From NCBI GenBank assembly GCA_042576405.1, contig JBHPFC010000016.1, positions 10,151 through 42,150 on the forward strand: 32,000 nucleotides of DNA, read 5' to 3'. This stretch comes from Pseudomonadota bacterium (GTDB lineage: Bacteria; Pseudomonadota; Gammaproteobacteria; DSM-19610). Position numbers and translations under genes: made by a program. Positions 1 to 32,000 of the stretch are shown piece by piece. The notes beneath the pieces were generated by a model. It was not told the DNA's origin and searched no databases. It saw only the letters and a program-made list of their open reading frames with translations. The first letter of the stretch is position 1. Every line of letters starts with the position of its first letter.

Positions 1-1
1 G

Positions 2-232
2 ACAACAAAAATACCACTGGACAAGTACAGGGCAGATCTAGATACATTGTTAATGTACAAGAGAACGCATAAAAACGACGCCATCTTGATTTTTGCCATT
101 ACAAATAAACCGAATGACACGCGATACCTTGAGTTGTTAGAACGCGAGGCGGAAAAAAGAGATGTGCAGCTTATTTTTGGTTCACCGCAGGAGTTAGTAG
201 GGAAAATTAAATTGCTGGGAGAGATATTATAA
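2..232 (+). CDS. 3' end of an unidentified gene continuing upstream of the window (about 76 C-terminal aa visible)
   Basis: Frame 2 is open from nt 2 to TAA 230-232; the track only starts at TTG 47. The stop lies 2 nt before the ATG of the next ORF, suggesting a co-transcribed pair. AT-rich. No family recognised. Confidence 0.5.
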   Translation, partial: TTKIPLDKYRADLDTLLMYKRTHKNDAILIFAITNKPNDTRYLELLEREAEKRDVQLIFGSPQELVGKIKLLGEIL

Positions 233-234
233 AA

Positions 235-1581
235 ATGTTCCTTGCCTTGCTGGGATTGATTGTTTTTCTTCCCGATGTAACTCAAGGAGCAACTGAGTAT
301 GCAACCTTTGAGTCCTTTTATAAGGAACCTCATTCAATTGATTGGACTGTTGCGGCGTTAGTGGCGCTTTTTGCTGCAGCTGTAATATTTTTCACTGGAG
401 GTACGGCAAGTCCAGTGGTTGTGGCCATAGGTTCATGGCTTGGTGGAACCATGGGGCTTTCAGGGGCCGCCGCTACTAATGCGGGTCTAGCTTTGCTGGG
501 TGGTGGATCGATTGCTTCCGGAGGCTTCGGTGTCGTGGGCGGGGCCGTATTATTAACCGCTGCGTTATCGTTTGGAACTGATGTCGTACTCGATTCTGCG
601 ATCGGAAAAGCAGTAAATGAGTATGAATATTATAATCTAGTAGACCAAAGCAAAGGTATGCCAACGCTCCCGCTGCCGATAAATGGCGCTGGGCCAGATG
701 CCTATGAAAAAGCCATGGAGCTATTAAAAGACATTGATAAAGAATCGCCATTATTTTTAAAAAGTAATCAACAGTTAATAAATCGCGCTATAGAAATTAT
801 TAGAACTGATCACAAGTATTTGGATGCAGATGAGAAGTCGAAGAATAAGTCCTTGCTGTCTTTGCTCTATTTCATTTCGAATGATTATGTGAATGCAAAA
901 AAACACGCAGAATTGGCAATAAAGTATGCTAGAGAAGCAAGAATCCGAAGAACGCTTCCGGCATTTATTTATGCAACAAGTTCACTGTATGAGGAGGATT
1001 TCGATTTTTCGGATATAACTAATGATTACTTTGGGTACTCGGTACTAGCAGAGCCGGGCAATCGATTAATACCGGTGCTGTTTTCAATATATTTAGATAG
1101 GGTGCAACTCCGGCTTAACGATGACTATTTAGATGTAAAAGCGTTAGTGCATATCTTTGATGTAATGGAATCGTCCTCGCTTGAGGCTATGCGAGTACAA
1201 AACTATACAGGTCTGCTTTCAAGGTATTTTATTAATCTGAAGCTTGAGCAGCAAGAGATATTAAGCTTAGTGGGATCCTCAAACGATGCGATCAAAGAAA
1301 GTCCAAAAACAACAGAAACACTAAAAGACTCGCTGGAAAGGTATAACACCCTTGTGAAGGATTCCAAATACGTCATGCGTAAATACTTATCATTGGATTT
1401 GGATGATGATGGTAGACATAAAGCAAAAAGGTTTGAGGGGTTGTTAGAAGAATACTTTCAAGACAAAAAACGGCTTGCGTCACTTGTCAATGAATTTGAA
1501 GGAGATCAGAGCAAATGGAGCCTTGATAGAATTCTTGAGACAGTAAGGCGCTGGTGGGAACAGGTCACAAGTGATTTCTGA
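235..1581 (+). CDS. Membrane protein with a Gly/Ala-rich (glycine-zipper-like) N-terminal transmembrane region and a roughly 300-aa helical soluble C-terminal domain; function unknown
   Basis: 448-aa ORF. The N-terminal 120 aa hold hydrophobic segments rich in GxxxG/AxxxG (GGTASPVVVAIGSWLGGTMGLSGAAATNAGLALLGGGSIASGGFGVVGGAVLL). The remainder is charged and helical with TPR-like stretches. Tight coupling to the upstream gene. Confidence 0.7.
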   Translation: MFLALLGLIVFLPDVTQGATEYATFESFYKEPHSIDWTVAALVALFAAAVIFFTGGTASPVVVAIGSWLGGTMGLSGAAATNAGLALLGGGSIASGGFGVVGGAVLLTAALSFGTDVVLDSAIGKAVNEYEYYNLVDQSKGMPTLPLPINGAGPDAYEKAMELLKDIDKESPLFLKSNQQLINRAIEIIRTDHKYLDADEKSKNKSLLSLLYFISNDYVNAKKHAELAIKYAREARIRRTLPAFIYATSSLYEEDFDFSDITNDYFGYSVLAEPGNRLIPVLFSIYLDRVQLRLNDDYLDVKALVHIFDVMESSSLEAMRVQNYTGLLSRYFINLKLEQQEILSLVGSSNDAIKESPKTTETLKDSLERYNTLVKDSKYVMRKYLSLDLDDDGRHKAKRFEGLLEEYFQDKKRLASLVNEFEGDQSKWSLDRILETVRRWWEQVTSDF

Positions 1582-1824
1582 TTGACCATGGAGCCTAGGC
1601 GTTTGGCGTACAAGCGAATTGCGATGTTCCTAAATAGACCTTCTACCTAGCTGGCTCGGTGCCGATATACAGAATGAAAAGTCCCCGATCTGTGGGGCGT
1701 AAAAATCAGATAAGGGTTTATTCGACGCACGCGACGACCCGTCGCCTCCCCATGCGTTTCAATGGCTTGATTGCCATGGGTGGGCGTCGGGAGCGACGGA
1801 TGCGTCAGGTGTTGCCGGGAGTTC

Positions 1825-2250
1825 TCAGTCGGTGGCCCCCAGAATGGCTTTCACCTCCGGATGTTCGAACATGTATTCCCGCAACCGGTGGTAATGACAG
1901 GCGCAGATCCGGGCGAATCTTCCATCGGAAAATGACAGGTGACTGTAGGTATATAGACAGGCCGTGATCCCCAGCGCATCGCCGGAAAGGTCACCCTCGA
2001 ACATGTTGTCGCGGGTCACGTGGAAGACGTGATCTCCTGAGGGAGCCATGTAGAAGCCTCCGTTGCTGAGCGTGTAAAACTCCCAATAGCCTCCTTTGTA
2101 CTCTTCGGCCATCTTCTCGGTGATGCCGTAGATGACCGGCTCCAGTCGAAGCGGAAAATGAATCCCGAAGAGTTTCTCCGCGACGTCCAGGCGTCGGTCC
2201 TCGGGAACGAGCTCCCGGGTCACGAGGTTGAGTGAAGTTTGCGTCATCAT
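1825..2250 (-). CDS. ardB: ArdB/KlcA-family antirestriction protein
   Basis: 141 aa carrying blocks I recognise from KlcA/YfjX-type antirestriction proteins: GGYWEFYTLSNGGFYMAP, ALGITACLYTYSHLS, HYHRLREYMFEHPEVKAILGATD at the C-terminus. A GGAGA SD precedes ATGATG. Confidence 0.85.
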   Translation of the reverse strand: MMTQTSLNLVTRELVPEDRRLDVAEKLFGIHFPLRLEPVIYGITEKMAEEYKGGYWEFYTLSNGGFYMAPSGDHVFHVTRDNMFEGDLSGDALGITACLYTYSHLSFSDGRFARICACHYHRLREYMFEHPEVKAILGATD

Positions 2251-2394
2251 GATGTGTCTCCTGAAAATGCCTCCCCGTGCCTCCCTCGAAAATCACATGC
2301 GACCAAAAGCCTCCAAATTGAATCGGATGCGTAAGTTCAGTGAGAAGTTCGAGAGAGGGGGGTGTTGAAAGAAGGGCTGTGGTGGATGTGTCTG

Positions 2395-2550
2395 CTAGTG
2401 GATCTCTGACTGATTCTCCCAGGGTTCATCCGGATTGAAACCGGCCAACAGTCGGGCCTGTGCGTTGATCGCGTCGGCGAGGTCCTCGTCCGGAAGGTCC
2501 CAGGCACTGACCGTCTCCACGGCATCCAGAATGTAGTTTTCAATATTCAT
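2395..2550 (-). CDS. Small acidic hypothetical protein (51 aa), not in the ORF track
   Basis: Manual translation: MNIENYILDAVETVSAWDLPDEDLADAINAQARLLAGFNPDEPWENQSEIH, ending at TAG 2395-2397. Its ATG (2548-2550) overlaps the TGA (2547-2549) of the upstream 60-aa ORF as ATGA. Its composition is more protein-like than the R/S/T/P-rich 68-aa track ORF in another frame. Confidence 0.5.
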   Translation of the reverse strand: MNIENYILDAVETVSAWDLPDEDLADAINAQARLLAGFNPDEPWENQSEIH

Positions 2551-2729
2551 GCAAGTTTTCTCCTGTAGAAGTAATAAGCGATCCCGGCGAGAGCCAGGAC
2601 GACGAACGAATTAATGGGATAGAAGTACATGAGCAGTCCGGCCAGAACGATCGCGTACTTGCGGGTCGTTGCCAGCAGCATGCACAGACTCGTCAGAACT
2701 AGTAGTGTCAGGAACGGAGTAAACTCCAC
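2547..2729 (-). CDS. Small two-helix membrane protein (60 aa)
   Basis: GTG start with an AGAGGA SD about 10 nt upstream. Two hydrophobic helices (FLTLLVLTSLCMLLA, IVLAGLLMYFYPINSFVVLALAGIAYYF) and a basic C-terminus RRKLA. ATGA-coupled to the downstream 51-aa ORF. Confidence 0.5.
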   Translation of the reverse strand: MEFTPFLTLLVLTSLCMLLATTRKYAIVLAGLLMYFYPINSFVVLALAGIAYYFYRRKLA

Positions 2730-2894
2730 GGTGTTTTAGTCCTCTGTTGGAAAGTTGAAGAAAGGAAAGAGAAATCGACTGTTTCGGAATACTCTCGGTT
2801 CCTTGTGGTGTCTTATATGAGGCTTGGAGAAGGTCTTAAGCGTCTTGAAATATGGGATTTCTTTCTTGTCAGATTGAGGGAAACAAAGAACCAC

Positions 2895-3380
2895 TTACTG
2901 TTTTCGCGCGCTACCGCGGGGTATAGACGTCTTTTTGGTGGCAGCCTTCTTTCGTGGAGTTTTCTTCTTCACGGTAGAGGTCATCAATTTTTCCATCCTT
3001 GCTATGAAGCCCTCGGGATCCATGACAATATGGCCCCTCTTTTTTCCTTTAAGCAGTTGAAGTAATTTTTCATTGGCCAGCGCGGCGACAAGGAACGCAG
3101 GTGTGTTCACGGACTTCCCTCGAAACAGGGGTTGCAGCACGAACGACGTGATGGGCTGTCCTTTCGGAACCTCACCAAATACATCCAGGATGTCTTTCAG
3201 AGAGACCCACTCTGTACTCATGAAGCCACCGCCTGTATTCGAGTGTATGCGGAAGTGGATTTCGTTGTCCGGCGTTGCACCGACGTGGTATGTAATTTTA
3301 GACTTGGATGAGACGCTGTCACAGGTGGATTTCGTGATGACGTGCATCGATTCGGAAAGCTTATCTTCTGGTTTACTCAT
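2895..3380 (-). CDS. Hypothetical protein with a Lys-rich basic C-terminal tail
   Basis: 161-aa ORF with a GGAGAA SD before the ATG. The C-terminus KKKTPRKKAATKKTSIPRGSARKQ resembles histone-like or nucleic-acid-binding tails. No family recognised. Confidence 0.65.
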   Translation of the reverse strand: MSKPEDKLSESMHVITKSTCDSVSSKSKITYHVGATPDNEIHFRIHSNTGGGFMSTEWVSLKDILDVFGEVPKGQPITSFVLQPLFRGKSVNTPAFLVAALANEKLLQLLKGKKRGHIVMDPEGFIARMEKLMTSTVKKKTPRKKAATKKTSIPRGSARKQ

Positions 3381-3485
3381 GGCGTTCTCCTTTTTGTTGG
3401 TGACGGAATTACGTAAAGAATGGTGGGGGCTTTCTAATAAGTTGGCAGTAAAGCCGCAAAGACAGGGGGAGGTGATGGCGGGAGA

Positions 3486-3878
3486 TTACGGGTCGAGTAT
3501 ATCTTCGATCATTGATCGCAACTCTCCGTTGACCCATTCGGCGTCGGGAATGACGAACGTCAGACCGTATTCGTTGTTGGCGAGATAGATGGCCACGAAG
3601 AAGCCGTCATCACGCAGAAAAATGCCCTCCCAATAAATGTTGGTAAGCCTGCAGCCGTCCCAGAGTTCGTCGAGCTCGCGGTCGACGTCTTTCGGCTCGA
3701 TCAGAATGATGTAACCGTAGTCGTCGGGATTGTAGGGATGGCCTTCCCAGGTGTAGCCCTCGATCAATTGCTCGACGAGTTCCTTGACGATGGGGTACGC
3801 AGGGTCGTGTGGAGAGAGCTTTTTGATGTCCGCTGCTGATTGGATTTGGATCATTAGTTTTACCTTTTTTGTGGACAC
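3486..3878 (-). CDS. Hypothetical protein (130 aa from GTG 3878; more likely 122 aa from ATG 3854)
   Basis: Clean acidic globular-looking ORF. The GTG at 3878 sits inside a palindrome/terminator-like element, so ATG 3852-3854 (MIQIQSAADIKK...) is the more plausible start. Confidence 0.65.
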   Translation of the reverse strand: MSTKKVKLMIQIQSAADIKKLSPHDPAYPIVKELVEQLIEGYTWEGHPYNPDDYGYIILIEPKDVDRELDELWDGCRLTNIYWEGIFLRDDGFFVAIYLANNEYGLTFVIPDAEWVNGELRSMIEDILDP

Positions 3879-3912
3879 AAAAAAGCCCGCCGATTCGGGT
3901 GGAAGGGCGGGC
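3879..3912 (-). terminator. Putative rho-independent terminator, read on the minus strand
   Basis: GCCCGCC (3885-3891) and GGCGGGC (3906-3912) form a 7-bp GC stem with a 14-nt loop. On the minus strand the stem is followed by T6 (A-run 3879-3884 on plus). No minus-strand gene lies immediately upstream, so its role is unclear. Confidence 0.4.
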
Positions 3913-4086
3913 GCTAGGGGGTGATGTAAGATTAGTCAGGGATGGTCAGGTTGAGTGATGCTATCTATATGGAAAGTGGTTAGTATTAGACAAGCGCATG
4001 CTGCTTAAATGTATGCTTTAGAAAATAACGAATGCTTAATGATAAGGTCAGGTTGTGTATAAGCAATAAGGACCGGAATAATAGAT

Positions 4087-4728
4087 ATGAGATTTGATTG
4101 GGATAACTGGGGTGCAGGCGGGAAGACTATTTTTATCGCTGCCTGCGTAGCAATACTATCGATGTTCATGAATTGGGTTGATATAGGCATAACCACAAGA
4201 ATTGGAATATCGCAGCAAGCATTTTTACTTTTAGGGTTCTGGATATATCCAGTAGTGATGCTTTTCAACAATAAGCCAATCAATCTAGCTTGGGGGTTAT
4301 TATGTTCGGCGTTGTCATTTGTTGCCACCGCCATATATATTGCCTCTAAAACTATAGAACTTTTTGGGGAAACGACGAATGTTGCCGCAGTGGGCGCTTG
4401 GGTCTTTATTGGTGCTTCTGCTGCACTTGGGGCTGGAGTTGTCAAATACAATTCAGTAAATATTATAAATAAGAGGCTAGTCAGAGGTGGCTTAGAAGTT
4501 ACACAAATAGGTAGAGAAGCACTGGGTGAGAAAGCAGACTTAAAGCTAGGTGATGTCATAGTGAATTACTGCGGTGTCGATGTGAGAAATCATCCAAAAC
4601 TATTAGCTGATGAAATGCTCAAATATAAAAGTGACGAGACAGTACCTATCATCCTATTACGTGACTATGAGAGAGTGATAATTGATGTGCCTGGAGGAGA
4701 TCTTGGTATTCTAGTTCAAGTTATATGA
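4087..4728 (+). CDS. Membrane protein with a C-terminal PDZ-like domain
   Basis: 213 aa with about 4 hydrophobic helices in the N-terminal 120 aa. The C-terminal segment LKLGDVIVNYCGVDVRNHPKLLADEML...VPIILLRDYERVIIDVPGGDLGI matches the PDZ pattern (GD-I-..-nG..v....dl; .v.l.v.R.g). Sits in an AT-rich islet. Confidence 0.65.
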   Translation: MRFDWDNWGAGGKTIFIAACVAILSMFMNWVDIGITTRIGISQQAFLLLGFWIYPVVMLFNNKPINLAWGLLCSALSFVATAIYIASKTIELFGETTNVAAVGAWVFIGASAALGAGVVKYNSVNIINKRLVRGGLEVTQIGREALGEKADLKLGDVIVNYCGVDVRNHPKLLADEMLKYKSDETVPIILLRDYERVIIDVPGGDLGILVQVI

Positions 4729-4896
4729 GCTTTTGACTTCAAGCGGAAAACATTTCGATGTATTGCGCCGACAGTTAGAGGTATATCAACAACGCCACGT
4801 TGCAGGTTACAACGCCCGCATTAACTAATCTGTTGCCTCTATTAAGGCATAACAATGGCTGGTTTTTCCCGAAGAGGGATTCGCCAGCAAACTATT

Positions 4897-5394
4897 TTAT
4901 TTACGCTTTTCGGCCCGATATTTCCACGGTGGTATCGCATGCGGGTCTTCCCATAACCCACGTTTGCCGTCACGGGCTTCTTTCTCGGCTTCAGAATATA
5001 GGATTCGGTCAGTTTCAGACTGCTCTTTCTGATACTTCTTGTAATGCCATGCGTAGCCGGCTGACACCTGCTCCAGGCACGCATCCTCTCCACCGACAAG
5101 TACTTTACCGACGATCCTGCCGTATCGATCTCTCTTGTCATACTCCACAATGACGAAGCGACCGGCGACCGATTCAGCCAGGTGTTCTTTTGATTTCGTC
5201 CCGAATGCCTGCTTGCGCTCCGGTGCATCGATGCCCTGTAAGCGGATCTTGTGCTGAACATTCCCTTCGCTGAGTATGACGATGGTGTCGCCGTCGGTGA
5301 CCCGGACGGTGCGGCCCGTGAGAGTGGCCGCCGACGCGTACGGGACGTGAATCGTGAGAAGCAGAAAGAAAATTATGCGCATTAGGGAACCCAC
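4897..5394 (-). CDS. nuc: Secreted thermonuclease (staphylococcal nuclease/SNase family)
   Basis: Signal peptide MRIIFFLLLTIHVPYASA. SNase blocks VTDGDTI, IRLQGIDAPE, FG..SKE.L, YGRIVG, G.AWHY, EAEKEAR..KRGLW. Probable true start is ATG 5382; the track starts at GTG 5394. Confidence 0.85.
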   Translation of the reverse strand: MGSLMRIIFFLLLTIHVPYASAATLTGRTVRVTDGDTIVILSEGNVQHKIRLQGIDAPERKQAFGTKSKEHLAESVAGRFVIVEYDKRDRYGRIVGKVLVGGEDACLEQVSAGYAWHYKKYQKEQSETDRILYSEAEKEARDGKRGLWEDPHAIPPWKYRAEKRK

Positions 5395-5970
5395 TTACTG
5401 GACTACTTTTCTTCTCGCCATCCCGATCAACCCGATCAGGCCGGTGCCGAAGAGGTAAAGGGCGGAGGGGATGGGGACGGGTTGAGTTTCGATATAGAAA
5501 GATGCAGTCAGAACCGATCGTGGGATGGTTATCCTGTTGGTTGTGATTAGAATCCAGCTTGGACCAAAAATTATGCTGTCAACCGGTAATCCACCATCGA
5601 TGACCTGAGTAACGTCGATAACTTCACCTCCAATACCAGACCATTCAAGATCCTCGAAAAGCCATTCGTGAGCAGTGAAAGTATGGCCAGCCAAGTCAGT
5701 ACGAGACCAGTCCATTAAAATAGTGAAATTTGTGCCGGTGAAGTCGACGAAGCTTTCTCTAGGTTCATCTGTTAGAGGAAGGCTTGGAAACTCAACCACT
5801 GACTCGGAGACTGTTGCAGAGAATGAGACATCCCGGAAGCCCGCTGTACATGGCGTCAAACTCGAAATAGGCGAGACGCAGAAATCTATCCGATCACCAA
5901 CTAAATTTGCTTGTAGAGGTGTTACTACAAACAGCGATGCAGCAATTGTAAGGTGTAGTAATTTAGCCAA
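5395..5970 (-). CDS. PEP-CTERM/VPLPA-CTERM sorting-domain protein (secreted, exosortase-type anchor)
   Basis: N-terminal signal peptide (LTIAASLFVVTPLQA). C-terminus VPIPSALYLFGTGLIGLIGMARRKVVQ is a Pro motif, a TM helix and a basic cluster. TTG start with an AGAGG SD directly after the upstream stop. Confidence 0.75.
   Translation of the reverse strand: MAKLLHLTIAASLFVVTPLQANLVGDRIDFCVSPISSLTPCTAGFRDVSFSATVSESVVEFPSLPLTDEPRESFVDFTGTNFTILMDWSRTDLAGHTFTAHEWLFEDLEWSGIGGEVIDVTQVIDGGLPVDSIIFGPSWILITTNRITIPRSVLTASFYIETQPVPIPSALYLFGTGLIGLIGMARRKVVQ
5411..5454. repeat. Copy A of a 44-nt repeat encoding the CTERM sorting signal
   Basis: cttctcgccatcccgatcaacccgatcaggccggtgccgaagag is 41/44 identical to 5992-6035. 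Confidence 0.9.
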
Positions 5971-5981
5971 CGCGCGCCTCT

Positions 5982-6623
5982 CTATTGTTTCCTTCTCGCC
6001 ATCCCAACCAACCCGATCAGGCCGGAGCCGAAGAGCCAGACTGCGGCGGGTACGGGGACGACAGCTGGCGCGGAGCGTACCAGAGCGCTGCCGGTATATT
6101 GATGCGTAAGATCCCTCCGTAGCGGGCCATGAGTGATGTCTAGGTAATCTCGGTTTGGGTATAGGTGTCTTTCAACATGAAATAATGACGTGTTCATACT
6201 AAGAGTGCCATCGTGCCACCCAGTTATAAGGAAGGTTGCTCCATAATTTGTGTTTTCTGGATTTTCCTCTGCAAACAGATCACCAATAAAAGAAGTTACG
6301 TAATCAAAAACACCAAAATTATCGAAACTCCAACCGTTGTAATCACCGTCTCCCCCAGAAGAATTCAGTAAATTAGATATTTCTGTTAAAGAAGCGTATC
6401 TCCATCCATCGAATTCTTCACCCGGCCCCAATTTATTGCTTACATCGTCATAAGATCTATTCGCAGTAACAGTTAAGTCCAGCCACTCAAGACCGAAGTC
6501 GTCTCTGGTGATGAGATTATCTCCGACCGTTTTCCAATCATTGCTTACTAGTGCTGCATTAGATGACGGCGTGACAAAAATTAAGACCACGGCGTATAGC
6601 GTGCCTAACAAACGTGATTTCAT
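5982..6623 (-). CDS. PEP-CTERM/VPLPA-CTERM sorting-domain protein
   Basis: Signal peptide MKSRLLGTLYAVVLIFVTPSSNA. C-terminus VPVPAAVWLFGSGLIGLVGMARRKQ. GGAGG SD before the ATG. Confidence 0.8.
   Translation of the reverse strand: MKSRLLGTLYAVVLIFVTPSSNAALVSNDWKTVGDNLITRDDFGLEWLDLTVTANRSYDDVSNKLGPGEEFDGWRYASLTEISNLLNSSGGDGDYNGWSFDNFGVFDYVTSFIGDLFAEENPENTNYGATFLITGWHDGTLSMNTSLFHVERHLYPNRDYLDITHGPLRRDLTHQYTGSALVRSAPAVVPVPAAVWLFGSGLIGLVGMARRKQ
5992..6035. repeat. Copy B of the 44-nt repeat encoding the CTERM sorting signal
   Basis: cttctcgccatcccaaccaacccgatcaggccggagccgaagag is 41/44 identical to 5411-5454. Confidence 0.9.
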
Positions 6624-6733
6624 GATAATTCCTCCAACATTCTTATTCTGACTTCTTGTCGCCTCGCGCCGTCCTGGCGATCTTTATGTGCAGACAGTAT
6701 CAGAGTGAGTCGGTTGAAGGGAACTGACCTGGA

Positions 6734-6907
6734 TCAAGCCTGATCAGATTCCAGCAGTTCTTCCCGCAGGATCGTGACCTCAGGGGGCGCATCCGTGCCG
6801 ATCCGAACCTGATTGCCTTTCAGGGCGAGGATGGTGACTTTGATTTGTTCCCCGGTGGGTAACTCGATGACGAGGGATTCGCCGGGACGGCGGGTGACTA
6901 CGAGCAT
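6734..6907 (-). CDS. csrA: CsrA/RsmA-family RNA-binding translational regulator (57 aa), absent from the ORF track
   Basis: Manual translation: MLVVTRRPGESLVIELPTGEQIKVTILALKGNQVRIGTDAPPEVTILREELLESDQA. This matches the CsrA pattern ML.LTRR.GE.l.I.....v.vl..KGNQVRIG..AP..v...REE. GGAGA SD 5 nt upstream of the ATG (6905-6907). TGA at 6734-6736. Confidence 0.85.
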   Translation of the reverse strand: MLVVTRRPGESLVIELPTGEQIKVTILALKGNQVRIGTDAPPEVTILREELLESDQA

Positions 6908-6967
6908 GGCAATCTCCTTTTGCCTTGGTTGGAGTGGTCAGGGTACCGGCGGTGTTTTTCGGCTGTT

Positions 6968-8203
6968 TCAAAAATCAAGATTTGCAATTTCTATTGATAT
7001 GGCACGTTCGAGGATTTGTCTGCCCCAGGCTAAATAACCGCTCTCGCTAGTATTCAACTCAGTGACATTGCCGTGAACAAGTTTAGATCTTACGCTGTAT
7101 AATTGCTTGAAATTATTCTTAATAGTATTCCTCGCTTTTATGCTTTTACCTATCAAATAGGAGCATCTGTCGGCCAAAGTTTCTGTTAACGCGCCATTGT
7201 CTTTGGTGTCGCCTAAAAGCGCCTCAAGCCCAATACAAACCTGCAAAAACGATAAAGTACTATTTTCCGTGACATAGGAATTAAAGCACCAATTAATTGC
7301 AGACTTTATCCCTTTTGCCTCCTCATCCTGACATTCGATTAACTGGATAGGTCTTCTATTCATTGCTTGAATGGCTTTTTCTACCGCGTTTGTCTTAACC
7401 GCTAAAGCTATTGCCTTGTGCTCCCAATTTATGTCAACGCTATTTAAAAACCGGCATGTATCTAATGGGAGTTCCACTTTGGATACCTTCGGTTCCTGAT
7501 AAGCATTATCAACGCTCACGACCGATGACTTTTTTATGCTGTGTTGCGAGAGCGACCCGAGAAAACCAAGGCCTGCTTGTTTCTCAGGGGTTAACTTGAA
7601 GAAACCTCCAGCCACTCCTTGTTGCAAGATGATGTTTAAGCTGGTTAGCGCGCGTTTTACACACATGTTTTCTAAGCGTCCTCCTGAATACCCCGAAGCA
7701 CGCTGCCTTATATACACCTTCCCGACTTCAAATTTATTGAATAACTGCATCAGTCCTACTTGATAACCACCAGGTATCTCGTCAGGCATTTGAAAAGATA
7801 TTAAAGATATTGTTTCGCTTAGATCGATGGGGGTTGGGATATTTTGTGATATTTCGGGTATAGGTATGAATATGTCAAATGTTCTAGGTATGGAAACAAA
7901 ATAATTTTTTAATGTCTCTGCTATTTGCTGACATCTTTCCTCGCCTAAAAGATCCCACAAATTCCCTTCAAGCTTTTTATCACCATCGACAACAGATCTA
8001 ATTGCATCATAAGCAAAATCATAAAATATCGTAAAAACATCTGTTGAATCCAAATGCTCCTTCTTATGCTTTAAGATTTCCTTGGCGAGTGACTCAACAT
8101 GCACAGAGAATGATTCGTATTGTGGCCAATTATCTTTAATCGCACAGTTCTTTAAGGAGCCAATTATTATTTTAAATGCTTTTTCTTGAGCTTTCTGGTG
8201 CAA
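6968..8203 (-). CDS. HEPN-domain (Rx4H) protein; candidate RNase or abortive-infection effector
   Basis: 411-aa AT-rich ORF with a TTG start and an AAGGA SD. The C-terminal domain contains LYSVRSKLVHG (R at 7088-7090, H at 7073-7075), the R-x4-H signature with flanking Y..RS...HG typical of Apea/Abi-type HEPN domains. The N-terminal 300 aa are unrecognised. Confidence 0.7.
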   Translation of the reverse strand: MHQKAQEKAFKIIIGSLKNCAIKDNWPQYESFSVHVESLAKEILKHKKEHLDSTDVFTIFYDFAYDAIRSVVDGDKKLEGNLWDLLGEERCQQIAETLKNYFVSIPRTFDIFIPIPEISQNIPTPIDLSETISLISFQMPDEIPGGYQVGLMQLFNKFEVGKVYIRQRASGYSGGRLENMCVKRALTSLNIILQQGVAGGFFKLTPEKQAGLGFLGSLSQHSIKKSSVVSVDNAYQEPKVSKVELPLDTCRFLNSVDINWEHKAIALAVKTNAVEKAIQAMNRRPIQLIECQDEEAKGIKSAINWCFNSYVTENSTLSFLQVCIGLEALLGDTKDNGALTETLADRCSYLIGKSIKARNTIKNNFKQLYSVRSKLVHGNVTELNTSESGYLAWGRQILERAISIEIANLDF

Positions 8204-8242
8204 TTTATTTGTCCTTCATTAACCTACTAGTACGATTGTAAG

Positions 8243-8264
8243 TATCACTTTGAGTAAAGTGATA
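8243..8264. promoter_or_regulatory. Perfect 9-bp inverted repeat (TATCACTTT-GAGT-AAAGTGATA) 40-60 nt upstream of the HEPN gene start
   Basis: Read directly. No T-tract on either side, so it looks more like an operator than a terminator. Confidence 0.3.
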
Positions 8265-8654
8265 TGCCGTGTAAATCTATTATGTAAATGATCATATCCT
8301 GCGGAGCAATGGAAGTAGAGTATTAAGCACATATTTTGGCGTTATCTCGGCCACAACACGCTGTCAAATTCGTGCTGGGTCAAGTACATAACTTACTGCG
8401 CCGGTTTGTTGAAAGGCCTCACAAGCCTCTCGAAGTATAGCTCTTCCTTAAGCTTCCGGAGGCCTAGAGAGTGGATAGGTGGTGTAGATGTGCATTGAAT
8501 TAGGATCCAATCAGGGCAGAGAGTTGTGCGCTACTTTGAACCACTGCAAGCCGGAATATCCGCGCTTGCACAAGTCAACAGGCCGTTGGAGTGGTGGTAC
8601 ACATTTTCAATGCAAACGGGGGGTCAGAATTCACTGCGAATCAACAAACAGCAC

Positions 8655-9218
8655 TCATGACCCAGCCCGGATCACGCCGATCTTCCCCGGATGCTGAGCC
8701 TTTTCGTTGTCACGCCACTGGAAGCGGACCTCAACGGGGATACGAAACTTATCCGCAAGGCGGCTAACTTCCTTCCATGCATCCGGGGCCGATTGTCCCT
8801 GAATTGAGATGCCCAGCTCTGAGTAAAACTTGTACCCATCCTTCGTGTACTCCGATGCTTTGGCCGGAATCTGTAGTTCGGTGACCAGCTTCTCGCCGCT
8901 CAGGCCCTTCGCCTTGACAATGCCGATTACTTTCATCAGCAATCCAGCCCAGTTCAATTTATCCGGATCACCGTCGTTCACGCGAGTGGACAGGATGCGT
9001 GTGAAAGAAAGACCGGGCGCTTTTTCGAATACCAAGTCCTCACCGCTATTGTTCTTATGGAGGTTTGCATCATCGACGTCACGCTCCAGGTCGAGGGCAT
9101 CCATTTTGTCGCGGACGATTGCAGCTATGGTCTCGGCGGGGGTATTTGTTCCAATCCAAGTTGAGATGATCTTTAGATCTACGAATGTGGCGTCGTTGAG
9201 TCGAATAACAGGCATCAT
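8655..9218 (-). CDS. Hypothetical protein (187 aa from ATG 9218)
   Basis: The ORF is open from 9281, but an AGGAG SD sits 7 nt before ATGATG at 9213-9218 (MMPVIRLNDATFVDLK...). The N-terminus resembles the short beta-strand/helix pattern of SeqA-N/RHH-like modules; this is a weak impression. The rest is unrecognised. Confidence 0.65.
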   Translation of the reverse strand: MMPVIRLNDATFVDLKIISTWIGTNTPAETIAAIVRDKMDALDLERDVDDANLHKNNSGEDLVFEKAPGLSFTRILSTRVNDGDPDKLNWAGLLMKVIGIVKAKGLSGEKLVTELQIPAKASEYTKDGYKFYSELGISIQGQSAPDAWKEVSRLADKFRIPVEVRFQWRDNEKAQHPGKIGVIRAGS

Positions 9219-9255
9219 CAGCTGCTCCTGGGTAATTTTTAAAGCCAAACTATAT

Positions 9256-9300
9256 GTTACATATTCTATATTTATTGTCAAGATAATAGGTTACATATTC
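9256..9300. promoter_or_regulatory. Two perfect 11-bp direct repeats, GTTACATATTC (9256-9266, 9290-9300), in the AT-rich region upstream of the 8655-9218 gene
   Basis: Read directly. Centre-to-centre spacing is 34 bp (about 3 helical turns), and each copy is followed by (T)ATAT. Confidence 0.3.
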
Positions 9301-9373
9301 ATATATTCTTGATTTAGGTAGAGATAATTGTATAGATTGCGCTTGCTGCAGGTCTGGTTGATGCCAAAAATAG

Positions 9374-9925
9374 TTATTCAAATGCCGGATGACTCATCTG
9401 CAGGGACAATCCGTTGATCCACCGAGTCCGTCCCACCTTGCGCTCGTGAATGGAGATGTAAAGCGGCCGGACGTGCGGGAGCAGCGTTAGCATGTCCGAT
9501 ACCGTCCGGGGCGATACCCAGCAGAATCCGGTCCATCGCTTTTCGCCGCGAACCTTCTCGATGAGGCCGATGCCATCTGGTAAGTCGTAGATGGGAATCT
9601 CCTCACCTCGAATCCTGCGGTATTTTTGCGTGCCGTCTTCATCTCTAACGTGACAATCCGACAGTCTGGCCTCGAACTGACCCTCCTCAGTCTCCCATCC
9701 ATGAACCGTGATGGTGTACTTCTCGCCGGAGCGCTCGTCGGGATAATCGCAGATGCCCTCCAGCTCCACCGATGACCCGAATGAGTAGATTTCGGGATCG
9801 GCGTGATGATGACGCTTGTCCCTGGTGTCATGGTTGACGGATGCGTTAATGCTTGCCTTGTATCCGCTCAGGGGGATGGAGAGCAGTTCGTATTCGACCG
9901 AGGTGGATTTCTTCTTTTTGGCCAT
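9374..9925 (-). CDS. Hypothetical protein (183 aa), divergent from hsdR
   Basis: Long ORF with protein-like composition. The overlapping 114-aa ORF in another frame is R/S/P-rich junk. No family recognised. Confidence 0.65.
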   Translation of the reverse strand: MAKKKKSTSVEYELLSIPLSGYKASINASVNHDTRDKRHHHADPEIYSFGSSVELEGICDYPDERSGEKYTITVHGWETEEGQFEARLSDCHVRDEDGTQKYRRIRGEEIPIYDLPDGIGLIEKVRGEKRWTGFCWVSPRTVSDMLTLLPHVRPLYISIHERKVGRTRWINGLSLQMSHPAFE

Positions 9926-10103
9926 GTTGGGTATCCCTTCAATGACAGAGTAGGGTGTCGACCGTCCCTGTGCTAGGATTGCTCATGAAACGGAGGGAGA
10001 TTCATAAAATAATCAATGAGATATCTCGTGTTGGTGTGATTGCCCTGGTCCCGGACGATACGAAACTAGAACTTGGGAGCCACAAGAACACTTGTGATTG
10101 GTG

Positions 10104-12458
10104 ATGGATAGTAAAGAAAAGAAAAAGCTCAGTGAAATAGACATCTGTGATCTGTTCATTACCCCTGCTATCAAGGGTGCCGGTTGGGATCAGCTGACTC
10201 AGATACGTCGTGAGGTCACTTTGACGCCGGGACCAGTTATTGTTCGCGGCAATATGTCCTCGCGCAACAAGAAAAAGAAGAAGTTCGCGGATTACGTTCT
10301 GCAACGGGAGGCGGGTGTGCCCATCGCTATTGTCGAAGCCAAAGACAACAATCACACCGTCAGCCATGGCATGCAGCAGGCCTTGGGATACGCCGAGATC
10401 CTGCATGTGCCCAGCGCCTTCAGCTCCAATGGCGATGCATTTGCTTCGCACAACAAACTGGCGCCCGCTACCGGTGCGGAAACGGAAACCGAGTTTCCGC
10501 TAGAGTCGTTCCCCACGCCGGCCGAGCTCTGGCAGCGCTACAAAACCTACCGCGGCATTGAAGACAGCGAAGAAGAGCTCGTAACCGAGCCTTACCAGGA
10601 CGATGGTTCCGGAAAAGAGCCTCGCTACTACCAGGCAGAGGCGATAAACCGCGTAATCGAAGCCGTTGCTAAAGGCAAAAAGCGCCTGCTGCTGGTTATG
10701 GCCACGGGAACCGGCAAAACCTACACCACATTCCAGATCATCTGGCGCCTGTGGAAGGCAAAAAAAGCCAAGCGAATCCTGTTTCTGGTCGATCGCAACA
10801 TTCTGGCCGACCAAACCCTGGTCAATGACTTCAAGCCCTTCGGCTCCGTCATGACCAAAATCAAGAACCGCAAGATTGACCCGTCCTACGAGATCTACCT
10901 CGGACTCTATCAGGCGCTCACCGGCCCGGACGAAGAAGACAAGATCTTCAAAAATGTCTCGCGGGATTTCTTCGATCTGATTGTGATCGATGAGTGCCAC
11001 CGCGGCAGCGCATCCGAAGATTCAGCCTGGCGGGAAATCCTCGATTACTTTTCCGATGCCATCCAACTGGGCATGACGGCCACGCCCAAAGAAACCGAGT
11101 ACGTTTCCAACATCACCTATTTTGGCGAGCCCGTTTACACCTATACGCTCAAGCAGGGCATCGAAGACGGCTTCCTGGCCCCTTATAAAGTCGTCCGCAT
11201 CGATATTGATAAGGATATTCTGGGCTGGACGCCGCCGCCGGGCATGAAGGACGACCTCGGTCAGGAAATCGAGCAGCGCGAGTACAACCAAAAAGACATG
11301 GACCGCATCCTGGTACTCAACCAGCGCACCAAGCTGGTGGCCAAATGCGTAATGGAGTTGCTCAACGCCACCGAACCCTATGCCAAGACCATTATCTTCT
11401 GTGAAGACATCGATCACGCCGAACGCATGCGCAAAGCCATCGTGAATGCGGCCGGCCAGATCGCTATCGACAACCCCAAATACGTCATGCGTATCACAGG
11501 TGACAGCGTGGAGGGCAAGGCGGAGCTGGATAACTTCATTGATCCGGAAAGCAAGTTCCCGGTCATCGCCACCACCTCAGAGCTGCTTTCTACCGGGGTG
11601 GATGCCAAAACCTGCAAACTCATTGTGCTGGATAAAAACATCAAATCCATGACCACCTTTAAACAGATCATCGGCCGTGGCACCCGTATTGAGGAAGAGC
11701 AAAACAAGTACTACTTCACCGTCATGGATTTCAAAAAGGCGACAGAGCTGTTTAAAGACCCCGATTTCGACGGTGAGCCAGTCGTTATTTATGAGCCCAG
11801 CGGTGGTGATGACCCGGTACCACCTGATCCCGACTATCCGGACGATGATCCCGACGGCGATGGGGTAGAGGACGAGCCGGGCACCTATAAGGTCCAAGTC
11901 AGCGGCGTCGAGGTGAAAATCCTAGCAAAACGCGTGGAATACCTGGGCCCAGATGGCCAGCTCATTACCGAGTCCTATAAAGACTACTCAAGAAAACAAA
12001 TTCGTTCCGAATTCGCCTCCCTCGACGAGTTCCTCAACAAATGGAACAGTGCTAAAAAGAAGGAAGCCATCATTAAAGAGCTGGAAGACCACGGTATCCT
12101 TCTCGCCAGCCTCGCGCTGGAAGTCGGCAAGGAATACGGCGATTTCGACCTCATCTGCCACATCGCCTACGACATGCCGCCGCTCACTCGCAAAGAGCGC
12201 GCCAACAACGTCAAGAAACGCAATTACTTCACCAAATACGGTGAGCAGGCGAGGGCAGTGCTGGAATCCCTGCTCGACAAGTACGCTGACGAAGGCATCA
12301 CCACCATCGAAAGCCCGCGCGTGTTAAAACTCAGGCCCTTCGACAGCATGGGCACGCCCATGGAAATCATCAACAATGCTTTTGGCGGCAAGGAACACTA
12401 CGAAAAGGCCGTCCAGGAGCTGGAACAGGAACTCTACTATCAGGATAAATCGGCATGA
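10104..12458 (+). CDS. hsdR: Type I restriction enzyme R subunit (HsdR)
   Basis: N-terminal nuclease motif ADYVL...IAIVEAKD. Helicase motif I MATGTGKT and motif [10 protein letters not shown], then GMTATP and later SF2 motifs ([18 protein letters not shown]). ATG 10104 is preferred over the track TTG at 10098. Confidence 0.95.
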
Positions 12459-13951
12459 GTAATGTCAGCGGTATCATCAAGTCCATCCAGGACATCATGC
12501 GCAAAGACGTCGGCGTCGACGGCGACGCCCAGCGCATCAGTCAGCTGGTGTGGATGTTTTTCCTCAAGATCTACGACGACCGCGAGGCAGAGCTGGAATT
12601 ACTGGAAGACGATTACCAGTCGCCGCTGCCGGAAAAGCTCCGCTGGCGCAATTGGGCCGCCGATCCGGAGGGTATGACGGGCGACGAACTCAACGAGTTT
12701 GTTAATCTCCAGCTGTTCCCGACGCTGAAGACCGGGCTCAAACTGAAGGGGCCGACAGGTCAGCGCGCCCTGGTCATCCGCAACATCTTCGAAGACGCCT
12801 ACAACTACATGAAGTCCGGCACTCTGATCCGCCAGGTCATCAACAAGATCTGCGAAATCGACTTCAACAACACCGAAGATCGCCACACCTTCGGCAGTAT
12901 TTACGAACAAATCCTCAAGGACCTGCAAAGCGCCGGTAACGCGGGTGAGTTCTATACCCCGCGCGCCGTCACCCAATTCATTGTCAACCGGGTGGCCCCG
13001 CAACTTAAGGAATCCGTGCTCGACCCGGCCTGCGGCACCGGCGGCTTTCTGGCCTGCACCATAGATCACAAGCGCGACACCTACGTGAAGTCCGCCAAGG
13101 ACGAAGAGGCGCTGCAAAAGAGCATTCACGGCGTGGAGAAAAAAGCCCTGCCGCACATGCTCTGCACCACCAACATGATCCTGCACGGCATCGACGTGCC
13201 CGTTCAGATTGAGCACGACAACATGCTCAGCCGCCGCGCCTACAAAGACTATGGCGAAAAAGACCGCGTCAACGTCATCGTCACCAACCCGCCCTTCGGC
13301 GGCATGGAAGAAGACGGCGTGGAGAACCAGTTTCCCGCCACCTACCGCACACGCGAAACAGCCGATCTGTTCATGGCGCTGGTCATCAAGCTGCTCAAAA
13401 ATCGCGGCCGCGCCGCCGTAGTGCTGCCTGACGGCTTCTTATTCGGTGAGGGGATGAAAACCCGCCTCAAGCAGGAGTTGCTGGAAAAGTGCAATCTGCA
13501 CACCATCGTGCGCCTGCCCAATGGCGTGTTTGCGCCTTACACCGGCATCAAAACCAACATCCTGTTCTTCACCAAAAAGCCCGAAAGCGAGCAGCCCGGC
13601 ACCTCACAGGTCTGGTACTACGAGCACCCTTACCCGGAAGGTGTGACCAGCTACAACAAAACCAAGCCCATGCGCTTCGAAGAGTTCGCCACCGAGATCG
13701 AGTGGTGGGGCAATGAGCAAGACGGCTTCAAAGCCCGCAAACAAACCGAGCAGGCGTGGCAGGTCAGCGTCGAAGATATCGTAGCCCGTAACTACAATCT
13801 CGATATCAAGAACCCCCACGTCGGCGAACAGGTCAACCACGATCCGGAACAACTGCTGGCCGACTATCAGCAGCAACAGAGCGAGATTCAAAGCCTGCGT
13901 GACCAGCTGAAAACCATTCTGTCCGACGCGCTAACCGGGGCGAACAAATAA
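12455..13951 (+). CDS. hsdM: Type I R-M N6-adenine DNA methyltransferase subunit (HsdM)
   Basis: HsdM N-terminal domain. AdoMet motif [13 protein letters not shown] and catalytic motif [11 protein letters not shown]. The ATG overlaps the hsdR TGA as ATGA (12455-12458). Confidence 0.95.
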
Positions 13952-15747
13952 TGCCAGCGGCCGAACAACTCATCACGGCTAACCTGGATATCTGGTCATC
14001 GGCCATCAAAACCAAATCTGCCGCAGGCCGTGGCAATAGCAAAAAGCGCGAGCTTTACGGCATAAAAAAACTGCGTGAGCTGATCATGGAGCTGGCTTTT
14101 TCAGGAATGCTTGTGGCAACTGATAAGGTGCAGGTGAACCACGAAGATTTGCTGTCGAAAATGACCGATGAAAAAGCGGATTTTCATAAGCGAAAGGGCG
14201 TTCGTCTTCAGAAGTTTAAGGAGCTGCCAGATATTGACGTGAGCCTAAAATGTCCAGCCAGTTGGGAAACGGTATATTTTGACCAGGTGATCAAATACAT
14301 AACTGATTTTCAAGCTAACGGTAGCTTCGCGACCCTAAAGAAGAATGTAACTTACTATGAATCGCCCAATTATGCCTTGTTGCTGAGGCTTACAGATTTA
14401 AGGCATGGGCTTACGGATAGTAGCAATTACAAGTATACAGATGAGGCAGGTTACAAATTCTTAGCGAAATCATCTATTGACGGTGGTGAATTAGTTATCG
14501 CAAATGTCGGGGCGGGGGTTGGTACTACATTAATGGTCCCCGAGCTCGATATGCCAGCGACGTTGGCTCCAAATATGTTTATGGTTGTTCTGTCCGATCT
14601 TATAAGCAAAGAATACTTTCTATATTTTTCACAGTCGCCAGCATATTGGAAGCACATAGAGCAGGTGAATACCGGAACAGGCCAGCCGAAGATAAATAAA
14701 ACCGAGTATAAGAACTGCAAGATTCCGCTGCCTTCACATTCCGAACAGCTAAGAATCGTCGCCAAAGTCGACGAACTCATGGCCCTCTGCGACCAGCTGG
14801 AACAGCAGCAAGAAACCAGCATCACCGCCCATCAGACCCTGGTGCAAACTCTGCTCGACGCACTGACCACGGCCAGCGAGCGCGACGGCTTCACCGCCGC
14901 TTGGGCAAGAATCGCCGACCACTTCGACGCCCTCTTCACCACCGAGTGGAGCATCGACCAGCTCAAAAAAACCGTCCTCCAGCTCGCCGTCATGGGCAAA
15001 ATTATCCCGCAGGATCCCAACGACGAACCAGCCTGCGAGCTTCTTAAGAAAATTGCCGCCGAGAAGGCCCAGCTGGTGAAGGTAGGCAAGATCAAGAAAC
15101 AAAAAGCGTTACCGCGGATTGAAGATGATGAAAAGCCTTTTGCGCTGCCGGATGGTTGGTGCTACACGAGGCTTGATGATCTTTGCGCTTGGATCACTTC
15201 CGGTTCTACACCGCCAAAGTCAGAATTTCAGGATCATGGGGGCGTGCCTTATCTCAAGGTATACAATATTCGCGAACAAGCGATAGATTTCGACTACAAG
15301 CCGCAGTTCGTTAATTCTGCGTGTCACGAAGGTAAGTTAAAGAGGTCGATTCTTTATCCCGGTGACGTAGTAATGAATATCGTTGGCCCGCCATTAGGGA
15401 AGATCGCTATTATTCCAGATACCCACCCAGAGTGGAATTGTAATCAAGCAATTGCCTTTTTTCGTCCCATCGATATAAGGCTTAATTCCTATATTTATAC
15501 GTATTTAACTTCCCATCTGTTTCTTGGTTACATCGAGCTTATTGGCACGGCGGGCCAAGACAACATATCAGTAACAAAAAGCAGAACCATAGTCTTTCCC
15601 ATGCCGCCGTTCGAAGAGCAGTGCCGAATCGTTGCTAAAGTTAATGAACTCCTGGCCCTTTGCGACACGCTGAAGGTAGGTCTTAACAACGCCCAAGCCA
15701 CCCAATTGCAATTGGCCGATTCCATGACCGAACAAGCTGTTGCGTGA
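13951..15747 (+). CDS. hsdS: Type I R-M specificity subunit (HsdS) with two target-recognition domains
   Basis: Two variable AT-richer TRDs are each followed by a conserved helix: EQLRIVAKVDELMALCDQLE (14743-14802) and EQCRIVAKVNELLALCDTLK (15616-15675). The ATG overlaps the hsdM TAA as TAATG (13949-13953). Confidence 0.95.
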   Translation: MPAAEQLITANLDIWSSAIKTKSAAGRGNSKKRELYGIKKLRELIMELAFSGMLVATDKVQVNHEDLLSKMTDEKADFHKRKGVRLQKFKELPDIDVSLKCPASWETVYFDQVIKYITDFQANGSFATLKKNVTYYESPNYALLLRLTDLRHGLTDSSNYKYTDEAGYKFLAKSSIDGGELVIANVGAGVGTTLMVPELDMPATLAPNMFMVVLSDLISKEYFLYFSQSPAYWKHIEQVNTGTGQPKINKTEYKNCKIPLPSHSEQLRIVAKVDELMALCDQLEQQQETSITAHQTLVQTLLDALTTASERDGFTAAWARIADHFDALFTTEWSIDQLKKTVLQLAVMGKIIPQDPNDEPACELLKKIAAEKAQLVKVGKIKKQKALPRIEDDEKPFALPDGWCYTRLDDLCAWITSGSTPPKSEFQDHGGVPYLKVYNIREQAIDFDYKPQFVNSACHEGKLKRSILYPGDVVMNIVGPPLGKIAIIPDTHPEWNCNQAIAFFRPIDIRLNSYIYTYLTSHLFLGYIELIGTAGQDNISVTKSRTIVFPMPPFEEQCRIVAKVNELLALCDTLKVGLNNAQATQLQLADSMTEQAVA

Positions 15748-16736
15748 TGACAATCAAAATTGCGCCAATACCGGATTTGCCTGATGAGCTTCTCGCTGCG
15801 GCTCAGGCAGGAAGGCTTGTGCCATTCGTGGGGGCTGGTGTTTCACGGATTGCCGGTTGCCCGGGGTGGGATGCCCTTGCAAATGCCTCACTTCAGCAAA
15901 TGGTTGATGCTGGAAGGTTATCGTATGCCGAGTTAGAGCAATGTCAGTCAATTACAGCGCCAAGGATAAAGCTGTCGATGGCGGAGTTGATCGCGAGGAA
16001 GCATGGGTTATCAATAGACTACAAAAAAGTCCTGGAACGACCAGGCTGGCAAATGAATTCCAAAGGCTTACAGTGCTATGGAGCGCTAGGGCAACTAGGG
16101 CAGCGATTTGTCACAACCAATTATGACGGATGGCTGGACTATGAGTATCCAACTGTTCCCGGCGCCCCTGTGCCGACAGGCCCGTCGAGTACGCCAAGCT
16201 ACGCTACTAGGCTGGCATATTATGATCGTAGCGACTTTACTGCTGCGCGATTTCGAGAACCCAACACCGTCATCCATCTCCATGGTTCGTTGCAGAACCC
16301 AGGCAGCATGATTCTGACTATGCGTGACTACATCTCTCACTACGCTAATGATCGGGGCGGCGGTGGAGATGAGGAGAACCAGGTGTTGACGTTTCTCGAG
16401 CACCTATTTGAAGACAAGACCGTCCTTTTTGTCGGATATGGTCTCGAGGATTTGGATATCCTCGAACACGTCGTCCAGAAGGCCCGTGGCATGGCGCGCG
16501 GGAGGAGCTTAGTGCGTCACTATATGCTGCAGCCCTATTTTTCCTATGAGCAGGGCCTTGCGGAGAACATGGAGCGCTATTTCCGTGAAGAGTGTGGTAT
16601 CGCATTGTTGCCATACCAGCGTGACAGTAAGAATTACGACCAACTCATTGATGTCTTGACAGATTACGCGCGGCGAATTCCAGCAGCAGATCCGATGGTG
16701 CTGCAGGACCTGCGCGAGATGGAAGGAATGATCTGA
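15747..16736 (+). CDS. SIR2-family (SIR2_2-like) protein; predicted NAD+-consuming effector
   Basis: GAGVS (15831-15845), TTNYD (16113-16127), HLHGS (16275-16289) and VLFVGYGLEDLD give the Rossmann/Asn/His signature of defence-type sirtuin domains. The ATG 15747 overlaps the hsdS TGA as TGATG. Confidence 0.85.
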   Translation: MTIKIAPIPDLPDELLAAAQAGRLVPFVGAGVSRIAGCPGWDALANASLQQMVDAGRLSYAELEQCQSITAPRIKLSMAELIARKHGLSIDYKKVLERPGWQMNSKGLQCYGALGQLGQRFVTTNYDGWLDYEYPTVPGAPVPTGPSSTPSYATRLAYYDRSDFTAARFREPNTVIHLHGSLQNPGSMILTMRDYISHYANDRGGGGDEENQVLTFLEHLFEDKTVLFVGYGLEDLDILEHVVQKARGMARGRSLVRHYMLQPYFSYEQGLAENMERYFREECGIALLPYQRDSKNYDQLIDVLTDYARRIPAADPMVLQDLREMEGMI

Positions 16737-19576
16737 TGGTTGTGCTCAACTCAAAAGAGCAATCTCTGATTGAATACATGGGGAGGAGCGATGAGCATCT
16801 GCGCAAGGGTGTCAGTCTGATCGTCGATCGGGGAGATCCGGGTCGATATTTCGAGGCAGTTCAGGCCGCAGGCTTGTTAGATTCGGGCAAAAACCCGATG
16901 CCTGTGGCGACAGAGGATGGCAAGTACTGGCAAATACCATACTGGCCGATGCTTGATTTTCTCGTTGCTTGCACCAAACAAGCGGAACAAGGTGACGATG
17001 GCGAACTGGCTAATCAGGTCTTGCAGATCATTCGGTCTGTCAGTCAATCGGTCGAGAACAATGGTGGCGAGCCCAACAACTATCACACATTTCGAGTCTT
17101 TGCGGACATATTGGGATTAGTGCCGACTACCGCAGTAACAATGGCTGATGTAGATCTTATTCCCATTTGGCTAGGTGGAAGATTCGACCGCGGTGGCGTC
17201 TGTAACTCTCTCGATAAAGGCGCAGTGAAGCGGTTTCTCGATAGTCACAGTGCTGAAGACTGGCGGAAAGCACTTCGTATAATGGAGCATTGCACAGCGA
17301 CTTTATGGATAGATAAGGAAGGGTTCCACGGTGGCGTGCGTCGAGAGCCGGAGTCGGTAGTTGATGATCACTGGCTTAAGGAGATGATCAAGCATCACGC
17401 CGCAGTGCTCGGGCAGAAGCTAGGGCAGGAGGCTGCGGAAGTATTCCGAGATTGGGTAAGGGAAGTCTATCGAGAAGATGAGAGGGATCTTCCGAGCTAC
17501 ATCTTTCGACCAGCCATCGAAGAGAATGAGCAGAACTACGACTGGAATGGTGTTGATAATCGTTCCATAGAGGCGCTGCGTGACGCGCTCGATGGATGGA
17601 TAGCTGCAAACGGTGGCGATGTCACGGAGTATGTTAAGGGGCTGCTAGAAGATGAGCTAGAAATACTGAGGCGAACTGCGCTCTATTTGATAAATACTCA
17701 TTGGGATAGATTGGATGAAGTGCTGTCGCGCAGCATGGGTGTGGCCCTTTTCGATCAAGATATGCATCACGAACTTTATGATCTACTGGATGCAAGGTTC
17801 ATGTCGTTTTCAAACCCGTTAAAAGAAGCAACGGTCAATGCGATAGAGTCGATCCCACTCTCTGCAACAGACGATAATCCCGAATTATTGTTAGCGCGAA
17901 TTAGGCGGCGATGGTTATCTGCTATTGTTGGCAAGGGTTCTGAGCGAGCAGACCAGCTGTACGCGACCCTAATGCAGAATTACGATCTCGGTCGCCTGTC
18001 AAAGCATCCGAATTTTCTTTCGTATAGCGAGTCTAGGTCGGGCCCTGGCCCCTCGCCATATTCACCACAAGAACTCGCCGAGCTGAATCGAGGCGGCACC
18101 TTGATTGCAACTTTGGAAGCGTTTGAGCCTGGTGATACATGGGAAGGGCCTACAAAAAGAGCATTGGTTGATTCCTTAGAAGCAGCGGTGGGTCTCGATC
18201 CGGCTTCATTTATAAAGGCCTTACCCAGCTTCTTAGCTACGGAGCGTTGCTATCAGTACGGCGTCATTAACGGCTTCAAGGGGTTGTGGGATCGAGCAGA
18301 CAAAGACGATATGTCGTCTGGGTCTGGATGGGACTCTGCATGGCCAGCACTTTTTGACTTTTTTTCTTCACTTATTTCGGGCGATGCGTTTTGGGATGAA
18401 GAGGCTCCCGAGGATCGGGATATGACACCGACCCGTGACTGGATTCCCGGGCTGATTGCGGATTTTTTGCGTGCAGGTACTCGAGATGACGAAAAGGCAT
18501 ACTCGCCAGATTTGTTGCCGGCCGCACTACCAATAATTGATCGTTTATTGAATAAAGGGCAGGCAGTAGATGCGCCTAGCGATAATGCGATGACGCAAGC
18601 AATAAATTCCCAGAAAGGCAAAGCTGTGGAAGCTCTTTATGGTTATGCGCTAAGGTCAGCGAGGGTTGCGGACAATACCGATGGGAATCACGATGATGCT
18701 TGGGCGGCGGTTGAGCCAATCTACAACAGGGAGTTGGAGCTTTGCCATGGAGGCAATTTCGAGTTCTCGACATTGCTAGGTTCATACCTAGCTAATCTGG
18801 AATACTTGAACATTGCCTGGGTTGAGAATCATTTCCGGGATATCTTTTCGGAGGTGAATCCTGAGAACTTCGTGTGCGCACTAGGCGGCTTGGCTTATGG
18901 CCAGGCAACTCGCAGATCATTCGCTCTGTTACGCGACAATAACGTTTTCAATGCGGCCATTGGTCTGGATCTGCCCGGAAACCACACACGCGAAAAACTC
19001 GTGCAGCGTATCGCTTTGGGCTATTTGTGGGGCGACGAGCCGCTGGATTCAACGTGCTTCAATTTGATTTTTGACAATCACATTGATGGGGATCTTCAGA
19101 CGATTGCGACATTTTTCTGGAGCATAAGTAACCAGGACGTTGCTGATGAGCAAATTGAGAGAATCATGGCGTTCTGGACGCGTTGCGTGGAATGGGCGGC
19201 GGCTCAAACACCGGCACCGGAGGCATTGCTGGCGAAACTGAGCTTGTTGTCTTGCTATCTCAATGAAATCTCCGACGATAATCTGCAGCTTATGTTGGCG
19301 TGCGTTCCGTATGTTAACAACACCAATTATTCTTGGGAGTTGACCAAGACGTTGGAGTCCCTTGCGACCGAGAGCCCAGCAAACGTCGTTCAGGTTCTTG
19401 ATAAGTATTTGGAAAACTATCGCCCAAATTATGATTATCAGGAGTTGCTTAATAGTCTGATAAGGAAGCTGGCCCAAGGGGGGCAGAGGCTGGCGGCGTT
19501 GCGATTTACTGAAGACTTGCGTCAGCTTAGGGGTATGGACGAACTGTATCGAGAACTGATAGCTGATGACGATTGA
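16736..19576 (+). CDS. 946-aa protein of unknown function, probably all-alpha repeat; partner of the SIR2 gene
   Basis: Uninterrupted 2.8-kb ORF. Its ATG overlaps the SIR2 TGA as TGATG (16734-16738). Rich in W/D/E/L. I see no Walker A, no HD/PD-ExK/TIR/protease motif and no obvious TM helix. Confidence 0.85.
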   Translation: MVVLNSKEQSLIEYMGRSDEHLRKGVSLIVDRGDPGRYFEAVQAAGLLDSGKNPMPVATEDGKYWQIPYWPMLDFLVACTKQAEQGDDGELANQVLQIIRSVSQSVENNGGEPNNYHTFRVFADILGLVPTTAVTMADVDLIPIWLGGRFDRGGVCNSLDKGAVKRFLDSHSAEDWRKALRIMEHCTATLWIDKEGFHGGVRREPESVVDDHWLKEMIKHHAAVLGQKLGQEAAEVFRDWVREVYREDERDLPSYIFRPAIEENEQNYDWNGVDNRSIEALRDALDGWIAANGGDVTEYVKGLLEDELEILRRTALYLINTHWDRLDEVLSRSMGVALFDQDMHHELYDLLDARFMSFSNPLKEATVNAIESIPLSATDDNPELLLARIRRRWLSAIVGKGSERADQLYATLMQNYDLGRLSKHPNFLSYSESRSGPGPSPYSPQELAELNRGGTLIATLEAFEPGDTWEGPTKRALVDSLEAAVGLDPASFIKALPSFLATERCYQYGVINGFKGLWDRADKDDMSSGSGWDSAWPALFDFFSSLISGDAFWDEEAPEDRDMTPTRDWIPGLIADFLRAGTRDDEKAYSPDLLPAALPIIDRLLNKGQAVDAPSDNAMTQAINSQKGKAVEALYGYALRSARVADNTDGNHDDAWAAVEPIYNRELELCHGGNFEFSTLLGSYLANLEYLNIAWVENHFRDIFSEVNPENFVCALGGLAYGQATRRSFALLRDNNVFNAAIGLDLPGNHTREKLVQRIALGYLWGDEPLDSTCFNLIFDNHIDGDLQTIATFFWSISNQDVADEQIERIMAFWTRCVEWAAAQTPAPEALLAKLSLLSCYLNEISDDNLQLMLACVPYVNNTNYSWELTKTLESLATESPANVVQVLDKYLENYRPNYDYQELLNSLIRKLAQGGQRLAALRFTEDLRQLRGMDELYRELIADDD

Positions 19577-19636
19577 AGCGCACAGGTTTCGTTTGCCCCA
19601 TACGTATTGCATCAGCCTGATTCAGTTCCCCCGATT

Positions 19637-19692
19637 CCTTTGTCCCAATGCAATAACGCCATGAATTCCATGAGCGGCGGCCGGGACAAAGG
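19637..19692. repeat. 10-bp perfect inverted repeat CCTTTGTCCC / GGGACAAAGG with a 36-nt spacer, between the island's last gene and the tRNA
   Basis: Read directly (19637-19646 and 19683-19692). Nearby imperfect direct repeats ATAACGC(C/T)ATGAAT lie at 19653-19666 and 19720-19733. Confidence 0.5.
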
Positions 19693-19743
19693 GGATTCCG
19701 ATCCCTTGGTCTCAACGACATAACGCTATGAATATTCTATGGA

Positions 19744-19820
<77 letters not shown>

Positions 19821-19885
19821 TTGACTGGTGGGGGAGTGTACCTGCCGATCGCGGGGGCGTCACCTGTTGATGATGCCCCGCTAGA

Positions 19886-21736
19886 TCAGGAATCGATTTC
19901 CAGGAAACTGCGCAGCTGTTCCGAGCGGCTCGGATGACGCAGTTTACGCAGTGCCTTGGCTTCAATCTGACGAATACGCTCACGTGTAACGTCGAACTGT
20001 TTGCCGACTTCTTCCAGCGTGTGGTCCGTATTCATATCGATACCAAAGCGCATGCGCAATACCTTGGCTTCGCGAGGTGTGAGGCCACAGAGTACGCCTT
20101 GAGTAGCCTCTTTCAGGCCAGCGCCGGAAGCAGAATCAACCGGTGAGTCAATGCTGGTGTCCTCGATGAAATCGCCCAGGTGTGAGTCTTCGTCATCACC
20201 GATCGGGGTTTCCATGGAGATGGGTTCCTTGGCGATCTTGAGCACCTTGCGAACCTTGTCTTCCGGCATGTCCATGCGTTCGGCAAGTTCTTCAGGCAGC
20301 GGTTCGCGCCCCATTTCCTGCAGCATTTGCCGGGAGATGCGGTTCAGCTTGTTGATGGTCTCAATCATATGCACCGGAATACGGATGGTGCGTGCCTGGT
20401 CGGCAATTGAACGTGTAATCGCCTGACGGATCCACCAGGTGGCGTAAGTCGAGAACTTGTAACCACGGCGGTATTCAAACTTGTCCACCGCCTTCATCAG
20501 GCCGATATTGCCTTCCTGGATCAGGTCGAGGAACTGCAGGCCACGGTTGGTGTATTTCTTGGCAATGGATATAACCAGGCGCAGGTTGGCTTCCACCATT
20601 TCTTTCTTGGCACGGCGTGCCTTGGCCTCGCCAATGGACATGCGGCGATTGATGTCCTTGATCTGGCTGATGCTCAGGCTGGTATCTTTCTGGATATTTA
20701 CCAGCTTGTTCTGGGCGCGCAGTATTTCTTCCTTGTGCTGTTCCAGCACTGGCGAGTACTTGTGCCCGCCCTTGATCTGGGTGTCCAGCCAGTTAAGGTC
20801 AGTTTCATTATCCGGGAAGGAGGTGATGAAGTCTTTTCTCGGCATCAGCGCGTCGTGTACGCAGATGCCCATAATCACACGCTCGTGGGTGCGGATACGC
20901 GCCACAGTTTTACGCAGACTATCGGTCAGGGTTTCCACCATGCGTGGTGCCAGTTTCAGGCATTTCAGGTGTTCGACCATCTGGACAACAGCTTTCTCAA
21001 TACGAGATTCGTTGCGGGTCTTGGCATTGAGTGCGGTAATCAGCTTGTCATGCAACTTACGCAGTTCAGCGAAGAATTCGCGTGTTTCTTCCGGATCAGG
21101 GCCGGTGTCTACAGGTGCGGCCTCTTCTTCATCGTCGTCTTTATCTTTGTCTTTGTCAGCATCATTGCCTTTGCTGGCGTCGTTCGCGGCAGCAGGTGAC
21201 GGAATCGGCTCGTCAACAGCATTCGGATCAATGAAGCCGGTAAACAAATCGGTCAGGCGTGATTCACCTGCCTCGACCTTGGCGTACTCATCAAGCAGTC
21301 GTTTTGATGTTGCCGGGTAGCTGGAAAGCGCCTGGTAGACCTGGCCCAGCCCATCTTCTATGCGCTTGGCAATCTCAATTTCGCCTTCTCGGGTGAGCAG
21401 CTCAACCGTGCCCATTTCCCGCATGTACATACGTACCGGGTCGGTGGTGCGACCAAACTCACTGTCGACCGTTGCCAGGGCTGCGGCAGCTTCTTCGGCA
21501 GCGTCTTCGTCAGCTGGAGAAGATTCGTTGGACATGATCAGCGTGTCGGCGTCAGGTGCGGTTTCGTGCACCTGGATACCCATGTCGTTGATCATGCCGA
21601 TAATGTCTTCGATCTGCTCCGGATCGACGATGTCATCCGGCAGATGGTCATTAACCTCGGCATAGGTAAGGAAGCCCTGCTCTTTACCTTTGGCGATCAG
21701 CAGTTTGAGTTGCGATTGTTGGTTCTGGTTCATCAC
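19886..21736 (-). CDS. rpoD: RNA polymerase primary sigma factor sigma-70 (RpoD)
   Basis: 616 aa with region 1.1, an acidic spacer, region 2 ([52 protein letters not shown]), and regions 3 and 4 ([27 protein letters not shown]). Confidence 0.97.
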
Positions 21737-21831
21737 CTGAACGTGTCCCCGTAGTAGGTCCGTCGATCGTTTACAAAAGTCAAACGACCATTGTAGTTGA
21801 TAAAGGCTATATTAGCCAGTTCTGTTACATA

Positions 21832-23598
21832 TCAATCGGCAGGTTCCTGTGCCGAGTGCTGAGTCACAAGCAGTTGTTTAAGCTCGGTTTTCTCTGCATC
21901 ACTTAGTGTACTGTCACGGCTCTTCAAAAGTAGCTGTGCAGTACGCTGATGGTTCCGTTGTTCCAACAGACGTTGGACAGCGCCAGATAATTCCTGTTCA
22001 TAGCCATCTGCCGGTACCATCAGCGGCGTGCTCGCGAGCCGGGCCAGATGGGTTTCTTCCGGCCGACCGCGCCAGTGTTCCAGTAGTCCGCCAGTAGATA
22101 GATGCGGGTTACTCGCCGTTAATTCAAGTAACTCGACCAATAGTTCAACACCGGGCAGGTCCAGATCTGCGAAGCCGTAGGGCGGCGCAATGAGTGCGCC
22201 CAGGGCCGGTTGCTCCAGCAGCAATCTGATGGCGCTGCGCACCGGGCTGCGACTGAGATCCCGGCGTGGCTGGTGGTCTGTTGGTGGGTCGGGTTCGGTG
22301 GCCTCGCCGAGCACACGTCGTTGCAGCTGTGGAAGCTTCAGACCGCTGTATTCCGATAATTGCTCCAGCATCAGGTCACGAAATACAGAGTCCGGCAATG
22401 TCGCTAACAAGGGGCGGGCAAGTTCCACCAGGCGGGCTCGTCCATCCACACTGGTAGTATCGACTTGCCGGCCCAGTGATTCATAAAAAAACTTTGAAAG
22501 TGGGACTGATTCGACAGTTTTTTGCCGAAATGTTTCTGCGCCGATACGGCGCACCAGGGAATCCGGGTCTTCACCTTCAGGCAGGAACAGGAAGCGTGCC
22601 TCGCGGCCATCACGCAGCACCGGCAGTGCATTCTCCAGTGCCCGCCAGGCAGCGCGGCGTCCGGCGGCATCGCCGTCGAAGCAGAACACGACTTCGCTGA
22701 CGGTACGGTAAAGACGTTCCAGGTGCTCGGGCGTTGTGGCAGTGCCCAGCGTAGCAACCGCGTTGGTGAGGCCAAACTGTGCCAGTGCAACAACGTCCAT
22801 GTAGCCTTCGACCACCAGCAGGCGCTCCAGTTTCTGGTTGGCCTTGCGGGCTTCGAACAGGCCATAGAGTTCCCGCCCCTTGTGGAACACGGGACTCTCC
22901 GGGCTGTTCATGTACTTGGGTTTTTCGTCACCCAGTACCCGGCCGCCAAAGCCGATACAGCGGCCGCGGCGGTCGCGAATGGGGAACATGACGCGGTCGC
23001 GAAAACGGTCATAGCGGCCGCCATCGTCTTTTTCGACCAGCAGGCCGAGTTCAGTGGCGAGGCGCTGTGATTCGGGGTCGCCAAACTGTTTCAGCAGTGA
23101 ATCCCAGCCAGGTGGCGCGTACCCCAGGCCAAATGTCTGGGCGATTTCGCCACTGAGTCCCCGGTCCTTGAGATATGCCACTGCCTTGTCTGCCTGTGCG
23201 TGCTGGCGCAGTTGGGCGCGGTAAAATTGATCGACGCGTTCCAGCAGGGCGTAGTGATCGGTTCGCTGCTGTTCAGCCTGCGGCGACTGGCTGCCAGATT
23301 CTCGCGGAACTTCCATGCCAACTGAGCGGGCCAGTTCCTCGATAGCTTCCGGAAATGCCAGGTTGTCGTATTCCATCAGAAAACTAATGGCGCTACCGTG
23401 GGCTCCACAGCCGAAGCAATGGTAGAACTGCTTGCCGGGGCTGACCGTAAATGACGGTGTTTTTTCGTTATGGAAGGGGCAGCAGGCCTGATATTCGCGG
23501 CCGGTTTTTTTCAGCTGCAGGCGCGCATCAATGAGATCAACAATATCGACCCGGTTAAGGAGTTCGTCGATAAAGGATTGCGGAATACGGCCGGCCAT
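21832..23598 (-). CDS. dnaG: DNA primase (DnaG)
   Basis: CHC2 zinc finger CCPFHNEKTPSFTVSPGKQFYHCFGCGAHG, a Toprim domain (VVEGYMDV...DGDAAG) and a DnaB-interaction C-terminal domain. Confidence 0.97.
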   Translation of the reverse strand: MAGRIPQSFIDELLNRVDIVDLIDARLQLKKTGREYQACCPFHNEKTPSFTVSPGKQFYHCFGCGAHGSAISFLMEYDNLAFPEAIEELARSVGMEVPRESGSQSPQAEQQRTDHYALLERVDQFYRAQLRQHAQADKAVAYLKDRGLSGEIAQTFGLGYAPPGWDSLLKQFGDPESQRLATELGLLVEKDDGGRYDRFRDRVMFPIRDRRGRCIGFGGRVLGDEKPKYMNSPESPVFHKGRELYGLFEARKANQKLERLLVVEGYMDVVALAQFGLTNAVATLGTATTPEHLERLYRTVSEVVFCFDGDAAGRRAAWRALENALPVLRDGREARFLFLPEGEDPDSLVRRIGAETFRQKTVESVPLSKFFYESLGRQVDTTSVDGRARLVELARPLLATLPDSVFRDLMLEQLSEYSGLKLPQLQRRVLGEATEPDPPTDHQPRRDLSRSPVRSAIRLLLEQPALGALIAPPYGFADLDLPGVELLVELLELTASNPHLSTGGLLEHWRGRPEETHLARLASTPLMVPADGYEQELSGAVQRLLEQRNHQRTAQLLLKSRDSTLSDAEKTELKQLLVTQHSAQEPAD

Positions 23599-23680
23599 GA
23601 GGCAATGGTAAGAGAGGGGGGCGGGCGATTACAAAGTTTGCTGGGGGGCGCCGCGCAGATTTCTGGCTGCAGCTGAAATA

Positions 23681-24124
23681 TCAGGACAGGCGGGCTTTGA
23701 TCTTGCCGCTGACAGCGCCCATATCGGCGCGACCGGCAAGTTTGGACTTCAGTTGACCCATGATTTTACCCATGTCCTTGATCGAGCTTGCCCCCGTGGC
23801 AGTTACGGCCGCTTCGATCATGGCATCGATTTCCGCTTCGCCCAGTTGCTCGGGCAGATAGCTCTTCAGGAGTTCAAGCTCGAATTTTTCCTGGTCAGCG
23901 AGGTCATCGCGACCGGCTTTTTCGTATTGTTCAATCGACTCGCGGCGTTGCTTGGCCATCTTGTCGATTGCTGCAGTCACCTGTTCGTCGTCCAGCTCAA
24001 TGCGCTCGTCTACCTCACGCTGTTTAATGGCAGCGTTAATCAGGCGAATGACAGCCAGCTGGCGCTTTTCACCGGCGCGCATGGCTGCTTTCATATCCTG
24101 CTGGAGTTTATCCTTCAGGGACAT
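23681..24124 (-). CDS. yqeY: GatB/YqeY domain-containing protein
   Basis: 147 aa. MSLKDKLQQDMKAAMRAGEK..L..IRL...AIKQ.EVD and the C-terminus GRADMGAVSGKIKARL are typical of the YqeY family. It holds the conserved position between rpsU and dnaG. Confidence 0.9.
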   Translation of the reverse strand: MSLKDKLQQDMKAAMRAGEKRQLAVIRLINAAIKQREVDERIELDDEQVTAAIDKMAKQRRESIEQYEKAGRDDLADQEKFELELLKSYLPEQLGEAEIDAMIEAAVTATGASSIKDMGKIMGQLKSKLAGRADMGAVSGKIKARLS

Positions 24125-24144
24125 GGCTGAGACAACCGATGGAA

Positions 24145-24360
24145 TTAATACAGGCGGGTGCGACGGGCGTTTTCGCGAAAGACTTTCTTGGCATGGCGTT
24201 TTACCGCGGCAGCCTGTTTGCGCTTGCGTTCCTGGGTGGGTTTTTCATAAAACTCACGGCGGCGGACTTCTGACAGAATGCCCGCCTTTTCACAGGAGCG
24301 TTTGAAGCGACGCAGGGCAACTTCGAAAGGCTCGTTTTCACGTACTTTTACTTGTGGCAA
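24145..24360 (-). CDS. rpsU: 30S ribosomal protein S21
   Basis: [48 protein letters not shown]...RTRLY is near-identical in pattern to E. coli S21. TTG start with an AGGAAA SD. Confidence 0.95.
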
Positions 24361-24399
24361 ATCCGTTTCCTCATTGCTCGGAAATACGAAAGGGCGCGT

Positions 24400-24428
24400 A
24401 TTGTAACAGTGGTTTCGGCAAAGGTAAA
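24400..24428 (-). promoter_or_regulatory. Candidate sigma-70 promoter of the rpsU operon
   Basis: On the minus strand: -35 TTTACC (24423-24428), a 17-nt spacer, then -10 TACAAT (24400-24405) preceded by TGt (extended -10-like). It lies about 40 nt upstream of the rpsU start. Confidence 0.4.
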
Positions 24429-24484
24429 ACGCTGATTTCGGGACGGAACTAGGCGGGCGGCAGCGCTACCGGTACCATAAGCGT

Positions 24485-25498
24485 ATGTTGGTACTCGGAA
24501 TTGAATCATCCTGCGACGAAACCGGTGTGGCCCTGTTTGATACGGAAAAGGGTCTGCGGGGGCATGCGCTGCATAGTCAGGTCCGGCTGCATGCGGAATA
24601 TGGTGGCGTCGTGCCGGAGCTCGCCTCACGTGACCATGTGCGCAAGGCCCTGCCGCTGTTGTCCCGGTTGTTCGAGCAGGCCGGGCTGGAACGCGGAGCC
24701 ATCGACGCGGTCGCCTATACGGCCGGCCCCGGCCTCATCGGGGCGCTGATGGTGGGTGCCAGCATCGGCCGCAGCCTGGCCTGGAGCCTGGGTGTGCCGG
24801 CACTGGGCGTGCATCATATGGAGGGCCACCTGCTGGCTCCCATGCTGGAATCGCCAGCCCCGGAATTTCCTTTTGTGGCGCTGCTGGTGTCCGGTGGGCA
24901 TACCATGCTGGTACAGGTGGACGGTGTCGGCCGCTACCGGATTCTGGGCGATACGCTCGACGATGCTGTCGGAGAAGCCTTCGACAAGACCGCCAAGTTA
25001 CTCGGTCTTGAGTATCCCGGAGGGCCGTTGCTGGCCAAACTGGCCGAACGGGGTCGGCCGGAGCGATTCCGCTTTCCGCGCCCCATGACTGATCGCCCGG
25101 GTCTGGATTTCAGTTTTAGCGGGCTGAAAACCTTCGCCCTGACCACCAGCCGGGATGCCGGTGGCGATGATCAGACATGTGCCGATATTGCCCGTGCCTT
25201 CCAGGATGCTGTGGTCGACACCATGATTATTAAATGCCGGCGGGCACTGCAGCAGACCGGGATTAATCGCCTGGTCATAGCCGGTGGCGTAGGCGCCAAT
25301 CAGGCGTTGCGCGAAGGTCTGCAGGCAATGGCTGATGAGCTGTCGGCTGAGCTGTTCTACCCCCGCCTGGAGTTTTGTACCGACAACGGCGCAATGATTG
25401 CCTACGCGGGTGCCTGCCGCCTGGCAGCAGGTCAGCAGCAGGGACTGGAAATCAGCGTGCGCCCGCGCTGGTCGCTCGAAGAATTGCAGCCGCTATAG
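24485..25498 (+). CDS. tsaD: tRNA N6-adenosine threonylcarbamoyltransferase (TsaD/Gcp)
   Basis: [19 protein letters not shown]..., [17 protein letters not shown] and AGGVGAN are hallmark TsaD blocks. Divergent from rpsU, as in many gammaproteobacteria. Confidence 0.95.
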
Positions 25499-26086
25499 CT
25501 ACGATTTGATCTCGCCCTCGCTGCCGTCCAGCAAATTGCGGATATTTGATCGGTGTCGCCAGAACAGCAGTGTGCCCATGAACAGCATGGCGATAATCAG
25601 TGAGCGTTCAGGAATCAGCCACCATATATACAGCGGTGTAACCAGTATCGAAAGCAGGGCGGCCAGTGAAGAAACCTTGAATAGCTTGGCAATTACCAGC
25701 CAGGTGGCAATGGTCAGCAGTCCTACCGGCCAGTGCAGGCCGAGCAGTACGCCCAGCGCAGTCGCCACGCCCTTGCCGCCACGAAAGCCAAAAAAAACCG
25801 GGTAGAGATGCCCCAGAAAGGCAGCCACGGCCACCAGTGCCTGGACGGCGATGCTGGCACCGAGGAACTTTGCCACCAGCACCGGTATCAGGCCTTTGAG
25901 CATATCGCCGATCAGTGTGATGGCCGCTGCTTTCTTGCCGCCGATACGCATTACATTGGTTGCGCCGGGGTTGCCCGAGCCCTGGCCGCGAGGGTCGGGC
26001 AGGTTCAGCAGGCGGCAAACTATAATGGCCGATGAAATCGAGCCAAGCAGGTAGGCGGCGAAGATAAGTAGCAAGTCAGTGATCAT
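25499..26086 (-). CDS. plsY: Glycerol-3-phosphate acyltransferase (PlsY)
   Basis: 195-aa polytopic protein with GSGNPGATNV and FRGGKGVAT motifs. Confidence 0.93.
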   Translation of the reverse strand: MITDLLLIFAAYLLGSISSAIIVCRLLNLPDPRGQGSGNPGATNVMRIGGKKAAAITLIGDMLKGLIPVLVAKFLGASIAVQALVAVAAFLGHLYPVFFGFRGGKGVATALGVLLGLHWPVGLLTIATWLVIAKLFKVSSLAALLSILVTPLYIWWLIPERSLIIAMLFMGTLLFWRHRSNIRNLLDGSEGEIKS

Positions 26087-26211
26087 GGGCGCTATTGGAC
26101 TGCCTCATGGCGTTTCGGTCAAGCGCCGCTGCCAGTTAGTTTAGCTGGAGCGTTCGGGCAATTCTGTACTATAGTGGCGGGAACGTATTTGCGGTTCCAG
26201 TTGTACTCTTT

Positions 26212-26568
26212 ATGGATATCATTTTTATTCGCGACCTGCGCATAGATACTGTCATCGGTATTTATGACTGGGAGCGTGCCATCAAGCAGACCCTGTCCTT
26301 TGATCTGGAAATGGCGACCGATATCGCCCGGTCGGCAGCCAGTGACAGTATCGACGACACGCTGAACTATAAAGCGGTTGCCAAGCGCGTCATCGCCTTT
26401 GTGGAAGAAAGCGGATTTCTGTTAGTGGAGACGCTGGCTGAACGCGTCGCTGAGCTGATTATGCAGGAGTTTTCCGTGCCGTGGGTACGGCTCACCTTGA
26501 ACAAGGGCGGTGCCGTACGCGGTGCCCAGGGAGTGGGTGTCATTATTGAGCGTGGAGCAAGGAGTTAA
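26212..26568 (+). CDS. folB: Dihydroneopterin aldolase (FolB)
   Basis: 118 aa. MDIIFIRDLRIDTVIGIYDWER...Q.L.FDLEM and DDTLNYKAV..RV..FVE...F.LVETLAE are typical of FolB. Confidence 0.9.
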   Translation: MDIIFIRDLRIDTVIGIYDWERAIKQTLSFDLEMATDIARSAASDSIDDTLNYKAVAKRVIAFVEESGFLLVETLAERVAELIMQEFSVPWVRLTLNKGGAVRGAQGVGVIIERGARS

Positions 26569-26572
26569 ATTG

Positions 26573-27055
26573 ATGGCTAAGGTGTACGTCAGTGTCGGTA
26601 GCAATATAGATCGGGAGCGTAATGTAGAGCATGCGCTCACAGATTTGCGTCAGGCTTATGGTGAACTGGAACAGTCGCGCATTTTCGAAACCACAGCGGT
26701 CGGTTTTGACGGCGATCCTTTTTATAATCTGGTCGTGGCCTTTAGTAGCGATGAGACTCCGCAGGCTGTAGCGTCCCGATTGCGCGACATTGAGGATGCG
26801 CATGGCCGCGATCGCAGCGGTGGCAAGTTTAGCAGTCGAAGCCTGGATCTTGATCTTCTGTTGTATGACGACCTGATACTTGAAGAAGAAGGCCTGCATC
26901 TGCCGCGTAAGGAGATTCTTGAGTATGCTTTTGTGCTCAAACCCCTTGCCGAGATTGCCGGCGATATGAAGCACCCGGTGACCGGGTTCAGTTTTTCCGC
27001 AACCTGGGACCAGTTTGATCCTACCGCACAACCCATGTGGCCGATTAAAGACTGA
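26573..27055 (+). CDS. folK: 2-amino-4-hydroxy-6-hydroxymethyldihydropteridine pyrophosphokinase (FolK)
   Basis: MAKVYVSVGSNIDRE..., then F.N.V, R.LDLDLLLYDD and LHLPRKEILEYAFVLKPLAEI. ATG 26573 with an AGGAG SD is preferred over the track start at 26510, which overlaps folB. Confidence 0.9.
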   Translation: MAKVYVSVGSNIDRERNVEHALTDLRQAYGELEQSRIFETTAVGFDGDPFYNLVVAFSSDETPQAVASRLRDIEDAHGRDRSGGKFSSRSLDLDLLLYDDLILEEEGLHLPRKEILEYAFVLKPLAEIAGDMKHPVTGFSFSATWDQFDPTAQPMWPIKD

Positions 27056-27063
27056 TCGTTGAT

Positions 27064-28233
27064 ATGGGGTCACCACTACCGCTGCCCGGCGATGAAGCCC
27101 GTGCCGTCAGCCAGGCGCTGACAGAAAAGGTAACTCGGGCGATAACTGATAACGCAGATTGTTTGCCCTTCGATGATTTTATGGCCATGGCGCTTTACGA
27201 GCCCGGTCTGGGCTATTACAGCAATGGTCTGACACCTTTTGGCGAACGGGGTGATTTCATCACGGCGCCGGAATCCGGTAATTTGTTTGGTCGCTGTCTG
27301 GCGCGATCCATCGCATCGACCTTGGCGCAGCTCGATGGCGGTGATGTGCTTGAGCTGGGCGCCGGCAGTGGTGTGCTGGCCGGTGTTGTGCTCGAGGAGT
27401 TGCAGCAACTCGGTGTCATGCCACGGCGTTACCTGATTCTTGAGCGCGCTGCGGCTATGCGTGATCTGCAACAAAAACATCTGCGGGATGTGTCGGCGTC
27501 GTGTGGCATTAACGTGGAATGGCTGGACCAGTTGCCGGATGTGCCGATAGATGGTGTGGTGTTCGGTAACGAAGTTGCAGATGCTTTGCCGGTCAACCGT
27601 TTTCACTGGCAGGACGGTCAGGTTGAATGCCTGGGTGTTGGCTGGGACGGGGAGAAGTTGTCGAACTGCAGTACATCTTCCTGCAATAGTATGACCAGCT
27701 ATGTCCGCGTCCTGGCGAAGGACTATGATTGGCAGACGTCTTACCAGTCAGAATACTGCCCCAGCCTGTCCGCCTGGGTAAGTAGCCTGGGTGACTGTGT
27801 TGGCCGTGGTGCTTTGATGCTGATCGATTACGGTTATGGCCGCGCCGAGTATTATCATCCCCAACGCACTATGGGTACCCTGATGTGCCACTATCGCCAC
27901 CAGGCCCATCCCGACCCCTTGTGGTATCCCGGGCTTCAGGATATCACTGCGTTTGTTGATTTCACGACAATTGCCGAAGCAGCCACTGACGCCGGCATGG
28001 GATTGCTGGGTTATACCAGCCAGGCACAATTCCTGATGGGGTGCGGCATCGATGCATTGCTGTCTGCTGCCGACCCGGAGGATACACGTCGATACCTGAT
28101 GCTGAGTAACGAAGCCAAGCGTTTGATGTTGCCGAGCGAGATGGGTGAACGGTTTAAAGTCATCGGATTTTCACGCGGTCTGAGCCGGGACGTGCTAGGC
28201 TTTACCGCGCGTGATTTGCGCAGTCGTTTGTAA
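27064..28233 (+). CDS. SAM-dependent methyltransferase, MidA/NDUFAF7 (DUF185) family
   Basis: 389 aa. FDDFMAMALYEPGLGYYS, GDFITAPE and VLELGAGSGVLA (AdoMet motif), with the rest of the architecture consistent with DUF185. Confidence 0.8.
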   Translation: MGSPLPLPGDEARAVSQALTEKVTRAITDNADCLPFDDFMAMALYEPGLGYYSNGLTPFGERGDFITAPESGNLFGRCLARSIASTLAQLDGGDVLELGAGSGVLAGVVLEELQQLGVMPRRYLILERAAAMRDLQQKHLRDVSASCGINVEWLDQLPDVPIDGVVFGNEVADALPVNRFHWQDGQVECLGVGWDGEKLSNCSTSSCNSMTSYVRVLAKDYDWQTSYQSEYCPSLSAWVSSLGDCVGRGALMLIDYGYGRAEYYHPQRTMGTLMCHYRHQAHPDPLWYPGLQDITAFVDFTTIAEAATDAGMGLLGYTSQAQFLMGCGIDALLSAADPEDTRRYLMLSNEAKRLMLPSEMGERFKVIGFSRGLSRDVLGFTARDLRSRL

Positions 28234-28253
28234 TAACAGAAGAATAAATACCA

Positions 28254-29051
28254 ATGGATATCTTTCAGGCCATTATCCTTGCCCTGGTTCAGGGGCTGAC
28301 CGAATTTCTGCCTATTTCCAGTTCGGCACACCTGATTCTCGTACCTATACTCACCGGTTGGCAGGACCAGGGCCTGGCTTTTGATGTGGCCGTGCATTTC
28401 GGCACCCTGGGCGCCGTGGTTACCTACTTCCGCACCGAGTTAAGTGCAATGGCGCGATCCTGGCTCAGTTCATTGGCGACGCGTAACCCTGATGATGAAG
28501 CCATGCTGGCCTGGGCGGTATTGCTGGGTACCATTCCACTGGGGCTCAGCGGTTTGTTGTTTCACGATCTCATAGAGACCTACCTGCGTTCGCCGCTGGT
28601 GATTGCCACTACCACCGTCGTTTTTGGTCTGCTGCTCTGGTATGCCGACAAGACGGGTGCGCAGACGCGTTGCGAATACCGGCTCGACACAGGCAGGGTT
28701 ATAGTGATTGCGTTGGCCCAGGTATTGGCGCTTATCCCGGGTACTTCCCGTTCCGGCATTACCATTACCGCCGGATTGATGGTTGGCCTTGATCGCAGCG
28801 CCGCAGCGCGTTTCTCATTTCTTTTGTCAGTGCCGGCAATTGCCATGGCCGCGTTATACGAGACAAAGAACCTGCTTGAAGCTGCAGTACCCGTCGACTG
28901 GCTGGCTATTGCCACCGGTGTTGCTGTGTCCGGTATCAGCGCCTACCTGTGCATACACTATTTTCTGAAACTGCTCGAACGCATCGGCATGCTGCCATTT
29001 GTTATTTACCGGCTTGTTCTGGGTGTCGTGCTGTTTGCGATGTTCCTGTGA
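28254..29051 (+). CDS. uppP: Undecaprenyl-diphosphate phosphatase (UppP/BacA)
   Basis: MDIFQAIILALVQGLTEFLPISSSAHL and PGTSRSGITITAGL are the canonical BacA motifs. Confidence 0.93.
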   Translation: MDIFQAIILALVQGLTEFLPISSSAHLILVPILTGWQDQGLAFDVAVHFGTLGAVVTYFRTELSAMARSWLSSLATRNPDDEAMLAWAVLLGTIPLGLSGLLFHDLIETYLRSPLVIATTTVVFGLLLWYADKTGAQTRCEYRLDTGRVIVIALAQVLALIPGTSRSGITITAGLMVGLDRSAAARFSFLLSVPAIAMAALYETKNLLEAAVPVDWLAIATGVAVSGISAYLCIHYFLKLLERIGMLPFVIYRLVLGVVLFAMFL

Positions 29052-29056
29052 GCCCG

Positions 29057-29752
29057 CTAGCCATCGAAACTGTAGTTCAGTAGTTCTATATCCCTTGCGT
29101 ATACCTCTGACACGATGTCTCGCGACTGGTCGTCATAAAGGGTTTGGTAGCGAGGGTGCACATGCACGCCCTGGTTGAGTGAAAGCAGCGCCCGATCGAT
29201 GCCCAGTTTGTTGCATAGTGCCTGAAAATCCGGCTCCAGCCTTTCAAAGCGCCCAATAAAATCAACGTCGAGTGTTCCATCTGCCTTGCAGAGATAATCG
29301 CACTGCGGTTCAAAATGCACCCAGCTGCGAACATGCTCGGGCGTTACCCAGTTTTTAACAAAATTATCGAAACTGACGTAGTGCTGAAGGTGTCTTGATG
29401 CCCAGCGCAGGTCTGCATCATTAAACCCGCCTCGTCTGAGGAAGTGATAGGCAGACGCCAGCCGATCCCATGGGTTGCGCACAAAGGCGAAAGTAAAATA
29501 GTCGTCATAGGTGGCATCGCCGAAAAACTCTCGATACTGGCTGGCGGAATAGTGGCCGGCACCCTGATTTCCAAACAGGCTCTGGGCGATCGAGACGCCG
29601 GCGCACTTGGGTATGTGGATGAAAATGCAACGGTGCTCATCGAAGGATTGGAGGGTATAGCCGGCAGCGGATATACGAGTCCGCAAACTACGCAGTTTGC
29701 GGAGTGTCTTGCGGTCACCATGGCGCTTTCTTAGCTGCGCTATCCAGCTCAA
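29057..29752 (-). CDS. Sulfotransferase-family protein (Sulfotransfer_2-like)
   Basis: 231 aa. FIHIPKCAGVSI is a 5'-PSB-like motif, and FAFVRNPWDRLASAY is a 3'-PB-like RNP.DR..S motif. Confidence 0.75.
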   Translation of the reverse strand: MSWIAQLRKRHGDRKTLRKLRSLRTRISAAGYTLQSFDEHRCIFIHIPKCAGVSIAQSLFGNQGAGHYSASQYREFFGDATYDDYFTFAFVRNPWDRLASAYHFLRRGGFNDADLRWASRHLQHYVSFDNFVKNWVTPEHVRSWVHFEPQCDYLCKADGTLDVDFIGRFERLEPDFQALCNKLGIDRALLSLNQGVHVHPRYQTLYDDQSRDIVSEVYARDIELLNYSFDG

Positions 29753-29866
29753 GGTCCGTTACTCCACTTGCGTCAATTGCCGGCTGAACTGTTTTCGCGC
29801 CTGCACTAGCGGTTATGCGTGCGCCATGCGTGCCAGGTGGTGACTTGATATGATGCCAGTTGGTTC

Positions 29867-30154
29867 CTATTCGTGCGCAATGGTCTTGTCAGTAAACAGA
29901 TAATCTTTTAACTCTTTATCAAAGGCCGGATCTTTACGGCGTATCCATTCAAGAACCATGGCCGCGTGTTCTTTCTCTTCATCCCTGTTGTGGGCAAGGA
30001 TTGCTTTCAATTCATTATCCTTGCAGGCATCGACTCTCTGGTTATACCAGTCGACAGCTTCCAGCTCTTCCATCAGCGATGTTATCGCCCTGTGCATATC
30101 TCTTGTGTCATTCGATAGTTCATCGATTGGTTCGTGGTAGCCTTCGTTTGACAT
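29867..30154 (-). CDS. Encapsulated-ferritin-like (EncFtn family) ferritin-like protein
   Basis: 95 aa. HEPIDELSNDTRDMHRAITSLMEELEAVDWYNQRVDACKD.ELKAILAHNRDEEKEHAAMVLEWIRR matches the EncFtn pattern with its E..E/ExxH metal ligands. Confidence 0.75.
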   Translation of the reverse strand: MSNEGYHEPIDELSNDTRDMHRAITSLMEELEAVDWYNQRVDACKDNELKAILAHNRDEEKEHAAMVLEWIRRKDPAFDKELKDYLFTDKTIAHE

Positions 30155-30235
30155 GTTCTTCTCCTGTATATATATGTGGCTTGAAAATATTTTTTCAATG
30201 AATGCTTCGTCTAGTCTGTCCAGGTGCAGGACTGC

Positions 30236-30720
30236 TTACAAACTAATCCGATTGCGACCGGCTTCCTTCGCTTTAAACAAGGCGTTATCGTCTTGTTACA
30301 GAATATCAGAGTTATCGTTATCTGACGCGTCAACTTCTGATACGCCTATACTGATGGTCATACTAATCCTTGCGGCACCGGCGTTAATAGAAACTCTTGA
30401 TACATTTGCGCGCAAATTCGACAGGCAAGACCGGGCAAGTGATTACAGCGTTCCGAGTAACACAGGCGACTAAAATGGATACGAATGTATTTAGCATAGA
30501 GCGGTTGAGGTAAGCCAGTGCCGCAGGGCGCCAGCAACGAAACAAGTTCGATTGGTGAGGTCGTTACGCTGCGACTTGCGTTGCGATGAAATCATAAATT
30601 CCTCCGCGCTGAACAACCATATACTGGCATGGAACTGCTCCGCTGTTACTGACCTGGTGTCGTACGCCCGCCGGAATTTACACTCTACTACCAGGCCGTA
30701 ACGAATGCACTGGACCACCG
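30236..30720 (-). pseudogene. Decayed GGDEF (diguanylate cyclase) domain gene remnant
   Basis: Minus-strand translation gives ...ISMTISIGVSEVDASDNDNSDIL*QDDNALFKAKEAGRNRISL* with an in-frame TAA at 30296-30298. Further stops lie at 30443-30445 and 30470-30472. Upstream, the active-site position reads LFSAEEFMI in place of R.GG(D/E)EF.I (about 30586-30612). Confidence 0.5.
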
Positions 30721-30809
30721 AAAATATTTACTTGAAGCAGGCCATGCAAATATATGCAATGTTCGGATACCATTCAAACCGGGTTCTATCCATACGATTG
30801 ATTAAAATA

Positions 30810-31145
30810 TCAGTCCAAACACAGTATGAATTCTGTTTCCGCTGAGTCCTTGTCTATTTTGATGATTAGTTCGCAATAGACCGGCTTGGACTGTGGTTCG
30901 TCACCACAACTGCAACTGGGCACCATTTCGGTGAAGAAAATGCCGGCTTTGACGTTGATGTGAGCGCCGTCATCTTCGCTTTTGGTTATTGTGGCTTCAA
31001 TTGGGCTGCCGTCGACCAGACCGCCCTCGGTGACGGCATGTTGTAAAGGTAGCAGGTGGGGTTCGAGTTGTTGCAGTTCCTGCTTCAGTGCGCTTTCAAA
31101 AGTGGGCTGGCCCCACTGTCGCAAAGATCGAGGTAACTGCGTCAT
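30810..31145 (-). CDS. Hypothetical protein (111 aa) translationally coupled to cca
   Basis: Its ATG (31143-31145) overlaps the cca TGA (31142-31144) as ATGA. Protein-like composition with a CSCG motif. No family recognised. Confidence 0.6.
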   Translation of the reverse strand: MTQLPRSLRQWGQPTFESALKQELQQLEPHLLPLQHAVTEGGLVDGSPIEATITKSEDDGAHINVKAGIFFTEMVPSCSCGDEPQSKPVYCELIIKIDKDSAETEFILCLD

Positions 31146-32000
31146 GTCTTCAGGGTCTGTTCTATGGCCTCACGGCGTTTGGTGCGAATCGCTTCGCCTA
31201 GTTCAGGACCCTGCAAAGTCTTGTCTTCGACGCTCGCGGCGCTGATGTTGGCCGCCCGCTGTCGGGCATTCTCAAGTAAGTCTGCGTTGCTTGTATCAAT
31301 ATGCCCGGTGGCCTGAAATAAATGAAGCAACTGCTGCCATCGAGTCGGACCCCTGAAGGCGCCGGCCGCTTCCATCACGCTGAGTATCTCGGCAGCAGAT
31401 TTGCTGCTGATTGTTTCAGCCGAGCGGATGGCTATAGTCGCCAACTGTGCATAGTCATTAGGTACGCGGTACCGTTCACAGATGGACGTAGCCTGGTCCA
31501 GTCGCTCGTTTGTAGATAGCTGTTCGCCAGTTGACAGTAGCAGGGCGGCAAAGCGGATGCGAGAGTCGCTGCTGTGTTCGGCACACTGTTTCAGCATTTG
31601 CAGATGTTTGGGCAGGCCGGCCCGGGTATGGGCTTCCATTGGCTTGTCGTAGTCGTGCTCAATTTCGGGAAACAGTACGCCAAGTGCGTGGCAGCCGTGC
31701 AGCACGGTGAAGAACTTTTCCGGTGTGTCTGTGGCCATTGCCTTGGCGAGTTCAGCCCAAACACGTTCTGGTACCAGGTGGTCGACTTCACCATTCGCGA
31801 CCATTTCGCGCATCAATGTATTGGTGCCATGGGCTACGCTGAAGCCCCATTTCCCGAAACGTGCCGCCAACCGGGCTACCCGCAATACGCGCACCGGGTC
31901 TTCGGAAAATGCCGGACTGACGTGGCGGAGCCTGCCTTTGTCCAGATCGCTTTGGCCGCCGTAGGGGTCGATCAGTTCGCCAGTGGGACCTTCCGCCATG
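31142..32000 (-). CDS. cca: CCA-adding tRNA nucleotidyltransferase (Cca), 5' end outside the window
   Basis: GELIDPYGGQSDLDKGRLRHVSPAFSEDPVRVLRVARLAARF aligns with E. coli Cca from about residue 105 as I recall it, so roughly 100 N-terminal aa lie beyond nt 32000. The ATG at 31997-31999 is probably internal. Confidence 0.9.
   Translation of the reverse strand, partial: MAEGPTGELIDPYGGQSDLDKGRLRHVSPAFSEDPVRVLRVARLAARFGKWGFSVAHGTNTLMREMVANGEVDHLVPERVWAELAKAMATDTPEKFFTVLHGCHALGVLFPEIEHDYDKPMEAHTRAGLPKHLQMLKQCAEHSSDSRIRFAALLLSTGEQLSTNERLDQATSICERYRVPNDYAQLATIAIRSAETISSKSAAEILSVMEAAGAFRGPTRWQQLLHLFQATGHIDTSNADLLENARQRAANISAASVEDKTLQGPELGEAIRTKRREAIEQTLKT

Follow-up and report, generated by a model that had tools for sequence, protein, structure and literature searches.

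Defence-associated sirtuin 1 (DSR1 or Dsr1; Gao et al. 2020; Garb et al.; PADLOC PDLC04166; NCBIfam NF041818) depletes NAD+ upon infection, and published single-polypeptide Dsr1 proteins confer defence by themselves, with no restriction-modification (R-M) system present. For the E. coli protein (EcDsr1, WP_029488749.1) it has been reported that the sensor recognises a phage major capsid protein and shares homology with that of Avs7, and that toxicity is abolished by disruption of the NADase domain; the authors of that work also describe the exchange of effectors on Avs7-type sensors and generalise the capsid trigger to such sensors across distinct defence systems (Nature 2026, PMC13581612). 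The same paper, which lists 9,097 sensors, handles "split proteins" in its methods, and beyond that one methods sentence we found no explicit account of a split or two-gene DSR1 in the literature. Type I R-M loci often harbour embedded defence genes, a documented phenomenon, and PrrC has been reported almost exclusively in this embedded form.

The window analysed here, i.e., the whole stretch of 32,000 nucleotides from a Pseudomonadota contig, carries a type I R-M operon (hsdRMS) directly followed by a SIR2 gene and by a gene for a 946-residue protein, ORF946 (Table 1). A first-pass annotation made from the sequence alone had described this pair as a SIR2 gene with an orphan partner and as a candidate undescribed defence module, and had considered it to be either a DSR-like system split over two genes or a new SIR2 pairing, possibly guarding the R-M complex. 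In this work we propose that the two genes are likely to represent a DSR1-like defence-associated sirtuin that is split into two subunits, a SIR2 NADase effector and a helical-repeat sensor.

The locus and its two proteins

Table 1. Features of the locus, in positions of the window
Feature	Position	Strand	Basis
hsdR, type I R-M (context)	10098..12458	+	Pfam ResIII and EcoEI_R_C; PADLOC REase_I, 1133 bits
hsdM (context)	12455..13951	+	Pfam N6_Mtase (1.4e-77) and HsdM_N; PADLOC MTase_I
hsdS (context)	13951..15747	+	Pfam Methylase_S; PADLOC Specificity_I (1.2e-174)
SIR2 NADase effector subunit, split DSR1-like (predicted)	15744..16736	+	Pfam, PADLOC, BLASTP, AF2
Candidate translational-coupling junction, SIR2/ORF946	16721..16738	+	Sequence read directly
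ORF946 sensor subunit (predicted), all-alpha repeat protein	16736..19576	+	PADLOC, BLASTP, homologues, AF2
tRNA, anticodon CAT	19744..19820	-	ARAGORN

Matches to Pfam and PADLOC models for all three hsd genes identify the upstream operon as type I R-M (HsdR helicase-nuclease, HsdM N6-methylase, and HsdS with two target-recognition domains), as the first-pass annotation had it. The five genes are packed with overlaps of 1-4 nt, the hsdS stop codon (TGA, 15745-15747) overlapping the SIR2 start, and a promoter and terminator scan across them gave nothing above chance. The pair is probably co-transcribed with hsdR, although the DSR1-like system does not need hsdR as a component. Beside SIR2, the neighbours scanned with PADLOC and Pfam comprised only hsdRMS and ORF946, matches to ThsA were confined to the SIR2 domain, and the earlier statement that the canonical SIR2 partners are absent stands. 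The tRNA marks the right-hand edge of a variable region and adjoins rpoD and dnaG; a search of the window for an att-like repeat of its 3' end was negative, and in a megablast of a plasmid collection only short conserved stretches (the tRNA and the end of rpoD) matched, the defence genes being without a match. The closest relative, locus L084, has the same five-gene operon, with identities to the window of 91-93% for HsdR and HsdM, 48% for HsdS, 88% for SIR2, and 76% for the sensor.

The ORFs, the SIR2 motifs and the overlapping stop/start junctions listed in the first-pass annotation all held when their coordinates were re-read. The SIR2 ORF encodes 330 aa from the GTG at 15744 or 329 aa from the ATG at 15747, the latter being the form annotated by NCBI. 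Its product has a Pfam SIR2_2 match (E = 2.3e-20) and contains GAGVS (residues 30-34, the NAD-binding loop, 15831-15845), TTNYD with the catalytic N126 (codon 16119-16121), HLHGS with the catalytic H180 (codon 16281-16283), and VLFVGYGLED (residues 227-236). Across 68 homologous partner SIR2 sequences G30, G32, S34, T124, T125, N126, H180, and G181 are invariant, and the earlier call of Asn and His as catalytic residues is borne out in 68/68. Foldseek placed the AF2 model (pLDDT 83.7) closest to the defence NADase sirtuins KomC, ThsA, FAM118B, Avs5, and DSR2; the closest solved SIR2 folds were those of KomC and ThsA. The SIR2_2 score, the invariant residues and the neighbours of the model together indicate that the motifs are not chance matches, and judged by its sequence the protein is a NADase of the SIR2 family that retains both catalytic residues, Asn and His. 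Essentially all of its best 120 homologues are likewise about 330 aa long, and none is of fused length.

ORF946 has no match in Pfam at E <= 0.1, in agreement with the earlier remark that it carries no recognisable motifs, and this holds also for any DUF co-occurring with SIR2_2. The description of ORF946 (946 aa) as an orphan had to be abandoned in view of its thousands of homologues and a strong match to PADLOC Dsr1: the family comprises 4892 representative matches, 41 full-length homologues measure 927-952 aa, and 14 of 27 sensor-family members match NCBIfam Dsr1 NF041818 (best E 4e-11). The AF2 model is an alpha-solenoid (pLDDT 87.4, pTM 0.59); a pTM of 0.59 with a pLDDT of 87 suggests that the relative placement of its parts is uncertain, which is compatible with two lobes and proves nothing. 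The N-terminus of the sensor (residues 1-70) is conserved. Neither ORF946 by itself nor the family profile matched any sequence in the PDB, and the top 50 Foldseek matches to PDB were generic HEAT/ARM solenoids only, at TM <= 0.35, with no DSR2 or Avs match.

Correspondence with Dsr1 and the two-gene layout

The PADLOC Dsr1 profile PDLC04166 aligned with SIR2 at 3.1e-54 (residues 1-327 to positions 1-298 of 1227) and with ORF946 at 2.8e-96 (residues 29-924 to positions 330-1205 of 1227), i.e., one profile is covered collinearly by two adjacent proteins, SIR2 and then ORF946. Fused relatives of 1227-1250 aa exist, of which P0146, P0180, and P0182 match PDLC04166 over their whole length, and a 1227-aa relative is tiled end to end by SIR2 plus ORF946; in BLASTP against the fused P0180, SIR2 aligns with residues 1-294 (6e-27) and ORF946 with residues 334-1203 (8e-111). 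On these alignments ORF946 is judged to be homologous to the last ~900 residues of those DSR1-like proteins that are made as one chain. Of the readings offered in the first-pass annotation it is therefore the two-gene split of a DSR-like system that is upheld, with both proteins collinear on one Dsr1 model, fused relatives in existence and 70/70 loci split, while those of a new SIR2 pairing or an undescribed defence module find no support, since the pair maps onto the named system Dsr1, an outcome that the annotation had itself set against novelty, and since the sensor family is large and its split proteins had already been handled in the Nature 2026 methods.

The kinship with characterised Dsr1 is a remote one. 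The NCBIfam Dsr1 equivalog NF041818 has a cut-off of 1400 bits, far under which SIR2 and ORF946 score 31.5 and 12.6 bits, respectively, and the fused PDLC04166-type relatives themselves reach only 40-79 bits. Scores this low place the window pair in a diverged subfamily, and with such distance the trigger could differ from the capsid protein. In some relatives this sensor carries a TIR domain rather than SIR2 (TIR-sensor fusions), a replacement which marks ORF946 as the sensor module.

At the SIR2/ORF946 junction the SIR2 stop (TGA, 16734-16736) and the ORF946 start (ATG, 16736-16738) have one base in common in the sequence TGATG, and a Shine-Dalgarno-like GGAAGGA lies ~8 nt upstream, a geometry that fits translational coupling. 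In all of the 70 genome loci containing both genes these are separate, without a single fusion; the genes overlap by 8, 4 or 1 nt (-8, -4 or -1) in two relative reading frames, the split falls at the same inter-domain position in 70/70 loci, down to ~25% identity and in many phyla, and the sensor has a proper start codon, mostly ATG, in each of them. Three loci seeded on SIR2 rather than on the sensor have the same layout, and standalone sensors of ~912-965 aa make up ~126 of the 133 full-length proteins (about 95%) in the 150 best-scoring cluster representatives. SIR2 adjoins the sensor in 74/84 loci and is its only systematic neighbour, and the two co-diverge (Mantel r = 0.88, 0/999 permutations), SIR2 having diverged less than the sensor in 89% of locus pairs. 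The distribution of the family over phyla is patchy. Read from these sequences, the split is old and conserved, not the product of a frameshift.

Candidate mode of action and the link to restriction-modification

By analogy with published work on Dsr1, DSR2, and Avs7, SIR2 and the sensor would form a complex in which SIR2 is held inactive; a phage protein that binds the sensor would then change the conformation or the oligomeric state of the sensor and switch on NAD+ hydrolysis, which would starve the phage and possibly the cell too. The best candidate for the trigger would be the major capsid protein, as for E. coli Dsr1.

The position of the pair raises the alternative, already put forward in the first-pass annotation, that it monitors HsdRMS and fires when the complex is inhibited by an anti-restriction protein such as Ocr, ArdA or Stp, in the manner of PrrC in the prr locus. 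This is what one might think of five genes overlapping by 1-4 nt with no terminator or promoter signal above chance between them, of the same five-gene operon in L084, and of HsdM-like genes being, over the 84 loci, the commonest neighbour after SIR2 itself. SIR2 or TIR-sensor genes also lie directly 3' of hsdS in the distant lineages L049, L058, and L077 (TIR in L077), the pair being placed between hsdS and hsdR in L058. Against this, type I R-M genes occur within 10 kb at only ~9/84 loci (~10%), as opposed to the almost exclusive embedding of PrrC; the hsd-linked members occupy at least seven separate places on the sensor tree, beside close sisters without hsd, and their hsd genes belong to different type I systems, only 23-48% identical to those of the window. 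Other pairs adjoin type IIG or SNF2-methylase genes, or housekeeping genes. Moreover, ORF946 has no ABC-ATPase or other PrrC-resembling domain, published Dsr1 proteins defend alone, and EcDsr1 is triggered directly by the phage capsid protein. We regard such a guard as very unlikely for the window and do not uphold it as a property of the family; of the two neighbours about which the first-pass annotation had asked, SIR2 proved a regular one of the sensor and hsd did not. Linkage this sparse and scattered, with unrelated type I systems, fits the known embedding of defence genes in R-M loci. The place of the pair behind hsdRMS reflects a common docking of accessory defence genes, which probably provides co-expression and layered defence, and no functional dependence on the R-M complex is indicated. 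The recurrence of hsdS-SIR2 coupling in unrelated lineages (the window with L084, L049, L058, and L077) is nonetheless closer than co-location in an island, and some interplay is possible. Functional integration of the DSR1-like module with type I R-M at those five loci appears very unlikely; if true, the module could act as a backup firing on phages that escape or inhibit restriction, or the hsd operon could set its stoichiometry or expression, and the recurrent, independent capture behind hsdS would point to selection for interplay rather than to mere co-location.

The remaining alternatives concern the cue, the chemistry and the integrity of the pair. The same split DSR1-like architecture might respond to a cue other than capsid, be it another conserved phage protein or a nucleic acid, or the sensor might serve mainly as an antitoxin-like inhibitor that is removed or degraded by phage activity. 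The remote relation to characterised Dsr1 is consistent with this, as is the faster evolution of the sensor than of SIR2 (the window and L084 are 76% identical in the sensor and 88% in SIR2, with the same direction in 89% of locus pairs), which implies that specificities may differ among clades; DSR2, another sirtuin-plus-solenoid system, is described as sensing the tail tube protein. The sole experimental datum for a Dsr1-type sensor is however the capsid protein, generalised to Avs7-type sensors (Nature 2026), and we hold another cue to be unlikely. Some databases use "NAD-dependent protein deacetylase" for SIR2-family proteins, and SIR2 could on that account be a protein deacylase with a regulatory partner, unrelated to phage defence. 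This is extremely unlikely: the domain is Pfam SIR2_2 and not the classical sirtuin family, its best structural matches are all defence NADases, both proteins match PADLOC Dsr1, SIR2 is swapped for TIR in some relatives, and the loci, with their patchy spread over phyla, have as neighbours R-M systems, GmrSD, HEPN genes, integrases, and transposases. The possibility that a single-chain DSR1 was interrupted by a frameshift or by a sequencing or assembly error, the two ORFs being a pseudogene, might be entertained given the fused relatives of 1227-1250 aa and the origin of the window in a metagenome-assembled genome; its probability is next to nil. Neither ORF is truncated or lacks a conserved residue, every locus of the census is split at the one inter-domain position with a proper sensor start codon, and three junction types in two relative frames cannot be explained by a single frameshift. 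On the census and the mixed junctions a pseudogene was ruled out.

Read as a split form of the known Dsr1, an apparent SIR2-plus-orphan module becomes a recognisable system, and a large, widespread branch of DSR1-like defence is encoded as two genes. Annotation with one-gene Dsr1 models whose cut-offs presuppose the full length, NF041818 for instance, misses this branch, and there is no Pfam model of the sensor. The naturally separate sensor and effector, together with the SIR2-to-TIR swaps, could make this a handy system for learning how an NADase is governed in trans by a Dsr1/Avs7-type sensor, and the repeated docking behind hsdS extends the list of type I R-M loci that carry defence cargo. 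Current understanding is not overturned by the finding.

Comparison with described systems

The pair shares with SIR2-HerA, SIR2-APAZ/pAgo (SPARSA), Thoeris ThsA/ThsB, and KomBC the arrangement of a SIR2 NADase beside a separate sensing or regulatory partner; it differs from all of these in that the partner is a DSR1-type helical repeat protein, with no PADLOC match to HerA, pAgo, TIR/ThsB or KomB. As in R-M-embedded defence genes (PrrC, TgvAB, and the PADLOC embedded candidates) the two genes are co-oriented with hsd and coupled to hsdS, but unlike that of PrrC, which is near-obligate, their embedding is facultative and found at ~10% of loci. In DSR2, too, a SIR2 NADase is joined to a large sensor of the alpha-solenoid type, which binds a phage structural protein, and the structural matches found for the window SIR2 include the SIR2 domains of DSR2; in contrast to the pair DSR2 is a single chain, neither protein has a PADLOC Dsr2 match, and the 50 best Foldseek matches of ORF946 contain no DSR2 chain. 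With the Avs7 superfamily the system would share, by transitivity through Dsr1, a bilobed helical-repeat sensor with interchangeable N-terminal effectors, a sensor which in SeAvs7 is TPR-like and sharply bent, and the SIR2-to-TIR swaps among relatives mirror the published effector exchange (PMC13581612); unlike Avs7 it has no STAND NTPase and its effector is a separate gene. From DSR1 itself, a single polypeptide, it departs in being encoded by two coupled genes and in its NF041818 scores (31.5 and 12.6 against 1400 bits). It agrees with DSR1 in having a SIR2 NADase effector followed, in the same order, by a long alpha-helical sensor, in the ~900-residue helical region which by sequence is homologous to the Dsr1 sensor, and, by analogy, in the depletion of NAD+ on infection and the phage-protein trigger that would be expected of it.

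Match of both proteins to one Dsr1 profile

The ORF map of the window places five co-oriented genes in succession with overlaps of 1-4 nt, ending in a SIR2 gene and the gene for a 946-aa protein, ORF946 (see table). The overlapping stop and start codons reported in the first-pass annotation were borne out by the sequence at both junctions: hsdS/SIR2 reads GTGATG, with GTG at 15744 or ATG at 15747 as possible SIR2 starts, and SIR2/ORF946 reads TGATG, with the SIR2 TGA at 16734-16736, the ORF946 ATG from 16736 and a Shine-Dalgarno-like GGAAGGA about 8 nt 5' of that ATG. The SIR2 motifs had also been placed correctly (GAGVS, residues 30-34; N126, 16119-16121; H180, 16281-16283).

Features of the window and the basis of their assignment
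Feature	Position	Strand	Remarks
Glycine-rich membrane-like protein, 448 aa	235-1581	+	Weak PADLOC PDC-M09A match (1e-7, ~50 residues), probably compositional
Antirestrict protein, 141 aa	1825-2250	-	PF03230, 2e-26; ArdB/KlcA-like
Staphylococcal-nuclease homologue	4897-5394	-	Adjoins the secreted-protein pair
Secreted protein	5395-5970	-	PEP-CTERM-like anchor
Secreted protein, paralogue	5982-6623	-	PEP-CTERM-like anchor
411-aa ORF	6968-8203	-	Just 5' of hsdR; no Pfam or PADLOC match
hsdR	10098-12458	+	ORF map; Hsd identity confirmed by Pfam
hsdM	12455-13951	+	ORF map; Hsd identity confirmed by Pfam
hsdS	13951-15747	+	ORF map; Hsd identity confirmed by Pfam; TGA at 15745-15747
SIR2, 330-aa ORF	15744-16736	+	ORF map; Pfam SIR2_2 domain, 2.3e-20
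ORF946, 946-aa ORF	16736-19576	+	ORF map
tRNA, anticodon CAT	19744-19820	-	Met, or Ile2 if lysidine-modified
rpoD	19886-21736	-	
dnaG	21832-23598	-	

In the PDB, the AF2 model of the SIR2 protein (pLDDT 83.7, pTM 0.85) best matches the structures of defence NADases, namely KomC, ThsA, human FAM118B, Avs5 and DSR2, and G30, G32, S34, T124, T125, N126, H180, G181 and G231 are invariant across 68 partner SIR2 sequences. ORF946 had been described as lacking recognisable motifs and indeed has no Pfam match, nor did PDB sequence searches return any; its confident AF2 model (pLDDT 87.4) consists of alpha-helical repeats nearly throughout, for which Foldseek found generic HEAT/ARM solenoids only, such as importins (TM <= 0.35). 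PADLOC assigned the pair to Dsr1: SIR2 residues 1-327 match positions 1-298 of the 1227 in its Dsr1 profile PDLC04166 (3e-54) and ORF946 residues 29-924 match positions 330-1205 (2.8e-96). This succession on a single profile identifies the two proteins as halves of one DSR1-like protein, as the "split DSR-like" reading had correctly proposed. Fused SIR2-sensor proteins cover the profile end to end (767 bits for P0180), and in BLASTP the window proteins tile P0180, with SIR2 residues 4-330 on its residues 1-294 (27% identity, 6e-27), ORF946 residues 46-921 on 334-1203 (28% identity, 8e-111) and the break within the inter-domain linker. NF041818, the NCBIfam Dsr1 equivalog model with a cut-off of 1400 bits, gave 31.5 and 12.6 bits for the two window proteins and 40-79 bits for the fused PDLC04166-type relatives; 14 of 27 sensor-family members match it individually (best E-value 4e-11), and the alignments are collinear. 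The pair thus belongs to a diverged DSR1-like subfamily, distinct from the canonical equivalog.

Separate effector and sensor genes across related loci

When 1.84 billion cluster representatives were searched with a profile, 4892 of them proved related to ORF946 at a threshold of E<=1e-3, and 1759 at E<=1e-30. Of the best 150 of these 4892, about 126 stand alone, with lengths of roughly 912-965 aa; three are SIR2 fusions of 1227-1250 aa in which the sensor match begins near residue 320, three others of about 1090-1100 aa (P0127, P0143 and P0168; genomic example L077, 9464-12763) have swapped the SIR2 effector for an N-terminal TIR domain, one of 1052 aa carries an unexplained N-terminal extension of about 100 residues, and the remaining matches are fragments. 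None of the 41 full-length homologues of ORF946 (927-952 aa, 36-76% identity) is fused. In the opposite direction, SIR2 as query yielded 645 homologues at E<=1e-10, of which the best 120 are essentially all of about 330 aa and none of fused length. The proposal of an undescribed defence module is not supported; the pair is a two-gene form of an established system and belongs to a large existing family. A literature search found no explicit description of a two-gene DSR1.

Scanning one genome per species identified 196 relatives, and the 80 best loci belong to Proteobacteria, Nitrospirota, Acidobacteriota, Desulfobacterota, Planctomycetota, Bacteroidota and other phyla. A separate SIR2 ORF of about 300-340 aa lies directly upstream in all 70 loci that keep both genes. 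The two genes mostly overlap, by 8 nt in about 32 of these loci, by 4 nt in 19 and by 1 nt in 8; two relative frames are represented, and ATG is the usual start codon of the sensor. In all three loci found from SIR2 as the seed, a gene for 940-946 aa without a Pfam match overlaps the SIR2 stop by 8 nt. Mixed overlaps in two frames across 70 loci exclude recent frameshifting, sequencing errors and any single programmed frameshift; the junctions look like those of translationally coupled genes. Across 62 loci, SIR2 identities between pairs of loci correlate strongly with those of the sensor (Mantel r=0.88, reached in 0 of 999 permutations) and SIR2 is the better conserved in 89% of locus pairs, which fits a fixed catalytic effector with a faster-evolving sensor. 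One genome (L087) carries, 2 kb 3' of its split pair, a second SIR2_2 protein (11975-12993, minus strand) of 1221 aa, a fused DSR-like length. In two very distant sensor relatives, a 275-aa upstream ORF (L081, 8677-9504) and, at L083 (9353-13794), an N-terminal extension of about 200 aa with a 328-aa downstream ORF, all without Pfam matches, may represent further alternative effectors.

Linkage to type I restriction-modification genes and the flanking region

When all flanking ORFs of 84 loci were clustered without prior assumptions, SIR2 was the sole systematic neighbour (74 loci), followed by HsdM-like (8) and HsdR-like (5) proteins, with all others at four or fewer. In the hsd-linked cases the genes share one orientation, and their coupling is often tight. 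The order R-M-S-SIR2-sensor is found in the window, in its closest relative L084 and in L049, where a HEPN gene follows (HEPN_LA2681, 12715-14340); in L058 (5146-17636) the order is M-S-SIR2-sensor-Schlafen/AlbA_2-R, so that the pair and a Schlafen AlbA_2/Fic-like_C gene sit inside the operon, between hsdS and hsdR; in L077 hsdS runs 4 nt into the TIR-sensor gene that directly follows it; and L005, L011, L017 and L053 are looser variants. Several accessory defence-like genes thus share the R-M loci of L058 and L049. Accessory defence genes residing within type I R-M clusters are on record, with TgvAB in Vibrio and the work of Payne et al. (2024) as instances.

It had been suggested that the pair monitors HsdRMS and fires, like PrrC, when restriction-modification is inhibited. 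According to Payne et al. (2024), PrrC occurs almost solely within type I R-M systems; this family, with about 10% hsd linkage, behaves differently. Other SIR2-sensor pairs adjoin Eco57I/MmeI-type or SNF2-methylase genes, GmrSD, integrases or ordinary housekeeping genes. Published Dsr1 proteins, moreover, are active when expressed alone. The guard proposal is thus not supported, and we consider it unlikely, though with a small residual probability for these hsd-linked lineages. The hsd-linked loci occupy at least seven separate positions on the sensor tree, beside sisters without hsd, and, L084 apart, they encode Hsd proteins that share only 23-48% identity with the window's; the association has therefore been gained or lost several times, involving differing type I systems. 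Between the window and L084 (identities: HsdR 91%, HsdM 93%, SIR2 88%, sensor 76%, HsdS 48%) the five genes are inherited jointly, with the two specificity-bearing proteins diverging fastest. The HsdS divergence (13951-15747 against 3681-5519 in L084) is the familiar exchange of target-recognition domains, and the sensor diverges faster than SIR2.

The window belongs to a 45,650-bp contig of a MAG labelled Pseudomonadota bacterium. The region upstream of the operon resembles a variable or mobile island, and the tRNA between the ORF946 stop and rpoD may mark the variable region to its left as a tRNA-associated island, although the 3' end of this tRNA has no att-like repeat in the window. This upstream region holds the Antirestrict gene, whose co-occurrence with type I R-M genes in one variable region typifies mobile elements, the nuclease gene, several ORFs without a family match and the two secreted-protein genes, which share a 73-nt repeat (84% identity) and encode the anchor …LFGSGLIGLVGMARRK. 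The C-terminal RSKLVHG of the 411-aa ORF resembles the HEPN Rx4-6H motif, which may make it a further defence gene.

Proposed mode of action

In published work DSR1 is one SIR2-domain protein, which guards B. subtilis against phi29, with NAD+ falling transiently and no culture collapse. Its sensor is homologous to that of Avs7 (PMC13581612, a 2026 Nature paper; preprint PMC12803255), sensors of this type combine with diverse effectors, and EcDsr1 toxicity has the ZL19 major capsid protein as its sole trigger and is lost upon disruption of the NADase domain (PMC13581612). For the two-gene form, the sequences show architecture, homology, conservation, junction geometry and effector swapping, and the mode of action is inferred. 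Sensor and SIR2 would bind each other via the stretches that adjoin in fused proteins, and the sensor would hold SIR2 inactive. The helical sensor would be bound by a phage protein, with the major capsid protein as the most likely candidate. Co-transcription with hsdRMS could provide layered defence. Binding of the phage protein would cause a conformational change or oligomerisation that switches on NAD+ hydrolysis, the way in which the related SIR2 NADases ThsA, Avs5, KomC and DSR2 are activated, and the resulting loss of NAD+ would block phage replication.

Follow-up and report, generated by a model that had tools for sequence, protein, structure and literature searches.

What is the function of a large protein with no annotated domains when its gene starts on the last base of a SIR2 gene? 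This question is raised by two adjacent genes in the window, by which we mean the whole stretch of 32,000 nucleotides that was analysed:

15744..16736, + strand: SIR2 effector gene (Pfam SIR2_2, E = 2.3e-20; predicted NADase)
16736..19576, + strand: sensor gene, an ATG-to-stop ORF encoding a 946-aa protein

The reading that we favor, at a probability of roughly 0.8, is that the 946-aa protein serves as the sensor in a DSR1 system encoded by two genes, that the upstream SIR2 protein is its effector, and that binding of a phage protein activates the NADase. The initial annotation had pictured a helical-repeat sensor of phage proteins with an adjacent SIR2 effector, which fits the homology to Dsr1 sensors, the invariable SIR2 partner and the occurrence of fused relatives. 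It had also left the function of the sensor open, a position that can now be narrowed, as the protein constitutes one half of the named defence family DSR1.

With respect to primary sequence, the 946-aa ORF was recovered on the plus strand at exactly the coordinates first assigned to it, 16736–19576, and both peptides that had been quoted from it were located, at residues 793 and 882. Regular-expression scans of the sensor returned no Walker A, DEAD/H, HNH, HD or PD-(D/E)xK motif, in line with the original description, and a Pfam search gave zero domains of any kind at E ≤ 0.1. The statement that no catalytic or nucleotide-binding motif is recognisable holds for short motifs and for Pfam, but the protein is recognised by the PADLOC Dsr1 profile, which matches it at E = 2.8e-96. 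A transmembrane helix had likewise been judged absent, and we concur because the maximum Kyte–Doolittle hydropathy of the sensor is 1.47 in a 19-residue window; its N-terminus is also devoid of a hydrophobic stretch in the hydropathy profile. The protein is strongly acidic (151 D+E versus 88 K+R). Relative to typical bacterial composition, the reported richness in Trp, Asp and Glu is borne out (1.69-, 1.65- and 1.28-fold, respectively), whereas Leu, also listed as abundant, is enriched only 1.1-fold. The sensor and its relatives carry the label "hypothetical protein" in the public records examined, and since Pfam is empty and the NCBIfam Dsr1 score falls far under its cutoff, the family is named by neither resource.

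The all-alpha, helical-repeat architecture that had been predicted from the letters is reproduced by an AlphaFold2 model of the sensor, built on a 42-sequence alignment (mean pLDDT 88.6, pTM 0.60). Specifically, the model is all-helical, with approximately 53 helices, a single beta-hairpin at residues 189–207 and two low-confidence segments at residues 427–435 and 524–529. As modeled, the sensor is an alpha-solenoid without an enzymatic domain. The pTM and pLDDT values, taken together with the two low-confidence segments, would be compatible with lobes that are connected by hinges. The best Foldseek TM-scores obtained with this model were ≤0.39, to generic HEAT/ARM proteins in the PDB, and no specific solved-structure match was present among the top 50 PDB hits. 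Sequence searches of the PDB, conducted with the sensor and with the family profile, gave no meaningful match; the SeAvs7 structures (9YIX, 9N00 and 9N01) were not among the PDB matches of the sensor, and a canonical Dsr1 query missed SeAvs7 too. The initial annotation had considered that the protein might instead belong to a characterised enzyme family or to housekeeping machinery, and no match of either kind was found in Pfam, NCBIfam, the PDB sequence searches or Foldseek.

A specific assignment came from profile comparisons. The sensor aligns with positions 330–1205 of the 1227 positions of the PADLOC Dsr1 model PDLC04166 at the E-value given above, and the SIR2 protein aligns with positions 1–298 of the same model (E = 3.1e-54); the two are collinear over the model, with no missing domain. 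As a canonical Dsr1 we took P0192, which scores 1949 bits against the 1400-bit cutoff of the NCBIfam equivalog model NF041818, and which emerged when the database was searched again with a more varied profile; owing to the word prefilter, this search otherwise mostly returned the same family. Alignment of the family profile with P0192 by hhalign (probability 96.7%, E = 3.6e-10, 440 columns) places sensor residues 241–743 against P0192 residues 603–1077, with about 18% identity in the aligned core. The SIR2 protein, for its part, matches P0192 residues 8–219 in BLASTP (E = 8e-9). Because both halves match one Dsr1 model and the sensor family can be aligned with a canonical Dsr1, the pair is, at the level of sequence, a DSR1 divided in two at the linker between its domains. 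Scores against NF041818 itself are 12.6 bits for the sensor and 31.5 bits for the SIR2 protein, so that the cutoff of 1400 is not reached; fused relatives score only 41–79 bits. The pair lies far under this cutoff, and trigger specificity is therefore not transferable with confidence. We regard two-gene DSR1 not as a new system but as a variant, so far uncharacterised, of one that is known, and it reveals no new defence principle.

Two conserved motifs of the sensor, both common to canonical Dsr1 in the hhalign comparison with P0192, map to the following positions:

17495..17536, + strand: codons of a polar motif (residues 254–267), with invariant columns in alignment A1; aligned to SYVHQPSINEHPQN of P0192
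18599..18637, + strand: codons of a second motif (residues 622–634), with invariant columns in alignments A1 and A2; aligned to AINHPVGHVTEAL of P0192

The first motif reads S-Y-x-x-R-P-A-I-E-x-x-x-Q-N, with Q266 and N267 invariant in A1. The second reads A-I-N-S-x-K-G-K-A-x-E-A-L, and its residues N624, G628 and E632 show no variation in the wide alignment either. We also sought a hypervariable target-binding segment in the sensor and found none; conservation is even along the whole protein, and therefore provides no clue to the target-binding site.

The SIR2 partner keeps the catalytic Asn126 and His180, and its G30xG32, TTN126YD128 and H178xH180G elements are conserved at a level of at least 95% across 33 loci. 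The protein comprises 330 aa if translation starts at GTG 15744, or 329 aa from ATG 15747, with the latter start appearing more likely; the orthologue in the related locus L034 is called that way. Its junction with the sensor gene is compact:

16721..16738, + strand: coupling junction between the SIR2 and sensor genes, from direct reading of the sequence

Within the 3′ end of the SIR2 gene lies a Shine–Dalgarno-like GGAAGGA (16721–16727), and the final base of the SIR2 stop codon TGA (16734–16736) is also the first base of the sensor ATG (16736–16738), a 1-nt overlap between ORFs that occupy different frames. This layout points to translational coupling of the two genes.

The same two-gene form recurs across relatives. 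Upstream DNA is preserved in 32 related loci; a SIR2 gene directly precedes the sensor in all of them, and its stop overlaps the sensor start in 30 of these 32, with overlaps of 1, 4, 8 or 11 nt; frame offsets of +1 and +2 both occur (17 and 15 loci, respectively). In the related split loci, every sensor gene begins with a start codon of its own, usually preceded by a GGAG-type motif. Split loci span several phyla at 24–76% identity, with Vibrio coralliilyticus pOCN014 as a cultured example, and the sensor family is represented in Proteobacteria, Nitrospirota, Acidobacteriota and Zixibacteria. Among the best 150 cluster representatives, 115 of the 123 near-full-length proteins are standalone sensors. 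Pairwise identities of SIR2 and sensor proteins are correlated (r = 0.72, a value reached by 0 of 2000 Mantel permutations), which points to co-evolution of the two genes. A tblastn search of 50,697 phage records for carriage of the system gave no match. For a large, widespread family previously labelled hypothetical, these comparisons suggest a likely function as the sensor halves of two-gene DSR1.

Dsr1 (defence-associated sirtuin 1) received its name in a 2020 defence-gene survey, cited in later papers as Gao et al. 2020. Like Dsr1, the pair combines a SIR2 effector that carries the catalytic Asn and His with a helical sensor of ~900 aa, and its parts are collinear with and homologous to those of Dsr1. 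Whereas Dsr1 is one polypeptide of ~1250 aa, effector and sensor are encoded here in two overlapping genes. In terms of mechanism, the SIR2 and sensor proteins would most likely assemble into an equivalent of single-chain Dsr1 that is interrupted where the linker naturally separates the two domains. Upon infection, the sensor solenoid would bind a phage protein, and the HK97-fold major capsid protein is the strongest candidate for this role. The bound complex would adopt another conformation or oligomeric state in which the SIR2 NADase is active, whereupon NAD+ would drop and phage replication would halt. For the split pair we infer each of these elements, namely that the two proteins form a physical complex, that SIR2 acts as an NADase, which phage protein is the trigger, and that the system protects against phage.

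Several features of this proposal have precedents among known systems. NAD+ depletion by DSR1 upon infection has been described (bioRxiv 10.1101/2021.12.14.472415), and the trigger of EcDsr1 was reported in 2026 to be the phage major capsid protein, acting through an Avs7-type sensor (PMC12803255, PMC13581612). Avs7 is a STAND NTPase whose sensor is homologous to that of Dsr1; this sensor consists of helical repeats in a bilobed, sharply bent arrangement that wraps around the HK97-fold major capsid protein, and it occurs with many alternative effectors (PMC13581612). The sensor family studied here is modular too, with SIR2 and TIR effectors, and we infer its link to the Avs7 sensor through Dsr1 only. 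In contrast to Avs7 and other Avs proteins, the sensor contains no Walker A motif and no NTPase family by Pfam, NCBIfam or PADLOC.

The identity of the trigger is where the leading alternative arises. The pair could be a split DSR1 that responds to something other than the major capsid protein, such as the tail tube (as for DSR2), the portal or another infection cue, and we consider this a substantial possibility, if short of probable. Only EcDsr1 and SeAvs7 are known to bind an HK97-fold major capsid protein and to be activated by it (PMC12803255, PMC13581612). The trigger of the Bacillus DSR1 is not given in the corresponding report (bioRxiv 10.1101/2021.12.14.472415), and helical-repeat sensors in defence have diverged to many targets (PMC13581612). 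The low identity to the canonical Dsr1 core and the scores far under the equivalog cutoff are consistent with such divergence here. On the other side, the PADLOC Dsr2 models gave no match to the pair at E ≤ 0.1. DSR2, in which the SIR2 domain is followed by C-terminal HEAT repeats that recognise the phage tail tube (PMC10981675, PMC11087589), had been named alongside Avs as a comparator in the initial annotation. The resemblance is one of logic, with a large alpha-solenoid that recognises a phage structural protein and thereby governs a SIR2 NADase; however, DSR2 consists of one chain of ~1000 aa, and its sensor belongs to another family. DSR2 chains were also absent from the Foldseek PDB top 50 for the sensor model, although DSR2 entries are present in the library, and the closest comparators are instead Dsr1 and the Avs7-type sensor.

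Control of the effector could also operate in the opposite sense, with the sensor sequestering and inhibiting the SIR2 NADase in an antitoxin-like manner until a phage protein frees SIR2, which may then oligomerise. Two separate polypeptides allow dissociation, and the overlapping gene order, with the effector upstream and its partner downstream, resembles that of toxin–antitoxin operons. Oligomerisation, moreover, regulates other SIR2 defence proteins. We nonetheless view release of SIR2 as unlikely in light of the fused SIR2–sensor and TIR–sensor relatives that exist interleaved with standalone sensors. The sensor part of the fused protein P0146 is 60% identical to the standalone sensor P0147, which provides a Rosetta-stone argument for physical interaction between SIR2 and sensor. 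Fused relatives at up to this level of identity cannot dissociate and presumably still work, so that activation within the complex is favored.

The split DSR1 that we prefer has organizational parallels in SIR2-HerA and SIR2/pAgo, where a SIR2 NADase gene likewise adjoins the gene of a separate controlling partner; unlike in those systems, SIR2 is paired here with a sensor made of repeats and without an ATPase or nucleic-acid-guided module. A more far-reaching reading, which we hold to be unlikely, is that the free-standing sensor is more than one piece of a divided Dsr1 and acts as an exchangeable receptor subunit that docks non-covalently and re-pairs with SIR2 or TIR effectors in trans, with the motifs at residues 254–267 and 622–634 forming a universal effector-docking or allosteric relay site. 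If true, this would amount to a two-component phage-protein receptor in which sensor and effector evolve and swap semi-independently. The naturally separate sensor and effector should be handy for dissecting how a Dsr1-type sensor activates a SIR2 NADase, and we found no solved structure of such a sensor switching on its NADase.

Directly upstream of the pair lies a restriction–modification (R-M) system:

10098..15747, + strand: complete type I R-M system (Pfam and PADLOC)
10098–12458, + strand: hsdR (Pfam and PADLOC)
12455–13951, + strand: hsdM (Pfam and PADLOC)
13951–15747, + strand: hsdS (Pfam and PADLOC)

Stop and start overlap at every junction of the five-gene operon hsdR-hsdM-hsdS-SIR2-sensor, and a further difference from Dsr1 is that the pair closes an operon that opens with type I R-M genes. 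All five genes thus form a single operon, as would be expected if the DSR1 pair were tied to the co-transcribed R-M system and fired when a phage anti-restriction protein disables the enzyme; PrrC with EcoprrI is a parallel for this type of guard. The five-gene order is retained in L034 (P0002), which is 76% identical and comes from another metagenome, but among the related loci examined this is its only occurrence besides the window. Neither hsdR nor hsdS was found near the SIR2–sensor pair in any other related locus examined, with two of these loci showing weak methyltransferase matches several kb off. Since the pair occurs elsewhere in the absence of hsdR and hsdS, it moves and persists alone, and its placement here looks like co-location in the style of a defence island. 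Functional coupling to the type I R-M system is largely rejected on this distribution across related loci, and we consider it very improbable; the R-M system is better regarded, from comparative gene order, as a lineage-specific neighbor of the DSR1 module than as a conserved part of it.

Finally, the different frames of two ORFs that are jointly collinear with a fused Dsr1 model might suggest a single-chain Dsr1 broken by a frameshift or assembly error, or rejoined by programmed ribosomal frameshifting, but this reading, pseudogene included, is effectively refuted because the split is conserved in all informative loci and in most near-full-length relatives, overlaps and frame offsets are mixed, sensors have their own starts, and no slippery heptamer was seen at those SIR2/sensor junctions of related loci that were inspected.

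Immediately beyond the operon is one further feature:

19744..19820, − strand: tRNA with a CAT anticodon (ARAGORN), located on the 3′ flank of the operon

A search of positions 1–20000 for a direct repeat of the 3′ end of this tRNA, as might mark the boundary of an island, was negative, and none of the ORFs of 150 aa or more was identified as an integrase. Past the tRNA, rpoD and then dnaG follow on the minus strand.

Judged from defence-specific profiles, the 946-aa sensor is a predicted subunit of a widespread, unannotated two-gene variant of defence-associated sirtuin 1 (Dsr1, DSR1), which names a protein whose function the initial annotation had left open. Specifically, it matches positions 330–1205 of the 1227-position PADLOC Dsr1 model PDLC04166 (E = 2.8e-96), and the upstream SIR2_2 protein (330 aa) matches positions 1–298 (E = 3.1e-54), so that the two ORFs, taken together, are collinear with a single-chain DSR1 that is interrupted at the linker between its domains. 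On the NCBIfam Dsr1 equivalog NF041818 the sensor scores 12.6 bits and the SIR2 protein 31.5 bits, versus a cutoff of 1400 bits; in view of these low scores, the link to Dsr1 was tested separately by alignment to a canonical Dsr1. P0192, a 1262-aa protein from our second database search, was taken as canonical because it scores 1949 bits on NF041818. A sensor-family profile aligns to it with 96.7% probability (E = 3.6e-10), sensor residues 241–743 corresponding to Dsr1 residues 603–1077. The SIR2 protein aligns to Dsr1 residues 8–219 (E = 8e-9), and fused relatives link the family to NF041818 (E = 1e-11 to 1e-22). The split-DSR1 identity of the pair rests on the results of the present analysis; our literature search found no paper describing or testing a two-gene DSR1.

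The sensor ORF (16736–19576, + strand) runs from ATG to stop as initially annotated, and it contains both peptides quoted at that stage (residues 793 and 882). By pattern scan, Walker A, DEAD/H, HNH, HD and PD-(D/E)xK motifs are absent; there is likewise no transmembrane helix (maximum 19-residue hydropathy 1.47), and a Pfam search returned no domain. The reported enrichment held for Trp (1.69×), Asp (1.65×) and Glu (1.28×) and failed for Leu, which at 1.1× is not notably enriched. The suggested helical-repeat fold was confirmed by an AlphaFold2 model built from a 42-sequence alignment (pLDDT 88.6, pTM 0.60), which contains about 53 helices and one beta-hairpin. Residues 836–923 also give a weak PADLOC match to positions 85–172 of 596 in OloA of the Olokun system (PDLC03925, E = 8.2e-5), which may reflect a common helical-repeat unit.

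With respect to its relatives, a first protein search returned 45 proteins, none of which has a Pfam domain; nearly all are 927–952 aa long, and four are shorter fragments. When 1.84 billion cluster representatives were searched exhaustively, 1,729 relatives were obtained at E<=0.001. Among the best 150 of these, 115 of the 123 near-full-length proteins are standalone; three are SIR2 fusions (1227–1271 aa), four are TIR fusions of about 1100 aa in which TIR replaces SIR2 in front of the sensor (P0121, P0139, P0168 and P0174), and one (1052 aa) has an N-terminal extension without a Pfam match. We also compared 34 related loci, drawn both from metagenomes and from reference genomes and spanning Gamma-, Alpha- and Deltaproteobacteria, Nitrospirota, Acidobacteriota and Zixibacteria; two of these loci are cut short by the end of a contig. 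A SIR2 ORF lies directly upstream of the sensor in all 32 informative loci, and its stop overlaps the sensor start in 30 of them, by 8 nt (14 loci), 4 nt (13), 1 nt (2) or 11 nt (1). The reading frames are offset by +2 in 17 loci and by +1 in 15, and in none do they coincide; the SIR2 3′ end usually contains a GGAG-type motif. At the window junction, GGAAGGA occupies 16721–16727, and base 16736 is common to the TGA stop and the ATG start. Vibrio coralliilyticus plasmid pOCN014 provides a cultured split example (24% identity, 8-nt overlap), annotated as 'SIR2 family protein' and 'hypothetical protein', and B. anthracis pXO1 carries a fused relative of 1320 aa. Given this pattern of split, overlaps, offsets and relatives, the two-gene split is real: it is neither a frameshift artefact nor a recent pseudogene, and programmed frameshifting is excluded as well.

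Individual loci showed further variation. In L018, from a MAG labelled Enhydrobacter aerosaccus, the SIR2-containing open frame (2372–5089) spans 905 codons stop-to-stop with SIR2 at 571–903, which may point to an extended N-terminus or an additional fused domain. The sensor of L026 and L029 is broken into two ORFs, owing to a frameshift or else to misassembly.

Evidence for partnership comes from the pairwise identities of SIR2 and sensor, which are correlated across 29 loci (Pearson r = 0.72; none of 2000 Mantel permutations was as high). The fused proteins are interspersed among the split ones: the sensor of the fused protein P0146 is 60% identical to standalone P0147, and the nearest sensor neighbours of the TIR fusions are standalone proteins at 41–44% identity. 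These neighbours (P0140, P0142 and P0158) may be members of split TIR–sensor systems. Recurrent fusion and fission is a classic hallmark of partners that interact physically. Moreover, the SIR2 motifs G30xG32, TTN126YD128 and H178xH180G are kept at 95% or more, so the effector looks active.

In terms of mechanism, DSR1 depletes NAD+ during infection, transiently and non-abortively against phi29 (bioRxiv 10.1101/2021.12.14.472415), and a bilobed helical-repeat sensor is common to Dsr1 and the STAND protein Avs7 (2026; preprint PMC12803255, published PMC13581612). In the best-supported model, for which we infer complex formation, NADase activity and trigger, the SIR2 protein and sensor would assemble into a Dsr1-equivalent complex, the sensor solenoid would bind a structural protein of the phage, with the major capsid protein as the likeliest candidate, and this binding would lead SIR2 to hydrolyse NAD+. 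The sensor role originally proposed is supported by both the split-DSR1 identity and the SIR2 partnership.

The alignment of the sensor to P0192 is anchored by two common polar motifs, SYxxRPAIEDHxQN and AINSPKGKAIEAL, respectively:

17495–17536, polar motif 1, sensor residues 254–267
18599–18637, polar motif 2, sensor residues 622–634

Both are kept between the split family and canonical Dsr1, although overall identity is about 18%. Of the 24 positions that are invariant in the family alignment, five fall in these motifs (Q266, N267, N624, G628 and E632), and N624, G628 and E632 stay invariant in a wider alignment. Such conservation is unexpected where the sensor is thought to act by broad shape complementarity, and the motifs may be sites of effector docking, allosteric relay or ligand binding.

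The pair closes a five-gene overlapping chain that begins with a complete type I R-M system:

10098–12458, hsdR, first in the chain, with an EcoEI-type C-terminal domain
12455–13951, hsdM, second
13951–15747, hsdS, third, followed by SIR2 and, at the 3′ end, the sensor

Stop and start codons overlap at every junction across 10098–16736 (ATGA, TAATG, GTGATG), so that translation of the two defence systems apparently proceeds from a single operon. Among related loci, this order recurs only in the closest relative, L034 (P0002, 76% identity, different metagenome), and the remaining related loci that were examined have neither hsdR nor hsdS nearby. The link to R-M is therefore a lineage-specific co-location of two defence systems, and R-M was rejected as part of the SIR2–sensor module.

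Downstream of the operon lies a tRNA gene, then rpoD and dnaG:

19744–19820 (−), tRNA with a CAT anticodon

ARAGORN assigns it to Met; by eye it resembles an ileX-type tRNA-Ile2(CAU). The sensor–tRNA spacer holds two partial inverted copies of its anticodon-arm/variable-loop segment (19634–19647 and 19690–19714, +; 14 nt each, at 93% and 86%), which could have been left by earlier rearrangement or integration events at the tRNA. Neither an att-like repeat nor an integrase was found in the window, and no phage record searched carries the sensor gene.

Elsewhere in the window, an exact 18-nt direct repeat, CCAAATACGTCATGCGTA, occurs at 1364–1381, within an unannotated 448-aa ORF (235–1581) with a weak PADLOC PDC-M09A match, and at 11476–11493, within hsdR; it is possibly due to chance. 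Tandem paralogous ORFs without a Pfam match (5395–5970 and 5982–6623, both −) have a common 73-nt 3′ end (84% identity), which translates to VPIPSALYLFGTGLIGLIGMARRK and by eye resembles a PEP-CTERM-type sorting tail. Finally, 4897–5394 (−) encodes a protein of 165 aa with a staphylococcal nuclease domain (Pfam SNase, E = 4e-23); PADLOC matches it weakly to C3a212 (SNc+LTD, E = 6e-9), a candidate defence protein.
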